Positions 1 through 64,000 of a stretch of DNA of 64,000 nucleotides are shown piece by piece. The stretch comes from an uncultured Pseudomonadota bacterium. GTDB lineage: Bacteria > Oederibacteriota > Muellerivitia > Muellerivitales > Muellerivitaceae. Position numbers and translations under genes: made by a program. The notes below the pieces were generated by a model. The model was given only the letters and a program-made list of their open reading frames with translations. It was not told the DNA's origin and made no database searches. Within the stretch, counting starts at the first letter, position 1. Each line of letters begins with the position of its first letter. Location: positions 1,856,001 through 1,920,000 of the forward strand of contig CAWIIP010000002.1 of NCBI GenBank assembly GCA_963836235.1, in the 5' to 3' direction.

Positions 1-641
1 TTGGTGTCCTCTTTCCAATAACCATAGGAAGAGGGTGTGTCCAATTGAAAGCGGCCCTCCGAACTGCAAGGCGCGTCTAAAAGCACCCGGTCGAATTTCT
101 CGAAGTTGTCCTTCCACACCAGTCCTCCATCGCCCGCGGGCAAGGTTTCCACGCTGGAAGCTCCTTGGGTGTCGGCGTTGGCTTTGAGCTTCTCCAGGCG
201 GATCGGATTGTTGTCATTGGCGAGGATATGCCCTTGGTTTTTCATAAGGGTGGCCAATTGGGTGGTCTTGCTTCCGGGAGCCGCGGTAAGGTCCAAAACC
301 CTTTCGCCCGGCTGGGGTGAAAGGACTAAAGGGGGAATCATGCTGGAAAGGCCTTGCACATAAATTTCGCCTTTTAAGTAAAGATCGGTCTTCTCCAAGT
401 CCTTTTGCTTTCCCTTTCGCAATAGGAAAGCTTCTTTATACCAGGGCACGTTTTCAATCTTGAAACCTTGGGGTTCCAAGCGTTCCTTGAGAGAGCTCGG
501 GAAAGTTTTCAGGCTGTTGACCCGGAAAGTGGCGGGACGTTCCATGGAAAAAGTCTTTAAAACCTTGTCCCATTGGTTGGCTGGAATTAAGCGCCGGAGT
601 TTTTCGAGGAAAGCTTCGGGGAGGTCGCGGCCTTTTACCAT
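1..641 (-). CDS. RsmB/RsmF (NOL1/NOP2/Sun) family RNA m5C methyltransferase, 3'-truncated by window edge
   Basis: Not in the ORF track. Manual translation from ATG at 641: MVKGRDLPEAF...TFRVNSLK...YVQGLSSMIPP...GERVLDLTAAPGSKTTQ...DRVLLDAPCSSEGRF, matching family motifs I and IV. Confidence 0.9.
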   Translation of the reverse strand, partial: MVKGRDLPEAFLEKLRRLIPANQWDKVLKTFSMERPATFRVNSLKTFPSSLKERLEPQGFKIENVPWYKEAFLLRKGKQKDLEKTDLYLKGEIYVQGLSSMIPPLVLSPQPGERVLDLTAAPGSKTTQLATLMKNQGHILANDNNPIRLEKLKANADTQGASSVETLPAGDGGLVWKDNFEKFDRVLLDAPCSSEGRFQLDTPSSYGYWKEDT

Positions 642-1321
642 TCCAGCATCAAGGCTTTGGAAAGGAATTCCATGAGGGGCGCGCCATCGGAACAGGCTCC
701 GACGAATCGGTCCATGAAGCCGGGTGAACAGGCTTCTTTTTCGGTGAATTGGGTGAAGAAGGTAAAGTCCTTGTATTTCAGATATTCGATGAGCTCATGG
801 TTGGGATCGAAACCTTTAGGAGGGCGCTGAAGCTTTTCCCCCTCCAAAGTGCAATGTTTCTTGAAATTTTTATCCGTCAATACCGCTTTCCAGGCCGAAG
901 GATGATGGGCCAAATAGTCCCGGATTTGGGCCAGCGCCGGAGCTTCCGGATGCCAGATGCCGCCTCCTCCAAAAACCTCCCCCGGCTCTAAATGGATGTA
1001 ATAGCCGGGCGAATGCACATCCTTACTCCGGGAAGTTTGGAAGTGGGCGGAAGCCGCGGTTTTATAAGGGGTCTTGTTCTTGGAGAAGCGAGTGTCCCGA
1101 TAAATACGGAACATGGAACCGCCCATGGGGCTGTTATCCACGATCAGGTGCTTGCTGATTTTTCTTAAAGGCGGGCCAAGTTCCCCGATGAAATCCAACA
1201 GGGGATTACGGACAGTCTTTTCGTACCGTTCCTTATTGGCTTGAAACCAAGGACGGTTGTTGTTTAGCTTAAGTTCCTTGAGGAACTTAAAGAAGGATGG
1301 AGAAAAGTAGGATTTATTCAT
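635..1321 (-). CDS. DUF2461 (TIGR02453) family protein
   Basis: Motifs NNNRPWF, FRIYRDTRFSKNKTPYK, YIHLEPG, LQRPPKGF. Confidence 0.9.
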   Translation of the reverse strand: MNKSYFSPSFFKFLKELKLNNNRPWFQANKERYEKTVRNPLLDFIGELGPPLRKISKHLIVDNSPMGGSMFRIYRDTRFSKNKTPYKTAASAHFQTSRSKDVHSPGYYIHLEPGEVFGGGGIWHPEAPALAQIRDYLAHHPSAWKAVLTDKNFKKHCTLEGEKLQRPPKGFDPNHELIEYLKYKDFTFFTQFTEKEACSPGFMDRFVGACSDGAPLMEFLSKALMLEW

Positions 1322-1344
1322 AGTTTGAATTTATGGATTGAAAG

Positions 1345-1554
1345 TTAGGTCATCATTTTTTTGGGACGCACCCAAAGGGCAATCTCGTCCACGGCCCAAA
1401 TCTCATCGGGCATATCCGATTTAATGAAAACCCGGACATATTTTTTATGGTTGGAGAGGGAAGAATTAACTTCCTTGACGTTCAGGACGGTACCCACTTT
1501 TCGAGTCAACAGGTTAAATACCTCATCATTGGCCTCAAAATTAATATCGGACAT
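1345..1554 (-). CDS. hypothetical small protein (possibly SH3-like fold)
   Basis: 69 aa ORF with AAGGGGG Shine-Dalgarno; co-oriented with neighbours. Confidence 0.55.
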   Translation of the reverse strand: MSDINFEANDEVFNLLTRKVGTVLNVKEVNSSLSNHKKYVRVFIKSDMPDEIWAVDEIALWVRPKKMMT

Positions 1555-1628
1555 AAATCCCCCTTGATCTGACCCGAATCTATTTTACCTTTCCCGCTAA
1601 TTTTATAGAAATGAAAAGAGGGGAAAAT

Positions 1629-1663
1629 AAAAAAAGGCCGAAGCTTTCTGGCTTCGGCCTTTT
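1629..1663 (-). terminator. intrinsic terminator downstream of yceI-like gene
   Basis: AAAAGGCCGAAGC-TTTCTG-GCTTCGGCCTTTT hairpin with U-tract on the minus strand. Confidence 0.85.
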
Positions 1664-1675
1664 GGGAAAGTTGTT

Positions 1676-2362
1676 TTAATTCTTGGGAGCGTCGGCGGGT
1701 TTGTCCGCCGGTTTTTCCTTCTTCATCTTATCCATCATTTTCTTCATCGCGTCCAAGCTGGCTTTGTCCATGCCAGCCACATCCAACGTGATATCCACGT
1801 CGTTACTCACCATTAGGTTACCGCTGGCCAGGGTCTTATTCCAAACTAGGCCGAAGTCCCTGCGGTCGATGGTCGTAGTGGCCGAAAAGCCAACAATCTT
1901 AGCCACCATTTTGCCGTCCTTGCCCATGGGCATGGTATCCGCGCCCATGTAATCGACATCCAGTGTCACGGACTTGGTCACGCCATGCATGGTCAGGTCG
2001 CCGACCACTTTATATTTATTGTCGCCGTCGCCTTTGCTGACGCCGGTGCTCTTGAAGGTAATGGTAGGATATTTTTCAGCGTCGAAAAAATCCGGCGATT
2101 GCAGGTGGTGGTCGCGCATCTCGTTGTCGGTGCTGATGCTGGCGGCCTGAATCGTGACGTTGATCTTTCCGGATTCGGGATTGGCGGGATTGAAACTAAA
2201 ACTTCCGCCATAATCCTTAAACTCCCCGGGCACCTTGCTGAGGATATGTTTCACCGAAAATCCGATGTGGGAATGGGCTTTATCAAACCCATATTCAGCG
2301 GCGTTAACGGAAGTGACGGCACAAAAAGCAAAGGCGGCGAACAGCAAAAAATATTTCTTCAT
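1676..2362 (-). CDS. YceI family polyisoprenoid-binding periplasmic protein
   Basis: Signal peptide; DKAHSHIGFSVKH, RDHHLQSPDFFDAEKYPTITFKST, GDLTMHGVTK, IDRRDFG. Confidence 0.95.
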   Translation of the reverse strand: MKKYFLLFAAFAFCAVTSVNAAEYGFDKAHSHIGFSVKHILSKVPGEFKDYGGSFSFNPANPESGKINVTIQAASISTDNEMRDHHLQSPDFFDAEKYPTITFKSTGVSKGDGDNKYKVVGDLTMHGVTKSVTLDVDYMGADTMPMGKDGKMVAKIVGFSATTTIDRRDFGLVWNKTLASGNLMVSNDVDITLDVAGMDKASLDAMKKMMDKMKKEKPADKPADAPKN

Positions 2363-2431
2363 CTTTCTAATTCCTTTCTTGATTTAAATCCGACTTGGTT
2401 TTATATATACGAATGTGCTTACTAAAAGAAA

Positions 2432-2453
2432 GTAGGTACCCGAAGGTAACTAC
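2432..2453. promoter_or_regulatory. imperfect inverted repeat, candidate HxlR-family operator between divergent yceI and hxlR genes
   Basis: GTAGGTACC-CGAA-GGTAACTAC. Confidence 0.45.
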
Positions 2454-2513
2454 CCATGCGGTTTTACCGCTCCTCAACTGCTTCCTTTGGACGTTTGTAT
2501 TGAAAGGAAAGTT

Positions 2514-2909
2514 ATGATCCGCCATCGCGCCAATAAATCAGGACCCCCGCCCGTGGGATGCCCCTTAGAAGCCAGCCTTAAATTGTTAGCCGGGGCTTGG
2601 ACTCCCCAAATCCTTTGGTATTTACGGACCGAACCCCGTCGTTTCGGCGACCTTAAAAGGGATTTGGGAAATATTTCCGCTAAAGTTTTGACCACTCGGT
2701 TGAAAGAGCTGGAAAAAAGGGGAGTTGTCACCCGGGAAGTCAAACATACCTCCCCCCCGACCGTGGAATATGCCTTGACCGATTTGGGGCATAAGCTGAA
2801 TCCAATCCTAAAGACTATCGCCGATGTGGGAACGGAGATTCACCGCCATGTCGTTTCCAAGGAAGCTGTTTCCAAACCCGCTAAAGCCGAGGCACTTTCC
2901 CTGGGCTGA
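2514..2909 (+). CDS. HxlR/DUF24 family winged-helix transcriptional regulator
   Basis: GCPLEASLKLLAGAW...RRFGDLKRDL..ISAKVLTTRLKELE..GVV.R......PP.VEYALT; redox Cys near the N-terminus. Confidence 0.92.
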   Translation: MIRHRANKSGPPPVGCPLEASLKLLAGAWTPQILWYLRTEPRRFGDLKRDLGNISAKVLTTRLKELEKRGVVTREVKHTSPPTVEYALTDLGHKLNPILKTIADVGTEIHRHVVSKEAVSKPAKAEALSLG

Positions 2910-2964
2910 CTTTAGATTTGGAGTGTAGTTTTTTTAGCCAACGACCTGGTTTTCGAGGTTGGAG

Positions 2965-3318
2965 TTAAACCGCCCGAGCTAGGTAGGTTTTTAAGAATTC
3001 CCTGTCTTCCTCGGGCATGAGCATGAAGTGGAGGCCAACTCCAAGTCCGTTCATCCAAACCACTTCGCCGTAAGCGAACAAACGGCTAAGGGTTTCAGGC
3101 AGGGAAATATCAAGCCGGAATATTTCTCCGATTTTAACATCACTATCCCGGGCGATTTTAATATACATCCCCTCCTGGCTCAGGTCCTTCGCCAAGGCGA
3201 CATTGCTCCGGAACCTTTCCACCGCTTTCGGCCTGTCGAGTAAGCGGTATTGGACAGGAAGCTTCACGGGGATGCGGGTGTGGATTCGTTGTTCCAGATC
3301 GGAATCGTGATTCATCAT
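2965..3318 (-). CDS. PilZ domain protein
   Basis: EQRIHTRIP (RxxxR) and DLSQEG (D/NxSxxG); GEVVW...GVGLHF. Confidence 0.88.
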   Translation of the reverse strand: MMNHDSDLEQRIHTRIPVKLPVQYRLLDRPKAVERFRSNVALAKDLSQEGMYIKIARDSDVKIGEIFRLDISLPETLSRLFAYGEVVWMNGLGVGLHFMLMPEEDREFLKTYLARAV

Positions 3319-3519
3319 TAGCGTATCCTTTTCGAAAAGAGGACTCTGTTGGAACCTATTGGGTGGAATGTTATTTCACGAAGAGGGGGAGTGAAAGTAA
3401 AGAAGCGGTAAAAAGAGAATTTAACATTATTTTCTGAGTTTTTGGGATCATGCCCGGTTTTGAAAAAAATCGCGGCGTCATCAACTACCCATCTATTAGC
3501 CGATTAAAGGAACTATCAG

Positions 3520-4560
3520 TTAGTTTATTCGGCGCGATTCTTCGGGTATGACTTTTAAATCGAGCTTGACTGATTTTCGGACAATGGAAAGGGAGGAGAT
3601 GGTTCCCAATTGTTCGTCGCTTAGGAGCCGGTGCAAGTCATCCATGCTTTCCACAGGGTGTCCCTCGAATTCCACAATGACGTCCCTCTCCATGAGACCG
3701 GCTCTTTGGGCAGGGCTTGGTTCCTCCACCGCTACGATTAAAACGCCTTTTTCCGCGGGCAAGTCGAAATGCCGGACGATCTTCCGGGGAATGTCAATGT
3801 TCTGACCTCCGATGCCTATAAAACTGCGGCGGACCTTGCCGTATTTCATGATTTGCATCGCCACTCTTTTGGCGGTATCGATGGCAATGGCAAAGCAAAG
3901 GCCTTGGGCCGATGGAATGGTGGCGGTATTCACCCCCACGACTTCGCCCCGGGAGTTCACCAATGGGCCACCCGAGTTGCCGGGATTCAAGGCCGCGTCG
4001 GTTTGAATGATGTTGTCGATGAGCCGGCCCGATTGGGACCGCAAGGAACGCCCGAGGGCGGAAACCACTCCCGCGGTCACCGTGGTCTGGAAACCTAAGG
4101 GGCTTCCAATGGCCACCACCAGCTGGCCGGGCCTTAAGGGTTGGGAAGAACCCAGGGCGGCAGGCCGGAAGCCGGAGGCGTCGTCCACGCGGATGACCGC
4201 CAGGTCCGAATCCGGGTCTTCCCCAATCAAGCGGCCATGGTGGGATTGGCCGTCCAATAAAGTGACTTCCATGTCCTGGGCGCCGTGTACCACATGGCTG
4301 TTGGTCAGGATAAAACCGTCAGGAGTAAAAAAGAATCCCGAACCACTTCCCGCTTTATGAAGGGTGGTATCCGATGGACGCCACCGGCCGCCCTTTTGGA
4401 ACACGTCGATATTCACAACCGAGGGCGACACCTTTTCCGAGGCATAGATAACCGCGCTGGAGTAGGCGTCCAACAGCCCTTCGTTGTCGTAGGGGGCTAG
4501 TTCGCTTCGCGCGCGCTGAACCGGCAAGTTTTCATCCGAGAGTATTCGGTGAGGTTTCAT
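3520..4560 (-). CDS. HtrA/DegP-like trypsin serine protease with one PDZ domain
   Basis: TNSHVV, DLAV, QTDAALNPGNSGGPL triad; C-terminal PDZ; no obvious signal peptide. Confidence 0.95.
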   Translation of the reverse strand: MKPHRILSDENLPVQRARSELAPYDNEGLLDAYSSAVIYASEKVSPSVVNIDVFQKGGRWRPSDTTLHKAGSGSGFFFTPDGFILTNSHVVHGAQDMEVTLLDGQSHHGRLIGEDPDSDLAVIRVDDASGFRPAALGSSQPLRPGQLVVAIGSPLGFQTTVTAGVVSALGRSLRSQSGRLIDNIIQTDAALNPGNSGGPLVNSRGEVVGVNTATIPSAQGLCFAIAIDTAKRVAMQIMKYGKVRRSFIGIGGQNIDIPRKIVRHFDLPAEKGVLIVAVEEPSPAQRAGLMERDVIVEFEGHPVESMDDLHRLLSDEQLGTISSLSIVRKSVKLDLKVIPEESRRIN

Positions 4561-4717
4561 GGAAGGCTCCTTGTCCCCTTAACAATTGGAAACAAGACCC
4601 CTAATTATCAAGGGAGAAACAAAAGTTTTTAAAAAAGGGACGAATTGGTCTTCCGCCGGAAGGGGGAGGGAAAGTTGTGGTTGATTCAACCCGGAAAGAC
4701 GGTTAGCTTGATGTCCT

Positions 4718-5464
4718 ATGAACCCGGCATTCTCCTATATGATATTGAGCGTGGTGGTGGTCAGCCTGCTCTCGTTGATTGGTATTTCACTTTTATCTTT
4801 AAGCCACGAGTCTTTTCATAAGATTGTTTTTGGCCTGGTCGCCCTAGCCGTGGGCGCCCTCTTTGGGGATAGCTTTTTGCACCTTTTGCCGGAAGCTTAT
4901 AAAGACCCATCCCGCGCCAATACCGCGTCACTTTTCGTGATGGCCGGAATTCTGCTTTTTTTCGTCCTGGAAAATTTCTTGCATTGGCGGCACCAGCATT
5001 CGGACGAGCATGAAACCATCGCGCCCTATGGATACCTGAATATTTTGGCCGACATGACCCATAATTTTATCGACGGGCTTATCATCGGCGCCTCCTATTT
5101 GGTTGGGACCAAAATGGGGATCGCCACCACCTTGGCCGTCATGCTTCACGAAATCCCCCATGAGTTCAGTAATTTTGGAATTCTGGTTCAATCCGGGTTT
5201 ACCCGTTGGCGGGCTCTTTTCCTCAATTTTCTTACGGCTTTAACCGCCATGGCCGGGGGGCTCATCGCCTGGTGGGTAGGGGGACAGACCGTGGATTTCA
5301 TCCGGCTTTTGATCCCATTGACCGCCGGTGGATTTATTTATATCGCGGGGTCGGACCTCGTTCCCCAACTCCATAAAGAGGTCAGAACTTTCCGGGCTTT
5401 ATTTCAGATTCTTGCCATTATTTCGGGGGCCGGATTAATGTTTCTGTTAAAGCTGTTGGAATAA
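4718..5464 (+). CDS. ZIP family metal transporter
   Basis: HNFIDG, HEIPHE motifs; His-rich loop HWRHQH. Confidence 0.95.
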   Translation: MNPAFSYMILSVVVVSLLSLIGISLLSLSHESFHKIVFGLVALAVGALFGDSFLHLLPEAYKDPSRANTASLFVMAGILLFFVLENFLHWRHQHSDEHETIAPYGYLNILADMTHNFIDGLIIGASYLVGTKMGIATTLAVMLHEIPHEFSNFGILVQSGFTRWRALFLNFLTALTAMAGGLIAWWVGGQTVDFIRLLIPLTAGGFIYIAGSDLVPQLHKEVRTFRALFQILAIISGAGLMFLLKLLE

Positions 5465-5624
5465 TTTTTTAGGACCGGTCTCCGAGAGCTTTTGTTTCAC
5501 GAAAAAAACTTTAAAATATTAGGAATGTATCCAATGGTTTTAACGTTTGGGCGGTGAAATAAACAGGACACCAAAAGGCGAAGGCCAAAAGCAGGGAAAT
5601 CAACATTTTTTGCTATGGTTCTTT

Positions 5625-5640
5625 TGTGATCTATCTCATA
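5625..5640. promoter_or_regulatory. CRP/FNR-like box upstream of cox operon
   Basis: TGTGA-TCTATC-TCATA, one mismatch to TGTGA-N6-TCACA. Confidence 0.45.
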
Positions 5641-5779
5641 AAATAACCCGGTTTCTTTCCAGGGTCTTTCGCGGTGATGCAACTTCGTGGAGGTCTTGAG
5701 GACCTCGTTTGATTTCAACGCCTACCGCGGTCAGATTGCCGAGACCTGCTTCCGTTTAATTTATTGAAAGGAAAATTTC

Positions 5780-6465
5780 ATGCTCGATACCCTTCCTCAA
5801 GCCATCTCGTCCTTCGCCCCCTCGATCGACCAGATGCTTTACTTGATTTACTACATCACCGGAGCTTTCTTTATTGGGATGGAAGGTTACCTCATTTACT
5901 TGGTGGTTCGTTACCGCCAAAAAAAGGGAACGGTTGCTAAATATGAACCCGGCAACACTTGGGCCCAAATCCAATGGATCATTGTTTTCTCAGTTGTCAT
6001 TCTTGCCCTGGACCTGAGCATCGACATCAAGGGGGGAAAACCTGGGCCCAGGTTAAGGAAGACATGCCCACCACCGATTTGACGGTCAAGGTGCAAGCCA
6101 AACAATTCGACTGGACCTTCTTTTATCCGGACAAGGACGGGAAGTTCGACACGCCGGGGGCCATTTCCTCCTACCGGGAACTTCACGTTCCGGTCGGAAA
6201 GAAAATCCACGTGATCATGACGTCCCTTGACGTCATCCATGATTTCTTCATGCCGGAAGTACGGTTGAAACAGGACGTCATGCCCCAACGGGAAATCAAC
6301 GAGTGGTTCGACACGACGCAAACCGGGACCTTCCATATTGTTTGCGACGAGCTTTGCGGTTTCGGCCATACCCGCATGACGGGGGTCCTTCAAGTGGATG
6401 ACCAGAAAACTTTCGACGATTGGCTGGCCCAGAAAGACAAAGAACAGCATGGAGGTCAACAATGA
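5780..6465 (+). CDS. coxB: cytochrome c oxidase subunit II, split by a -1 frameshift at about 6034-6040
   Basis: Two TM helices in ORF 5780-6082; CuA domain (QFDW, DVIHDF, CDELCGFGHTRM) in the -1 frame ORF ending 6465; junction GGGGGGAAAA. Confidence 0.9.
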
Positions 6466-8153
6466 CGCAGGAACATGGCGAACACCACGATAGCCACGAG
6501 CATAAGCGGAGTTTCATCAGTCATTATATTTTCTCCACTGATCACAAAATGATCGGAAAGCAGTTTCTTCTGCTTTCCATCGTCATGGCTTGTTTCGGGG
6601 GATTCATGGCTTACTTGATCCGGTGGGAAGTGGCTTATCCCAACGTCCCGGCACCCTTTTTCGGGCTTGTCACCCCAGACAAATTCAACGCCATCATCAC
6701 CCTCCACGGAACCATCATGATCTTTTTCGTGGGAATGCCCTTCCTGGCGGCTTTTCCTTCGAACTTCCTAATTCCCTTGATGATCGGGGCGAGGGACATG
6801 GCTTTCCCGAAGCTGAACATGGCTTCCTTCTGGCTGACTTTTGCGGGTGCGGCCAGCCTGATTTCCTCCTTGTTCGTTCCCGGAGGCCCGGTTGCGGGCG
6901 GTTGGGTCGGCTATCCGCCCCTTTCCGCCAGCTCGGAATTCACGGGTGTGAAGATTGGCGCAGTGCTTTGGCTCTTGGCCCTTGCGTGCGCCTTTTTTTC
7001 ATCGAGCTTAGGCGGGTTGAATTATCTGGTGACCGCCATCACCTTACGGGCTCCTGGCATGACCTATTCCCGTTTTCCCATGACGGTTTGGTTTCTTCTA
7101 GCCTCCGCCGTGACCTTCTTCTTTTCGGTCGGACCCCTTATCGCGGGCGCTTTCATGCTCATGATGGACAACGTCTTCGGAACGGGTTTTTTCCTTCCGG
7201 CCAAGGGGGGTGAGCCTATGTTGTGGGAACATCTTTTTTGGTTCTTCGGGCATCCAGAAGTCTACGTTCTTTTCTTTCCAGCGCTGGGGATGGGGCTGGA
7301 CATTCTTTCCACCTTTACCCGTAAGCCCATTTTTGGCTACAAGCTCATCCTTTGGAGCACTGTCTCAGCCATCCTCTTGAGCTTCATCGTTTGGGCCCAT
7401 CACATGTTCATGTCCGGTTTGAATCCGGTATTGGCCACGCCTTTCTCCATCACCACCATCCTCATTTCTATTCCCTTCGCCATCATTATTTTCTGCATGC
7501 TGGCCACGCTTCGTCATGGGTCGATCCGCCTGGAACTGCCCATGCTTTGGATGCTGGGTTTCTTGTCGACTTTCCTCATTGGGGGATTGACGGGAATCTT
7601 CCTGGGCTCGGCCACCGCCGATATTTATTTACACGGCACCTATTTCGTGGTGGCCCACTTCCACTACACCTTATTTCCCTCGGTCTTTTTCGGTGGTTTT
7701 TCCGCCGTTTATTATTGGTTCCCGAAAATGTATGGCCGCAAGTTGAACGACAAGTTGGGGCTCCTACACTTAGTTTTGACCTTCATTTTCTTCAATGGAA
7801 CCTTTTGGCCCCTCTTTCGGGTTGGCATGGGCGGAATGATCCGCCGTATCGCCGATCCCTCCTTCTATCCTCAGTACCACCAATTCGCGGGCTGGAATAT
7901 TTTTGCCACCATATCCGCCCTCTGCCTGATCGCCACCCAGACCATTTTCCTTTGGAACTTGATCTTGAGCATGAAACACGGTCCGTTGGCAGGAAAGAAT
8001 CCTTACGAAGCTAATACCTTGGAATGGCTGGCCGATTCGCCTCCCCCCCACGGCAATTGGGGCCCCACCCTGCCAGTGGTCACCAGCGGCCCTTATGAAT
8101 ACAGCAAACCCGGGGAAGCCACTGATTGGCATCCTCAGGCCCAAAACATTTAA
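6462..8153 (+). CDS. coxA: cytochrome c oxidase subunit I, A1-type signature
   Basis: TDHKMIG, LHGTIM, IGARDMAFPKLN, WFFGHPEVY, WAHHM, AHFHY, GMIRR; ATGA overlap with coxB stop. Confidence 0.96.
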   Translation: MTQEHGEHHDSHEHKRSFISHYIFSTDHKMIGKQFLLLSIVMACFGGFMAYLIRWEVAYPNVPAPFFGLVTPDKFNAIITLHGTIMIFFVGMPFLAAFPSNFLIPLMIGARDMAFPKLNMASFWLTFAGAASLISSLFVPGGPVAGGWVGYPPLSASSEFTGVKIGAVLWLLALACAFFSSSLGGLNYLVTAITLRAPGMTYSRFPMTVWFLLASAVTFFFSVGPLIAGAFMLMMDNVFGTGFFLPAKGGEPMLWEHLFWFFGHPEVYVLFFPALGMGLDILSTFTRKPIFGYKLILWSTVSAILLSFIVWAHHMFMSGLNPVLATPFSITTILISIPFAIIIFCMLATLRHGSIRLELPMLWMLGFLSTFLIGGLTGIFLGSATADIYLHGTYFVVAHFHYTLFPSVFFGGFSAVYYWFPKMYGRKLNDKLGLLHLVLTFIFFNGTFWPLFRVGMGGMIRRIADPSFYPQYHQFAGWNIFATISALCLIATQTIFLWNLILSMKHGPLAGKNPYEANTLEWLADSPPPHGNWGPTLPVVTSGPYEYSKPGEATDWHPQAQNI

Positions 8154-8171
8154 TTCAATAAGGAGAAGATA

Positions 8172-8798
8172 ATGGATAACAGCGCCGGAATCTCCCTGAC
8201 TCCTGTTCACGCCTTGGATGAAGGTCCTTGCGGTCACAATTCCTCACCCGCGGGGCTAACGGCAGGCCGTTTGGGCGTGTGGGCTTTGATTTCCTCCGAA
8301 ATTGTCCTCTTCGCGGGCCTCTTCGGTTCTTTTATCCTGATGCGGATGATCCATCCCGAATGGGCGGAGGAAGCCCGGCATCTGAACTTGGCCGCCGGTA
8401 CGCTTAATTCTCTGGTTCTTTTGGTGAGCAATTTTTTCATGATGAAGGCTTCGACTTCCGTAAAAGAAGGCCGTGCGGATGACGTGAAGAAATTCCTGTT
8501 TTTGACCATTTTCATGGGGATCGTCTTCCTTGGAGTCAAGGCTTATGAATACACCAATGAATTTGCCCATGGGGAATTTCCCTCCAGTCTGGGCTTCTGG
8601 TCCTTCTACTTCCTGATGACCGGAATTCACGCTACTCATATCATCGGCGGCCTCGTGGCCCTGGGAATCCTTTGGGTCAAGGCCATGAAAGGTACCCTGG
8701 GATCCATGCAGGGCCGGGTGGCCCTAACTGGAATCTATTGGTCTTTCGTTGAAGTGGTCTGGATTTTCCTATTTCCCATGCTTTATCTTTTGGCTTAA
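8172..8798 (+). CDS. heme-copper oxidase subunit III (copy 1)
   Basis: LGVWALISSEIVLF, NSLVLLVS, FYFLMTGIHATHII, YWSFVEVVW. Confidence 0.92.
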   Translation: MDNSAGISLTPVHALDEGPCGHNSSPAGLTAGRLGVWALISSEIVLFAGLFGSFILMRMIHPEWAEEARHLNLAAGTLNSLVLLVSNFFMMKASTSVKEGRADDVKKFLFLTIFMGIVFLGVKAYEYTNEFAHGEFPSSLGFWSFYFLMTGIHATHIIGGLVALGILWVKAMKGTLGSMQGRVALTGIYWSFVEVVWIFLFPMLYLLA

Positions 8799-8814
8799 CT
8801 CAAGGAGGAATCAA

Positions 8815-9117
8815 ATGAACTCAAAAACATCTTCCAACAATCATACGGCCATCTTTTCGGCCCTGGTGGTCATGGCCCTCTGTGCGGTGGGAATCAGCTT
8901 TTTACACCTGCCCATCGTTCCCAATAACCTGGCTATTTTCGCGGTCGCGATCGTGATGGCGGGGTTAGTTTTCTTCCAATATATGGATCTAAAATCGGAA
9001 GGAAAGCTTATCTATTGGATTATGGTCATCCCCTTCGTTTTGTTCGGCATCTTGTTCGTTCTTTTCATTCCCGACGTCTGCCACTATTCCATCGATTTCC
9101 TCAAAAGGTACTTCTAA
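8815..9117 (+). CDS. cytochrome c oxidase subunit IV (Caa3-type, 3 TM)
   Basis: Small 3-TM protein, FQYMDLKSE (cf. FMHLK); strong AGGAGG SD; operon position. Confidence 0.8.
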   Translation: MNSKTSSNNHTAIFSALVVMALCAVGISFLHLPIVPNNLAIFAVAIVMAGLVFFQYMDLKSEGKLIYWIMVIPFVLFGILFVLFIPDVCHYSIDFLKRYF

Positions 9118-9118
9118 A

Positions 9119-9721
9119 GTGGCGGGCCCTGTTTCGGGCCCGGTCACCCTTTTGGCCGGGACTCCTTCCAACCGCCGCATGGAACCCGCCAAGCTGGGGA
9201 TTCTCTTGTTTATCGCTGCGGAAATCATGTTTTTCAGCGGATTAATCAGCGCCTTCGTGGTCTTCCGTTTCAGCCCCGTCCAATGGCCGCCCGCGGGCCA
9301 ACCCCGTCTGCCCCTGGAAGTGACCTCCGTGAATACCCTCATTCTGCTCTTAAGCGGTGTTACTTTTTTCCTCACCTTTAGGGCTTTGAAAGCTTCCCAG
9401 GAAGTGCTTTTTAAAAAACTCCTTACCTTGACCGCGGTCCTGGGTCTGGTTTTCCTCCTGGTTCAGGGTTTCGAGTGGATAAGACTGTTGCATTTCGGCC
9501 TGACCCTCCACAACAGCATTTTCGGCGGCTTTTTTTATTGCCTGGTGGGTGTCCATGCCGTCCATGTGGCCGGGGGATTGGCCGCCCTTCTTTTCGTGTT
9601 GGCCCGTGCCTGGCAGGGAGCCTATAGCGCCGGGAAAAGTCTAGGAGTGGAACTCTGCCGGATGTATTGGTTTTTTGTGGTCGGCCTTTGGCCGATTCTT
9701 TTCGCGCTCGTTTATCTGTAA
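9119..9721 (+). CDS. heme-copper oxidase subunit III (copy 2)
   Basis: LGILLFIAAEIMFF, WPPAGQPRLP, GVHAVHV, YWFFVVGLW. Confidence 0.92.
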   Translation: MAGPVSGPVTLLAGTPSNRRMEPAKLGILLFIAAEIMFFSGLISAFVVFRFSPVQWPPAGQPRLPLEVTSVNTLILLLSGVTFFLTFRALKASQEVLFKKLLTLTAVLGLVFLLVQGFEWIRLLHFGLTLHNSIFGGFFYCLVGVHAVHVAGGLAALLFVLARAWQGAYSAGKSLGVELCRMYWFFVVGLWPILFALVYL

Positions 9722-9742
9722 GCTGTTGATAGAGGATTCAGA

Positions 9743-9973
9743 ATGACTCGAAAAATTCAACTTAAAACCAAGCTCCCAAAGTTCTTTTTATTTCTCGCCT
9801 TCGGACTTCTCCCTGTCTTGTCTGAAGCCTGCCCCCGGTGCGTGGATGCCACACCTTACAAAACGGGAATGCAAATAGCCGTTGCGGTGCTTCTGCCGAT
9901 TCCGTTTCTCCTGGCTTATGGCCTTTATCTTTGGATTCGAAACGAATCTAAAGCTGAGTCTTCCGAGATTTAA
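9743..9973 (+). CDS. small exported membrane protein with CxxC, end of cox operon
   Basis: Signal-like N-terminus, ACPRC, one TM helix; AGAGGA SD. Confidence 0.7.
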   Translation: MTRKIQLKTKLPKFFLFLAFGLLPVLSEACPRCVDATPYKTGMQIAVAVLLPIPFLLAYGLYLWIRNESKAESSEI

Positions 9974-10329
9974 CGGTTCCTCCGCAAGTTCAATCGGCCA
10001 AATCTTTTTACCCAAGTTTCCGCCCCCGCCGCTTTAAACCTGTCTTGAATTTTTTCAATTCTTCGGATTAAGGTTTGAAAATATTTACTGTTCATAAGTT
10101 GTTTGACCATGGCATAAAGCGGGCCAAACGGGAAAGTTGCGTTTAACCCAATAAAAAAGGGCTATGTAAATTTTTTTAAAAGCCTAGGCCCGTTTCGAGC
10201 GCCGGGATTAAAATAGACTCATTCCAAAACTTCTTTCATCGCCAACCGGTTTACGCCGGAATTTATTTCGGTGAAAGTTTTTCAACTCCAATCCACGACG
10301 ACTTAGAACTTCTCAACCAGGGGGTGCAC

Positions 10330-10602
10330 ATGGAAATTACCAAGAAGGTCAAGATTCTCAACCGTCTCGGGCTGCATTTAAGGGCGGCGGCTCAGTTCGT
10401 CAAAACATCCTGCAAATTCAAGTGCCGTATCATTGTGAGAAACCACATGGGCCCGGTTGATGGCAAGAGCCTGCTCAACCTGATGACCTTGGCGGCCAGT
10501 TACGGTTCCGAACTGACCATCGTATTCCAGGGGGAGGACGCCAAGCTCGCCAGCGATGAAATTCAAAACCTTTTTTTGACAAGATTCGGCGAAAAAGAAT
10601 AG
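10330..10602 (+). CDS. ptsH: HPr family phosphocarrier protein
   Basis: NRLGLHLRAAAQFV (His15) and DGKSLLNLM (Ser46); C-terminal FGE. Confidence 0.9.
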   Translation: MEITKKVKILNRLGLHLRAAAQFVKTSCKFKCRIIVRNHMGPVDGKSLLNLMTLAASYGSELTIVFQGEDAKLASDEIQNLFLTRFGEKE

Positions 10603-10626
10603 TCGATAGCTTTAAAACCGGGGTTC

Positions 10627-10660
10627 AAGGCCTTCTCCCATCAGGGAGACGGCCTTTTTT
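10627..10660 (+). terminator. intrinsic terminator between convergent ptsH and cyclase genes
   Basis: AAGGCCTTCTCCC-ATCA-GGGAGACGGCCTTTTTT. Confidence 0.8.
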
Positions 10661-10678
10661 ATTTGACCCGAAAGAAAG

Positions 10679-12193
10679 TCAAACCCGCATTCCTGTCACC
10701 TCGTAAATCGTCACGGGTTCAACGCGGCCCCGCACGTTCACATTATCCACGAAACGGGTTTCGGCGATTTTTTTCACCGCATTGTAGGTTTCCTCGCTGA
10801 TGAGGGTGGAAGTTTTGTATTCTTTATTTAGGCTCTCCAGGCGAGAGGCCAGGTTGACCGCGTCGCCGATGGCGCTGTATTCCATTCGTTTTTCCGAGCC
10901 GATATTCCCGACGACGATTTCTCCCGTGTGGATGCCGATACCGATCTTGAATTCCGGCAGTCCCTGTTTGGCCCAACGCCAGGACAGGTCGGCAGCGGCC
11001 TTTTGCATGTCGACCGCGGCCCGAACCGCCCGTTCCTCGTCATTACCCAGGCTGAGGGGTGCCCCGAAGAGCGCCATGACCGCGTCCCCGATAAACTTGT
11101 CGAGAGTACCCTCATGTTTGAAAACGATGTCGATCATCAGAGCCAGGTACTCGTTCAAGCGGGCCACGATCACCTCCGGTGGGACTTTTTCGGACATGGA
11201 GGTGAAACCCCGGATATCGGAAAAGAGGATGGTGACCCGCCGCCGTTCGGCATCCCAGAAGGACTTTTCTGGGTTGGCCAGAATTTTATCGGCGATCTGG
11301 CGGCTGACGTAGCGCCCGAATTGCTGGCGATAAAGTTCCCGTTCCCTCAAACCCTTGGCCATCAGGTTGAAGGCCTTGGCAAAGTCGCCCACCTCGTCGT
11401 TTTGGGCAATGGGTACCCGGTAATCGAAATCACCATTGGCCATTGCCTGGGTTCCGGCGATCAAGGTCTTAATCGGCCGGGTTACCTGCCTGGCTAGGGG
11501 AAGGCTCAAAACCAGGCACAGAAACAACCCCACCAAGGCGCATCCCAGGGAGCGCCTCCGGAAGCTTTGCAGGGCGTCGGCGACGGTTTGGGCGCTGGCA
11601 TCCACGCTTAAAACGCCTACGGGGTTTCCCGCCCGATTGAAAATGGGTGCACTGGCCGAGATGAGGCTGCCCCAGCCTTGGTAATCCCGCAATTGGTCCT
11701 CGGCCATGGGCTTTCTCAAGGGCTTGAGCCAGCGCGGGTCATAAGTGAAGTCCTCGGTGGCGCCGAGCGGGGAAAAATCCTTGGAATCCTCGGAAGCCGA
11801 ATCCACCACATAACGCCAGAGGCCGGGCTTGCTCGTGGGAGCCATCGTATAGAGAAAACGGAAACGGATTTGGCCGTTGACGGTTTTTAGCCGGCGCAAA
11901 CGCGATTGGATTTTTCGGTAATCCTTCGAACTCATCTGGGAAGGCCGGGTGAGTTTGGCGAAAGCGTCTCCATCGATGTTTTGGGCGCCGTTCACGACGA
12001 CAGTGACGAGCTTCTGGCCGAATTCCTCAATAATGCTTTGGGCGGCGAGGCGGTAAAGGATGATGGAAGTGGCCGATAAGACAATTAGGAAGCCGAAGCC
12101 CATGACCGCGGCGATTTTGACACGGAAGGGAATCCTCATGTTTTGAAAGAGTGAAAATTTGTCCGCCTGAGTTTTAGGGAGTGTCATTCCCAA
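10679..12193 (-). CDS. membrane-bound class III adenylate/guanylate cyclase with periplasmic sensor and HAMP
   Basis: 2 TM; HAMP (DEVGDFAKAFN); ILFSDIRGFT, DKFIGDAVM, GIGIHTG, IGDAVNLASRLE. Confidence 0.95.
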   Translation of the reverse strand: MGMTLPKTQADKFSLFQNMRIPFRVKIAAVMGFGFLIVLSATSIILYRLAAQSIIEEFGQKLVTVVVNGAQNIDGDAFAKLTRPSQMSSKDYRKIQSRLRRLKTVNGQIRFRFLYTMAPTSKPGLWRYVVDSASEDSKDFSPLGATEDFTYDPRWLKPLRKPMAEDQLRDYQGWGSLISASAPIFNRAGNPVGVLSVDASAQTVADALQSFRRRSLGCALVGLFLCLVLSLPLARQVTRPIKTLIAGTQAMANGDFDYRVPIAQNDEVGDFAKAFNLMAKGLRERELYRQQFGRYVSRQIADKILANPEKSFWDAERRRVTILFSDIRGFTSMSEKVPPEVIVARLNEYLALMIDIVFKHEGTLDKFIGDAVMALFGAPLSLGNDEERAVRAAVDMQKAAADLSWRWAKQGLPEFKIGIGIHTGEIVVGNIGSEKRMEYSAIGDAVNLASRLESLNKEYKTSTLISEETYNAVKKIAETRFVDNVNVRGRVEPVTIYEVTGMRV

Positions 12194-12274
12194 GAATCAT
12201 AACCAGAGAGCCGAAGAAAGGGGAAGCCCTAAACGAAAACCGCTGAAAACTTTAGATGAAGGGCGTCAGGAAGT

Positions 12275-13462
12275 TTAAGCGGCCCGAAGAGAAGCGGATT
12301 TCTTGATGAAAAAGAGAAGAAGGGAAGCCAATAAGGCGAAGGCGGCTCCCAGCTTAAAAGCCATGGGATAGCCCCAATGCCCGCCCACGAAACCGAAAAT
12401 CAGGCTGGCGGGTAGTGCTCCCAACCCCGTCACCAGGTAGTAATAGCCGAAAGCTGTGCCGCGCAGGGCTTGGGGCGCCAAATCCCCGATAAAGGCTTTT
12501 TCGGAGGGTTCGCAGATGCCGTAATAAAGGCCATAGGCCATGAAAAGGAAGATTCCCATCCCCTTTTGGTCCGCCAGCCCGAAAGCTAGATAAATGAGGG
12601 CGTAATAGAGCCATCCCGAGACGATGACCGACTTGCGGCCGAAGCGGTCGGAGAAAGTCCCCCCGTAATAGGACGAGAGCATCCGCACTCCCCCATTCAA
12701 GCCCCAAAGGGCAAAAATGAGGGAAGCGGAGACACCCAATTGGGACAATCGGATAATTAAGAAGGCGTCGGTGGAATTGCCGAGGGTAAAGAGAAACAGG
12801 ACTCCCAAAAGAAACTTAAAATCCGGTCCCAGTTTTTTCCAATCCTTTAAAAGGGTTCTGTTTTTCGTTTTTTGGATTTTTTTGGCCGGGGTTTCCTTTA
12901 CCCAGAAAAGAACCAGCCAGGCGGCGATCCCCGGAACAATAGACCACATAATGATAGCCTGAAAAGAAAACCCCAGGGCGGGCAGCACCAGCAGGGCCGC
13001 CAAGAAGGGGCCCAACAATTGCCCCGCGTTGTCCATCGCGCTGTGAAAGCCGTAGGAAGCGCCCAAGTTGGAAGGATTGGTGACATCCGCGATCAAGGCG
13101 TCTTGTGGCGCCGAACGCAAGCCCTTGCCCATGCGGTCTAGAAACCGGAAGAGAAGGACGGCGGGCCAGGTTTGGACCAGGGCGATCATGGGGCGGAAGA
13201 GTCCCGAAATGCTGTAACCCCAGAGGAGGAAGGGTTTTCTTCGCCCTAACCGGTCGGCGCGGATTCCGGAAAAAACTTTGAGGACGGAGGAGGTGGCCTC
13301 CGCCACGCTTTCCACGAGTCCCAATGCTACTGGGCCAGCGCCCAGAACCAGGGTTAAAAATAGCGGAACGACGGGATAAATCATTTCCTTGGCTAGGTCG
13401 TTGAAAAGGCTCACGAGCCCCAGCTGAAAGACGGTTTTAGGGATTGATTTAAACAATTTCAT
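12275..13462 (-). CDS. MFS transporter
   Basis: Start MKLFKS overlaps VIT1 stop (ATGA); motif A ADRLGRRK and SDRFGRK; 12 TM. Confidence 0.93.
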   Translation of the reverse strand: MKLFKSIPKTVFQLGLVSLFNDLAKEMIYPVVPLFLTLVLGAGPVALGLVESVAEATSSVLKVFSGIRADRLGRRKPFLLWGYSISGLFRPMIALVQTWPAVLLFRFLDRMGKGLRSAPQDALIADVTNPSNLGASYGFHSAMDNAGQLLGPFLAALLVLPALGFSFQAIIMWSIVPGIAAWLVLFWVKETPAKKIQKTKNRTLLKDWKKLGPDFKFLLGVLFLFTLGNSTDAFLIIRLSQLGVSASLIFALWGLNGGVRMLSSYYGGTFSDRFGRKSVIVSGWLYYALIYLAFGLADQKGMGIFLFMAYGLYYGICEPSEKAFIGDLAPQALRGTAFGYYYLVTGLGALPASLIFGFVGGHWGYPMAFKLGAAFALLASLLLFFIKKSASLRAA

Positions 13463-14172
13463 CCGTTGATCGCTCGGGCCAGCAGGAAGGCGGCTCCAGC
13501 GGCGGCGATGCCGATCAGGGTAACCATCGCGGCACCTTTCCAGGGGTTCTGGCCCGTGAACTTGGCCTTGAAATAGCCGAAGAGGAGCAGGCAGACGACG
13601 GTGATGACGGAAGAATCCACCAGGCCCTGGCGGGGAGTGGCGCAAAAGAAATATGCCGAAAGGGGCACCAGGCCGCCCAGGGCGTAGGAAATCCCGATGC
13701 GGAAAGCGCTCAAGTAAGCCTGTTTCGGGTCGGGCTTTTCCAGGCCCAACTCGAAGCGCATCATGAAGTCCACCCACTTTTCATGGTCCTTAGCCAGGTC
13801 GTCAGCCACCCGCTGGCGTACTTCAGGTGAAATGCCGTAAGTCTCCAGGATGTTTTTGATCTCCTCTTCTTCTTCCTTGGGGATTTCCTTGACTTCCCTT
13901 TTCTCCCTTTCCTGTTCCCCCTCGTAATGCTCGATCTCGGTCTGACCCGCTAGGAAGCCGCCCAGCCCCATCGAGATGGTTCCGGCGATGATTTCGGCCA
14001 GCCCCGCGATCAGGATGATGGAATTATTCGAAACGGCTCCGCTGAGTCCCGCCGCGAGGGCGAAGGGAACGGTCAGGCCGTCGGAAATGCCTACCACAAT
14101 GTCCCGCAGAGCCAGGGTGGAAAGGGAATGCTTTTCGTGGTGATGGTGGTGGTGGGGAATGGGGGTCGGCAT
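13459..14172 (-). CDS. VIT1/CCC1 family Fe/Mn transporter
   Basis: DIVVGISDGLTVPFALAAGLSG, MGLGGFLA, FMMRFELG; His-rich N-terminus. Confidence 0.95.
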   Translation of the reverse strand: MPTPIPHHHHHHEKHSLSTLALRDIVVGISDGLTVPFALAAGLSGAVSNNSIILIAGLAEIIAGTISMGLGGFLAGQTEIEHYEGEQEREKREVKEIPKEEEEEIKNILETYGISPEVRQRVADDLAKDHEKWVDFMMRFELGLEKPDPKQAYLSAFRIGISYALGGLVPLSAYFFCATPRQGLVDSSVITVVCLLLFGYFKAKFTGQNPWKGAAMVTLIGIAAAGAAFLLARAING

Positions 14173-14194
14173 GAGTTCCTTCCGGGTGAAATAG

Positions 14195-14228
14195 AAACAA
14201 AAGCCTTCGGTTCCCCGGAGGCTTTTTG
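14195..14228 (-). terminator. intrinsic terminator inside the 5' leader of the VIT1 gene (attenuator)
   Basis: Minus strand AAAAGCCTCCGG-GGAA-CCGAAGGCTTTTGTTT about 25 nt upstream of the start codon. Confidence 0.7.
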
Positions 14229-14232
14229 ATCT

Positions 14233-14325
14233 TAAAGCAGGGCGAGTCCCAACTCAAGAGTTCCCTTTGCCCCGACAGATTGGGAAAAATCGATATTGGG
14301 CTATCATCGTCTGTTCCGCTCTTTA
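14233..14325 (-). ncRNA. candidate czcD (NiCo)-like metal riboswitch aptamer
   Basis: GCGG-AACAGACGATGA...TGTCGGGGC...AACTC-TT-GAGTTGGGAC-TCGC resembles the czcD core from memory; lies upstream of a terminator and a metal exporter. Confidence 0.45.
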
Positions 14326-14370
14326 TAAAATAACATTTTCGTTTTCACGAAATCCGAAAAGGAAACGTTC

Positions 14371-15210
14371 ATTAAAAAAACCGTTCTCATTACAGGCACC
14401 TCGAGCGGCATCGGCCATGAGGCCGCGATTCATTTTGTCGAAAAGGGGTGGAATGTTATCGCCACCATGCGCCAGCTTCCAGGTGACAAGGAAGGAGCGG
14501 TTTCGGACAATTGGCTCAACTTGCGCCTGGATGTTCAGGACCCGGCCAGCATCGGCCTGGTGATCAAGGCGGGCCTGGCCCGGTTCGGGAAGATCGACGC
14601 GCTCCTGAATAACGCGGGTTTCGGCCTGTCCGGCCTCTTTGAGTCCATTTCTCCTGGAAAAGTACAGGAACAATTCGACGTGAATGTCTTCGGGGTGATG
14701 AACGTGACACGGGCTATCCTGCCGCATTTTCGAAAGAACGGTGGGGGCCTGATCCTTAACGTCAGCTCCCGGGGCGGGATGGTGGGACTACCGCTGATGT
14801 CGCTTTATTGCGCCAGCAAGTTTGCTCTGGAAGGCTTTTCGGAGGCGCTGGCTTACGAGCTGTCTTCCCAGAAAATCACGGTCAAGATTATCGCCCCTGC
14901 CGGAGGGGTGGCTACCCGGTTCGGCCCCAGGCTGGTGGCGGAACAGGCCCATCACCTGTCCCTGCCTGATTACGACGCCTTTACCGCCGCCGTCGCCCAA
15001 GCCAACACCCGGTTCATAGGCCTACGCCAGGGCTTTTCCACCAGCGTCGAAGAGGTGGCCAAAACCATTTATGACGCCGCCACCGACGGCACCGATCGCC
15101 TGCGCTATACCGTGGGCCACGATATCCCGCCTTTCCTCAAGGCCAAGAGGGAATTGGCCGACCAGGATTACGTGGATTCGATGAAAAAGGCTTATGGGAT
15201 GGAAGTGTAA
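14371..15210 (+). CDS. SDR family oxidoreductase (apparent ATT start)
   Basis: In-frame extension (I)KKTVLITGTSSGIG upstream of the tracked ORF; NNAG and YCASK motifs. Confidence 0.88.
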   Translation: MKKTVLITGTSSGIGHEAAIHFVEKGWNVIATMRQLPGDKEGAVSDNWLNLRLDVQDPASIGLVIKAGLARFGKIDALLNNAGFGLSGLFESISPGKVQEQFDVNVFGVMNVTRAILPHFRKNGGGLILNVSSRGGMVGLPLMSLYCASKFALEGFSEALAYELSSQKITVKIIAPAGGVATRFGPRLVAEQAHHLSLPDYDAFTAAVAQANTRFIGLRQGFSTSVEEVAKTIYDAATDGTDRLRYTVGHDIPPFLKAKRELADQDYVDSMKKAYGMEV

Positions 15211-15424
15211 TCTTTTGAGATGAATAAAACTTCCCTACTTCGCCTGAATCCAGACTTGGGAAATAACCCATGATATAATCGCCCTCTTCCTTGGCCTGCT
15301 TGTTTTGGAAGGCATTTAATGAAAGGTCTCGAACATTAAATTTGAATATCTTCCTTAAATTTATTGGGTTTTTTATTAAGATACTCCCGATTCTTTACGG
15401 GTGCACTTTACAGAAGGGGCTGTC

Positions 15425-16201
15425 ATGAAAAGAATGCTTTTGTCGCTCTTGATCCTGTTTCTCACCGCCGGGTTGCTGAGGGCCGCGACCGAGGCTATCT
15501 TCACCTCCGTCACCGGCAAGGTCGAATTGAAAGGTCAAAAGGGACACAAATCCCGTCCCGCCCGTCCCGACGCCACGGTGGTAGAAGGGCAGAGGATCAT
15601 GACCGGCTCCGACGGCAAAGCTACCCTGAAAACTTTCGACGGGTCCGAAATCCAAATCAGCCCTAATACGGACTTCCAGCTCACCCAACTTCAAAAACCG
15701 TCGGCGGTGGATAAGGTAATTCAGTTTAAGTTATTCGTGGGCAAACTTTTCGCTTCCGTCCGGAAGCTGGCTTCGTCCAAGTCCTCCTTCGAAATCGAGG
15801 CCGGGGGCGTCGTTTGCGGCGTCCGGGGAACCCAATACTCGGTCTTTTACGATCCCGCCACGGGTAAGGTGGACGTGGTGGTGAAGGATGGGACGGTTTG
15901 GACAACCGCCGATGGCAAGACACAGGAATTCCACGGGGGGCAGGGGGGAACCTACTTTAACGGCAACTGGGACCTTCATCTGCCGCCAGCCGCCGGAAAT
16001 CCGGGGGGCCTGGGGTTCATCACTTCCAATCCCTTTTACGGTTTTAACGGCACGGGCTCTGATGATTTTAACAACCCGCTCACCGACCTTCCCGGTGGGA
16101 TTGGTGGGGTTACAGGAGAAATTGGGAGCCACGGAGTCGCGGGCCTGGGAGCTCACAACGTCCTGAATTTGCAGTTGGGGTTTCCCCAATATCTTCCCTA
16201 G
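15425..16201 (+). CDS. secreted FecR-domain protein
   Basis: Signal peptide; G.RIMTGSDGKA.L...DGS.I.I.PNT; GVRGTQY..V.V.DG.V; Gly-rich tail. Confidence 0.85.
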   Translation: MKRMLLSLLILFLTAGLLRAATEAIFTSVTGKVELKGQKGHKSRPARPDATVVEGQRIMTGSDGKATLKTFDGSEIQISPNTDFQLTQLQKPSAVDKVIQFKLFVGKLFASVRKLASSKSSFEIEAGGVVCGVRGTQYSVFYDPATGKVDVVVKDGTVWTTADGKTQEFHGGQGGTYFNGNWDLHLPPAAGNPGGLGFITSNPFYGFNGTGSDDFNNPLTDLPGGIGGVTGEIGSHGVAGLGAHNVLNLQLGFPQYLP

Positions 16202-16258
16202 CACTAATGAGGCGCGTTGTCGGGACACATCAAGTAATAATTTAAGGAAAAAGATTTC

Positions 16259-17437
16259 ATGAAATTAGACCTAATCCGAATCTGGGTGGTTTTGGTGGTG
16301 GGACTTTTTTTATTCGGGGGCCCGGCTTGGGCTGACCAGGAAGAACTCCAACTCGGCTATGTCTACGATTCTTGGACCAGCAACTCCCTCTACCACGGAA
16401 CAGAACAGCGAGTGCCCTTGGGCTATTATTTTTCCTCGCCCAATTTCACCCTTTCCCTGACCACCGCCTTCGTCGCGGGGGATTACGTGGAAGATTCCGA
16501 CGCCACCTATGGCATCACGGGGTCGGAATACAAATCCAGCCAATTTTCCGACACCGACTTGGGAGTCAATTGGGCTTTGGACATGGGAAATTCCTGGCGG
16601 TCCAACCTATACGGAACTCTTAATTTTCCAACGGGTGACCAAAGTTGGGAGATCGCGGAACAAAACGGGTCCATTCCCTTTATCTTCGAGCCGAGCTATT
16701 ATCACGGCGGAGGTTGGGGAGGAAACTTTTTTTATACCCTTTCCCAAACGACCGCCGGTTCCTCCTTCGGCCTTGGCGCCGGCTTCATGGCTACCAGCGT
16801 TTATGACACAAACCTTTCCACGGAAAGCACCTTTAGCCCCGGTGACAACTTAGTGGCCCTTGCCACGCTGGGCTTTCGTATGTCAAGTGCGGACACTTGG
16901 GGTTTTCGGCTGGTGCACACTTTTCCTTTCGAATCAACTTATTCGGACCCTTCGGAGGACTTTACCGAAGGAGCTGGGACCATCTTCACGACCCAATGGA
17001 TTAGCCAGATGGGGAAGGACAAGCTGGTCGTGAACGTCTCTTACAGTTTTTACGATGCGGGTTCCACAGCCCAAACCCAGTCCCCCAATTCCCTGGTGCC
17101 AGATCCGGGGGCTTACTTCGGCGACCGCCTGGAAATCCACCCCATCCTCGGCTATACAATAGCCCCGGGAGTGGTCTTGGAGACGGGGTTTCTCTGGGAT
17201 TGGATCCAACCCAACGGTTATCCTCAATCCTCCCTTCAGGGAGGGCTTAACGAATATGAAGGCGGCGGAAACCTTTTCGGAGGCGAGCAAAGCATCACCT
17301 TTCAGCTCTCCCCTGGATTATTCTGGAACCTCGCGGGGCTCTATCACAACATCGCCAATATCAATGCTGGGGAAAACAACCAAACCATCACTTACCAGCG
17401 CTTTACTTTAGGAACGAATGTGGGGTTCAAATGGTGA
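16259..17437 (+). CDS. putative outer-membrane beta-barrel protein
   Basis: Signal peptide; alternating aromatic/Gly strands; C-terminal GTNVGFKW. Confidence 0.7.
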   Translation: MKLDLIRIWVVLVVGLFLFGGPAWADQEELQLGYVYDSWTSNSLYHGTEQRVPLGYYFSSPNFTLSLTTAFVAGDYVEDSDATYGITGSEYKSSQFSDTDLGVNWALDMGNSWRSNLYGTLNFPTGDQSWEIAEQNGSIPFIFEPSYYHGGGWGGNFFYTLSQTTAGSSFGLGAGFMATSVYDTNLSTESTFSPGDNLVALATLGFRMSSADTWGFRLVHTFPFESTYSDPSEDFTEGAGTIFTTQWISQMGKDKLVVNVSYSFYDAGSTAQTQSPNSLVPDPGAYFGDRLEIHPILGYTIAPGVVLETGFLWDWIQPNGYPQSSLQGGLNEYEGGGNLFGGEQSITFQLSPGLFWNLAGLYHNIANINAGENNQTITYQRFTLGTNVGFKW

Positions 17438-18555
17438 AAAAAACTTTTTTCTCGCTGTTCGCCGGGGCTCTCGTTCTGGCGGGATGGATGGCCGGATGCA
17501 ATAAGCCGGGGAATCCAGTGGTTCCCGCCAATTCGGCGGTGTTGAACCTGGTGATTCCCTCGAAAATCCTGAATGCCAAACCCTCGGCCAAAGTGTTGAA
17601 AGCTATCTCGAAGGACGTAGTTCCCGATACCAGCGAGGGGGCTTTTGAATATTACCTGATTGCGGATGGGGAAGCCCCGGTCACAGGTTACGTCCTGTTC
17701 AACAGCGGCTCCGAGGTGGGCAATATCTTCATTAAACTTCCCAAGGCAGGGAACTGGGTTGTTTCGGGCGAATGGTTTTATGTCTATAACCCTTCCGCAA
17801 GTTTTACCCGGCCCACGGCGAAACTGGCCTTGACCGGCGGTCTGGCCGCTATTCCGGAATTCGTGGGCGCCGATATGGTCAATGTCCAAGGGACCACTGC
17901 CTTTACCTTGAACATGGAGGATATTGGCTATCAGGAATATACCTGTTATTCGGGGAATCTCACCGATTCCACGAACTGCGATTACAATCTAGGCGGAGGC
18001 ACCACGTTCTATACCGGAAGCTGGGAGGACCTTTATTCCTTTAATAACGGGACGGCGACATCCTCGATATTTGGGGGGACGGGAGACATACAAGCTTTAT
18101 TTGACAAGACCACCCAGTCTACTTACCTGTCGGGGCCGCCACCCATCGTTACAGCGGGTCCTCCGCCGACTCCGCCCTCCCTTTTCACGTACCTGGGGAA
18201 TGGAGACCTGGTGAATTTCCCCGTAATTCCCGCAGGCACGGTTTATTATCCTAACACCATGTTGGCGAAGACGGCGGTGGTGGGCTCGGCCGCGGCAACC
18301 GTGGCTGGAGACGATATTTTTGTGGTCAAAGTTCCTTCCACCAACGCTATCGCCTGGGTCCAACTGAACCCACCCTCTTACGATTGCGTAGCGGCGCCCA
18401 GTAGTTCCCTGAATAGTTTTGTTTTCGTCTATAACAACGAGGGGTTGAATTACATGAAGTTCGACCAAACGGCCGATGGCGCGGCCAATTGCAATCTAAA
18501 CACGCCCTTGCCCAGCAATTCCCCGGCGAAGCCCGGGGTTTTTCCCACTCCCTGA
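17431..18555 (+). CDS. hypothetical lipoprotein
   Basis: Lipobox WMAG-C; overlaps the upstream stop. Confidence 0.75.
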   Translation: MVKKTFFSLFAGALVLAGWMAGCNKPGNPVVPANSAVLNLVIPSKILNAKPSAKVLKAISKDVVPDTSEGAFEYYLIADGEAPVTGYVLFNSGSEVGNIFIKLPKAGNWVVSGEWFYVYNPSASFTRPTAKLALTGGLAAIPEFVGADMVNVQGTTAFTLNMEDIGYQEYTCYSGNLTDSTNCDYNLGGGTTFYTGSWEDLYSFNNGTATSSIFGGTGDIQALFDKTTQSTYLSGPPPIVTAGPPPTPPSLFTYLGNGDLVNFPVIPAGTVYYPNTMLAKTAVVGSAAATVAGDDIFVVKVPSTNAIAWVQLNPPSYDCVAAPSSSLNSFVFVYNNEGLNYMKFDQTADGAANCNLNTPLPSNSPAKPGVFPTP

Positions 18556-18744
18556 TTCGGGGATGAATAAGGTTTAGGGTTAACCGGAACTAAGATTTTC
18601 CCGATCCACCCAAGCTCTTTCCACTAAAACAAAAATAAGTATGAATGTTTTGTCCACGACGGTAATCCGCAATAGACAATGGAAATCAACCTAAAAGATG
18701 CCTTTTGAAGTGGATGATCACAAGCCTTATTTTGGAGTATTACT

Positions 18745-19344
18745 TTGAACGACGAAAAAAAGATTCAATTCCCGCCTAAATACCTTGAGATTTTAAAGGC
18801 AACCGAGGCAATGGATTTTAAGATGAGCTCCGACGTCCCGACGGGCAATTTGTTGCAAACCTTGGCGGCCACAAAACCCAAAGGTCGGTTTTTGGAGATC
18901 GGGACGGGCACGGGATTATCGACCGCATGGATATTGAGCGGGATGGATTCCCAATCAACCTTGTTATCAGTTGATAACAACCCGGATTTAAGTTCCATGG
19001 CGAAACAATTTTTAGGTTTCGACTCGAGGCTGAATCTTCGAGTAGCGGATGGTGGGGAATTCATTAAATCCTTGGTGGGCCAAACATTTGATTTTATTTT
19101 TGCCGATTCCTGGCCCGGAAAATATAACACCTTGGAAGAAACCCTTCGTCTCGTGGCTCTTGGCGGATTTTATGTCGTTGACGACATGCTGCCTCAGCCC
19201 AATTGGCCGGAAGGGCATCCTCAAGCCGTTGACGAATTGCTCCGAAAATTGGACGCGTTAAAAGATTTTCATGTTTGTAAGATGAATTGGTCCACCGGAT
19301 TGGTTCTGTGCGCGCGAAAAATGGAAGTATTGTTGGGTAAATAA
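18745..19344 (+). CDS. class I SAM-dependent O-methyltransferase
   Basis: FLEIGTGTGLS, FDFIFADSWPGKY, VVDDM. Confidence 0.92.
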   Translation: MNDEKKIQFPPKYLEILKATEAMDFKMSSDVPTGNLLQTLAATKPKGRFLEIGTGTGLSTAWILSGMDSQSTLLSVDNNPDLSSMAKQFLGFDSRLNLRVADGGEFIKSLVGQTFDFIFADSWPGKYNTLEETLRLVALGGFYVVDDMLPQPNWPEGHPQAVDELLRKLDALKDFHVCKMNWSTGLVLCARKMEVLLGK

Positions 19345-19572
19345 GCTTAACCCTGTTCACGACGGGAGAAGCTGCATCCTCCCCAGGATGAACCCATGAA
19401 ATGGGAAGGTAATAGGTGACAGGAAAAACACGAGGGTTACTGACCAAGGAACCGAAAAAGTGGGGCAAAGGGCCGGTTTTTGACCTCATCAATATCGCCA
19501 GGCTTATCTTGAATAGTTGTTATAATAAGGAAGATCTTTTAGGGAAGTCCATTTCGTTACCGAGGTGAAAGA

Positions 19573-19866
19573 ATGATTAACCCCATCCACTCCCAAAACA
19601 AGGACAGCAAAGTAAATCCCTCTCTGGCCCCCGCTCCCGCTAATTCCACCGAAGCCCCGCCGAAGACGAAAAATTCCGCTTTCGATAATGCCATCGATCA
19701 AACCTTGGCTCAAAACCAAAGCCCAAAACCGAACAATGGAAATATCAGCCAGACTCAACCCAAAGGATCGCAAGAGAAAGCCATTCCGACTCCCCCGCCG
19801 CCGCCCGTGAAACCGCAGTCGACGGGGAATGAAAACAATGGCATGAACCTGAACAAACTCATCTAA
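19573..19866 (+). CDS. hypothetical low-complexity Pro/Gln/Asn-rich protein
   Basis: GAGGTG SD; followed by a terminator. Confidence 0.6.
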   Translation: MINPIHSQNKDSKVNPSLAPAPANSTEAPPKTKNSAFDNAIDQTLAQNQSPKPNNGNISQTQPKGSQEKAIPTPPPPPVKPQSTGNENNGMNLNKLI

Positions 19867-19908
19867 CCTGCGAGAATGTTTTGAATTTAGATTTCAGTCA
19901 AATCCTTC

Positions 19909-19937
19909 AAGCTCCGGGCAACTCCGGGGCTTTTTTT
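19909..19937 (+). terminator. intrinsic terminator
   Basis: AAGCTCCGG-GCAACT-CCGGGGCTTTTTTT. Confidence 0.8.
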
Positions 19938-20016
19938 GTTCCCGGATGTCGTTGGGTAAGGGGTAGTTTAAAAAACTATGTAAAGGTTTGGGCGGCATGA
20001 AATACCCCAAAAATAA

Positions 20017-20745
20017 ATGAACATCATTTTGTATTCTCTTTCGATTTCCTTGTTCGACAGCCTATCGACGACCCTGCAAATTATTATTTTCATCTTGTTG
20101 CTGACAACGGCCGACCCGGTCCGTAACGCCTTGTATTACCTGGCCGGGTTGAGCGGGGCCTACTTTCTTTGCGGGGTGGCGGGTTACCTGACACTGGACG
20201 AGCTGCGCCTTTTCCTGGGGCGTTTTTTCCCCTCTCCTTCCGCCATTCCCAATTCGATTTATTACCAATCGGAATTTTTGACGGGTCTGGTGATGGTGGG
20301 GCTGGCGATTTGGTTTTATTACCGGAAAAAAAACCAGGGCTGGAGCTGGACGGAAAATAAAATTCTTTCCAAACTGAGTTTCATGAAGGGCTGGATCGCC
20401 TTTTGGGTGGGCTTGTTTATGTCGGTCTCGTCCTTTCCCGTTTCCGTTCCCTACCTGGTGGTGCTGGGCCGCTACGCGACACTTCACCTGGAACTTCCCG
20501 CCGCCGCCGGGTTTATTTTGATTTACAACATCGGCTACGCATTGCCGATGCTCCTGATATTGGGGGCCTACCTGACGGTTCTGCGCAAGACCAAGGGCTA
20601 TCAAGAGGACCTGCATGAAAAAGCCAAAATCCTGAATGTTTATCTCACGACCTGGACCCTGGTGGGTTTCGGGATCTTTTCCATGGCCGACGCGGGATGC
20701 TACTTCATCCTGGGGCAGGCCTTGCTGAAAGAACGGTTTTTTTAA
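20017..20745 (+). CDS. GAP/Sap family (LysE-like) membrane protein
   Basis: DSLS N-terminal motif; P.SVPYL; IYNIGYALP; 6 TM. Confidence 0.75.
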   Translation: MNIILYSLSISLFDSLSTTLQIIIFILLLTTADPVRNALYYLAGLSGAYFLCGVAGYLTLDELRLFLGRFFPSPSAIPNSIYYQSEFLTGLVMVGLAIWFYYRKKNQGWSWTENKILSKLSFMKGWIAFWVGLFMSVSSFPVSVPYLVVLGRYATLHLELPAAAGFILIYNIGYALPMLLILGAYLTVLRKTKGYQEDLHEKAKILNVYLTTWTLVGFGIFSMADAGCYFILGQALLKERFF

Positions 20746-20937
20746 TTCAACAAAGTGTTGAGAAAATAGGTTCTTTTGGACTTCTTTAACGTCCTCGTAA
20801 TGAGATTCAATACTGTTTAGGCTGGGTGCTCATTTCCCCGAAAACGCAAAAATGGAAAAATAGGTAAAGCCGTACCATAATAACTTCCATCAAAAGGGGA
20901 AGGCCGTTCTCAAACGATTTTTTAGAGAGGAAGGATC

Positions 20938-21186
20938 ATGAAAGATAAAAAAGCGAAGAAGCTTTTTAAAGAAGCGAAAAAGCTGGTGAAAAAGATTAAA
21001 AAGCACGGCAAAGAGGGCGAGGCTCTTTTGAAGGAAATCAAAAAGCTTTTGGAGCCGGGCAAAGCTGATCCTCCCGCCAAGAAAACCGCCAAAAAACTGC
21101 CGGCCAAAGCCGCGGCCCCGAAAAAAAGCGGGACCCCACTCAAGGCGGAGCCATCCTCGGCCCCGGGAAGCGCGCCACTGGCCTGA
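20938..21186 (+). CDS. Lys/Ala-rich basic protein (histone H1-like low complexity)
   Basis: AGAGGA SD; KKAKK and PAKK repeats. Confidence 0.6.
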   Translation: MKDKKAKKLFKEAKKLVKKIKKHGKEGEALLKEIKKLLEPGKADPPAKKTAKKLPAKAAAPKKSGTPLKAEPSSAPGSAPLA

Positions 21187-21232
21187 GAAGTCGGTTCGCT
21201 TAGTCCGAAAAGTTAATCATCCCCCTTTCTTT

Positions 21233-21595
21233 TTATTTAGCGGGAGACACCAACACGTAGGACAACTCCACCATCTTGCGGATCAGACTGTCCGGAAGGG
21301 AACCATCCAGGGTGATGGTGTTCCAATGCCTTTTGTTCATGTGATAGCCGGGTTGAATGGCGGGATATTGTTTGCGCAGCGTCTGTGCCCAAAGTGGATC
21401 ACATTTTAAATTGGCGTACCAGACACTCTCTTCCAGGGACAATGTGGCGAACATCTTGCCCTTGGTTTTATAGACCGCGACCTGGGGGCCAAAAGGAAAG
21501 GTTTCCAAAGACCCCGGTTTCGTCAAAAACAGTTTTCGGTATTTGTGACAGATTCTTCCCGTAAAAGGAGAGGAAGGGATTCGGGCGCTTTTCAT
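21233..21595 (-). CDS. MmcQ/YjbR family DNA-binding protein
   Basis: FPFG, GKMFA, NLKCDP, PGYHMNKRHWNTI, SY.LV. Confidence 0.95.
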   Translation of the reverse strand: MKSARIPSSPFTGRICHKYRKLFLTKPGSLETFPFGPQVAVYKTKGKMFATLSLEESVWYANLKCDPLWAQTLRKQYPAIQPGYHMNKRHWNTITLDGSLPDSLIRKMVELSYVLVSPAK

Positions 21596-21632
21596 AGGGG
21601 TTATTCTGATGGTTTTCGCGGATTGGGGAAAT

Positions 21633-21663
21633 AAAAAAGGAGGGCGGATACGCCCTCCTTTTT
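21633..21663. terminator. intrinsic terminator downstream of hsp20 (bidirectional-looking)
   Basis: AAAAAAGGAGGGCG-GATA-CGCCCTCCTTTTT. Confidence 0.88.
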
Positions 21664-21693
21664 ACGAAGGCCTAACGGGGAAGCCCCGCCGGC

Positions 21694-22158
21694 TTAATTT
21701 ATTTTAATCTCCACGTTCTTTTCCTTGGCTTCCTCGGCCTTGGGAACGGTCACCGTGAGGATTCCATCCTTGAAAGCCGCGGCCACCTTGTCCGCCTTGA
21801 TCCCGTTGGGGAGGACAAAGCTGCGCTGGAAGGAGCCGTAATAGCTTTCCACGCGGTGGTACTTCTTGTCCTCGTGCTTGGCCTCGGACTTTTTCTCGCC
21901 GGAAATGGTGAGGACGTTATTGTTGACCGCGATCTTTGTGTCCTCTTTTTTCATCCCCGGTATTTCCGCGCGAATGGTGTATTCCTGCGGCGTTTCCGAG
22001 ATATCCACCGTCGGGAAAAGCTCACCGCCCTTGATCGGAAATTCCCAGTCCTTCGGGAAATCCAGGAAGCCGTCGAACATCTGCCGGATGTTCTTGTCCA
22101 AGCCCCAGGGCCGCCAGAGCGATCTTTCTTCCGCTGGTTCGTATTTAATTATGGCCAT
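21694..22158 (-). CDS. Hsp20/alpha-crystallin small heat shock protein
   Basis: PTVDISET, AEIPG, LTISGEK, YGSFQRSF.LP, AFKDGIL. Confidence 0.96.
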   Translation of the reverse strand: MAIIKYEPAEERSLWRPWGLDKNIRQMFDGFLDFPKDWEFPIKGGELFPTVDISETPQEYTIRAEIPGMKKEDTKIAVNNNVLTISGEKKSEAKHEDKKYHRVESYYGSFQRSFVLPNGIKADKVAAAFKDGILTVTVPKAEEAKEKNVEIKIN

Positions 22159-22418
22159 AATCCACCTCCTTGTTTTTGGTTCTTGATTCCATTATTAGGA
22201 CTAGCGGAAAAAAATTTCCATGATCCGGATCACAAAAAAATAATTTCACCTTTCAGTCACTTGAAACGATTCGCCGTAAACCCGGGGTTTCCGTTAAGAG
22301 GATGGGGTTTAAACCGATTTCCGGGAAAACCACAAACCTAATCGGGATCATAAACCATTGAATTTTTTTAAATAAGATGGCTAGAATTCAATTAAGCGAT
22401 TTTCAAGGGGGTGAAAAT

Positions 22419-22595
22419 ATGGCAAAGCTAAAAGAAAAAGAATCCGCGGCCAAATTCAAAATGGAAGTGACCGAGGAAAACGTCGAGCTGGCGGCTTATT
22501 ATCATTGGCTGGAAAGGGGATGCCCTTCCGATGATCCCCTGACGGATTGGTTGGAAGTGGAGAAAAAGTTTCCGGCACCCCACCGACACAATTAA
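22419..22595 (+). CDS. DUF2934 domain protein
   Basis: LAAYYHWLERG...DWLEVE. Confidence 0.85.
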   Translation: MAKLKEKESAAKFKMEVTEENVELAAYYHWLERGCPSDDPLTDWLEVEKKFPAPHRHN

Positions 22596-22616
22596 AACCG
22601 ATAATCGAAATGGATT

Positions 22617-22724
22617 GAACCACCCTGACGCTAAGGGAACCAAGAAAAACAAAGATCAAATTTAAAATATTTTTAAATATTTTCGGCTTTGATTGACCTT
22701 GGCGCCCTTAGCGTTGGGTGGTTC
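22617..22724. repeat. palindromic intergenic element (copy 1), long imperfect terminal inverted repeats around an AT-rich core
   Basis: GAACCACCCTGACGCTAAGGGAACCAAG ... CTTGGCGCCCTTAGCGTTGGGTGGTTC. Confidence 0.75.
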
Positions 22725-22764
22725 GAAAGTTCTTTTCCCTTGGAAGTCCAATCATCGTGGAGGC

Positions 22765-23613
22765 TTAAGCGAAATTTCCCGTCTGGTAGTCGCTAAAAGC
22801 CTTCTTCACCTCGCCCACGGTGTTCATGACGAAGGGGCCTCCCCTAGCGACCGGCTCATTTAACTTTTGGGCCGAGGCGAAAAGGAAATGGAGAGGCTTG
22901 TCCCCGTCGGATTGGATTTTCACCCTATCCCCTTCCCCGAAAACTCCCAGGTAACCGGTTTTTACGTAAGAAGGCACCTCCCCGGAGCCCGTTTTAGCCT
23001 TGCCTTCGATGACATAAAGAAAGGCGTTCTGGTTCGCCGGCGCTGGCGCGGCGAAAAGCTTTCCCGGTTCCAACTTGATGTCCAAGTAAGTGAAGGGAAT
23101 GAAAGACCGGCCGGGGCTTTGAACGCCCTCATACTCGCCCGCCAGGACTTTCACCCGCCGCCCGTCTTTCTCGAATACCGGCAGCTTCTCGGAAGGGATG
23201 TCCTGGTATTTAGGCTCGGTCATCTTGAGTTTGGCGGGCAGATTCAGCCATAGCTGGTAACCCCAGGCCAAGCCGTCGGTTTGCTCCGGCATCTCGCTGT
23301 GGATCAGTCCTTTCCCGGCGGTCATCCATTGGACGGAACCGGCGGTCAAATGGCCCTCGTGCCCCTTGGAATCGCGGTGGGTAAAGGCTCCCGCCATCAT
23401 GTAGGTGACGGTCTCAAAACCCCGGTGAGGATGGTCCGGAAAGCCGGCGGCATAATCATCCGGGTTGTCATTTTTGAATTCATCCAGGAGTAAAAACGGA
23501 TCCAACATATTGATCTCGGGGGAGCCGAGGATGCGCTTAAGTTTCACGCCCGCCCCGTCGGAAGTATCCATACCCCGGATGATTTGAGTGATGTTACGGT
23601 CGGTTGTTTCCAT
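22765..23613 (-). CDS. pirin family protein
   Basis: DPFLLLDEF, GFPDHPHRGFETVTY, QWMTAGKGLIHSEMP, GPFVMNT; start METTD after AAGGAG. Confidence 0.96.
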   Translation of the reverse strand: METTDRNITQIIRGMDTSDGAGVKLKRILGSPEINMLDPFLLLDEFKNDNPDDYAAGFPDHPHRGFETVTYMMAGAFTHRDSKGHEGHLTAGSVQWMTAGKGLIHSEMPEQTDGLAWGYQLWLNLPAKLKMTEPKYQDIPSEKLPVFEKDGRRVKVLAGEYEGVQSPGRSFIPFTYLDIKLEPGKLFAAPAPANQNAFLYVIEGKAKTGSGEVPSYVKTGYLGVFGEGDRVKIQSDGDKPLHFLFASAQKLNEPVARGGPFVMNTVGEVKKAFSDYQTGNFA

Positions 23614-23705
23614 GGCGATCTCCTTTTGATCCCAAACCATAGGGAAAAAAGGCCTTTGCGTCCAGGCATGGTTTTCAATAACCGGTAACCGCCGGGAAAG
23701 GGGTC

Positions 23706-24152
23706 CTAGGCCTTGAGCCACAGCCTGATTTCGACCGGAAAACCGTCCACCTCCAGGCTGCAAGCCGAGGCGGGGGCCGCTTGGGGCCAATCCTGTGGGA
23801 TCGAGCGGAAAGGGTGGATGGGACCGATTTCAAAAAGATGGGGGTGCCAGAAATCGTGAAAAAGATATAGGCAGAACAGCGATATCAATTCCTCGTACAC
23901 TTCCTCCTCGGGATAACGGCCCAAAGGGCTGTTGTCCCTCTGGCTTCTCAAGTGCACCGCGAAATCCCGCGTGCTTCGGACCACCAGGAGGCCATTCAAG
24001 GCTCCCGTTAAGGTGACCATTCTTTCCAAGGGGAGTTCGGTGATTTGCCCCTCGGGTGCGCCCAACCGCCGGATCTGCCGGGCGTCCCAGGACCGGATAA
24101 TCCTTTCGAAAGGCCGGACCAAATCGATGGTATGAAGACCTGAAAAGCCCAT
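23706..24152 (-). CDS. hypothetical protein, CheX/CheC-like fold (paralog 2)
   Basis: V.LTGALNGLLVVRS...EELISLF...F.IGPI.P...V...PVEIRLWL; similar to the adjacent gene. Confidence 0.55.
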   Translation of the reverse strand: MGFSGLHTIDLVRPFERIIRSWDARQIRRLGAPEGQITELPLERMVTLTGALNGLLVVRSTRDFAVHLRSQRDNSPLGRYPEEEVYEELISLFCLYLFHDFWHPHLFEIGPIHPFRSIPQDWPQAAPASACSLEVDGFPVEIRLWLKA

Positions 24153-24178
24153 GTGGATTGTCTCCTTTAGGCCGATCA

Positions 24179-24712
24179 TCATGATCCGAGGTTCCTTACG
24201 GCCAAGATGGGGTTGTGAGCGCCCGCCGGATCGAGCCAAAGGCGGATTTCCACGGGTTCCGAATCCACCGTCACCGCGCAAAAAGCGTGGGACTCGGCCA
24301 TCGGCGGCCGGTCTTTCGGTTCACAAGGCCGGGCCAGAATGGGACCCAGGCTGAAAGCGTCATCCATCCAGATCGATTGAATTAAAAAGAGAGAGAAAAG
24401 GGACGCCATTTCTCCGAAGAGGGCGGCCTTGTTCGGAAAATCCTTATCCCGATCTTGGAAACCTTCCATCAGTTTGTCCAAAAGACGGTTTGAGCAGCGG
24501 ATGGTCAAGGCCCCTTTGACCGAACCATTCCATCGAACGATGAATTCGACCGGCTTCAGCGCGGGGAGAACCGGCACCCTATCCGAGATATCGGTCCCAA
24601 GACGGCTCCAGTAGGCCATAAATTCCCGGAAGAGAACCTTTAATTCGAGTGTTCGTGGAAAGGTGAGGGGAATCCGGTGTGTGAGCGCGTCGGAAAGCAG
24701 GTTGGTTGGCAT
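24179..24712 (-). CDS. hypothetical protein, CheX/CheC-like fold (paralog 1)
   Basis: VRWNGSVKGALTIRC...GEMASLF...FSLGPI...VDSEPVEIRLWL. Confidence 0.55.
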   Translation of the reverse strand: MPTNLLSDALTHRIPLTFPRTLELKVLFREFMAYWSRLGTDISDRVPVLPALKPVEFIVRWNGSVKGALTIRCSNRLLDKLMEGFQDRDKDFPNKAALFGEMASLFSLFLIQSIWMDDAFSLGPILARPCEPKDRPPMAESHAFCAVTVDSEPVEIRLWLDPAGAHNPILAVRNLGS

Positions 24713-24754
24713 TTTCATTCTCCCTTGGGTTGAAGGACTCATGCCTTATTCATC

Positions 24755-24770
24755 GCAAGAGTGGTGCCAA
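24755..24770 (-). promoter_or_regulatory. sigma54 (-24/-12) promoter
   Basis: Minus strand TTGGCAC-CACTC-TTGC is an exact match to TGGCAC-N5-TTGC, about 43 nt upstream of the start. Confidence 0.75.
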
Positions 24771-24996
24771 AAAGAATTCAAGGTTCAATCGATTTACCGG
24801 GGAAGGAGCCGCCTTAAAAAGCGTTTTCTTTTCCCACGCGGGTAAAAAAGACGCAGGAGGTTTTCAAAGGTTTGGGGTGAAACCGAAAACTTATTGTTGG
24901 TGGGGAGATGAGGATGGATTGGAGCTATTCACGAAGAAGAGATCCCGCTTTTCAGGGAGACAAACTTCAAGATTCTTGGAGATAACAGCATTTTGT

Positions 24997-25830
24997 TCAG
25001 GCCAGCATCCAAACCGCGACCGAGGCGGCCAAGCAGTAGAAACCAAACCAGGGCCAGCGGCCCCTTTCCAACCAACTGGAAAGCCACTTCAAAGCCAGGA
25101 GGCCGGCCAGGAAGCTGAAGGCCATGCCCAAAAATCCAGGGGAAAAGAGGCCGATCTTTTCTCCCAAGGAGAGGCCGGAAAAGGCGTGGGCCTTCATCAG
25201 GCGGTGAATTTCCTTCCAATCTGCGGCGGGCGTCAAAACGACCGCCAGGGCGAAACTGAAATCCTCCGCTTTGGCTTTGGCTAGGCCGAGGATCAGCCCG
25301 GTGGAAATGGTGGCGCCGGAGCGGGAAAAACCGCGGAAAGGGAGGCAAAGCCCCTGGACCAGGCCGATCCAGAGGGATTCCTTCGGCCCTAGCCCTTTTT
25401 TCCCACGGGAGGTTTCCTGGAAGCCGGAAGCGAAAAGGATCAGGCAACCGGCGGCCCCCAGGGAAACGGAAATCAGCTTGAGATTGCCGAAGATCGTTTC
25501 CACATCGGCCTGGACCAGCTTTTCAATCAGGACCGTCAAGCCACCGCCCAGCAGGGCGGTGGCCAGGGTCGCCAGGAAGACCTGCTTGCCGAAGGCCAGG
25601 GTATCGGAAACAGATTGGAAATAGCGGGACCGCCAATTTTTCCAAAAATAAAAAAGCACGGCGAACATGGTTCCGGTATGGAGCATGACTAATAGAAGGG
25701 TCATTTCCGGGGAGGTGGGATCCATGCCCATTAACTTTTCCGCGACGATGACGTGGGCGGAACTGGAAATCGGTAGTAGTTCGGCGAATCCCTGAACTAA
25801 AGCCAAGACTAAGATTTGAAGTAAATGCAT
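24997..25830 (-). CDS. uppP: undecaprenyl-diphosphate phosphatase
   Basis: QGFAELLPISSSAH, HTGT, GFSRSGATI. Confidence 0.93.
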   Translation of the reverse strand: MHLLQILVLALVQGFAELLPISSSAHVIVAEKLMGMDPTSPEMTLLLVMLHTGTMFAVLFYFWKNWRSRYFQSVSDTLAFGKQVFLATLATALLGGGLTVLIEKLVQADVETIFGNLKLISVSLGAAGCLILFASGFQETSRGKKGLGPKESLWIGLVQGLCLPFRGFSRSGATISTGLILGLAKAKAEDFSFALAVVLTPAADWKEIHRLMKAHAFSGLSLGEKIGLFSPGFLGMAFSFLAGLLALKWLSSWLERGRWPWFGFYCLAASVAVWMLA

Positions 25831-26036
25831 TTTTTTCTTTATCGTTAAGGATTGAGCGACAGGGGCACTATTTCACCCTGAAAGGGTAAAAGCGCAAAGC
25901 GAAATCATTTCAAAATTGACATTGAAAACTTGACAGATATCCGCTTTCTAGGCGTTTTTTTAAGGCCCATGTTAACAAAAGGTGAAATATCGCCTCAAGT
26001 CCTTACGGGGTCCTTTACAGGAGGTTCCTGCTGAAA

Positions 26037-27053
26037 TTAAATAGCTCCCGCCGATTTCCGCCATTGGTCGAGCACCTTCATGTTGCCAAGGGTGTCGGCC
26101 AAGGTCATGGCGGGAGATTCCTTGCGTCCCGCCCGCAGAGCAGCGCCCACGGTATCCGCTTCCACGGCATAGAGCATGCGGTCACAATGCACGGACAATT
26201 TCCGGGGTTTCTTTTCGTTTTTCTTTTGGACCAGGATATACGAAACTCCGCCGCCCCACCGGGCGAACCAGGGGGAGGGCACGGTTATCGTTCCCTTGGA
26301 TCCGTCGATTTTTACCATGGACTGCCCGCGATTGACCCGGATGGCGCAGGAAAGCTCGGCCAGGATGCCGCCGGGAAACTTGAGCGAGGCGAGGGCGATT
26401 TCATCCACGCGGCTTCGGGAGCCCATGACGGCGGTGCCCTTCACTTCCAGCGGTTCGGCGAAGGGTTTCCCCAAGGAGGCGCCCGCGATCAGCCGGGTCA
26501 TGGAAACGGGGTAACAACCGATGTCCAGGATGCCCCCGCCGCCCAGGCGGCGGTTGAAGAGGCGGTGTTTCAAGTCCACCGGGGCGTCAAAACAAAAAGC
26601 GGCCTGGATCAGGCGGACCTCCCCGATGACTTTTTTACGGATGAGCTCCAACAGTTTGGCGGTCTGGGGGTGACAGCGGTACATGAAAGCTTCCATCAGG
26701 AACACCCGGTGGCGGCGGGCCGCCTGGACCACCCGGACCGTGTCCCGGTAATTCATGGTCAGCGGCTTTTCGCAAAGAACATGTTTGCCCGCTTTCGCGG
26801 CTTTGAGGGCCCATTCGGCGTGCATCGGATGGGGCGTGGCGATATAGACGGCTTCCACGGAAGGGTCTTTCAAGAGGTCGCCGTAAGTTCCATAGGCCTT
26901 GGGGATTTTATACCGGCGTGCGAATTTTTGGGCCGGCCGGATCGAGCGGCTGGCCACCGCCGCCAAGCGGCCGGTCCGGGAAGCGGCCACCCCGCGAGCG
27001 AAGATTTTCGCGATATGGCCGGTGGTCAATATTCCCCATTGGATAGGTTTCAT
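26037..27053 (-). CDS. Gfo/Idh/MocA family oxidoreductase
   Basis: WGILTTGHIA, VYIATPHPMH, KHVLCEKP, GGGILDIGCY. Confidence 0.94.
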   Translation of the reverse strand: MKPIQWGILTTGHIAKIFARGVAASRTGRLAAVASRSIRPAQKFARRYKIPKAYGTYGDLLKDPSVEAVYIATPHPMHAEWALKAAKAGKHVLCEKPLTMNYRDTVRVVQAARRHRVFLMEAFMYRCHPQTAKLLELIRKKVIGEVRLIQAAFCFDAPVDLKHRLFNRRLGGGGILDIGCYPVSMTRLIAGASLGKPFAEPLEVKGTAVMGSRSRVDEIALASLKFPGGILAELSCAIRVNRGQSMVKIDGSKGTITVPSPWFARWGGGVSYILVQKKNEKKPRKLSVHCDRMLYAVEADTVGAALRAGRKESPAMTLADTLGNMKVLDQWRKSAGAI

Positions 27054-27064
27054 TTTTCCCCCTG

Positions 27065-28489
27065 TCAGCGAACGATCGCGAATTTTTCGGGCTTCAACCG
27101 GCGGCTGCCTGAAGCGGAGTCCAACTGGAAGAAATAGTAATAAACCCCGTGGGACCATCCCGAAACCTGCAGGACAAAGTCGTTGGGCCCCTGAGTCGCG
27201 GAAAAGGAGGCCCGGCCTACCTTTTCGCCCGCCGTATTGTAGATAAGAAGGGTGGCCTGGGCCGCTTCGCAAAGGTGCAGGTGTATTTTCAGGGTGTTTC
27301 CAACGATGGGATTGGGATAGGCGTAACTTTCATCGCAAGGAACGTCGGGCGCAGCGGATGTGCTGGTGGACAGGGTCGCGGTTGGCGTAAAAGAGGCGGT
27401 GGGAGTGGCGCTGTTGGTAGGCGTGGGCGTGACGGTTGGGCTGGCGGTGACCGTGAAGGTAGGAGTGAGGGTGGTGGTTGAGGTTGGGGTGAAAGTGGCC
27501 GTCGGTGTAAAAGTTGGGGTTGGAGTAGCGCTGTTGGTGGAGGTGGGCGTGACGGTTGGAGTGTTAGTGACCGTGGGAGTGGCGGTGGCCAGGGAGGAGG
27601 TTCCGCATCCCTGAAGAACGGTTACCGATCCGCCATTAAACATGCTGACGAAGGGTTGTCCCAGATCGTTCACCGCGACGCTCCAAATGCCCAGGGCGGG
27701 GAAGGGACATTGCTTTTCAACGCTGAAATCCGAGCTGAACTCGTCCAAATATTCGGGTCCGCTTCCGTTGTTGTCTTCCACCACGTAGATATTTCCGGCT
27801 GAATCGGTTCGCAAGCCGGAAGGATAGAGGAGATTGGTCAAGACGGTCACGGGTATGGGATTAGGGGGGCTCGTATTGAATTTCACGATTTGAAAATTGT
27901 AATTATCCGCTACATAAAGCCAATTACCAATTTTTGCCATATTGTCGGGGTTGTTCAATGTTCCGGGACTCCCATAGGTGGCCGCCGCTGCGTAGACGGT
28001 CGTACTGCCGTTGTATTGGAGTATTTGCCCGTTTTGGGTCGAAAGATAAACCGAGGAGGTGTCCGCCCAAACTCCGTTAGCGGTCACTCCCGCCGGTCCG
28101 ATGGCCCCTAAAAAAGTGAAATTGGAGCTAAATTTTTTAAGCGGCTGGGGTGCCCCGAGATCCGCGATAAAAAGATTGCCGTTGGCGTCCACCGCGACGT
28201 CGATAGGATTCGTAAAGGTTACCCCCGAATTAGCGCCGTTTAAAATCGTCAGCGGACTTTCGGTATCGCTGTTGAAAACCTGTATCTGTTGGTTGCCGAA
28301 ATCGGCCACGTAGAGGCGTAAGTTGGGGTAGTCAATGGCCATTCCGGCGGAGCCTAAGAAACCCGTGATTTGAGTGAGGCCCTGGCAGCAGGTGACGGTG
28401 GTTGTCGGAGTCGGGGTGAAAGACGGGACCTGGGCAAAGAGGGGGGAAGAGACCAGAAGAAAGGAAAGGAAAAAAAATAATTTAATCAA
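27065..28489 (-). CDS. secreted NHL-repeat beta-propeller with Thr/Pro linker and C-terminal sorting-like (T9SS CTD/FlgD-Ig-like) domain
   Basis: Signal peptide (TTG start inferred); P.DVAVD..GNLFIAD repeats; TPT repeats; YPNP...IYNTAGEKV...GVYYY. Confidence 0.8.
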
Positions 28490-28613
28490 AGGGACCTCAA
28501 AGATAAGAGACTTCAATAAAAGCCAATTCAAACTCATTCCAAAAAAAGCCACCCGATTGCGAATAGTTTACCCCGGTTGAGGAGCCGGATGGGATTTTGA
28601 CGGCTATTTTATC

Positions 28614-29111
28614 TTAAAGAACCAGTTCCATATGGTAATCATCCATGACGAAACCGTTCCCAATGTCCGTTACCCGGGGGCCGGTGATCCGAAATCCCAG
28701 CCTTTGGTAGATTCCCACTGAGGGATTTCGCTTGTGCACGGTCAGGGTGATTTTGGAAAGGCCCCGCTCTTGGGAAAAGGATTTAAGCCATTCGAGCAAA
28801 GGGCGGCTAAAGCCCTTCCCCCTCGCATCTTTTAAAAGGTAAAGCTTGCTCAAAAAAAGCTCGGTCCCACGGGGCTGGATGGCCATGTAACCGATATCCC
28901 CGTTTTCTTTATTTTGGATTAAATAGTAAAGAAAGCCTTCTTGCAGTTGGGCCAGGACGGCCTTTTTCGATTGGAATTTTTCCAGCATATAGGCCACTTG
29001 GGCCTCGCCAATAATGGGGGCGTAATATTCTGGCCAGATTTTTCCAGCGAGGGATTCAATGGCGGCCACCAGGGGCTCATGGACGGCAGCAATGAGGTGA
29101 AGGTCTTCCAT
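28614..29111 (-). CDS. GNAT family N-acetyltransferase
   Basis: LSKLYL...RGKG; YQRLGF; GNGFVMDDY. Confidence 0.93.
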   Translation of the reverse strand: MEDLHLIAAVHEPLVAAIESLAGKIWPEYYAPIIGEAQVAYMLEKFQSKKAVLAQLQEGFLYYLIQNKENGDIGYMAIQPRGTELFLSKLYLLKDARGKGFSRPLLEWLKSFSQERGLSKITLTVHKRNPSVGIYQRLGFRITGPRVTDIGNGFVMDDYHMELVL

Positions 29112-29139
29112 GGGATGAAAGGGAGCGGCTCGAAAAATC

Positions 29140-30198
29140 TTATGAATTTTTCGGGAGAGCCACTTGAGCTACGCGTTTTTGGGATAAATAGGGCTGGTAG
29201 TGTTTTTCGATGAATTCTTCCTTGAAATCCCGGTAGCGGTCTATTCCGCCGATCAGGTGCAGCCCCTTGATGTAAATCCAGGCGTAATCCCATTGGTTCG
29301 AAAGAAACCCCGCCCGGGCGCCATTGGGATAGAGGTGGTGGTTGTTGTGCCACTCGCCGGTGACCAAGCCCGGCCAAGCCTGGTTAATGGAAAGATCGGC
29401 TCGGTTGAAATCGACCCCGTTCCGGCGCTTGTCCTTGCCGCCGCCATGGCCGTCGAAGTTGAAGGTGCGCACGCCGACCGCCCAGAAGGCGGTCCCCCCA
29501 AAAAGGGTCGCGACGAGGGGCATGCCCCCCATCCAGTAAAAAATCGCGAACCAAAAAACCCAATTCGTCACGAAGTCCAGGAAGGTCCAGAAGGGATGGG
29601 TAATGGAGCCCCATTTCTGGTATTGATCATAGCTGTTCACGCGGACGCCCATGTGGGCGATCAGGTTGGCGGTTTTGGCGTATTCTTCCCGGGAAAAGTC
29701 CCTGGAGATGGCCTGGTGGTTGACGTCGGCCAGGAAGCAATAAAGCCACCCGCCGTACACGTTGTAGGGGTCGCCGGGTTTTTCCGAAAGGTAGTGGTGG
29801 ACATGGTGGGAAACCACATAGGCCTCTTCCGAGATGGTCTTGACCACCAGGCTTCTCGTGAAGAAGAGCCAGAACTTGTTGCTGAAGGTGAAGGCGTTAT
29901 GGGAACCGTAGCGGTGCAGGTAAATGGTGCCGTGAGTACCCAGGACCACCATGCTATAGAGGAACCCGATGATGAAAAGCTTCACGGTGATGTAATGGAA
30001 CAAAAACAAGAAGAAGAAAGGGGCGAAAAGAACGATCACTGTCCAGCTGAAAAGAGGAAGCCAGTTTTTTTTGGATTTGAAGATGTTCAAACGGGTGAAG
30101 AATTCCTTGTAAATTTCACCGTGGGTCGGGACATACAACTTTTGCTCCCGGGCCCAACCATAGGAAGGCGGGTCCAAAACATTATCAAGAAAGGCCAT
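29140..30198 (-). CDS. membrane fatty acid desaturase
   Basis: His boxes HRYGSH, HHVHH, GEWHNNHH. Confidence 0.92.
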   Translation of the reverse strand: MAFLDNVLDPPSYGWAREQKLYVPTHGEIYKEFFTRLNIFKSKKNWLPLFSWTVIVLFAPFFFLFLFHYITVKLFIIGFLYSMVVLGTHGTIYLHRYGSHNAFTFSNKFWLFFTRSLVVKTISEEAYVVSHHVHHYLSEKPGDPYNVYGGWLYCFLADVNHQAISRDFSREEYAKTANLIAHMGVRVNSYDQYQKWGSITHPFWTFLDFVTNWVFWFAIFYWMGGMPLVATLFGGTAFWAVGVRTFNFDGHGGGKDKRRNGVDFNRADLSINQAWPGLVTGEWHNNHHLYPNGARAGFLSNQWDYAWIYIKGLHLIGGIDRYRDFKEEFIEKHYQPYLSQKRVAQVALPKNS

Positions 30199-30382
30199 TT
30201 GTTTTTCCGATCGACGTATAACACCGCAGGGGAGGAGTCACTCGTCATTTCAATTTAATTTAGGGATGTATTATAGCTTTTTTAAGGGCCCGGAGGTTGT
30301 TAAATCGGGGTAATGGAGGAGGAGGGAATAAAGGGTTAATATTGGGTCGTTTGTCTCCAGCCCCGCCCTGTGGGGAGCGGAA

Positions 30383-32143
30383 TCACGAAGCGAAATTTGG
30401 CGGCGGGTCCATCTCGATCTTGACCGAAACCCCCAGGGTCTCCAGGCCGCCACCCTTGAAGAGGGTGCCCGAAGTCGGGGTGGCGTCCAGATAATGGCGG
30501 CCGTTGGCCACCCGCACATGGTCCAAGCCGACGATGCTCCCGTTGGTAGGGTCGAAACCCACCCAGCCGCTTTGGGGCAGGTAGAGTTCCACCCAGGCGT
30601 GGGAAGCCTCGGACCAAATTTTATTTTCATAATTCCCGCCCGTGTAAATGTAGCCCACCCGGTAACGGGCCGGAAGGTTCAAGAGCCGCGCCATGCAGAT
30701 GAAAAGATTGGCGAAGTCCTGGCAGACGCCCTGGCGGCTGGTGTAAACCTCGAAGGGTGTGGTGGTTGTGGTGGTGGAACCGGTCACGTAGGCGTAGTCG
30801 TCGTGGATTGTCTGGTTCATGTCCAACAGGGTATCCAAGAGGTCCATGTCGTTGCGTTGGGCGAAACCCAAGGCGTAGTCGGTCAGTTCCTTCAACTGGG
30901 TTTCGGGAAGCTCAGGCGGCAAAAGAAAGGGCAGCATCATCTGGCGCTGTCCGGGCATCCAAACCAGGGGGAGGATTTCGCGCTTGGGGGCCAGGGCCAG
31001 CCAGCGGGCCGGGCCCTCGGTCAGGCGCACGCGGGAAAAGGACCGGATCACCATCTCGCTGAAGGGCTTGTCCACTTCCAGCTGAAGGGTCGAGTTGCCG
31101 AAGACATCCTGAAACTCCTGGCGCCGTCCCTCCACCGAAATCTCCAAATTGAATTCCAGCAGTTCCTGGAAGCGGTCCTGCACTGGTCTCAAGCGCAGAA
31201 GATGGGAGGACCTTTCCACCGGCATGCGGTAATGGTAGGTGGTCTCATGGCTGACGTTCATCACGCACTTGTCCATCCCCTTGCGGATGGCGGGAGGGGG
31301 CGGCACGAAGAGGGAAGTCTGCTGGGCCTGGCTTCCCACCAGGGTCCAGGTCCCGGCGATTTGGCCGGCGATGGAACTGTCGAAAAGCAGGCGGCTGTTG
31401 CGTACGGCGCGAAGGCCTCCCGGCTCCAGCGGCTGCCAGTTCTCGTTGGACAAGGGAGTACTGGAAAAAAGGTAAACCGTACGATTGGCGTCCATAGCGC
31501 TGCCCAGGTCCATGGTGAGCTTGTCGCTCTCCAGATGGCCCGGGGGATGGGGGGGAATACGGCGAAGGCCGTAAAGGCCGCCCCGGCCCTCCCGGTCGCG
31601 GTAGGCCACGTGGTTCTTGCCGTCGCTCAAAACGCAATTGATCTCGCCCAGGGCGTTGATCTCGGCGAACCAGGCTTGCAAGTCCCTCCAGGGCACGTCG
31701 GAAAGGCGCCGGGCCTGCCTCAGGAAAAGCTGGTGTAAAAACCAGCAAAAGGCGTGTTCCTGGGCCGAGGAGCCCAAGGGCTCGAAACTGGGATCGCCTC
31801 CCAGGGAAAGGGCCTTCTGAAAGTCACCCTTCAAGATGCCGTCAAAGATAAAGACGAACTGGCGGCCGCCATAACTGCGCAGGAAAGGGGGGATATTCTT
31901 GCCGGACTGGCGCTCACCGGAAATGGCAAAAAAAGAGGCGGAACGGAAACGATTCCAATCGGCCAGCACCCGCTTCAGGTCCTCGTCGCCGCTTCCCGAA
32001 CCCCGGACCAAAGTGGCGGGGCCGTCGTCTCCCATATACCAAACCATGCCCCAATCGCTGGGGGAGTCTGTTTCGGAAGGGGCCTTTAGGCGCAAAGAGG
32101 GTGAAGCGACATTATCGAAGGAGAGGGAAAAGAAATTCGACAT
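30383..32143 (-). CDS. degenerate class II glutamine amidotransferase-like domain fused to bacterial transglutaminase
   Basis: N-terminal MSNFFSLSFD...WG..WY...PF.RSYGG; C-terminal H.T.Y.Y, GVCQDFA, HAWVE, FDPTN. Confidence 0.85.
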   Translation of the reverse strand: MSNFFSLSFDNVASPSLRLKAPSETDSPSDWGMVWYMGDDGPATLVRGSGSGDEDLKRVLADWNRFRSASFFAISGERQSGKNIPPFLRSYGGRQFVFIFDGILKGDFQKALSLGGDPSFEPLGSSAQEHAFCWFLHQLFLRQARRLSDVPWRDLQAWFAEINALGEINCVLSDGKNHVAYRDREGRGGLYGLRRIPPHPPGHLESDKLTMDLGSAMDANRTVYLFSSTPLSNENWQPLEPGGLRAVRNSRLLFDSSIAGQIAGTWTLVGSQAQQTSLFVPPPPAIRKGMDKCVMNVSHETTYHYRMPVERSSHLLRLRPVQDRFQELLEFNLEISVEGRRQEFQDVFGNSTLQLEVDKPFSEMVIRSFSRVRLTEGPARWLALAPKREILPLVWMPGQRQMMLPFLLPPELPETQLKELTDYALGFAQRNDMDLLDTLLDMNQTIHDDYAYVTGSTTTTTTPFEVYTSRQGVCQDFANLFICMARLLNLPARYRVGYIYTGGNYENKIWSEASHAWVELYLPQSGWVGFDPTNGSIVGLDHVRVANGRHYLDATPTSGTLFKGGGLETLGVSVKIEMDPPPNFAS

Positions 32144-32301
32144 GCGGGATATTCTACTATTGAAACCCCATGAATGTATCTCCAAAATATGCCCTTCCAA
32201 AAATCCGAAAGGTAAGGACAAGTCCACTCCGAAAAAATGATTCTTTAAGTCCGGGAGGGGCGTGACCGCCTTTTCCACCCCGGTTCGGAGCCAAAAAAAC
32301 C

Positions 32302-35300
32302 ATGGCAACGCAAGTTTTCCTCGAACATACCACCCGCTACCGCTACGACCGCCCCGTGCGTCTGGGGCCCCACAGCATCCGCCTGAAACCCGCCGCCCAT
32401 TGCCGCACCCCCATCTTGTCCTACTCGCTCACCATCATTCCGAAAAAACATTTCCTCAATTGGCAGCAGGACCCCTTCGGCAATTACGTGGCCCGGGTGG
32501 TGCTGCCCGAATCCTGCACCGAGTTCGAGGTGACGGTAACCCTTCGGGCCCAGATGGACCCCATCAACCCCTTCGATTTTTTCATCGAAGACGAATATCT
32601 CCACTATCCCTTCAAGTACGAAAAAAAACTCGCCCAGGACCTGCGCCCCTACCTGGCGGTGGAGGAAAAGGGGCCGCTCCTGAAAAAATTCGCCAAGAGC
32701 TTCGGGCGTAAAAAGCGGCATATGGTGGAAATACTTTCCGAGGTGAACCAGAAGATCAACAAGCAGAGCCGCTACCTGGTGCGGCTGGAACCGGGCGTGC
32801 AGACGTCCGAGGAAACGCTCTCCCTGAAAAGCGGTTCCTGCCGGGATATGGCCTGGCTGGCCTGCCAAGCCTTCCGGCATTTGGGTATCGCCTCCCGTTT
32901 CGCCTCCGGCTACCTCATTCAACTGGTGGCCGACGAGGAGCCAGTCACCGGCCCCAAGGGCCCGGAAAAAGATTTCACGGATCTGCACGCCTGGGTGGAA
33001 GTCTACCTGCCCGGCGCGGGCTGGGTGGGCCTGGACCCGACCTCGGGCCTTTTCGCCAGCGAGGGCCACATCCCCCTCAGCTGCACGCCGCACCCGACCA
33101 GCGCCGCCCCCATCAGCGGAAGCCTGGAGGATTGCGAAACGGCCATGGAACACAAGATGACCCTGCAACGGGTTCTGGACACGCCCCGCGCCACACTTCC
33201 CTTAAGCGACGGCCAATGGGAATCCATCGACCGGCTGGGAGAGGCGGTGGACGACCGGCTGAACCAATTGGGCGTGGGCCTCACCATGGGCGGGGAACCG
33301 ACCTTCGTGTCGGTGGGCAACCGCGACGATGTCCAATGGCAGACCGGGGCCCTGGGGGCCGAAAAATTGAGGAAGGGATGGGAACTGCTCTCTCGGCTTC
33401 GCCAGCGTTTCTCCCCCGGCTCCCTCGCCCAGGCGGGCCAAGGCAAATGGTACGGCGGCGAACCCCTTCCCCGTTGGTCCCTCAACAGCTTTTGGCGTCC
33501 CGATGGCGAGCCGGTCTGGATGAACGAATCTCTTTTGGCGGACCCCTCGGTTTCCGGCAAGACGCCTCCCAACGCCGCCCGGGCCCTCTTGACCAAGCTG
33601 GCACAGGACCTGGGTGTTTCCCCCTCCCGCATCCAACCCGCTTATGAAGACAACGAGGAAGTCCCTCAGGCGCCCCCCGCCCCCTTGCCCCTGTCCCCCC
33701 AACTTACGGAAGTCACCAAGGCCGCAGGGCCCGATCGAAAAAGGCCCTCGAAAAAAAACAAGGAAGTGTCTTCCCAGCCCGTGGGTTACGTCCTGCCGCT
33801 CAACTGGAGCCTGGCCCAGGCGGGCTGGGCCACCGAGTTGTGGCGTTTCGAGAAGGGCCGCCTGACACTGATCGAGGGGGACTCCCCCCTGGGTTACCGC
33901 CTGTCCCTCAACGACATCCTCAAGGACAAGCCCCTGGAGCCGGTGCCTTTCGCCCGGGATCCCTTTGAGAATCCGGAGCCTCTGCCTCCCTATAAGAAAT
34001 TCGCGGCCGTTCCGCCGAACGAGAATCCAGAGGCCCGGGGCGCGGTTCGCACCGCCCTTTGTGTCCAGGTGCGAGAGGGAAAGCTCCACGTGTTCCTGCC
34101 GCCCCTTTACCAATTGGAGCATTTCCTGGAACTGGTGGCCAAGGTCGAAGCGGCGGCGGCGGCGCTCCACCTCACCGTGGTCCTGGAAGGTTACGAACCT
34201 CCGGCGGACAGCCGCCTCATGTCCTTTCGCATCACGCCGGACCCCGGCGTATTGGAAGTCAATATCCACCCTGCCGCCAGTTGGCCCGCTTTGAGGGATA
34301 ACACCGAAATCATCTATGAGGAAGCCCGACAGATTGGCCTGACCGCCGTGAAGTTCACCGTCAACGGAAGGACCGTGGGAACCGGCGGCGGTAGCCACCT
34401 GGTTCTGGGGGCCGTCCGTCCCGAACTGAGCCCTTTCTTCCGCCAGCCCCGGCTTTTGCCGGCCATGATCGCCTATTGGCAGAGGCACCCCAGCTTGTCC
34501 TATTTCTTCACGACGCTTTTCGTCGGCCCCACCAGCCAGGCGCCGAGGCCCGATGAGGCCCGGCACGATTCACTCTATGAATTGGAAAACGCCATGCGCC
34601 GCATCCCCAAGGAAGGGGACCTGCCCTTTTGGCGGCTCGACCGGCTTTTCCGCCACCTGCTGGTGGACGTCTCCGGCAACACCCACCGCACCGAATTCTG
34701 CATCGACAAGCTTTACGATCCCGGCTCGGGCCGGGGCCGCCAAGGATTGCTGGAATTGCGCGCTTTTGAAATGGCCCCCAATCCCCACATGGCCCTGTTG
34801 CAGCAGCTTCTCGTTCGGGCCCTGGTGGCGCATCTTTACAAAGCGCCGCTCCAATCCAGCCTGGTGCGCTGGGGTACCCGGCTTCACGACCAATTTCTTT
34901 TGCCCTGGTATATGTGGGAGGACCTGTCGCACGTTTTAAACGACTTGCGCCAGGACGGTTTTCCCTTCGACTTGGAATGGTTTCGAGCGCACTATAATTT
35001 CCGCTTTCCCTCCTGCGGGAAAGTCGTGATCGAGGGAGCCGAGCTGGAAATTCGCCCCGCACTGGAGCCCTGGCCGGTGTTGGGCGAAGAAACAGTCGGC
35101 TCCACGGTCAGCCGCGCCATCGACTCTTCCACCGATAGGGTGCAGGTGACCTTGAAAGACGCCCGGCCCGGGCTGGTGCTGGCCTGCAATGGCCGAAGAG
35201 TGCCCCTAATGGCCACCACCACGCCGGGGCTGCAAGTGGCGGGTATCCGCTATAAGGCCTGGGACCAACCCATGTCCCTCTATGGTGACATGCCCGCCGA

Positions 35301-35550
35301 GCCTTATTTGGAATTGGACCTGATCGACCCGGTGAAGGGGATTTCATTGGGGGGCTGCGCCCTTCACAGCGCCCATCCGGGCGGACGCAGTTTCGACCTG
35401 ATGCCGGTCAATGTCGAGGAAGCCGAATCCCGTTGGAAGGCGCGCTTCGAGCCGCACGGCCGCGCCAGCGGCCGAATGGGCCCCCCGCCGGAAGAGCCGA
35501 ATCATGATTTTCCCCACACGCTGGACTTGAGAAGGCCAAGAGTCGTTTAG
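32302..35550 (+). CDS. transglutaminase + DUF2126 (putative amidoligase) fusion protein
   Basis: GSCRD, DLHAW.EVYLPGAGW.GLDPTSG; LTMGGEPTFVS, TPDPGVLEVN, GTGGG.H, GNTHR.EFCIDKLY, ELRAFEM. Confidence 0.93.
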   Translation: MATQVFLEHTTRYRYDRPVRLGPHSIRLKPAAHCRTPILSYSLTIIPKKHFLNWQQDPFGNYVARVVLPESCTEFEVTVTLRAQMDPINPFDFFIEDEYLHYPFKYEKKLAQDLRPYLAVEEKGPLLKKFAKSFGRKKRHMVEILSEVNQKINKQSRYLVRLEPGVQTSEETLSLKSGSCRDMAWLACQAFRHLGIASRFASGYLIQLVADEEPVTGPKGPEKDFTDLHAWVEVYLPGAGWVGLDPTSGLFASEGHIPLSCTPHPTSAAPISGSLEDCETAMEHKMTLQRVLDTPRATLPLSDGQWESIDRLGEAVDDRLNQLGVGLTMGGEPTFVSVGNRDDVQWQTGALGAEKLRKGWELLSRLRQRFSPGSLAQAGQGKWYGGEPLPRWSLNSFWRPDGEPVWMNESLLADPSVSGKTPPNAARALLTKLAQDLGVSPSRIQPAYEDNEEVPQAPPAPLPLSPQLTEVTKAAGPDRKRPSKKNKEVSSQPVGYVLPLNWSLAQAGWATELWRFEKGRLTLIEGDSPLGYRLSLNDILKDKPLEPVPFARDPFENPEPLPPYKKFAAVPPNENPEARGAVRTALCVQVREGKLHVFLPPLYQLEHFLELVAKVEAAAAALHLTVVLEGYEPPADSRLMSFRITPDPGVLEVNIHPAASWPALRDNTEIIYEEARQIGLTAVKFTVNGRTVGTGGGSHLVLGAVRPELSPFFRQPRLLPAMIAYWQRHPSLSYFFTTLFVGPTSQAPRPDEARHDSLYELENAMRRIPKEGDLPFWRLDRLFRHLLVDVSGNTHRTEFCIDKLYDPGSGRGRQGLLELRAFEMAPNPHMALLQQLLVRALVAHLYKAPLQSSLVRWGTRLHDQFLLPWYMWEDLSHVLNDLRQDGFPFDLEWFRAHYNFRFPSCGKVVIEGAELEIRPALEPWPVLGEETVGSTVSRAIDSSTDRVQVTLKDARPGLVLACNGRRVPLMATTTPGLQVAGIRYKAWDQPMSLYGDMPAEPYLELDLIDPVKGISLGGCALHSAHPGGRSFDLMPVNVEEAESRWKARFEPHGRASGRMGPPPEEPNHDFPHTLDLRRPRVV

Positions 35551-35584
35551 GCCCTTGGTGGTGAAAAGCTATTGCTGGAATTCG

Positions 35585-35779
35585 TTAATTCGCCTGGAAA
35601 CGGCTGATGACGGCTATAAACTCCAGGCTCGCGGGCGTGTAACGGCACAGGGATTCTTCCGGGTTAATTCCGTTGGCGACTTTTTCCAGCCAGCCCTTTT
35701 TAATGAAAGCCTCGACGGCGGACTTGTCGTCGAAAAGGACGGCGGTTTGGGGTTCGTTAATTTCTATTGTTGGATTCAT
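35585..35779 (-). CDS. hypothetical small protein
   Basis: 64 aa; AAGGTG SD before ATG. Confidence 0.4.
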   Translation of the reverse strand: MNPTIEINEPQTAVLFDDKSAVEAFIKKGWLEKVANGINPEESLCRYTPASLEFIAVISRFQAN

Positions 35780-35884
35780 GGTTCACCTTCTTCATAGCGA
35801 TGCTTCAGGGCCAATGTAAGGAGAGAGGTGATGGTCTTCAAGGTGTCAGGGCATTTCAAGCAGGCCCTGACATAGGGATTTTTT

Positions 35885-38800
35885 CTATCGGATCACATCT
35901 ATTTTTAGGATCTGACGATTAACCACGCCACCCTTGACCGGATCAATAGATTCCACCACCGCCAGGTAGACGCCGCTGGCCACATGGGAAGCGTCCCAGG
36001 AAACAAGGCCGGTTCCGGCGTCGCCGCTACTCACTTGGACCAATTCCCCCGCAAGCGTGTAAATGGACACCTGTAAGGTCAGGCTCAAGGACGAGTTAGT
36101 GTGGAAGGTCGTCGTCATTGATCCCTTGGAAGCGTTCAACACATTGGGCCAAGCCGTCACCACGCCCATCCCGCTGGCCGTATTGCGGTCTTCCACCGAA
36201 ACTTCCTTAATCACTGTGGTTTCCCCGCCGCTCCCGTCCACCGTATGCACCTCCACCAGGTACTGCCCGCTCTGCACGTAGGAGCCGTTGTCGCTGGTCC
36301 CGTTCCATACCATCGTCGTTCCGTTGCTCAGCGTGATCGTCAACTGACTGGGCGCGCCGGGGCTGGGCGCCAGTCCAGGTTCGATGACGGTGGAAGACAG
36401 GTTCACCGAGGCTACCCCCACCTGGCCGGGATCGTCAGTATAGGCATAAAGGTGCTTCACCACTTCCCCCGCCTCGTTATAAATGAGGATGGTCGAGGTA
36501 TAGAGCGTCCGGTTGACCATCACCTCCTGGGTCGTGCTCACCTCGGACCCCAAACTACTGAGGCTGTCCACCTTCACGTAATAGGCCCCATTGGCCGCCA
36601 GGGTTCCACTGGAAGTCGTCCCGTTCCAACTGCCCAGGGGCATACCGTCGTAATAAATCGTCACGGCGTTATTGGGCCCGTTCAGGCTGGTGATGGCGTT
36701 GCTGGACGCAAGCGTGATGTTCTCGACCGGTTGGGATAGTTGTTCCGTCAGGATCGTATCCACCAACTCACCCGCTTCGTTGTAAACCCCGATTTTGACC
36801 GAGTATTGGCCCGTCACCAGCACGCTCACGCTGGCCGTGACGGGAGCCCCTTCCGCATAGATCAATAGGGCGTTATTGGTGATGGTACTTCCGGAGGTCA
36901 GAAGGTTATTCAATTGTGCCTGGTAGACCAGCTGGTAATTCCCAGTCGCAAGGGGCGAGGGTAAAGTCCAAGTCAATAAGCTCCCAGCTGAGCTGGTGGC
37001 GGTTCCAGGCGGGCTGGAGACGAAATCAACAAAGGTTTCACTGGCAGGCAAAGGGTCGTTTACTACTAAGTTCTGGGCGCTGTTGCCCGTAACCACCAAG
37101 TTAAGGGTATAAGTCAAGGTGTTGCCCGATTGGGCCGAGGTGGCGGTAACCTGCTTGTTCATCGAAACCGAAGTCGGGGGTGTGGGAGTGGCGGTGTAAG
37201 TAGGGGTCAATGTCGGGGTAGTGGTTGAAGTGTTGGTCGGGGTCAATGTCGCGGTCCTGGTCGAAGTGTTGGTGGCGCTATTGGTCGCGGTAAAGGTCGC
37301 GGTCGCGGTGCGGCTATTGGTAGGCGAACTGGTGGGAGTGGCGGTAGCCGTGTTGGTGGTCGTGGAAGTGGGGGTATAGGTGGGAGTATCCGTGGCGGTG
37401 TTCGCCAAAGTGTTCGTGGCTGTGGCGGTGGGCGTATTGGTCAAGGAGTTCGTCGGAGTGTTCGTAGCGGTATCCGTGGCGGTATTGGCCAAAGTGTTCG
37501 TCGCCGTGGCGGTGGCCGTATTAGTCGGGGTGCCTGTCGCTGTGTTCGTTGGAGTGTTCGTGGCGCTATTCGCCAGGGTTTCCGTAGGGGTGAAAGTAGC
37601 CGTATTGCTGGGCGTGGCGGTCGAGGTATTAGTCGGGGTATTGGTGGCGGTGTTCGCCAAAGTGTTCGTTGGCGTGTTAGTGGCGGTGGAAGTTGGAGTG
37701 CGGGTGAAGGTATAGGTCGCCGTGTTCGTGAGCGTGCTGGTGGATGTGAAGGTGGGCGTGTTGGTGGGGGTACTGGTCGCTGTGGGCGTAATGACATTGG
37801 TATTGGTCGGGGTCATCGTAATCGTGGCTGTGGCGGTGTTCGTGGGGGTATTGGTAGGTGAAGCGGTTGGGGTTTTCGTCATGGTATTGGTGAGCGTGTT
37901 GGTTTGTGTCGAAGTGGCGGTATTAGTCGGGGTGTTCGTCGCCGTGGGCGTATTGACGAAAGTATTGGTGGGCGTCGTGGTGGGAGTGTTGGTGGCCGTG
38001 GAGGTCGGCGTTTTAGTGGGGGTGATGGTGGCGGTATTGGTGGCCGTATTCGTGAGGGTGTTGGTAATTGTAGGTGTGGGGGTTTTAGTGGGTGTGCTTG
38101 TGGCTGTTGGCGTAATGACGTTGGTGTTCGTCGGCGTCATGGTAATGGTATTGGTAGCCGTGTTCGTGGCCGTGTTCGTGGGAGTTGGGCTTGGCGTACG
38201 GGTCGGGGTGTTGGTGAGCGTGTTGGTGGCCGTAGCGGTATCAGTGTTAGTGGGGGTATTGGTCACCGTATTCGTGGGAGTATTCGTGCGCGTGGGAGTG
38301 GGCGTATTGGTAAGTGTCGGGGTGGCGGTATTGGTCGGAGTATTCGTTACCGTATTGGTAGGGGTATTCGTGCGGGTGGCAGTGGGCGTATTCGTAGCGG
38401 TATTCGTAAGCGTGTTCGCTATTGTGTTGGTAGGTGTAGGGGTCAAAGTATTGGTGGGAGTATTAGTGCGCGTGGGAGTGGGCGTATTCGTAGGGGTATT
38501 CGTGAGAGTGTTGGTGGGCGTGTTTGTATGGGTATAGGTCGGACTAGCGGTGTCCGTGTTGGTGGGGGTGGGGCTGAGGGTATTCGTTGGTGTATTAGTA
38601 GGCGTGTTCGTATGGGTATTGGTCGGCGTGGAAGTGTCCGTATTGGTTACCGTATTAGTGGCCGTGTTCGTGCGAGTGAAGGTGAGGGTTGGGGTGGTTG
38701 AGTTTGTCGGGCTGGGGGTGGGTGTGAGAGTCGGAGTGTTGGTGTTCGTCGGGGTGGGTGTCCGGGTGGGTGTGAAAGTCGGAGTGCGCGTAATGGTATG

Positions 38801-39646
38801 GGTCGGCGTGTTGGTGAAGGTGGGAGTGCCGTTTGGAGTGTTAGTGGGAACCAGGGTTCCTTCCGGCGTCACCGTTGGAGCCGGCGTGACGCAACCGGTA
38901 CAACCATTGGTGCCGATATTAAAGTGGTCCCGGTAGATGTATCCATCCCCCGGAGCCGTGGTGGTGTTAAAACCGTTCGCTCCCCAGGTCCAGGGGACAT
39001 AGTTACCGGGCGAGGACGGATCCGGAAGGGCCCACCAGTCATAACCAAAACCGCTGGTAACGGCGCTGGAATAGGGTGCCGCCCATCCGGAATCGTTATA
39101 ACCCGGGGTCGTCCATCCGGCGTAAACACCCTGCCCGCCCCCTTGCAGGGTAGTGGGCAAGTTGTAGGAACTGCCGTTCGTGTCGTTGAAAACATATTGC
39201 GAAAAGACGCAGGAAGTTCCAGATTCCACGTATTGGGTGCCCAGGGTGCATCCGGCTCCGCCCAAATTCAGGGTCAAGAGCCACATGGAGCCATTCCAGC
39301 CCGTGTCCGAAGCCCAACCGTACACGGTCAGCACGTTATCACAGCCGCTGTTGAAGTAGCTCGAGCAGTTCCCATTGCAAATCGTAAGGGGGGTGGCCTG
39401 ACCCGTTGCGCTATTTCCCGCATCGGCCCCCTCCCAACAGCCAATCCAGTAACAACTCACGGGGGATTGGCCGTTCACGAAAATATAACCCTCGTCATCC
39501 GTCGCCCATTGAAGGGTGGCGCTGATCACGGTGCAGGAGCCGGACTGGGACCAGGCGTGGGAAGGGAAAAGGCAGAGGAAGGCGCCGAGGATCAGGGGGT
39601 AAAAAAACGATTTTCCTTTTACTGCAATTCCGCCGAAAAGATTCAT
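35885..39646 (-). CDS. large secreted protein: Cys/Trp-rich jelly-roll/lectin-like N-domain, about 570-aa Thr/Pro/Asn stalk, DUF11-like Ig, FlgD-Ig-like domains and C-terminal sorting-like domain
   Basis: Signal peptide; [10 protein letters not shown]; TNTPT repeats; G.TLTYTL....D.LP; [12 protein letters not shown]...G..V.SG.Y; WPN...GVYL. Start uncertain. Confidence 0.8.
37180..38880 (-). repeat. low-complexity coding repeat ([12 protein letters not shown] tetrapeptides, about 12-nt period)
   Basis: Visible GTGTTCGTG/GTATTGGTG periodicity; includes a longer internal duplication ([21 protein letters not shown] twice). Confidence 0.9.
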
Positions 39647-39886
39647 GAAGGCCTTCGTCCTAATTTTTGGAAATGATGGAAAGGAAAAAGGTAGGGAAAG
39701 AGGATTTTTCGAAAAGGATTTTTGAACGGATTCCCATAACAGCGCCACCTGAAAGCGGTTTCTTTGATGGGATAAAGTTACACCTTTAGGAGGATGTGGT
39801 ATTTCACTATTGAATCATCTGGATGGTATTTTTGACGCATAACTTAAAGACTTAAACACTCCTGAAACAGTCCAAGGATGGTACCG

Positions 39887-41698
39887 TCAGGCGCCAGAGG
39901 CGTTGCGGAACTGCTGGGGAGTCCCGCGGTTTTTCTTTTTGAAGGCCCGGATGAAATAACCGCTGGAGGAAAATCCGCATTCCTGGGCGATTCGCGCGAC
40001 GCTGAGCCGGCTGGCCCGAAGCAGGCTTTTGGCTTCCGCGAGCCTTACCTGCTGGACGTACTCGTTGAATCCCATTCCCATCCATTTCCGGGCGTAACGG
40101 TGAAGGGAGGCGCGGGAAAACCCCATTTGGCGGGCCGCCTGGCCAGCCGTCAGGGGCGACCGGAAATGCCCCGCCACGTAGGCCTTCAAATCCTTCACGG
40201 TGGCGGCCATTTCGGCGGTGGAAGGCTTCAGCGCGAATTTAAGGAATACCCCGAGAGCATCCTTGAAGGCGGCGATCAGGTCGTGGGTCGCGCGCGATTT
40301 TTCCAAACGGGAAATCCAATCGCCCAACAGCCCGGAAAGCCTGCCGGAGGGCAGCAGTAATTTCCTTTCCAATTGGGCGCCGTAGAGGGAAAGGGTGCAG
40401 ATCAGGTGTACCCGCGCCAGGTCCGCCCGCCCGGCGCTGTGGTGGATGACGTCGTGGATATATTGGTCCAGGGCGGCGGCTTTTTCCGCCTTCGAATCCT
40501 TGAGGAACGCCTCGGTCAAACCCTGGGCATCGGGCCAGGGCGTCCCCTGCGAGGGTGGATGGCTTTCCGAAGCGGCGATCTCATCGTAGGAAAACTGTTT
40601 TTTATTTTGATGAATGGCCCACTGCAGGGCCAGCAGGGCCTCCTGGCGGGAAGCGTTCAGCCCATCCCCCTCGAACCGGACGGATCCGATGCCGATGAGG
40701 GCCTGGGTGTGAAAGATTCTTCCCATCTTTTCGGAGAGGGAGCGGGCTTTTTCCATTAATTGCAATTTGGCTTGGGTTGGGTTGGCGCCCGGCCGGGGCG
40801 AGGTGAGAAAGACCAAGCCTTCGTCCCCCAAGGGAAAGGCGACGGTCTCACCCAGGCGTTGGGCCAGGAAAAAGCCCTCCCGCTCCAGGTGCTTTTGGCG
40901 GATCATACTGTCCACATCGTCCAGGCCGCGGCCCCGCTCATCCACCAGCAGGAGGGCCATGGCCACCGTCGGCATCCGCCTCATTTTGGTGACGGTGATG
41001 TCGTTCTGGCCGAAACGCTTGTCCGGCCAGGGTTGGTCCGATCCCTGGATATCCAATCCCAGCGCCTTGCGGGGCCATTCCACGTTCAGTTTCCATTTCG
41101 TGAAGACCTTGTGGTTGAGTTCGGTCGCCCGCGAGATGATTTCCTCCGGATTCCCCTCGCCCGATATCAGGGAAGCTACCATCCCGAGCAGTTCCAGGTG
41201 CGCCCGGGCTTGGGGTCCGTCCAAAAGCGGCATGTTCACAGCGTTGAAGACGAAACCCTTGAAGTCCGGGTCTTCGGGGGGAGGAAATTTGCCGGTCCAT
41301 GATTTCCATTGCTGTTCCAACTGCCTTCGTTTGGGAATGTCTTTCAGGGAAAATCCAGACGTGATAAAAGCCACACACTTTCCCCCGCTTAAAACCGGGA
41401 CGAAATAATTGTAAAAGCCCGAAAAGCGGGTACAGACCGGGCGTTTGTCCGCTATCAAACGCCTGAAATTAATCTGGTTGTAATGGTCGTGGTCCTGCCC
41501 GAACCGGTTCTCATAGTTCACGATTCCAAAATTCTTGGGGGGAGGCTGAAGGCAAAGCCATTGGTTCGGTTTGTCCTTCGTCACCAAAAAACAGGACATT
41601 TCGGTGTAGTAGCGGAAGTTATTGAATATGGCCTCAAAAGCCCGGAAAGTTTGGACCGTGGGCGAGGCAAAATCCCCAAAAGAATGGCCTTGGCTCAT
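39887..41698 (-). CDS. AraC family regulator with N-terminal PocR-like sensor and central degenerate GGDEF/CdaR-like region
   Basis: C-terminal HTH (RLAEAKSLL...IAQECGFSSSGYF.R.FKK..GTP..FR); GF..YFVPV..G..VAFI.SG; IGIG....L..S..EA..AL. Confidence 0.85.
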   Translation of the reverse strand: MSQGHSFGDFASPTVQTFRAFEAIFNNFRYYTEMSCFLVTKDKPNQWLCLQPPPKNFGIVNYENRFGQDHDHYNQINFRRLIADKRPVCTRFSGFYNYFVPVLSGGKCVAFITSGFSLKDIPKRRQLEQQWKSWTGKFPPPEDPDFKGFVFNAVNMPLLDGPQARAHLELLGMVASLISGEGNPEEIISRATELNHKVFTKWKLNVEWPRKALGLDIQGSDQPWPDKRFGQNDITVTKMRRMPTVAMALLLVDERGRGLDDVDSMIRQKHLEREGFFLAQRLGETVAFPLGDEGLVFLTSPRPGANPTQAKLQLMEKARSLSEKMGRIFHTQALIGIGSVRFEGDGLNASRQEALLALQWAIHQNKKQFSYDEIAASESHPPSQGTPWPDAQGLTEAFLKDSKAEKAAALDQYIHDVIHHSAGRADLARVHLICTLSLYGAQLERKLLLPSGRLSGLLGDWISRLEKSRATHDLIAAFKDALGVFLKFALKPSTAEMAATVKDLKAYVAGHFRSPLTAGQAARQMGFSRASLHRYARKWMGMGFNEYVQQVRLAEAKSLLRASRLSVARIAQECGFSSSGYFIRAFKKKNRGTPQQFRNASGA

Positions 41699-41764
41699 TC
41701 TTTTATTATGTGATGAATCGCGGGCAGGGGCAATGTGGTTGCCCGGTAAAAGGGAGGAGCCCTT

Positions 41765-42808
41765 CTATTTCAACGAGGCGATGTCGATCACGAAGCGGTA
41801 TTTCACGTCCCCCTTGAGCATGCGCTCGTAGGCCTCGTTGATCTTCTGCATGGGAATCACTTCCACGTCGGAGGTGATACCTTTCTCGCCGCAGAAATCC
41901 AGCATCTCCTGGGTTTCCTTGATGCCCCCGATGAGCGACCCGGCCAGGCTCTTGCGGCCCATCAAAAGGGGGAAGATCCCCAGGGGCACTGGCTCCGGCG
42001 GGGCCCCGACCTGCACCATGGCCCCGTCTTTTTGAAGCAGCGTCAGGAAAGCCGTCACGTCGAATTTGGCCGAGACCGTTCCCAGGATGAACTTGAACTT
42101 CCCGGCGTTCTGCGTGAAGGTTTCGGGTGACTTGCTGTTGAGGAAATGTTTCGCGCCCAACTTCAGGGCATCGTCTTTCTTGTTGTCCGAGGTGGAGATC
42201 ACCGTTACGTCCGCGCCCATGGCCGCGGCAAGTTTCACCCCCATATGGCCCAAGCCCCCCAGCCCCACCACCGCCACCGCGTCCCCCGCCTTCACCTTCC
42301 AATGCTTCAGGGGCGAATAGGTGGTGATACCGGCGCAAAGAAGCGGCGCGGCCTTGTCCAAGGGAAGGTTCTTCGGGATATGCAAAACGAACTTCTCGTC
42401 CACCACCACGCGGGTGGAATAGCCCCCGTAGGTCGGGGTCTTGCCGTCGGCTTCCATGCCGTTGTAGGTAAAATTTCCTTTGGCGCAATACTGCTCTTCC
42501 CCGTCACGGCAGGTTTGGCATTCGCCGCAGGATCCCACCAAACAGCCCACCCCTACCGGGTCCCCGGCCTTGAAGCCCTTCACCGAGGCCCCCACTTGCA
42601 GTACCTTGCCCACGATCTCGTGGCCCGGCACCACCGGGAACATGGTGAAACCCCATTCGTTGCGGGCGAAATGGATGTCGGTGTGGCAGACCCCACAGTA
42701 GAGGATGTCGATCACCACATCCTTGGGCCCCGGCTCCCGGCGCTGGATATCCCAGGGTGCGAGCGGGCTGGCGGAATTTTGGGCGGCAAAGGCTTTGATG
42801 GTTGTCAT
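41765..42808 (-). CDS. Zn-dependent NAD(P) alcohol dehydrogenase (cinnamyl/YahK type)
   Basis: CGVCHTD, GHEIVG, C..C..C.......C, APLLCAGITTYSPL, GLGGLG. Confidence 0.96.
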   Translation of the reverse strand: MTTIKAFAAQNSASPLAPWDIQRREPGPKDVVIDILYCGVCHTDIHFARNEWGFTMFPVVPGHEIVGKVLQVGASVKGFKAGDPVGVGCLVGSCGECQTCRDGEEQYCAKGNFTYNGMEADGKTPTYGGYSTRVVVDEKFVLHIPKNLPLDKAAPLLCAGITTYSPLKHWKVKAGDAVAVVGLGGLGHMGVKLAAAMGADVTVISTSDNKKDDALKLGAKHFLNSKSPETFTQNAGKFKFILGTVSAKFDVTAFLTLLQKDGAMVQVGAPPEPVPLGIFPLLMGRKSLAGSLIGGIKETQEMLDFCGEKGITSDVEVIPMQKINEAYERMLKGDVKYRFVIDIASLK

Positions 42809-42987
42809 AAGAATCCTCCTGGGGTTTGGTTCAACCGCCTGAAACTACTCCAGAGCCGGGGAAAATAGCAATGGACTTACCAGGAAGTAACAAGAGGGCC
42901 CCTGTGCTGAGCCCCACAAGGCGAGGCACAAGCCTTGGGTGTGCCAGGTCCATAGTTATTATAAGGACCTGGTAGCGGCATGAGCTT

Positions 42988-43371
42988 TTAGGCTTTTCGC
43001 GGAAAAGCCTTATTCGAGAAATAGTACGAAGCCGACATGAGGATCAAAACGGTGAAGGGAATCGGGGCATGGGCGTAGTCCCCGGCGAGTAAATGGGACG
43101 CGGTCGCGCCCAGAAACATGAAGGTATAACCGGCGTAGGCCCACTCTTTCATCAGCGGAATCCGGCCCGTTAAGATCGCCAAAGCTCCCAGGATTTTCGA
43201 GGCCCCCAAAATTTTCATCAGATAAAGAGGATATCCCAATAGCTTAAAAGTTTGGATCACGGCCTCCGGGCCAGTCGAGAAAAGCTCAAAAACTCCCGAA
43301 CCCGCCGTGGGCAAAAGAAACAAAATCGTAAAAATCCAGAATAGGGTTTTATTCATCTTATTGGTTGACAC
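42988..43371 (-). CDS. DoxX-like membrane protein
   Basis: LGYP.Y...LG..K.LG, KEWAYAG..F...GA..SH. Confidence 0.9.
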   Translation of the reverse strand: MSTNKMNKTLFWIFTILFLLPTAGSGVFELFSTGPEAVIQTFKLLGYPLYLMKILGASKILGALAILTGRIPLMKEWAYAGYTFMFLGATASHLLAGDYAHAPIPFTVLILMSASYYFSNKAFPRKA

Positions 43372-43508
43372 GTCGTCCTCTGGTTTAAATTTTTTGATTC
43401 TTCGCCCTGATTTTTTTGTTCGAATTTAAAGTGAAGGGTATGGGTTTGCCTTTTTGTTATTTTGCTGAAATTAAAACATAAGATATTTAAAAGGCGTTAA
43501 ATATAAAA

Positions 43509-44560
43509 GCTGAATTCAACCAGTAAGTGCAACACCTAGACGAAAGACCTGCTCCGGCGTTTTGAAGCGAAGGCACTTGCGTGGACGGCTGTTGAGAGCC
43601 CGCTCCACACGTCGCACGTTCGCTGGAGTTATGGTAGCAAAATCGGTTTTCTTTGGATAGAAGCGCCGCACCAAACCATTAGTGTTTTCGACGGTTCCCT
43701 TTTCCCAACTGTGGAAAGGAAGACAGAAAAAGGAACGGGTTCCTAAGAGATTGTTAACTTGAAGATGCTCGATGTTTTCAGAGCCGTTGTCGTAAGTAAT
43801 GGTCCGGCGTAACCCCTTCGGAAAGAGGGTGAGCCGTCGATTGATAGCTGCTCGTGTTTTCGAAGCGGACTTTTGAGGCAACCAGGCGAGTTTCACGAGG
43901 CGGCTTTTTCGTTCGACCATCACCAAAAGGGAGGCTTTACTTTTTCTGGAGATGATGGTGTCCGCTTCCCAGTGACCAAATTGACGCCGCGTCTGCACGA
44001 TGGCGGGTCGTTGAGTGATCGGAGTTCGTTCTGGAATATGGCTTTTTCGATGTTTGTGCGAATGCCATCGGCGAAGCCGCTTTCGATGGGAACGAGCCAA
44101 GAGAGGGATGAGGTTTCGGGCTTCGGAATAAATGAACTGGTAGACGGCCTCGTGGGAAATGAATAGTTTGGAGTTCTCAAGGCGAAGCTGACCAGCAATT
44201 TGTTCGGGAGAAAACCCCTGATGAAGCTTACGCAAAACATGTTGTCGGATCCCTGGTTTTTTGAGACGCAGATGGGTCCGAGAGAGTTGGTTACGCTGGG
44301 TAGATCGCAGGTGAGCCCGAGCTGGTAGATAACGGCCAGGACGTAAAGGTGGTGCGTTACGCTTCAACTCTCGGGAAACACTGGACACATCACGTTCGAG
44401 GCGTCGGGCGATTTCTCGTATGGAGAGGCCTTCTGCCTTCCAAACTGCGATTTCTTCACGTTCGGCCAACGACAGGTGCTTGTAGGATTGTTTCATAAAA
44501 CTTAGGATAACCCCCGGATTCTGCCGGGGCTAAGTGTTGCACTTCGCTATTGAACTGGGG
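43509..44560 (-). mobile_element. IS30 family insertion sequence
   Basis: Imperfect terminal IRs TTCAACCAGT-AAGTGCAACACCTAG (43515-43539) and CTAAGTGTTGCACTTCGCTATTGAA (44530-44554); ends approximate; no clear target duplication. Confidence 0.9.
43516..44496 (-). CDS. IS30 family transposase
   Basis: N-terminal HTH (S.REIAR.L.R..SSVSRELKRN), SPEQI, GHWEAD, TYDNGSE, WEKGTVENTNGLVR, LNSRPRK.L. Confidence 0.97.
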   Translation of the reverse strand: MKQSYKHLSLAEREEIAVWKAEGLSIREIARRLERDVSSVSRELKRNAPPLRPGRYLPARAHLRSTQRNQLSRTHLRLKKPGIRQHVLRKLHQGFSPEQIAGQLRLENSKLFISHEAVYQFIYSEARNLIPLLARSHRKRLRRWHSHKHRKSHIPERTPITQRPAIVQTRRQFGHWEADTIISRKSKASLLVMVERKSRLVKLAWLPQKSASKTRAAINRRLTLFPKGLRRTITYDNGSENIEHLQVNNLLGTRSFFCLPFHSWEKGTVENTNGLVRRFYPKKTDFATITPANVRRVERALNSRPRKCLRFKTPEQVFRLGVALTG

Positions 44561-45136
44561 ACTGCCCCAATTGTGATAAGCCCAAGAGAGCTGATCATCT
44601 AATTTGTTCTTTTCTGCGAACTCTATAATTTTGCGATGATAACTCTCGATATCGGGACTTTCTAATCGAATTAACATCGAACCTTTTGCGGTCATTGAAT
44701 GAAAAATAAGATTCGTATCTTTTAAACTTTTGGCTGACTCCAACGCTTTTTCTGACTCATACAAAGCGAGGGTATACTCTTGGTTCTTTTCATAAACGGA
44801 ATACATAAGTTGATGGAAAAGTATCTTGTCTTCCAAATTCAAAGCATCCAATTTTACTTCTCTTAAAAGTTGTAAGTGATTTTCATCCGCTTTAAAGGAA
44901 TGGACATAAAGGGACGCGGCAATTTGTTCGAGATTCTCTTTCGAGATTAATCGATTTTCAGGAAAACATTTTTCAAATGATTTCAAATCGGGAGGGTTGA
45001 GAAATGCTTTTTTAATATTTACCGAAATATCATGTTTTAATTTTCTTATCGCTTCAGAATCTTGCTGAGTAACATCGGGCGAATTTATGTTTTCTGTTTT
45101 GCCTTGATCTTGATCCATTTCAATGACCTTCCCCAA
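44561..45136 (-). pseudogene. low-GC helical (TPR-like) protein, 3'-truncated by IS30
   Basis: ORF runs into the IS30 IR after ...SWAYHNWGS; visibly AT-rich. Confidence 0.65.
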
Positions 45137-45229
45137 AAGTTCGATCTAATTATCAGTTAAACATGCCCAACTTTCAGCCATTTCATTCATCGGTTTTTAA
45201 AGGGTTTAGGTCAAATACTAGGGATGGAA

Positions 45230-45315
45230 GTATCTTTTGGTCTACACGCAAAAAAACGAAAAGAGCTTGCGGGGGCGATGGAAGATGCTTCTTTAAGGCC
45301 TTCAATTTAAAATCA
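45230..45315 (-). repeat. degenerate copy D of the methyltransferase 3' end
   Basis: CTTTTGGTCTACACGCAAAAAAACGAAAAGAGCTTGCGGGGGCGATGGAAGA...CTTCTTTAAGG...CAATTTAAAATCA aligns to 55177-55264. Confidence 0.85.
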
Positions 45316-45534
45316 TGACCAATCTTCAAGGGGAATACCGCTTCCCTCGATAATGCTTTTGAGGGTGCCAAGGGGAAGGTCTCTTCCCTTATGAAATGGA
45401 ACAATAACCTGCTTATCCGTTTGCGGATTGCGCCATTTCTGATGGCTTCCCTTGCTTCCGACAAGCATAAAACCACCTTGTCGGAGAACACGAATAATTT
45501 CGGTTGGCTTGAGACGTGGATATTTGGAACTCAA
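45313..45534 (-). CDS. hicA: HicA family mRNA interferase toxin
   Basis: L...GF.....KGSHQKW...VIVPFH...LP.GTLKSII...G. Confidence 0.93.
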   Translation of the reverse strand: MSSKYPRLKPTEIIRVLRQGGFMLVGSKGSHQKWRNPQTDKQVIVPFHKGRDLPLGTLKSIIEGSGIPLEDWS

Positions 45535-45536
45535 TG

Positions 45537-45740
45537 TTAAAAGGCGAGCGCTTTGACTTTTGCGTTCTTGGGGAAGTGAATTTTCGGGGAAGGTTCGAGG
45601 TAAAGTTCAATCGCTTCATGAATGTTTTTCATAGCTTCTTTTTCCGTATCCCCGGAACTTGTACAACCGGGAAGCTCGGGACAATAGGCGGCGTAAGATT
45701 TGACTTGCTTGTCATATTCCAAAACAACCCTGATTTTCAT
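45537..45740 (-). CDS. hicB: short HicB family antitoxin (no DNA-binding domain)
   Basis: Y.AYCPELPGC.S.GDT..EA..NI.EAI.LYL. Confidence 0.93.
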   Translation of the reverse strand: MKIRVVLEYDKQVKSYAAYCPELPGCTSSGDTEKEAMKNIHEAIELYLEPSPKIHFPKNAKVKALAF

Positions 45741-45804
45741 GCGTTCCTCCTCTGACTTCAAAACAAATATAACAAAAGTTCAGTTCGATTCCCAGCGGAT
45801 CGGC

Positions 45805-45915
45805 CTATCTTTTGGTTAACACGCAAAAGAACCAAAAGGGCTGGCGGGGGCCGTGGAAGACGCCTTCTTTGAGGTCTTACAATTCAAAATCCTCTCCGAA
45901 AACCTTCTGAACTTT
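45805..45915 (-). repeat. copy C of the methyltransferase 3' end
   Basis: 4 mismatches over the 87 nt nearest the stop versus 55177-55263; translates VQKVFGEDFEL*DLKEGVFHGPRQPFWFFCVLTKR*. Confidence 0.95.
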
Positions 45916-46312
45916 ACGGCAAGGAATGAAATCCCTGTTCCTGGAAATGCTTGTCGAAGGTATGGACATTTTTGACGCCCTTTCGCCGCATCACTTCGAA
46001 ACTGACACAATCCACCAGGCTTAGATTCCTTCGCTTGGCCGTCAACACGGCGGCGAGGCCAGCCTCGTGGGAATTCTCATCCACCCACTCCACCGAGAGA
46101 AGCGGCACCACATCCCGATGGAATTCGGCCACGGCCTCCAAGCCCAAGCGGTTTTGAATCAGGGAGAAGGTCTCCAAGAGCGTGTAATTACTGCAAAGCA
46201 GGGACGCGTCCGATTCGAGCAGGGATTTCCATGCCTCATCCGCCTTGACGTGGAACCGGTCTTCCTTCGTTAAAAGAGCGATAAAGAAGGAGGTGTCAAT
46301 GAAGGTGGTCAC
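45914..46312 (-). CDS. vapC: VapC/PIN domain toxin
   Basis: FIDTS, LLET, SLVDCVSF, TFDKHF. Confidence 0.94.
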   Translation of the reverse strand: MTTFIDTSFFIALLTKEDRFHVKADEAWKSLLESDASLLCSNYTLLETFSLIQNRLGLEAVAEFHRDVVPLLSVEWVDENSHEAGLAAVLTAKRRNLSLVDCVSFEVMRRKGVKNVHTFDKHFQEQGFHSLP

Positions 46313-46554
46313 TTGGCGTAATCTTCAGCCAGGTACTTGTCGTGGTTGACGGAAAGATCGGAGTGCTTGGAATGGAATTTCCCCGAAATAGCGATGGCGC
46401 GTTTGCGCCGCTCTTCCGGGCTGATGCTCCCGTTTTTCAGGAACAAATCGATGCCTTGACGGATGGCCTCGGCCATGGAAATGTGGCGTTCCCCGGCGAT
46501 TTTTTTCAGGGAAACGGTTTGCTTCTTGGTCAATTGAATTTGGGTGCGGATCAT
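46309..46554 (-). CDS. CopG/RHH antitoxin (VapB-like)
   Basis: MIRTQIQL...SMAEAIRQGID...DLSVNHDKYL; overlaps vapC start. Confidence 0.92.
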   Translation of the reverse strand: MIRTQIQLTKKQTVSLKKIAGERHISMAEAIRQGIDLFLKNGSISPEERRKRAIAISGKFHSKHSDLSVNHDKYLAEDYAK

Positions 46555-46569
46555 GGCCACTCTCCTTAG

Positions 46570-46599
46570 TGATAACACTTACGTTATTATGATAACACT
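46570..46599. promoter_or_regulatory. candidate autoregulatory operator of vapBC
   Basis: Direct repeat TGATAACACT twice at 20-nt spacing just upstream of the antitoxin. Confidence 0.5.
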
Positions 46600-46683
46600 A
46601 GAGAAAGTGGGGTCAATAGTTGCGAGGGCCTGAGGTTTTAAATCAAGGATTCGCCGGATGGAAGACCCATTCTTTGATGTCTT

Positions 46684-48423
46684 TCAATCGTTTTCTTGTT
46701 TTTCCATCGCGATTTTTTGATAGATGGGGTATTGGGGTTCCCAGAATTTCTGGAGAATCCGCTGTCTTATTTCATCTTCCTCCATCGCCGGGGCGACGCC
46801 TTCTTTTTGCGCCTGCTTGACCACGGCTAGAGCGATGCGGCGGATGATGTCCTGGATGCCTTCCAGGGGGGGAAGCAGGGAAGCCGAGGGGTCGTGCAGG
46901 GCGGGGGAATAGCCCCCCAGCGCGCGGGCGGCGGCCAGGAGCATACCGTCGGTGATCCTTCGGGCCTCACAGGCGGCCACCACCAGCCCCATGGCGGGGA
47001 AGATGAAAAAATTGTTGCATTGGCCGATATGGACGCGCTTTTCCCCAAGGGCTACCGGCGAGAAGGGGGCGCCGGTGGCGATAAGAGCCCGACCCCCAGT
47101 CCAGTCCATCAGGTGCGAAGGCGTGGCCTCGGCGTGGTCGGTGGGGTTGGAGAGGGGGAAGATGACCGGGCGGTCCACCTTAGCCGCCATCTCCCTCACC
47201 AGCGGTTCGGTGAAGAGCCCGGGCTGCATGGAAACGCCGATCAGGATGGTGGCTGGAATACTCTTTATCGTCTCAAAAAGCCCCACCCGGCCCCGGGAGT
47301 CCTTGGGCCAGCCGGCGATTTTTTCAGTGGGCTGGGCGAATTTCATCTGGATGGGGGACAAGTTTTTAATGTCCTGGTGCAAGAGGCCGTCCACATCCAC
47401 CAGGTAAAAGTGGCCGAGGGCTTCGGCCTCGCTGAGCCCTTCCGCAACCATGGCGGCCAGCAGGTATTCGGCGATGCCCGTGCCCGCACCGCCCGCCCCC
47501 GCCATAACCACCTGCTGGTCGGAAAAGTTTTGGCCGGTCACTTTCAGGGCCCCCAAGATCGCCCCCGTGGAGACCGCCGCCGTGCCCTGGATGTCGTCGT
47601 TGAAGGTGCAGAGGCTGTCCCGGTACTTGTCCAGGATGGGGCGGGCGTGGGGCCTGGCAAAATCCTCCCATTGCAGAAGCACGTGGGGAAGTTTTTTGCG
47701 GACGGCCTGGACGAATTGGTCGATGAAGTCCCAATAGTCCTGGCCGGTCACGCGCTCATGGCGCCAGCCGACGTAAGTGGGGTCGCGCAAGAGACGTTCG
47801 TTGTTGGTGCCCACATCCAGAAAGATGGGCAAGGTGCGGGAAGGCTCGATGCCGCCCAGGAGCGAATAGAGGGAAAGCTTGCCGATGGGGATGCCCATGC
47901 CGCCGGCCCCTTGGTCGCCGATGCCGAGGATTCTCTCGCCGTCGGTGGCCACGATGACATCGACAAAGCGGTAGGGGCGGTTTTCCAAGATTTCCTCCAG
48001 CCGATCCCTTAAGGGGTAAGCCAAAAAGAGGCCCCGGGGCTGGCGGTAGATTTTGGAAAAGTTCATGCAGCCCTGGGCTACCACCGGGTTGTAGATGACC
48101 GGCGTCATTTCGGTAAGGTTGCGGCTGAGCAGGGCGTAGAAGAGGGTCTCGTTGGTATCCTGCAGGGCCCGCAGGAAGGTGTGGCAGTCCAGGTCGGTGT
48201 CCTGGAGCGAATAGGCGTTATAGGCCCGGTCGCACTGCTGTTCAAGGGTTTCCACCACGGGGGGAAGGAGCCCGGAGAGTTTGAACTGCTCCCTTTGCTC
48301 AAGGGTGAAGGCGGTGCCGGCGTTTAGGATGGGGTTGGTAAGGATCTGCTGGCCGGTGAGATGGGTTTTGAAAAGCGTGGAGCCCGGGGGCAGGGGAGCG
48401 CTTGGAGATTCTGGGTCCGACAT
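46684..48423 (-). CDS. maeA: NAD-dependent malic enzyme (MaeA/SfcA type)
   Basis: TDGERILGIGDQG, GKLSLY, DVGTNN, QWEDF, FNDDIQGT, GAGGAG, LSNPT, GQCNN. Confidence 0.93.
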   Translation of the reverse strand: MSDPESPSAPLPPGSTLFKTHLTGQQILTNPILNAGTAFTLEQREQFKLSGLLPPVVETLEQQCDRAYNAYSLQDTDLDCHTFLRALQDTNETLFYALLSRNLTEMTPVIYNPVVAQGCMNFSKIYRQPRGLFLAYPLRDRLEEILENRPYRFVDVIVATDGERILGIGDQGAGGMGIPIGKLSLYSLLGGIEPSRTLPIFLDVGTNNERLLRDPTYVGWRHERVTGQDYWDFIDQFVQAVRKKLPHVLLQWEDFARPHARPILDKYRDSLCTFNDDIQGTAAVSTGAILGALKVTGQNFSDQQVVMAGAGGAGTGIAEYLLAAMVAEGLSEAEALGHFYLVDVDGLLHQDIKNLSPIQMKFAQPTEKIAGWPKDSRGRVGLFETIKSIPATILIGVSMQPGLFTEPLVREMAAKVDRPVIFPLSNPTDHAEATPSHLMDWTGGRALIATGAPFSPVALGEKRVHIGQCNNFFIFPAMGLVVAACEARRITDGMLLAAARALGGYSPALHDPSASLLPPLEGIQDIIRRIALAVVKQAQKEGVAPAMEEDEIRQRILQKFWEPQYPIYQKIAMEKQEND

Positions 48424-48552
48424 AGGGACTCTTTCGCCGATCAAGGGGGAAAATTCACCGATGGTTTATCTTATATCCACGGGCCATCGAAAAATAAAGG
48501 GTTGGGGCACATATTCTACTTTAGCCCATGGCCCCCAATATCTTCGAAGAAG

Positions 48553-48628
48553 CTGTCTTTTGGTCAACAGGCAAAAAAACGAAAAAGGCTGGCGGGGGCC
48601 GTGGAAGGCCCCCTTTTTTCAATTCTTC
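48553..48628 (-). repeat. copy B of the methyltransferase 3' end
   Basis: CTTTTGGTCAACAGGCAAAAAAACGAAAAAGGCTGGCGGGGGCCGTGGAAG; translates FHGPRQPFSFFCLLTKR. Confidence 0.9.
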
Positions 48629-48653
48629 TTGGAAATACCTTCAAGGGTTTCCT

Positions 48654-48929
48654 TTATTTCTTTTCAACCAGATCCATTCCGCACTTGGGGCATTTGCCAT
48701 CAGCCGTCCTGGGGCCGCTATAGTCGCCCATGGGACAAACCCAAGTTGCCTGAACCGCCTTCGCGGCAACCGGCTTCTTCTTGGCCTTTTTGACCTTATG
48801 TTTCACCGCCGGCGTTGAAGCGGCTACCGGCGTGGAGAGGCCATCCGCTTTGCCCGCGTCATCCGCCCAAACCGACTGAACCACGACCAACAAAGCCGCA
48901 ACCATCAACAAATCCAAATATTTTTTCAT
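48654..48929 (-). CDS. periplasmic heavy-metal-binding domain (HMBD) protein
   Basis: Signal peptide; WVCPM...GKCPKCGMDL (usual CPMH His replaced by Gly). Confidence 0.85.
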   Translation of the reverse strand: MKKYLDLLMVAALLVVVQSVWADDAGKADGLSTPVAASTPAVKHKVKKAKKKPVAAKAVQATWVCPMGDYSGPRTADGKCPKCGMDLVEKK

Positions 48930-48992
48930 CACCTTGCTCCTTTTGTTTTTTGCCCAGATTTCCATTTTGGAAAGCAGGGAACAGCTCGTTCT

Positions 48993-51900
48993 TTAACCCA
49001 CCCTTTTAACGACTTTCCAAAACCATCCCCAAAAGCCGGTAAGTTCCTTTTTTACCACTTGGGGCCTGACTTCGGTGTGCCATTTCCAAATGACGAATAG
49101 GACGGGATAGACCAAAAGCTCCAAAAGGAAGGAGGTGAAAATCCCGCCCACCATGGGGGCGGCGATACGCTTCATGACGTCGCTTCCCACGCCGTTGGAA
49201 AAGAGGATGGGAACCAAGCCCATCCAGGCCGCCCCGACCGTCATCAGCTTGGGGCGGACACGATGGACGGCTCCCTCCAAAGCCGCTTCCTTTAAATCCA
49301 GGAGGCTCTTGAGCTTTCCCCGCTCCCGGTATTCCCGGTAGGCGATATTTAAATAAAGCAGCATGACGACCCCGGTTTCGGCGTCCAAGCCCGCCAGGGC
49401 GATCATCCCCACGGCTACCGCCACCGAGAGGTTATACCCCAGCATCCAAAGAAGCCAAAAGGCCCCCACCAGGGAGAAGGGAACGGCCAGGAGCACCATG
49501 GCCGTTTCGGTGAAGGACTTGGTGTTGAAATAAATGAGCAGGAAGACCAGCAGAAGGGTCAGGGGGATCATGATCCTGAGCCTCTTGGCCGCCTGTACCA
49601 TATATTCGTATTGGCCGCTCCATTCCAGGCTCACCCCCGGCGGAAGATTTACTTTTTGTTCCAAAACCCTTTTGGCCTCGGCCACCCAAGTACCGGGGTC
49701 ACGGTTCGCCAAGTCAACGTAGACGTAACCCGCCAGCAAGCCGTTCTCATCGCGGATCATGCCCGGCCCCGTGCTCAAGGAGACGTCGGCCACCTGCCCC
49801 AATTGAATATGCTGGCCCGAGGGGGTCACCATGGGAACACGCCTCATCTTATCCGGCGTGTCGCGGAAATCCCGGCTCAAGCGGACCGTGATGGGAAACC
49901 GGGCCCGTCCCTCGACCGCTTCCGTGACCATGTCCCCCCCGACCGCCGATTGGATGAAGTCGTTCAGGTCGCCCACGCTCATGCCGTAACGGGCCAGCTG
50001 GTCCCGCTTGGCCTGGATATCCACGAAATAGCCGCCGGTCACCCTTTCGGCGAAGGCGCTGCGGGTGCCGGGGATATCGTGGACGGCCTTTTCAATGTCC
50101 TCGCTGGCCTTTTCGATGGCCTCGAAGTTATCCCCCAATACCTTGATGCCGATGGGAGTGCGGATACCGGTGGAGAGCATGTCGATGCGGTTCTTGATGG
50201 GCCCGATCCAGTCGTTGGTAAAGCCCGGCACTTGCAGGGCCTGGTTCATCTGCTGGATGAGCTTTTCATGGGTCATGCCCGCGGGCCACTGGCTTTCGGG
50301 CTTGAAAACGATGGTGGTTTCCACCATCGACAGGGGGGCGGGGTCCAGGGAGGTTTCCGCCCTTCCCGCCTTGCCGAACACGCTCTGAACTTCCGGGAAT
50401 GACTTGAGGACCCGGTCCTGCATCTGAAGAATCCGCCCGGCCTCGGCGATGGAAATGCCCGGCAAGGTGATCGGCATATATAGAAGAGTCTCCTCCCACA
50501 GGGGCGGCATGAACTCCGTGCCCAACCGCGCCATGGGCAGGAAAGTCAAAACCATGACGCCCAAAGCCGAGCCGATCACGGTCAGGCGGTGGTCCAGCAC
50601 CCACCGCGCCATCGGCGCGTAGAGGCCCTGGAGAATCCGGTTCACCGGGTTTTCCTTTTCCGGCCGGATGGTTCCCCGGAGCAAAAGGGTCATCAACATG
50701 GGGGTGAGGGTGACCGCCAGGAAGGCGGAGAAAAACATGGCGAAGGTTTTGGTGAAAGCCAGGGGCTTGAACAAGCGGCCCTCCTGGCCCTGCAGGGCGA
50801 AGACCGGCAGGAAACCCGCCGTGATGACCAGCAAGGTCATGAAGAGGGAAGGCCCCACCTCCGTGCAGGCGCGAAGAATGACGCTAGTGCGGTCTTCCTT
50901 CTTTTTACCTTTTTCCCATTCCTCCAGACGCTTGCAGGCGTTTTCCACCATGATGATGGAAGCGTCCACCATGGCCCCGATGGCGATGGCGATCCCGCCC
51001 AAACTCATGATGTTGGAAGTGACGCCGATATAGCGCATGCAAATGAACGAAATGAGGATGGAAACGGGCAGGGTGACCAGGATGACGAAGGCCGAGGGCA
51101 AGTGCCAAAGGAAGATCAGGCACACGATACTCACCGCGATGGCCAGTTTCGCCAATTCCTCCATGAGGGTGTTCACCGAATCCTGGATTAGTTCGGACCG
51201 GTCGTAGACCGGCACGATTTCCACGCCCGGGGGGAGGGAGGGTTTCAGTTCCTCCAGCTTTTGCTTCACGGTCGCGATGACATTCATCGCGTTTTCGCCG
51301 TAGCGCATGGTCACGGTGCCGCCCACGACCTCGCCTTGGCCGTTCAAATCGGTGACGTTACGCCGCAAGGCGGGCCCCAAGCGGGCCTGGCCCACGTCCT
51401 TGACCAAAACGGGAATGCCCTGCTTGTCGCGCCCCACCACGATACCCTGGAGGTCCTGGAGACGGTGGACATAGCCCAAACCCCGCACCATGTATTCGGT
51501 GCCGTTCAGTTCCAACAGTCTTCCACCCACTTCCTGGTTGGATTCCCGCACCGCCTTGACCACATCCGAAAAGGGTATGTCATAGGCCGCCAGGGCCGCG
51601 GGGTTCACTTCCACCTGATACTCTTTCGTCTCACCGCCGACGGTCGAGACCTCGGCCACGCCGGGAAGGCTTTGGAGGACAAATTTCAGGTTCCAATCCT
51701 GGTAGGCCTTGAGTTGTTCCAGGCTGTTCTGGCCGGTCTTATCGACCAAGGCGTATTGGTAAACCCAGCCCACCCCGGTGGCGTCCGGCCCGATTTCCAC
51801 TTTCGCGCCCTCGGGAAGGCTGCCCTGTATCTTCGAGAGATATTCCAATACCCGGCTTCTCGCCCAATAAACATCCGTGCCCTCGTCAAAAATGACATAG

Positions 51901-52175
51901 ATATACGAAAACCCAAAGTCCGATTGGGCCCGGATGGATTTAACATGCGGGGCCCCCAACAAGGCCCGGGTGATGGGGTAAGCCACCTGATCTTCCAGGA
52001 TGTCGGGACTGCGGTCCCACTGGGCGAAGACCACCACTTGGGTATCCGATAAATCCGGGATAGCGTCCAGGGGGACAGTTTTAACCGCCCAAATTCCCCA
52101 GCCGACGACCAACAACAGCCCCAGGCCGACTACAAACCTGTTTCTTCCGCAAAACCCGATGACTTTAGCAATCAT
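48993..52175 (-). CDS. cusA: CusA/CzcA family RND heavy-metal efflux permease (Cu/Ag type)
   Basis: DAIPDLSD, IGAMVDA.I.MVEN; Met triad EFMP / PLSMVET / RIDMLSTG; RVRPKLMT. Confidence 0.95.
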   Translation of the reverse strand: MIAKVIGFCGRNRFVVGLGLLLVVGWGIWAVKTVPLDAIPDLSDTQVVVFAQWDRSPDILEDQVAYPITRALLGAPHVKSIRAQSDFGFSYIYVIFDEGTDVYWARSRVLEYLSKIQGSLPEGAKVEIGPDATGVGWVYQYALVDKTGQNSLEQLKAYQDWNLKFVLQSLPGVAEVSTVGGETKEYQVEVNPAALAAYDIPFSDVVKAVRESNQEVGGRLLELNGTEYMVRGLGYVHRLQDLQGIVVGRDKQGIPVLVKDVGQARLGPALRRNVTDLNGQGEVVGGTVTMRYGENAMNVIATVKQKLEELKPSLPPGVEIVPVYDRSELIQDSVNTLMEELAKLAIAVSIVCLIFLWHLPSAFVILVTLPVSILISFICMRYIGVTSNIMSLGGIAIAIGAMVDASIIMVENACKRLEEWEKGKKKEDRTSVILRACTEVGPSLFMTLLVITAGFLPVFALQGQEGRLFKPLAFTKTFAMFFSAFLAVTLTPMLMTLLLRGTIRPEKENPVNRILQGLYAPMARWVLDHRLTVIGSALGVMVLTFLPMARLGTEFMPPLWEETLLYMPITLPGISIAEAGRILQMQDRVLKSFPEVQSVFGKAGRAETSLDPAPLSMVETTIVFKPESQWPAGMTHEKLIQQMNQALQVPGFTNDWIGPIKNRIDMLSTGIRTPIGIKVLGDNFEAIEKASEDIEKAVHDIPGTRSAFAERVTGGYFVDIQAKRDQLARYGMSVGDLNDFIQSAVGGDMVTEAVEGRARFPITVRLSRDFRDTPDKMRRVPMVTPSGQHIQLGQVADVSLSTGPGMIRDENGLLAGYVYVDLANRDPGTWVAEAKRVLEQKVNLPPGVSLEWSGQYEYMVQAAKRLRIMIPLTLLLVFLLIYFNTKSFTETAMVLLAVPFSLVGAFWLLWMLGYNLSVAVAVGMIALAGLDAETGVVMLLYLNIAYREYRERGKLKSLLDLKEAALEGAVHRVRPKLMTVGAAWMGLVPILFSNGVGSDVMKRIAAPMVGGIFTSFLLELLVYPVLFVIWKWHTEVRPQVVKKELTGFWGWFWKVVKRVG

Positions 52176-52198
52176 TTAAAACCTCCAAAGACTCTCTT

Positions 52199-52310
52199 AA
52201 CCACCAAGGCACCAAGGGCACCAAGAACGACGAAAGGCAAGAAGCTTTAAAACGGCCAAAATTAAATCTTTTGGTTTTTCCTTCTTGGTGCCCTTAGTGT
52301 CTTGGTGGTT
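52199..52310. repeat. palindromic intergenic element (copy 2) between cusB and cusA
   Basis: AACCACCAAGGCACCAAGGGCACCAAGAA ... TTCTTGGTGCCCTTAGTGTCTTGGTGGTT. Confidence 0.85.
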
Positions 52311-52316
52311 CAAATT

Positions 52317-53279
52317 TTATTTTCCGCTTTGCGATTCCATGGCGGCAAAATTGGCCGCCAGCTTGGAATCGGCGTCCACCATGAAATTCGCCCCCGACAC
52401 CACCCTGTCACCGGCTTGAAGGCCGGACAAAATTTGGCAACGGTCGTCGCCCTCGAATCCCACCGTGATTTCCCGGGGCGTGAAAATTTCCGGCGGCTGT
52501 TTCAGGAAAACATAACGGTGGAGCCCCGTGGCCATCACGGCATCGGTAGGCACCGACAGGAGGGGTTGGGAAGCCGCCTCTATTTCCACGTTGGCATAAA
52601 GTTCGGAGGAAGGGGCGTTGGAAAGGCTGATTTGGACCTTGCGTTCCCGGGATTGGGTTCCGTCATAAGGATAAATTCGCGACACCCTTCCTTCCACCCG
52701 GGGCCCGGACCCGCTGAAGGCGGACACCCAGGCGGTTTGTCCCACCCTGACATAGGGGATATCGAGGGCGTAAACGTCAGCCACCAGATACCGGCTTCTC
52801 TCGGACGCCACCTTTCTCCCCGCCGCGAAATCACCCACGGCGGCGGAAAAGTCATCGGACCCGCCTCCAAAGCGCCCCACGGTTTGGATGACCCTGACGA
52901 CGGGTTTCTGTTCCACTAGGGCAGTTCGCAGCCCTATGAGTTGCTGCTTAAAGGGGGATAGATCAACGGCGGCTAACCCATTAAGTGCTGCGGGCTGTCC
53001 CGTCTGCCCGGCTGAAAGGGAGGCGCTTTCCTTTTCACCCCCGGCCGTGCCATCCCTTTTAATGAGGGTCATGCCGCAAATGGCGCAATTTCCCGGATGA
53101 TCCTGGTGGAACCAGGGATGCATGGCGCAATAGTAATCATCCGACTTCTTGTCGGCGGCCTTCGTTTCCACCCCCTTCGGTTTGCCTTCAAGACACCAAC
53201 GGGCGGTCCCCATGGCGGCCAATAAGGCCAACAGAATTAAGAAAATTACTTTTCGAGTTTTCATGATGAATCGGTACAT
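52317..53279 (-). CDS. cusB: CusB-like RND periplasmic adaptor with N-terminal HMBD, internally shortened
   Basis: YCAMHP....PGNCAICGM; ADVY..D...V.VGQ; IYP; VP..AV; GL..GD.VV..ANF.VD. Confidence 0.85.
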   Translation of the reverse strand: MYRFIMKTRKVIFLILLALLAAMGTARWCLEGKPKGVETKAADKKSDDYYCAMHPWFHQDHPGNCAICGMTLIKRDGTAGGEKESASLSAGQTGQPAALNGLAAVDLSPFKQQLIGLRTALVEQKPVVRVIQTVGRFGGGSDDFSAAVGDFAAGRKVASERSRYLVADVYALDIPYVRVGQTAWVSAFSGSGPRVEGRVSRIYPYDGTQSRERKVQISLSNAPSSELYANVEIEAASQPLLSVPTDAVMATGLHRYVFLKQPPEIFTPREITVGFEGDDRCQILSGLQAGDRVVSGANFMVDADSKLAANFAAMESQSGK

Positions 53280-53283
53280 GCCG

Positions 53284-54576
53284 TTACTCCTTTTCGTTTG
53301 CGGAACCCGGGAGGGTCCCCATCCGGTAATCAAGGTCCGCTAGGGCTTTGCCATAGTCGGACTGTGCCTTGTAGTAAGACTTCAACGTGTCGATGTACAT
53401 GTTGTAGTTGTCCACGAAGTCCGGAAGTTGTATTTCTTCGTTTCGGTAGGCCGCCTGTGTGGCTTTCCATGCCTTTTGCGTTTGTCCCAATAACCCGCCC
53501 TCCTCATACAATTTCCAAAGCCGCCAGGCCGATTGGGCGCTCACGAAGGCTTCCTCGACCATGTGGGTGGCCTCGTCCTTGGCCCCCGTCAATTCGTACC
53601 GGGAGGCTTCCACCTGGTCATTGGCCTGGTCGGTGGCCTGGGTTTGCTTGAGGGGAAAGAAAAGCGGGACGCTCACGTCCACCCTGAACCCCCAATAGGA
53701 AAAACCGGTGTCTTCGGGATTCCGGGTGCCGGAAAGGGCCACCGTGAAATCCGGCAAGTGGCTTAACACCGCCACATGCGCCTCGGCCCCGGCTTTATCC
53801 AGGTCCCTTTCGGCCTCTGCCACCATGGGATTATGATCCATGGCGGTTTGAACCAGGTCTTGAACCGTCCCGGCCAGGGGAGGCAAGGCGGGTATTTCCT
53901 TCAGGGTGTAAGCCGTCCCATGAGGCAGGCTGAAGAGGTGGTTGAAGTTGGCCCTTGAGACTTCCAAATCCTGGCTGACGGTGAAAAGATCGTTGGTGGT
54001 GTTCGCCATTTCCATCTGCGCCCGGACGGTCTTCATGGAAAGCCATTGGCCCGTCAGTTCACGGGACTTCAATGCCTGGCTTAAGGATTCCCATTGGCTT
54101 TGGGACCCGGCCAGAACCTCGTAAACCTTTTGCCGGTAGTAAAAATCCCAAAAGGCTTGCCGGGTCTGGAGCAGGATCGTCCGGCGCGTATCTTGGGCCA
54201 GCGCCTGTTTTTTTCCGGTTTCGGCCTTGTCCACATCCAGCTGGGCAAGGCTTTTTCCCGGAAAGCCGAGGTTTTCCTCCACCTGCCACATACTCATATC
54301 GGGGAAAGTATCGTCGACCATGAAGGTGGGATCGGCGGGGGCCAGGGTTTGAAGATTTTGTTTTCCCGCCGCCTCCACCCGTTTGTCCGCCGCGCGGATA
54401 TGGGGGTTTCCTTCCAGGGCCATTTCTTCCGCTTTGGGAAGGGTGATTTCAATGGTGGCGGGGGCGGTTGAACCGATCTCCATACCGGCCATATCGGCGG
54501 CCCCTAAGGGTTCCGAAAGCCCAAGGGCGGCTAAGAAGAGGGTTGGGTAAATCAAATTTGAATTTTTCACGGGCAT
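53284..54576 (-). CDS. TolC/CusC family outer membrane efflux protein
   Basis: Signal peptide; two OEP repeats (A...NP..; LPDF; VSVPLF); operon context. Confidence 0.88.
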   Translation of the reverse strand: MPVKNSNLIYPTLFLAALGLSEPLGAADMAGMEIGSTAPATIEITLPKAEEMALEGNPHIRAADKRVEAAGKQNLQTLAPADPTFMVDDTFPDMSMWQVEENLGFPGKSLAQLDVDKAETGKKQALAQDTRRTILLQTRQAFWDFYYRQKVYEVLAGSQSQWESLSQALKSRELTGQWLSMKTVRAQMEMANTTNDLFTVSQDLEVSRANFNHLFSLPHGTAYTLKEIPALPPLAGTVQDLVQTAMDHNPMVAEAERDLDKAGAEAHVAVLSHLPDFTVALSGTRNPEDTGFSYWGFRVDVSVPLFFPLKQTQATDQANDQVEASRYELTGAKDEATHMVEEAFVSAQSAWRLWKLYEEGGLLGQTQKAWKATQAAYRNEEIQLPDFVDNYNMYIDTLKSYYKAQSDYGKALADLDYRMGTLPGSANEKE

Positions 54577-54654
54577 CACTCCTTTTGTTTGCGGACGCAA
54601 ATAAGCCACGGATGGATTCTTTTGAACCCATCGACGCAACATCAAAAGGAATGA
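54576..54654 (-). promoter_or_regulatory. stem-loop sequestering the cusC Shine-Dalgarno and start
   Basis: mRNA UCAUUCCUUUUG pairs with CAAAAGGAGUGA (12 bp, one G-U); inner hairpin GAUGGGUUC-AAAA-GAAUCCAUC. Confidence 0.7.
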
Positions 54655-54655
54655 A

Positions 54656-55006
54656 TCAGATTCTTAGGACGGCAGAACTTCGGGGAGGAGACTCCACAAC
54701 GGCGGGAACCACACTAAAGCGAACCGCAAATAAAAATCGCGGTTGAAAAACTTTGGTCGTGACCATTGAGGAGGCCACCACTGGAAGATGAACCACGGAC
54801 GGCGTGACCGTCGACTGGTTCATGACCTTGCACATCGGATTCATGGGTTTGGAGGAATGGCAGCAATTCATCGGAGTGGTCATGTGCCGCATGGAGCAAA
54901 CCGTCACGGAAGGGGACAGTTGCTGGCAAGCGTCGCAGGGGGACAAGACTAACAGGACCCCCAAGACCAAAAGGCTTCGACGAATGATCGAGAAGAACTT
55001 TTCCAT
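54656..55006 (-). CDS. Cys/His/Met-rich exported leader-type protein (DUF2946/CutF-like)
   Basis: Signal peptide; CDAC, CSMRHM, NCCH, MC; C-terminal SPP......LRI; first gene of the Cu efflux operon. Confidence 0.7.
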   Translation of the reverse strand: MEKFFSIIRRSLLVLGVLLVLSPCDACQQLSPSVTVCSMRHMTTPMNCCHSSKPMNPMCKVMNQSTVTPSVVHLPVVASSMVTTKVFQPRFLFAVRFSVVPAVVESPPRSSAVLRI

Positions 55007-55093
55007 GAATGAATCCTACGCCTTTTACCCCGAAATGGCAAATCGGCTTCTTATTTACCGCCCTCAGCCTAAGGGAAAGGTTGGAAGGCCAAT

Positions 55094-55107
55094 ATGATCT
55101 ATATCAA
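55094..55107. promoter_or_regulatory. FNR-like box upstream of the copper operon
   Basis: ATGAT-CTAT-ATCAA, one mismatch to TTGAT-N4-ATCAA. Confidence 0.3.
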
Positions 55108-55176
55108 GTTGGGACGGGAGCCCGGCTTCGGATGGTTATTTAACTGCCAGCAGGCCTTTGGAATTCCTAGAAAGAC

Positions 55177-55794
55177 CTACCTTTTGGTTAACACGCAAAA
55201 GAACGAAAAGGGCTGGCGGGGGCCGTGGAAGACACCTTCTTTGAGGTCTTCCAATTCAAAATCATTTTCGAAAAGCTCCTGAATTTCCTCGGGCGTAAAA
55301 CGGTAGGGCCCGAAGCCCGCGGGCATCTTGAAGCTGAAGACCTTCAAGGTCAGCACGCCGCCTTTTATTAAAAGCCCAGCCACCGTCCGGCGGTAATCGT
55401 CCCAATCCTTGGAAGGCAGGGTGTGGAAGCAACCGCGGTCATGGACCAAAAGGGCGTCGCCCGTTTTGGGAAGGGTTAGAACGTCGGTAGTGAGGAACTT
55501 GATCTTGCCTTCGACCCCCGCTTTCCGGGCGGTTTTGTGGGCCAGGGCGATCGCCGATTCGGCGATATCCACGGCGGTGACCTTCCAACCTTGTTGAGTG
55601 AGGTAAGCGGCGTCGTTGCCGGGCCCGCAGCCCAGGTCGTAGGCGATGCCGGGGGGAACGGAAACCGTTTCAAGCAGGTCCCGAAGGTCGCTATCCACGC
55701 TCTCCGCGTTCCAGGGCAATTCGGAAGGCGGGGTCTTTTGGTAAGTGGCTTCCCAGGACTCGTGCGGCCCAGTGGTGCCATGGTATTCGGTCAT
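55177..55794 (-). CDS. class I SAM-dependent methyltransferase (TPMT/TehB-like); its 3' end is copy A of the repeat
   Basis: W...Y.....PW; DLGCGPG; VDIA..AI; DRGCFHTL. Confidence 0.92.
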   Translation of the reverse strand: MTEYHGTTGPHESWEATYQKTPPSELPWNAESVDSDLRDLLETVSVPPGIAYDLGCGPGNDAAYLTQQGWKVTAVDIAESAIALAHKTARKAGVEGKIKFLTTDVLTLPKTGDALLVHDRGCFHTLPSKDWDDYRRTVAGLLIKGGVLTLKVFSFKMPAGFGPYRFTPEEIQELFENDFELEDLKEGVFHGPRQPFSFFCVLTKR

Positions 55795-55919
55795 AAGTGG
55801 CTCCTCGTGTTGGAAAAGTTTACCGCTTTTTTTTTCGGAATATAAAAAAATATTTACTGCCTTGAGATTGGGCTGACTCCATCCTTAAAATCCTTCGAAG
55901 AAGAGCTAAGGGGGGCGTA

Positions 55920-56870
55920 ATGAAAATGCGTGAACTGGGGAAATCCGGCATCGAAGTGGCGCCTTGGGCTCTGGGGGGCAACGTCTTCGGTTGGACGGCG
56001 GACGAGGCGGCTTCTTTCGATATTTTGTACGCCTTCGTGGATGCGGGGTTCAACCTGATCGACACGGCGGACACCTATTCGCGCTGGATTCCGGGCCACG
56101 TGGGAGGCGAATCGGAAAGCGTCATCGGCAAATGGTTCAAGCAAAGCGGGATGCGGAACAAAGTGGTCATCGCCACCAAGGTTGGCATGGACATGGGGGA
56201 CGGGAAAAAGGGCCTAGCCAAACGCTACATCCTGAAAGAAGTGGAAGATTCCCTAAAGCGCTTGCAGACCGACCATATCGACCTCTACCAGTCCCACCAG
56301 GACGATCCGGAAGTTCCCCTGGAAGAAACCCTGGACGCCTACGCACAGCTGGTGAAGCAGGGAAAGGTGCGGGCCATCGGCGCCTCCAACTATAAGGCCG
56401 GGCGGCTGTACCAAGCCTTGACCGTCAGCAAGAAGTTGGAGATTCCCCGTTACGAATGCCTTCAGCCCCACTACAACCTTTACGAGCGGGAAGACTACGA
56501 GACCCTTTTGGAGCCCTTGATTCGGGACAAGAACATCGGAGTGATTCCTTATTTTTCTTTGGCGGCGGGGTTCCTGACCGGCAAGTACCGCTCGGAAGCG
56601 GACTTAACCAAGAGCCCCCGGGGCGGGGGAATGAAAAAATATATGAACGACCGGGGGTTCCGCATCCTGGCGGCCCTGGACGAGGTGGCGAAGAACCTTA
56701 GTTCCACCCCCGCGCGGGTTGCCCTGGCTTGGCTGATCGCCCGGCCCGGTATTACCGCCCCCATCGCCAGCGCCACCAACCTGGAACAATTCAAGGACCT
56801 GCTGGAGGGGACGAAGCTGGAGATGGACCCCGCCATGATCGAGAAACTCAACCAGGCCAGCGGTTATTAA
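55920..56870 (+). CDS. aldo/keto reductase
   Basis: GGNVFGW, IDTADTYS, IATKVG, SLKRLQTDHIDLYQ.H, GKVRAIGASN. Confidence 0.96.
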   Translation: MKMRELGKSGIEVAPWALGGNVFGWTADEAASFDILYAFVDAGFNLIDTADTYSRWIPGHVGGESESVIGKWFKQSGMRNKVVIATKVGMDMGDGKKGLAKRYILKEVEDSLKRLQTDHIDLYQSHQDDPEVPLEETLDAYAQLVKQGKVRAIGASNYKAGRLYQALTVSKKLEIPRYECLQPHYNLYEREDYETLLEPLIRDKNIGVIPYFSLAAGFLTGKYRSEADLTKSPRGGGMKKYMNDRGFRILAALDEVAKNLSSTPARVALAWLIARPGITAPIASATNLEQFKDLLEGTKLEMDPAMIEKLNQASGY

Positions 56871-56890
56871 GTTCACTTGTTTAAAGCGAT

Positions 56891-57313
56891 TCAAAAAGAA
56901 ACGTTGCCCGAGTTTCTCACTTTCATGACCGATTCCTGGTCGAATTTTTTTTTATAAGCGTCGATGATTTCCTGGATGGCTTGGTCGGCTTGAGAGCTGT
57001 CCGGGTGGATCAAAAGCAGAACCTTGGTTTTTTCCTTTCCCACCCGCCCGTTCTTGCTACGCCATTGGCCCTTGGCGTCCCAAACCGTGAGCCCCTCGGG
57101 AAAGCGGGGCGTGACGACCGAGTTTAAAAAGGAATTCCATTCGGGGTCGGTCACCGGCCCCTTGTCGGTGCTGGTCCCAAAATAAAGGGTGTCGGAAACC
57201 ATGGGCGAAGCGGAGGAAATACTGTCGGCTTTTAGGGAAGCTTTTGTGGGGGCGCAGGCGGGGAGGAGAAGGCCGCCGAGGAGAAGAAAAAGGAGGAAGA
57301 ATTTGGGGCTCAT
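56891..57313 (-). CDS. DUF3574 family lipoprotein
   Basis: Lipobox LPA-C; LYFG, W..FL...VTPRFPEGLTV.DA.GQW, YK..F.QESV. Confidence 0.88.
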   Translation of the reverse strand: MSPKFFLLFLLLGGLLLPACAPTKASLKADSISSASPMVSDTLYFGTSTDKGPVTDPEWNSFLNSVVTPRFPEGLTVWDAKGQWRSKNGRVGKEKTKVLLLIHPDSSQADQAIQEIIDAYKKKFDQESVMKVRNSGNVSF

Positions 57314-57625
57314 GGAATGATTCCTGACTTTAGAAGTTTCGAATTTTGAATCTTTTTTTGAAAGATCTTTAAGAAGTTTAAAATTTCCATTGGCGAGGGC
57401 TATTTTCTTTGCGTGAGACCATTTCTTGATTTGACATTCTCTTTTATGGGCGCTGGTTCGGTCCGGATGCGATTCAGAATAAATCAATTCGCCCGCGCCG
57501 AAAATGTAAGTGGTTCGAGTGCTTGATTTTAGACCGTGCTCAGCTTCGCGACGGTCCAGGTGATCGGTGATCCCGGTGTAAAGCCTGCCATCCAACATTT
57601 TTAGAATGTAAAGGTAGTAATTCAT
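57314..57625 (-). CDS. GIY-YIG nuclease (UPF0213/YhbQ-like); no stop codon, reads in frame into DUF3574
   Basis: YLYIL...DG.LYTGIT..L.RR..EH...LIYSE......A.KRE.QIKKWS.AKK.AL. Confidence 0.88.
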
Positions 57626-57672
57626 CGTTTCAAATAAAAAAGAGTTCCTTTCGGAACTCTTGGTGGTAGCAG

Positions 57673-57772
57673 CCCCTCGACAAGCTCGGGGCATTCGATG
57701 CCCCGTGATGGCCTGCCATGAGTAAGCCCAGCCCCACTTTATTTTTTAGATAAAGAGGGCGGGCGCATCGAA
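57673..57772 (-). repeat. structured REP-like element between tRNA-Asn and the GIY-YIG gene
   Basis: ATTCGATGC...GCATCGAAT closing stem; CCCCGAGCTTGTCGAGGGG motif resembles CCTGAGCTTGTCGAAGG repeats. Confidence 0.6.
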
Positions 57773-57847
57773 TGGCTCCCCGGGTTGGACTCGAACCAAC
57801 AACCCTGCGATTAACAGTCGCATGCTCCACCATTGAGCTACCGGGGA
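57773..57847 (-). tRNA. tRNA-Asn(GTT)
   Basis: TCCCCGGTAGCTCAATGGTGGAGCATGCGACTGTTAATCGCAGGGTTGTTGGTTCGAGTCCAACCCGGGGAGCCA; cloverleaf with encoded CCA. Confidence 0.97.
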
Positions 57848-58026
57848 ATTTTCCCGAAAACACGGGAGGTTTAAATTGTGAAATGATAATAAAAACCCCC
57901 AAAAACCAAGGGCTTTCGGGGGAACGATAGTCTAAACCACTCCTAATAAATGTCAAGATTTGGAAACCCGGAAAGGCCGTCAAAAGCTGACTTATTCGGC
58001 GGTTCTGTTGTTGAAATGAAATACCG

Positions 58027-59061
58027 CTAGCCGGTTGTGCCATTGCCCCAAGGGTTGAAGTCCATTCCTTCTGTTAGCTCGGGGTTCTTGCCGGACCGGA
58101 AAGCCTCAATCATTAAGTCCTCGTAGCGCTCGTCTTCAACCTTCTTCGTCTTGCCTGTTTGCTCCATCCAGGCGAATTGGCGCTTCCAGGTTTCCACGAG
58201 AGGAACGGTGGTCTTGAAGTCGAGGTCCCGCTTGGCTTTGGAGTTGTCGAAGATGGAAGGATATTGGTAGATGTATTTAATTCCCATGGCCCGGCGCGGG
58301 GTCTGGGCGTAAAGCCAGTCGGTGGGGATATGGACGGGGTTGAACTTGCCGCCGACGGCTTTGGCCATTTCGGCGTAAACGCCGTCCCAGGTGGTGTGCT
58401 CGTCGCTGGTGACGTGATAGGCCTGGCCATAGGCCTTGGGGTTCAAAAGGGAATTTACGAAGGCCCGGCCCACGTCGGACACATGGGCCACGGCCCAGGC
58501 GGCCTTGCCCTCATCCATGACGATCACCGGCAAGCCTTGTTTCAGGCGGTTCGGAAGGCTGTTGTCGAAAAGCAGGCCCGGATATTCGGCGCCTTCGCCT
58601 GTGGTATAAGAAGGACGGATAATCGTGGTGTAAAGACCGTCTTTTCCGTTGGCCTGGAGTAAGGTGGATTCGATCTTGGACTTATTCTTTCCATATTCTC
58701 CCACGGGCCGGTGGGGCTCGTCGTCGGTGGCGGGAAGCTTGGTCATGGGGCCGCCATAGACGCAAACGGTGGAACAAACCACCAGGTGCTTGGCCCGGCC
58801 CGTAAAGGCCCTCAAGAGGGAGTCGGCGTTCTCGGGGGCGAAGGCCACCATGTCGATGACCGCGTCCATTTTCACTTCTTTCATCTGGTTCTCGAAGGCG
58901 GGATAGTCCCAGCGGTTGCCCTTGATTTCCTTGACGGTTTTAGGAATGCGCCAGGGGGTCACCCCCCGGTTATAGACCGTCACCTCGTCGCCCCGCTCCA
59001 CCAATTGGTTGACAATGGCCGTGGAAATGAGGCCTGTGCCGCCGATTAAAAGTATTTTCAT
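58027..59061 (-). CDS. NAD-dependent epimerase/dehydratase family protein
   Basis: IGGTGLIS; YGKNK; IIRPS; HVSD. Confidence 0.92.
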   Translation of the reverse strand: MKILLIGGTGLISTAIVNQLVERGDEVTVYNRGVTPWRIPKTVKEIKGNRWDYPAFENQMKEVKMDAVIDMVAFAPENADSLLRAFTGRAKHLVVCSTVCVYGGPMTKLPATDDEPHRPVGEYGKNKSKIESTLLQANGKDGLYTTIIRPSYTTGEGAEYPGLLFDNSLPNRLKQGLPVIVMDEGKAAWAVAHVSDVGRAFVNSLLNPKAYGQAYHVTSDEHTTWDGVYAEMAKAVGGKFNPVHIPTDWLYAQTPRRAMGIKYIYQYPSIFDNSKAKRDLDFKTTVPLVETWKRQFAWMEQTGKTKKVEDERYEDLMIEAFRSGKNPELTEGMDFNPWGNGTTG

Positions 59062-59324
59062 GAATTTCCTCCGGCGGCCATTTTAAACCGGCCCGGGGTT
59101 TCTGGGCGAGAAACATTGTCCAGGACGGAGTGTGGATTCGGCAAAAATGTTCGCCGCCGAACAGGGCCCACCGAAAATCACGGAAATTTTAAATTTTTTT
59201 GGGCGGAGTTGAGTCGACTTATGAAATTCCAAGTAAAATCCCTTTTTTAAGAGGGAGTGGACTTGAAAGGCAAGTGAAGGCCCGTCCATAATACCGGCAG
59301 ATTCGGCTAGCTTTGAGGAAAACC

Positions 59325-59858
59325 ATGCAGCATATCTCCGTAACCACTTCGGCCCATCCGCAACACAAAGACATTACCCTGCTCGCGGTCAAAGGCTTCC
59401 TCGACACCAATACCGCGCCGGAATTTGAGAAGGCCTTCCAATCGGTTTTAGCTGAAAAAAAGTTCAACCTCATCATCGACCTGAGGGAAACCAGCTACAT
59501 CAGCAGCGCGGGCTGGGGCATTTTCGTCGGAGAGATCAAAAGGATCCGGACCCAAAAGGGGGACCTCTTCCTTGTTTCCATGAGCCCGGAAGTAACGGAC
59601 GCCTACGAACTGCTGCAGTTCAACACCATTTTGAAATCCTTCCCGAACGTGGAACAGGCGATGGAAAAAGGATTTAAAAGATCCCGGGGAAAAAAGAGCG
59701 TCGAGAAACCGGTGGAAGCGGCTCCTGAAAATACCCCGGAGGAAAATAGCTACAAGAAAAACAGGATCGAAATGGACTTTGACGAACCCCTGGTGGAAAA
59801 GGGCCCGCAGAAGTCCCATTGGTTTTTGAGAATTCTCAAACCCTGGACCTGGTTTTAA
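59325..59858 (+). CDS. STAS domain anti-sigma factor antagonist with C-terminal extension
   Basis: GFLDTNTAPEFE; IDL....YISSAGWG. Confidence 0.9.
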   Translation: MQHISVTTSAHPQHKDITLLAVKGFLDTNTAPEFEKAFQSVLAEKKFNLIIDLRETSYISSAGWGIFVGEIKRIRTQKGDLFLVSMSPEVTDAYELLQFNTILKSFPNVEQAMEKGFKRSRGKKSVEKPVEAAPENTPEENSYKKNRIEMDFDEPLVEKGPQKSHWFLRILKPWTWF

Positions 59859-59918
59859 TCCATCGGATCCGGTAAAAGTTCCTCATCCTATCAATGATTG
59901 ATTTAAAAGAAGGACCGC

Positions 59919-60905
59919 ATGGCTTTGTTTAACCCCCTCTCATCCTTGTTCCGAAAAGACTCGAATTATTTGGCCGAATATAAGCGGTTTGAAAAGGCCA
60001 TCGAGCACAATCCCGGCGACGCGGGGCTCAAAACCCAATTCATCAAATTCTGCCTGCTGAACCGTTTTACGAAACGGGAAGTCATGGAAGAGCATATCGC
60101 CGAAGCCTTAGGGCTGTTTGAAACCATCGAAAACGCCGAGGCCTTCGACCTAGAATGCCATTACCTGGTCGGAAAGTATTACCAGGAAAACAAGGATTTC
60201 CGTAAGGCCTACCTGACTTACCTCAATGCCATCAAGCGTTTTAATACCCAGGTCGGAAAAAATCCCGACCTGAAAGGCGACAACGTGGAATTGGCCTATT
60301 CCATCGCCTTGAACCTTTTGACCCTTCAGGCCAATCCTATTGATCCGGAAGTGGAAAAGTGTTTTAAGAATATCCGCAAATCCTATCCCCTTCACGTCAA
60401 GCGCATTGAATTGGAAAATGAAATGGCGAAGCCGGCGCCTGACCGGGTACGCCTCCACCAATTGACCGAGGAAGTCCGAAAGCTGCGGGCGGAGGAGGAG
60501 AAGGAAAATTTGGCCATCGTGGTCAGCCAGGAAGCCGATTCTGTGGAGACGGAACCCATGGCCCAAAGCCCCGCCCCCAAACCGGCTGAAAAAGAGGATA
60601 TTTTGACCAAGCTATTCAGGGTTCCTTCCCCCTTTTCCAAGGAATGGGTTAACCAGCCCCCCAAAATTAAGGTTATCCAGGAGGAAAAAGATGATTTCTT
60701 TAAAATGTCCCCGCTGCCCGAATTGTCCGACTCGGTTTCCTCTTTCATGGTTTTTCGGAACAATGATTGGGAAGGCCCCTACAACCTTTCGCAACTGCGC
60801 TCCATGGGACCCTTGGATCCGACGACCTGGGTTTGCCGGGTAGGAAGCCAGCTGGTGACCCAGGCTTACGAGACGTCCGATCTTCATCCGCTGATTCTTC
60901 TGTAA
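59919..60905 (+). CDS. hypothetical protein: TPR-like N-terminus, C-terminal GYF_2 (DUF4339)-like domain
   Basis: Helical repeats; ..N...GPY....L......P.T.V.R.G. Confidence 0.65.
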   Translation: MALFNPLSSLFRKDSNYLAEYKRFEKAIEHNPGDAGLKTQFIKFCLLNRFTKREVMEEHIAEALGLFETIENAEAFDLECHYLVGKYYQENKDFRKAYLTYLNAIKRFNTQVGKNPDLKGDNVELAYSIALNLLTLQANPIDPEVEKCFKNIRKSYPLHVKRIELENEMAKPAPDRVRLHQLTEEVRKLRAEEEKENLAIVVSQEADSVETEPMAQSPAPKPAEKEDILTKLFRVPSPFSKEWVNQPPKIKVIQEEKDDFFKMSPLPELSDSVSSFMVFRNNDWEGPYNLSQLRSMGPLDPTTWVCRVGSQLVTQAYETSDLHPLILL

Positions 60906-60969
60906 GGAACCCCCCGTGCGGGAGATTAGGCGATGAAATTAATGGTTCTCTTGTCATCTTGGAGAATAT

Positions 60970-63159
60970 CTAAGTAGAACCCAGCCACTGCTTCCATGCC
61001 CGCAAAAGATAATACTCGTTATAAGGCAGGTCATTCGTGATCTCGATGGATTGGTCGGGGTTCAAAAGGGTTGAAAAATCCAACTCCCGTGAAAGCAGGG
61101 CTTGGACCACCTCATGGGGTTTATAGCTGGAGAACCATTCCATCAAATCGCGTTCAGCCGCCGGCGGCATTTTGTCCAGCAGTTGATCCGCCGATAGGCT
61201 TGGAAGGGGGGAAGAGGATGCCAGCAAGTGATAACCCAATCCGTCCGGAGAGTAGAAGGCCCTGACATAAGGAAAAACCCGGGAAATGGATCGGGCCGCC
61301 GCTTGAATGGTTTGAGCTTCCCCGGTTAGCACCCATTGTTGAAGGATACCTCCGGGATTCAAACGAGATTTCGCCGACTCATAAAATTCGGTCGAGTAAA
61401 GGAGACTCGATCCCGCGGCTTCCAGAGGGGGAGGCGGGTCGATGGTAATCACGTCGAAGGATTCGGTACTCCGGTGGAGAAAGCGGGTTCCATCGTCCAC
61501 CACCAGGCTCGCGTGAGGGGAAGAAGCCACTTTTTCCGCGTCCTCGAAGTAAAAACCGAAGGATTTTAAAACACTGGGCACCAGTTCAACCGCCGTGACC
61601 CGGATGCCCCAACTGGAGAGGGAACGGAAGGTGGTTCCCATTCCAAAACAAATGTCCAGGGCGGACCGGGGAGGGACGGCAAGAAAAGCCATCGGAAGAT
61701 GGGCCATCATTTTGGTTTCCTGGGTCAAAACCGTGAGGCCGATGCCATTGACGAACAGCTGTTTTCCCATCCCTTGGCCGAAACAAACCACTGTCGCGGC
61801 GTAATCCCTGCGAAGAACCCGGCGGGAATCACCGGAGTCCAATCCTTCCTCATATCCCACGGTCCAAAAAAGGGTAAGGGTTGCGAGGGAAAGGCCCAAC
61901 CCGGCGGAAACGAGGGTTGAAGGTCTCCGAGAATCCCCGCGAAAAAAATCCCTCAAGAAAAAGAAGCCAAAGGGCAGGGCTAGAAGCAGCATGGAATTCT
62001 TGGCGCCAAGCCAGGGTAACAGCAGGTAGGAAGCCGCCAGAGGACCCAGGATGCAGCCCAAAACATTTATCGCGTAAGCCCGGCCAGCTTCTCGGGGGCG
62101 GCCCAGCGAAAAACGGTCGATAAGCCGGGGCGTAAGGTATCCCAAAGAGGCGCAGAGGGGAGCGATACTCCCCAGGACACCCGCGACGGAAACATGGATC
62201 CGGGGATCGTTGACGGCGGCGGTCAAGCAGGCAGAGGCGAAAGCCAGGCCTAAAAGAGTGTGGCTGGAGCCCAGAGACCCTTTTCGCAAATGCCGTCGGT
62301 AAAGAATCGAGCCCAAATAAGTGGAAAGCAGGTAGGTTCCCAAGAGAGCGGAGAAGGAATAAACCTGGGTTCGGAGGATGATCGTAAAGGCTCGTGTCCA
62401 AACCACTTCCAAGGCCATGGAGCAAAAACCGGTCAGGAAAAGCAAGGGCAATATCGGCGCGGAAATTTCTCCGGCCAGACTTTCACGGATATCGAGAAAG
62501 GGGGGATTGGGTAGGCTGAGAGCTCTGTCGCGGCCCGACAGGACCCAGCTTCCCAGGGTGAGGGCGAAATTCAACAGGGCCGCCGAAACCAGCGTGGCCC
62601 GGAACCCTAAAACTTCAATGAGAACCATGGCTGTCACAACCGTTCCCGCCAAGGCTCCCAGTACATTGGCGGTGTAAAGAAAGCTGAAGCTATATTGAGG
62701 GTTTTTTTGCCCCCGGGAAAGATAGGCCATCATGAGGGGGAAGGTCGCCCCCATGCAAAAACACCAGGGTAGGAGGGATATCAGGATGACCAGCGCCGAT
62801 ACAAGGAGATAGCCCGTCGAATCCATAGCCCCCAGGGGAAGAAGAAACCTTTCTCCTGCCGAGAAAAGGACAGGCACCAGGAAAGCCCCTAGACCGATAA
62901 AAAACTCCGCCAGTCCGTAAAGGCGCAGGAAAAGAGCCGGTCGAAAAAGATCTCCCCGGCCTGAGACCCAGCTCCCTCCGCACCAAGAGCCCAATGCCAG
63001 TCCGGCCATGAATACGGAAATCACGACCGATAGGACGGGAGTGTTGATACCGAAAGAGGCGTAAGCCAGCCGGGTCCAGACCACTTGATAAAGAAGGCTG
63101 CAAAAACCGGAAATGAAAAAGAAGATGAAAAGCGGTTTTGAAATGGAAGAAGATTTCAA
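60970..63159 (-). CDS. fused MFS-like membrane domain / spermidine synthase-like SAM-fold protein
   Basis: SGFCSLLYQVVWTR; LYTAN.LG; ICFGMGTT; VELVP; DDG..FL; DVITIDPPPP; LYS.EFY. Confidence 0.9.
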   Translation of the reverse strand: MKSSSISKPLFIFFFISGFCSLLYQVVWTRLAYASFGINTPVLSVVISVFMAGLALGSWCGGSWVSGRGDLFRPALFLRLYGLAEFFIGLGAFLVPVLFSAGERFLLPLGAMDSTGYLLVSALVILISLLPWCFCMGATFPLMMAYLSRGQKNPQYSFSFLYTANVLGALAGTVVTAMVLIEVLGFRATLVSAALLNFALTLGSWVLSGRDRALSLPNPPFLDIRESLAGEISAPILPLLFLTGFCSMALEVVWTRAFTIILRTQVYSFSALLGTYLLSTYLGSILYRRHLRKGSLGSSHTLLGLAFASACLTAAVNDPRIHVSVAGVLGSIAPLCASLGYLTPRLIDRFSLGRPREAGRAYAINVLGCILGPLAASYLLLPWLGAKNSMLLLALPFGFFFLRDFFRGDSRRPSTLVSAGLGLSLATLTLFWTVGYEEGLDSGDSRRVLRRDYAATVVCFGQGMGKQLFVNGIGLTVLTQETKMMAHLPMAFLAVPPRSALDICFGMGTTFRSLSSWGIRVTAVELVPSVLKSFGFYFEDAEKVASSPHASLVVDDGTRFLHRSTESFDVITIDPPPPLEAAGSSLLYSTEFYESAKSRLNPGGILQQWVLTGEAQTIQAAARSISRVFPYVRAFYSPDGLGYHLLASSSPLPSLSADQLLDKMPPAAERDLMEWFSSYKPHEVVQALLSRELDFSTLLNPDQSIEITNDLPYNEYYLLRAWKQWLGST

Positions 63160-63305
63160 GAATAGCCTTTAGGATCAATTTTCAGTATTGGCTTGGACAT
63201 TCAAGATATAAGCTTGAAGTTTGTTGGACGAGAATTTCTGAATTTTATCAGTAATGAGAGCGAGGAAACAGAGCCTTTTCATTACCGTTTGGATAGAATG
63301 CCGCC

Positions 63306-64000
63306 ATGGATGATTTAACCCACGCCTTGGCGGGCACCCTCATGGCCCGAACCCATCCCTCGAAAAAAAGGGGATTGGTTTTGGCCTGCGTTTTCGGAAG
63401 CCTGATTCCCGATATCGACATTGTCCTGACCTTTTGGGGAAAGAATTTTTTCATCACCGAACACCGGGGCTTCACCCACTCCCTCTGGGGGCTTTTGCCC
63501 ATGTCTTTCTTGGCGGCGGGGGCGGCCTGGCTTTGGGCACGGAAAAAAGAGGACGGCGCTTCCTTCCGACTTCTCTGGGCCATGGCTCTGCTGGGGGTTC
63601 TTTCCCACATCCTGTTGGACTGGTGCACTTCGTGGGGCACGATGATTTTCTGGCCCGACCGCGCCCGTTTTTCCCTGGACCATCTTTTCATTATCGACCT
63701 TTGGTACATGGGCGTCTTGGCCCTGCCGATCGCTTGTAGCTTTTACTGGAAGGAATACCGGAGCCGGATTTGCGCCGCCGGGATCGCATTGACGCTCGCT
63801 TATCACGCCCTGGTGGCCTTCAACCATTCGAAGGCCCTGGCGATCGCGGGGGACGGCCATCCGGGAGCCTGGACTGCCGCTTTTCCCCAGCCCTTTTCGC
63901 CTTTCCGCTGGTCGGCCTATAACCGGGATAACGGATTTTTAAGAAACGCCCGGATCGATTTCCTCCAAAACGCCCAACCCCTGGAATGGAGCCAGTGGCC
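63306..64000 (+). CDS. YdjM/DUF457-type membrane-bound metal-dependent hydrolase, truncated by window edge
   Basis: Manual translation MDDLTHALAG...IPDID...HRGFTHS...SHILLDWCTSWGT. Confidence 0.9.
   Translation, partial: MDDLTHALAGTLMARTHPSKKRGLVLACVFGSLIPDIDIVLTFWGKNFFITEHRGFTHSLWGLLPMSFLAAGAAWLWARKKEDGASFRLLWAMALLGVLSHILLDWCTSWGTMIFWPDRARFSLDHLFIIDLWYMGVLALPIACSFYWKEYRSRICAAGIALTLAYHALVAFNHSKALAIAGDGHPGAWTAAFPQPFSPFRWSAYNRDNGFLRNARIDFLQNAQPLEWSQW

What the first reader, a model, noticed from the sequence alone, without database searches (positions are those of the whole stretch)
45230..55286. Integron-like cassette array delimited by repeated 3' ends of a protein-coding (methyltransferase) gene, with no integrase in view
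Seen: the last 75-110 nt of the methyltransferase gene (55177-55286) recur as direct repeats at 48553-48628, 45805-45915 and 45230-45315. Every copy ends at the position of the stop codon. The repeats bracket co-oriented modules: the Cu efflux operon (about 6.5 kb), malic enzyme + vapBC (about 2.6 kb), hicBA (about 0.5 kb), then a low-GC TPR-like gene. Two copies begin at the stop codon of the preceding cargo gene (vapC, hicA) and the third within about 25 nt (HMBD gene). Many differences are synonymous or conservative (CCC/CCT, TTC/TTT, TTA/TTG; VQKVFGEDF vs IQELFENDF), as if each copy was once the working C-terminus of an allele. All copies keep an imperfect palindrome T(C/T)TTTTG-N9-CAAAAG(A/G) beside the stop. 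Known: integrative elements that target gene 3' ends bring a replacement end and leave the old one as attR, and integron arrays are enriched in TA pairs. Inference: a serial gene-capture hotspot using a CDS tail as the recombination site, with modules too small to be autonomous and a recombinase in trans or homology-driven capture.
Basis: partly seen in the sequence, partly recalled or inferred. Interest (0 to 1): 0.85.

Follow-up and report, generated by a model that had tools for sequence, protein, structure and literature searches.

The report
Displaced gene tails mark stacked insertions
Three blocks of accessory genes have been added one after another directly behind a methyltransferase gene, each leaving a decaying copy of that gene's last 75-110 bases, and the same scar is found behind at least seven other ordinary genes in this genome, which points to a general homology-anchored way of acquiring small gene modules and not to an integron.

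Summary
The last 75-110 nt of a TPMT-like methyltransferase gene (55177-55794, minus strand) recur at 48553, 45805 and 45230. Each copy ends at the stop-codon position. They bracket a heavy-metal RND efflux operon, malic enzyme + vapBC, and hicBA. The repeat occurs nowhere else in the 3.97 Mb genome. No other genome searched (99 of the phylum) has more than one copy.

The integron-like reading is not supported. There is no integron integrase, no recombinase in the 19 kb block, and no attC-type core. The small palindrome is made by Phe and Lys codons and is not shared by similar loci.

The decisive result is that the same layout (intact gene, cargo, remnant of that gene's own tail) occurs behind at least 7 other unrelated genes in this genome, mostly around toxin-antitoxin pairs, and also in two other genera. 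Differences between working tails and remnants fall mainly on third codon positions (39/34/99), so the remnants were once working ends of other alleles.

Best explanation (about 0.5): serial homology-anchored insertion with displacement of the resident gene end, as proposed for Rhs and T6SS orphan arrays. Main rival: decayed site-specific elements that brought replacement gene ends.

Side finding: a 26-nt palindrome marks separate cassette arrays that share cargo families.

The parts
55177..55794 (-). Anchor gene: TPMT-like SAM-dependent methyltransferase, 205 aa, intact
   Evidence: Pfam PF05724 TPMT 1.1e-17. Orthologues: 80% aa in G001, 60-69% in G005, G020 and G011.
55177..55286 (-). Working tail (last about 110 nt including stop TAG), the reference copy of the repeat
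48654..55006 (-). Module 1: heavy-metal (Cu/Ag-type) RND efflux operon. Genes: 116-aa unknown, OEP, HMBD + HlyD_D23 adaptor, ACR_tran pump, small HMBD protein.
   Evidence: Pfam. 78-80% nt identity to an operon in G001 that lies directly downstream of tRNA-Leu(CAA), and to one in G046, a different genus.
48553..48628 (-). Tail remnant 1 (about 75 nt). Stop TAG changed to CAG. 58 of 75 identical to the working tail.
45914..48470 (-). Module 2: NAD(P) malic enzyme with its own promoter region, then the vapB-like antitoxin (46309-46578) and PIN toxin vapC (45914-46312).
   Evidence: Pfam. Malic orthologue in G001 between the AKR and DUF3574 genes. The vapBC unit (about 690 nt) is shared with 5 other genomes at 76-82% nt.
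45805..45915 (-). Tail remnant 2 (about 110 nt). In-frame TAA replaces GAA. 94 of 103 identical to the working tail. Its upstream 32 nt are identical to the allele in L055.
45313..45800 (-). Module 3: hicB (45537-45761) and hicA (45313-45534) with about 40 nt of own upstream sequence.
   Evidence: Pfam. 80-81% nt identity to units in G043 and G012.
45230..45315 (-). Tail remnant 3 (about 85 nt). Stop TAG changed to TAC. A 2-nt gap relative to the working tail. It supplies the TGA that ends hicA.
35850..45229 (.). Distal part of the block that is absent from G001. Contents: low-GC ORF, IS30-family IS (43509-44560), DoxX, Zn-ADH, AraC-type regulator, 1287-aa surface protein with a T9SS sorting tail. 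No tail remnant at its far end.

Best explanation
The array is a historical stack and not an active cassette machine.

Proposed sequence of events. Three times, DNA from a related strain that also carried the methyltransferase gene recombined with this chromosome. One crossover lay in the shared gene. The other joint was illegitimate and fell inside the last 75-110 nt of the resident gene. This is homology-facilitated illegitimate recombination. The result is the same if a circular DNA carrying a tail integrates by a single homologous crossover. Each event installed an incoming gene end plus new cargo next to the gene, and pushed the resident gene end downstream, where it decays. On this reading the newest module (the metal efflux operon) lies next to the gene and the oldest (hicBA) lies furthest away.

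Why the repeats coincide with a gene end. Only events whose duplicated segment contains a gene end leave an intact gene. That explains why the repeats run to the stop codon.

Why this cargo. Toxin-antitoxin pairs predominate because they resist loss once they are in.

What is shown:
- the repeats and their decay;
- locus specificity;
- the recurrence of the scar at other genes;
- the coding-type divergence of the remnants;
- the absence of a recombinase.

What is inferred: the recombination route and the order of events.
For: 1. Four copies, found only at this locus.

2. The remnants are decaying pseudogene ends: an in-frame TAA in 45805, and lost stop codons in 48553 and 45230.

3. G001 has the gene with a single tail. 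Its stop lies about 95-145 nt from DNA that is syntenic with window position about 35790-35850.

4. The same layout recurs in this genome. A self-BLAST screen flagged 31 repeat pairs. After I inspected alignments, 11 remnants behind 8 anchor genes remained. By Pfam the other anchors are a pseudouridine synthase (2 remnants), fatty-acid desaturase, S9 peptidase, MetH, a radical SAM enzyme, DinB and a SAM methyltransferase. Their cargo is PIN, HicB/UPF0150, RHH + MazF (twice), Fic and an AbiEii-like protein, with HigBA and MazF adjacent. Their tail sequences are unrelated to one another.

5. In G001 the desaturase and pseudouridine-synthase genes are convergent with about 48 nt between their stops. 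In G000 about 6 kb lies there, with modules and remnants stacked from both ends.

6. Differences between working tails and remnants, pooled over 11 pairs, are 39/34/99 at codon positions 1/2/3 (chi-square p = 1.4e-10). My rough expectation for an in-place duplication followed by neutral decay is a position-3 excess of only about 1.5-fold.

7. The upstream 32 nt of remnant 45805 match the allele in metagenome contig L055 exactly. The working tail differs there at 6 positions.

8. The vapC-to-remnant joint lies in AAA(G)TT. Both the native 3' flank of the module in relatives and the tail share this word.

9. The same vapBC family (86% aa) sits behind a cupin-like gene in G016 with that gene's own tail remnant (87% over 123 nt). 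In G043 a toxin-antitoxin pair lies between a frameshifted head remnant and the intact gene.

10. There is no integron integrase. None of the 8 tyrosine recombinases or 2 serine recombinases lies in the window. Five of the 8 tyrosine recombinases lie within about 0.7 kb of a tRNA gene.

11. The displacement model with one homologous and one illegitimate joint is in print for T6SS immunity arrays and Rhs loci (PMC5361080, passages read).
Against: - No donor arrangement (methyltransferase gene followed directly by a given cargo with no remnant) was found.
- No population variant, excised circle or empty site was seen. The three public runs gave only short, low-depth contigs.
- G000-versus-G001 identity does not change along the anchor genes, so chimerism of the working genes is not shown.
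- Cargo-to-remnant joints are tight: 0-6 nt after the cargo stop for hicA and vapC. By my reading of the alignments and ORF tables they are about 18-40 nt at three other loci. Random illegitimate joints would not obviously give this.
- The pair 45805 versus the working tail shows no third-position bias (5/2/3). That copy could be an in-place duplicate.
- The vapBC family sits behind different anchor genes, so a primary event that owes nothing to tail homology must exist.
- Homology-facilitated illegitimate recombination is reported to be rare in the species tested (PMC5361080).
Confidence: 0.5

Rival explanations
1. Decayed site-specific integrative elements. Each module is what is left of a larger island, phage or mobilisable element. 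A tyrosine or serine integrase inserted it into an attB within the 3' end of the methyltransferase gene, and it brought a replacement gene end. The old end became attR. Tandem accretion and later streamlining removed the integrases and left addictive or useful genes.
For: - The geometry and the mainly synonymous differences between tails are also what replacement gene ends of integrative elements produce. The example of phages integrating in icd is recalled, not read here.
- Accretion of integrase-less cis-mobilisable elements at a gene 3' end is described in streptococci (search listing only: PMC7563491, PMC5704250).
- A 2026 study proposes that toxin-antitoxin pairs are acquired through mobile elements and the linked loci are then streamlined (PMC13617665, abstract and passages).
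- The Cu operon of G001 lies in a tRNA-Leu island context.
- The tight trimming of cargo fits streamlining.
- The same vapBC family behind different anchors fits toxin-antitoxin pairs riding on different elements.
Against: - No integrase gene or detectable fragment lies in the 19 kb block or at the 7 other loci (Pfam; genome-wide PF00589 and PF00239).
- Eight different target genes would need as many specificities. Yet 5 of the 8 integrases present lie beside tRNA genes.
- The tails share no motif, and the palindrome is not general.
- The malic enzyme gene has a local orthologue next door in G001.
- No plasmid or phage record matches the small modules. This is weak evidence for so obscure a lineage.
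Confidence: 0.25
2. A dedicated integron-like system. The CDS tail, through its terminal palindrome, serves as the attachment site. A recombinase encoded elsewhere inserts and excises small promoter-bearing cassettes.
For: - Co-oriented modules, toxin-antitoxin cargo and repeats that abut the cargo stop codons.
- A conserved 23-nt palindrome at the end of every copy.
- The genome does hold true palindrome-delimited cassette arrays elsewhere that share cargo families.
Against: - No integron integrase and no attC-type core.
- The palindrome follows from Phe and Lys codons. G001 has it without an array.
- Other tail-remnant loci have unrelated sequences and mostly no palindrome.
- The remnants carry decay marks, which a maintained site would not.
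- The 26-nt array palindrome is absent from window 34-58 kb even allowing 7 mismatches.
Confidence: 0.05
3. In-place segmental duplication and deletion. Tandem duplication of the segment malic enzyme-AKR-methyltransferase, followed by deletions and insertions, relocated the malic gene and left tail fragments without any incoming DNA.
For: - The malic orthologue in G001 lies between the AKR and DUF3574 genes. It is missing from exactly that place in G000: AKR ends at 56871 and the DUF3574 gene ends at 56887.
- The pair 45805 versus the working tail is 91% identical and shows no third-position bias (5/2/3).
Against: - No remnants of the AKR or DUF3574 ends flank the malic module.
- It does not explain the foreign hicBA, vapBC and Cu operon, nor the coding-type divergence at the other loci.
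- It needs many precise steps.
Confidence: 0.08

Closest known systems
C-terminal displacement / orphan arrays of Rhs, CDI and T6SS effector-immunity loci
   Same: An intact upstream gene is followed by an ordered string of displaced 3' pieces with their linked genes. New modules enter next to the gene and push older ones back. The proposed route has one homologous and one illegitimate joint. No recombinase is involved (PMC5361080, passages read; the Rhs paper is cited there and was not read).
   Different: In those systems the anchor is a polymorphic toxin gene. Its variable tip and the immunity gene are themselves the cargo, and the orphans keep a function as immunity genes. Here the anchors are ordinary enzyme genes, the displaced piece is a functionless 63-195 nt tail, the cargo is unrelated to the anchor, and the scar is seen at many loci in one genome.
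Integrative elements that insert in the 3' end of a protein gene and carry a replacement end; tandem accretion of integrase-less cis-mobilisable elements
   Same: Direct repeats of a gene tail bracket inserted DNA. The gene stays intact. The copies differ mainly at silent sites. Several elements can pile up at one site.
   Different: Those systems depend on a site-specific integrase and a defined att core. Neither was found here. Eight different target genes are affected, and modules as small as 0.57 kb occur. This knowledge is recalled or comes from search listings and was not read in full.
Integrons and clusters of attC sites without an integrase
   Same: Co-oriented small modules, enrichment in toxin-antitoxin pairs, and a repeat directly after each module's stop codon.
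   Different: There is no IntI, no attC core or long imperfect hairpin, and the repeat is a coding tail that decays.
Toxin-antitoxin operon flanked by a duplicated 24-bp res-like palindrome in Photorhabdus (PMC13617665)
   Same: A chromosomal toxin-antitoxin pair is bracketed by direct copies of a sequence that is single in the empty site of a relative.
   Different: There the repeat is a short palindrome resembling a Tn3 resolution site. Here it is 63-195 nt of the neighbouring gene's coding end. That paper describes toxin-antitoxin integration mechanisms as poorly characterised (passages read; its supplements could not be seen).
Campbell-type insertion-duplication (a circular DNA carrying a gene fragment integrates by a single crossover)
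   Same: It produces exactly this geometry. It explains why only fragments that contain a gene end leave an intact gene.
   Different: It is known as a laboratory tool and for plasmid integration (recalled). A natural source of circles carrying tail + cargo is not shown here.

Membership tests
Integron / CALIN | Integron integrase (IntI) in the genome or next to the array | tested here: not met
   TIGR02249 in the own genome: best 40.9 bits against a cut-off of 265. No tyrosine recombinase lies in the window.
Integron / CALIN | attC sites with RYYYAAC ... GTTRRRY cores and an imperfect long hairpin | tested here: not met
   Read from the alignment. The nearest words are GTTAACC and GTTGACC. 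The only symmetry is a 6-7 nt arm pair 9 nt apart, inside codons. No attC covariance model was available.
Site-specific integrative element in a gene 3' end (with accretion) | Integrase gene or its remnant inside or beside the bracketed DNA | tested here: not met
   Pfam on all larger ORFs of 35.8-58 kb. Genome-wide PF00589 (8 hits) and PF00239 (2 hits), none in the window. The only recombinase-type gene in the block is an IS30-family transposase of a multicopy IS.
Site-specific integrative element in a gene 3' end (with accretion) | Direct repeats of the gene end bracketing the insert, with the gene kept intact by a replacement end | tested here: met
Site-specific integrative element in a gene 3' end (with accretion) | Defined att core used for excision (circles, empty sites) | tested here: inconclusive
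   Public runs gave only short, low-depth contigs with no bridging pieces listed at the repeats. G001 shows a single tail but a different downstream context.
Displacement arrays by homology-facilitated illegitimate recombination | Intact anchor gene followed by ordered displaced 3' pieces, each with its linked cargo | tested here: met
Displacement arrays by homology-facilitated illegitimate recombination | Displaced pieces derive from once-working alleles | tested here: met
   Codon-position differences 39/34/99, p = 1.4e-10. Remnant 45805 matches the L055 allele. For the three methyltransferase pairs alone the bias is weak (17/8/20).
Displacement arrays by homology-facilitated illegitimate recombination | Microhomology at the illegitimate joint | tested here: inconclusive
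   The vapC joint lies in a shared AAA(G)TT. The hicA joint shares at most 1-2 nt. The donor sequences are unknown.
Displacement arrays by homology-facilitated illegitimate recombination | Working anchor gene is a mosaic of resident and donor DNA | tested here: inconclusive
   No shift in G000-versus-G001 identity between gene body and tail for 3 anchor genes.

The most novel reading that the evidence does not exclude
In this lineage small gene cassettes, mostly toxin-antitoxin pairs, move by a general process that targets gene ends and needs no cassette-borne recombinase. The cassettes are held in arrays delimited by a 26-nt palindrome. When a cassette leaves such an array, it lands within a few bases of the coding end of an ordinary gene and creates a 60-200 nt remnant of that gene's tail or head. 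On this reading the tail arrays and the palindrome arrays are two faces of one cassette-mobility system. The very tight cargo-to-remnant joints reflect a defined cut at the cassette's coding end and not chance.
Probability: 0.2. Interest if true: 0.8.

Novelty: new variant of a known kind. Interest (0 to 1): 0.5.

Why it matters
How chromosomal toxin-antitoxin pairs and other small accessory modules get into chromosomes without any visible mobility gene is an open question. A 2026 study describes the mechanisms as poorly characterised (PMC13617665).

This genome offers a readable scar: a decaying copy of the neighbouring gene's end. The scar records each event, gives its order, and shows by its codon-position pattern that the incoming DNA carried a different allele of the neighbour. 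If the scar proves common, it provides a simple computable marker for homology-anchored acquisition in any genome. That would make the relative weight of recombinase-driven and recombination-driven gene gain directly measurable.

For this locus in particular, it shows that a metal-efflux operon, a metabolic gene and two toxin-antitoxin pairs were stacked behind one gene without an integron.

Tried and rejected
Reads. One search found three soil-metagenome runs. Laid on 36500-56400, they gave only short contigs of about 200-600 nt at depth about 1-6. No listed joint or bridging piece lay at any tail copy, and many rows were not shown. This says nothing for or against excision or assembly error. 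An assembly artefact is unlikely on other grounds: the copies are 66-91% alike and each carries its own changes.

Public pattern scans. A degenerate 38-nt core found one metagenome contig (L055) and the G001 contig only. This was too few for a population view.

IS30 transposase as the agent. Rejected. It is a 1052-bp IS with 11 near-identical copies at AT-rich sites and is unrelated to the tails.

Palindrome as a site. Rejected as a general feature.

Mosaic test of anchor genes. No signal.

Flanks of the malic module. Only about 70 nt of promoter homology to G001, and no remnants of neighbouring genes.

Plasmid and phage collections. No match to the vapBC-hicBA stretch.

Rfam on 35000-58500. 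Only the tRNA-Asn.

Candidates dropped from the tail-remnant count after inspection:
- cand 1: the repeat covers a gene start on the other strand.
- cand 10: a 43-nt identity that does not end at the stop.
- cand 11-13, C1:402142 and C4:699483: paralogous neighbours, repeat proteins, or not examined further.
- The pairs in which both copies end long paralogous ORFs.
- Tandem repeats inside genes.
- Array B (C1:565731-568482, with a fourth copy on C5) is a non-coding repeat and was kept apart.

Cand 2 has no orthologue in G001, so no empty site could be compared there.

Supplementary files of the papers could not be seen; those of PMC13617665 and PMC5361080 may hold locus maps that bear on how common such scars are.

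The statement that tail remnants around toxin-antitoxin pairs are not described in print rests on three searches only and on passages of two papers.

Full report
**What is there**

All genes of the region lie on the minus strand. The anchor is a 205-aa TPMT-like methyltransferase gene (55177-55794; Pfam PF05724). Its last 75-110 nt recur three times downstream. The stop-equivalent triplets lie at:
- 48553 (CAG)
- 45805 (TAG)
- 45230 (TAC)

Copy 45805 also has an in-frame TAA where the gene has GAA. The three copies are therefore decaying gene ends.

Between the copies lie three modules:
1. A heavy-metal-type RND efflux operon: 116-aa unknown, OEP, an adaptor with HMBD and the CusB-type barrel-sandwich domain, an ACR_tran pump, and a small HMBD protein.
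2. Malic enzyme, followed by a PIN toxin with its upstream partner.
3. hicB-hicA.

In the 3.97 Mb genome the tail occurs only here.

**Wider frame**

In the same-genus genome G001 the methyltransferase gene has one tail. Its stop lies 95-145 nt from DNA that matches window position about 35790-35850. The variable block is therefore about 19.3 kb.

The distal 9.4 kb contains a low-GC ORF, an IS30-family IS, DoxX, an alcohol dehydrogenase, an AraC-type regulator and a 1287-aa surface protein. It has no tail copy at its far end. The IS is 1052 bp with 11 near-identical copies in the genome, so it is a passenger.

**Where the cargo comes from**

*Malic enzyme gene.*
- It has an orthologue in G001 (88% aa, 84% nt) between the aldo-keto reductase gene and the DUF3574 gene. 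That is on the other side of the methyltransferase gene.
- In G000 those two genes abut, 16 nt apart.
- Only this genus has the gene, 2 of 31 family genomes.
- Its flanks keep about 70 nt of promoter homology to G001 and no remnants of neighbouring genes.

*Efflux operon.*
- It is 78-80% identical in nt to an operon in G001 that lies directly downstream of tRNA-Leu(CAA), next to a CopA-type ATPase and AbiE genes.
- It is equally similar to an operon in G046, a different genus.

*HicA and VapC.*
- Both have 85-89% aa relatives in other genera of the family, while the anchor gene's orthologues there are 60-69% identical.
- The small modules are therefore horizontally mobile units.
- The vapBC unit is about 690 nt, running from its operator repeats to the stop. 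The hicBA unit is about 450 nt. Both have the same ends in all contexts examined.

**Is it an integron or a site-specific system?**

- No integron integrase is present (best 41 bits, cut-off 265).
- The genome has 8 tyrosine recombinases of about 370 aa and 2 serine recombinases. None lies in the window.
- Of the 8 tyrosine recombinases, 5 lie within about 0.7 kb of a tRNA gene, 1 lies 2.6 kb from one, and 2 have no tRNA gene within 40 kb.
- The palindrome at the end of the tail lies within the codons F-F-C-V-L-T-K-R. It is present in G001, which has no array.
- A comparable palindrome exists at 3 of 8 tail-remnant loci, against 160 of 1500 random ORF ends.
- No other genome has more than one copy of the tail: 6 of 32 genomes of the order matched the DNA query, and 11 of 99 of the phylum matched the 60-aa tail. 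Each of these had one copy except G000.

**The key result: this locus is not unique in kind**

A self-BLAST of the genome for short local direct repeats gave 195 pairs. Of these, 31 had one copy ending within 12 nt of the stop of an ORF of 100 aa or more.

After reading the alignments I kept 11 remnants behind 8 anchor genes. Besides the methyltransferase gene (3 remnants) these are:

| Anchor gene | Remnants | Cargo |
|---|---|---|
| RluD-type pseudouridine synthase | 2 (93-94% identical) | PIN gene; HicB-like gene |
| Fatty-acid desaturase | 1 | RHH + MazF |
| S9 peptidase | 1 | RHH + MazF |
| MetH | 1 | lipoprotein gene, with HigBA beyond the remnant |
| Radical SAM enzyme | 1 | AbiEii-like gene |
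| DinB protein | 1 | Fic |
| SAM methyltransferase | 1 | two genes, with MazF beyond the remnant |

The names are from Pfam. In every case the intact gene is upstream and the remnant downstream. Apart from tandem repeats inside genes, the opposite geometry appeared once among the flagged pairs, by my reading.

In G001 the desaturase and pseudouridine-synthase genes are convergent with about 48 nt between their stops. In G000 about 6 kb lies there, built up from both gene ends.

That comparison also shows that the copies keep about 20 nt resembling the original spacer after the stop. So the duplicated unit runs slightly past the stop codon. The sharp end 'at the stop' is partly an effect of stronger conservation of coding sequence.

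The same layout occurs in other genera:
- In G016, a cupin-like gene tail, then vapBC (86% aa to ours), then a tail remnant (87% over 123 nt).
- In G043, the mirror image: a frameshifted head remnant, a toxin-antitoxin pair, then the intact gene, with homology starting at the start codon.

**What the remnants were**

Over the 11 pairs, differences between working tail and remnant fall 39/34/99 on codon positions 1/2/3 (p = 1.4e-10). My rough expectation for an in-place duplication whose orphan copy decays neutrally is a position-3 excess of only about 1.5-fold. The observed excess is 2.7-fold, and larger at several loci (for example 1/1/9 and 2/4/14). So most of the divergence arose while both copies were coding. 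The remnants are ends of other alleles.

For the three methyltransferase pairs alone the bias is weak (17/8/20). The pair with 45805 shows none (5/2/3).

Independent support comes from metagenome contig L055. It carries an internally deleted methyltransferase gene: 8 start codons fused to the tail at a TACC microhomology, by my reading. Its tail has, over 32 nt, exactly the allele of remnant 45805, where the working tail differs at 6 positions.

**Mechanism**

The pattern fits serial insertion anchored by homology in the neighbouring gene. The route is either one homologous and one illegitimate joint, or a single crossover with a circular DNA that carries a tail.

Either route leaves an intact gene only if the duplicated segment contains a gene end. 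That explains both the tail and the head cases.

This model has been proposed for T6SS immunity arrays and Rhs loci (PMC5361080, passages read).

The vapC joint lies in AAA(G)TT, a word present both in the module's native flank in relatives and in the tail. At the hicA joint the unit is cut right at its native stop, and a TGA from tail-derived sequence closes the gene.

**What speaks against it, or remains open**

- No donor state, circle or deletion variant was seen.
- The anchor genes show no mosaic signal against G001.
- The cargo-to-remnant joints are strikingly tight.
- The same toxin-antitoxin family behind different anchors needs a primary event that tail homology cannot supply.

The main rival is decayed integrase-borne elements that carried replacement gene ends. 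It explains the geometry and the silent-site differences equally well, and it fits the acquisition-then-streamlining model of PMC13617665. But it needs eight target specificities and leaves no integrase trace at any of the eight loci.

**Side finding**

The relatives' vapBC and hicBA units are followed, 11-35 nt after the stop, by a 26-nt perfect palindrome (GTCCACGAYGGG, a 2-nt centre, then the reverse complement).

- G000 has 32 regex matches, or 65 sites with up to 5 mismatches. They cluster in about 10 co-oriented arrays, for example 7-13 sites at C2:1192094-1202654 and 6-10 at C4:135628-145835.
- In these arrays each gene or gene pair is followed within 4-30 nt of its stop by the palindrome in a fixed orientation.
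- One copy lies 14 nt beyond the last remnant of the pseudouridine-synthase array.
- None lies in window 34-58 kb, even allowing 7 mismatches.
- Three Y1-type transposase genes exist in the genome. Whether they act on the palindrome is unknown.

This may be a REP-like family or a true cassette system. It shares cargo families with the tail arrays and deserves its own study.

**Verdict**

The integron reading is not supported. The locus is the largest of at least eight 'tail displacement' scars in this genome. It is a new variant of a known kind. It is of moderate interest in itself, and of higher interest if the scar proves to be a general marker of how small modules enter chromosomes.

Noticed in passing
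G000 C2:1192094-1202654; C4:135628-145835; C4:854529-860180; C1:370996-382833; C5:251932-253353 and other clusters (outside the window); also L085, L086, L087, L082, L083 in relatives: A 26-nt perfect palindrome (GTCCACGAYGGG, a 2-nt centre GA or TC, then the reverse complement) occurs at 65 sites with up to 5 mismatches. The sites cluster in co-oriented arrays. In these arrays each gene or toxin-antitoxin pair is followed within 4-30 nt of its stop by the palindrome in a fixed orientation. The layout resembles integron cassettes or REP elements. No integron integrase is present, but 3 Y1-type transposase genes are. Relatives' copies of the vapBC and hicBA units of this window carry the palindrome; the window's own copies do not.
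   Followed up: partly
window 52178-52322: The spacer between the RND pump gene and the adaptor gene belongs to a dispersed repeat of about 115-135 nt. It has 25 or more copies on both strands of four contigs at 72-80% identity, which looks MITE- or REP-like.
   Followed up: no
L055 2157-2300 (metagenome contig): In another population the methyltransferase gene is internally deleted. Its first 8 codons are fused to the last 38 or so codons at a TACC microhomology. The gene therefore appears dispensable. The aldo-keto reductase gene next to it appears frameshifted.
   Followed up: partly
G000 C1:565731-568482 and C5:277778-277906: A non-coding repeat of about 100-140 nt (78-81% identical) occurs three times downstream of a restriction-enzyme-like gene. 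It brackets a vapBC pair and a two-gene module. A fourth copy lies on another contig, about 4 kb from a tRNA-Arg-associated integrase. It is a different kind of repeat from the coding tails.
   Followed up: partly
window 56871-56891 versus L065 1840-3831: The malic enzyme gene lies between the aldo-keto reductase and DUF3574 genes in G001, but downstream of the methyltransferase gene in G000. It is a single-gene relocation within one neighbourhood, with only the coding region and about 70 nt of promoter conserved.
   Followed up: partly
window 35885-39748: A 1287-aa protein with FlgD-Ig and T9SS sorting-tail matches has an 88-90% nt paralogue at C2:793272-796146 and many weaker repeat-domain relatives. 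The strong GC and AT skew at 37-39 kb reflects its repetitive coding sequence.
   Followed up: no
G000 C2:500986-509719 and C2:1355080-1375031: Two classical islands are bounded by 55-nt and 46-nt direct repeats that overlap tRNA-Asp and tRNA-Ser genes. Each has a 370-aa integrase and a small excisionase-like gene at the tRNA end. The first also holds a group-II-intron-type reverse-transcriptase-like ORF (not verified).
   Followed up: partly
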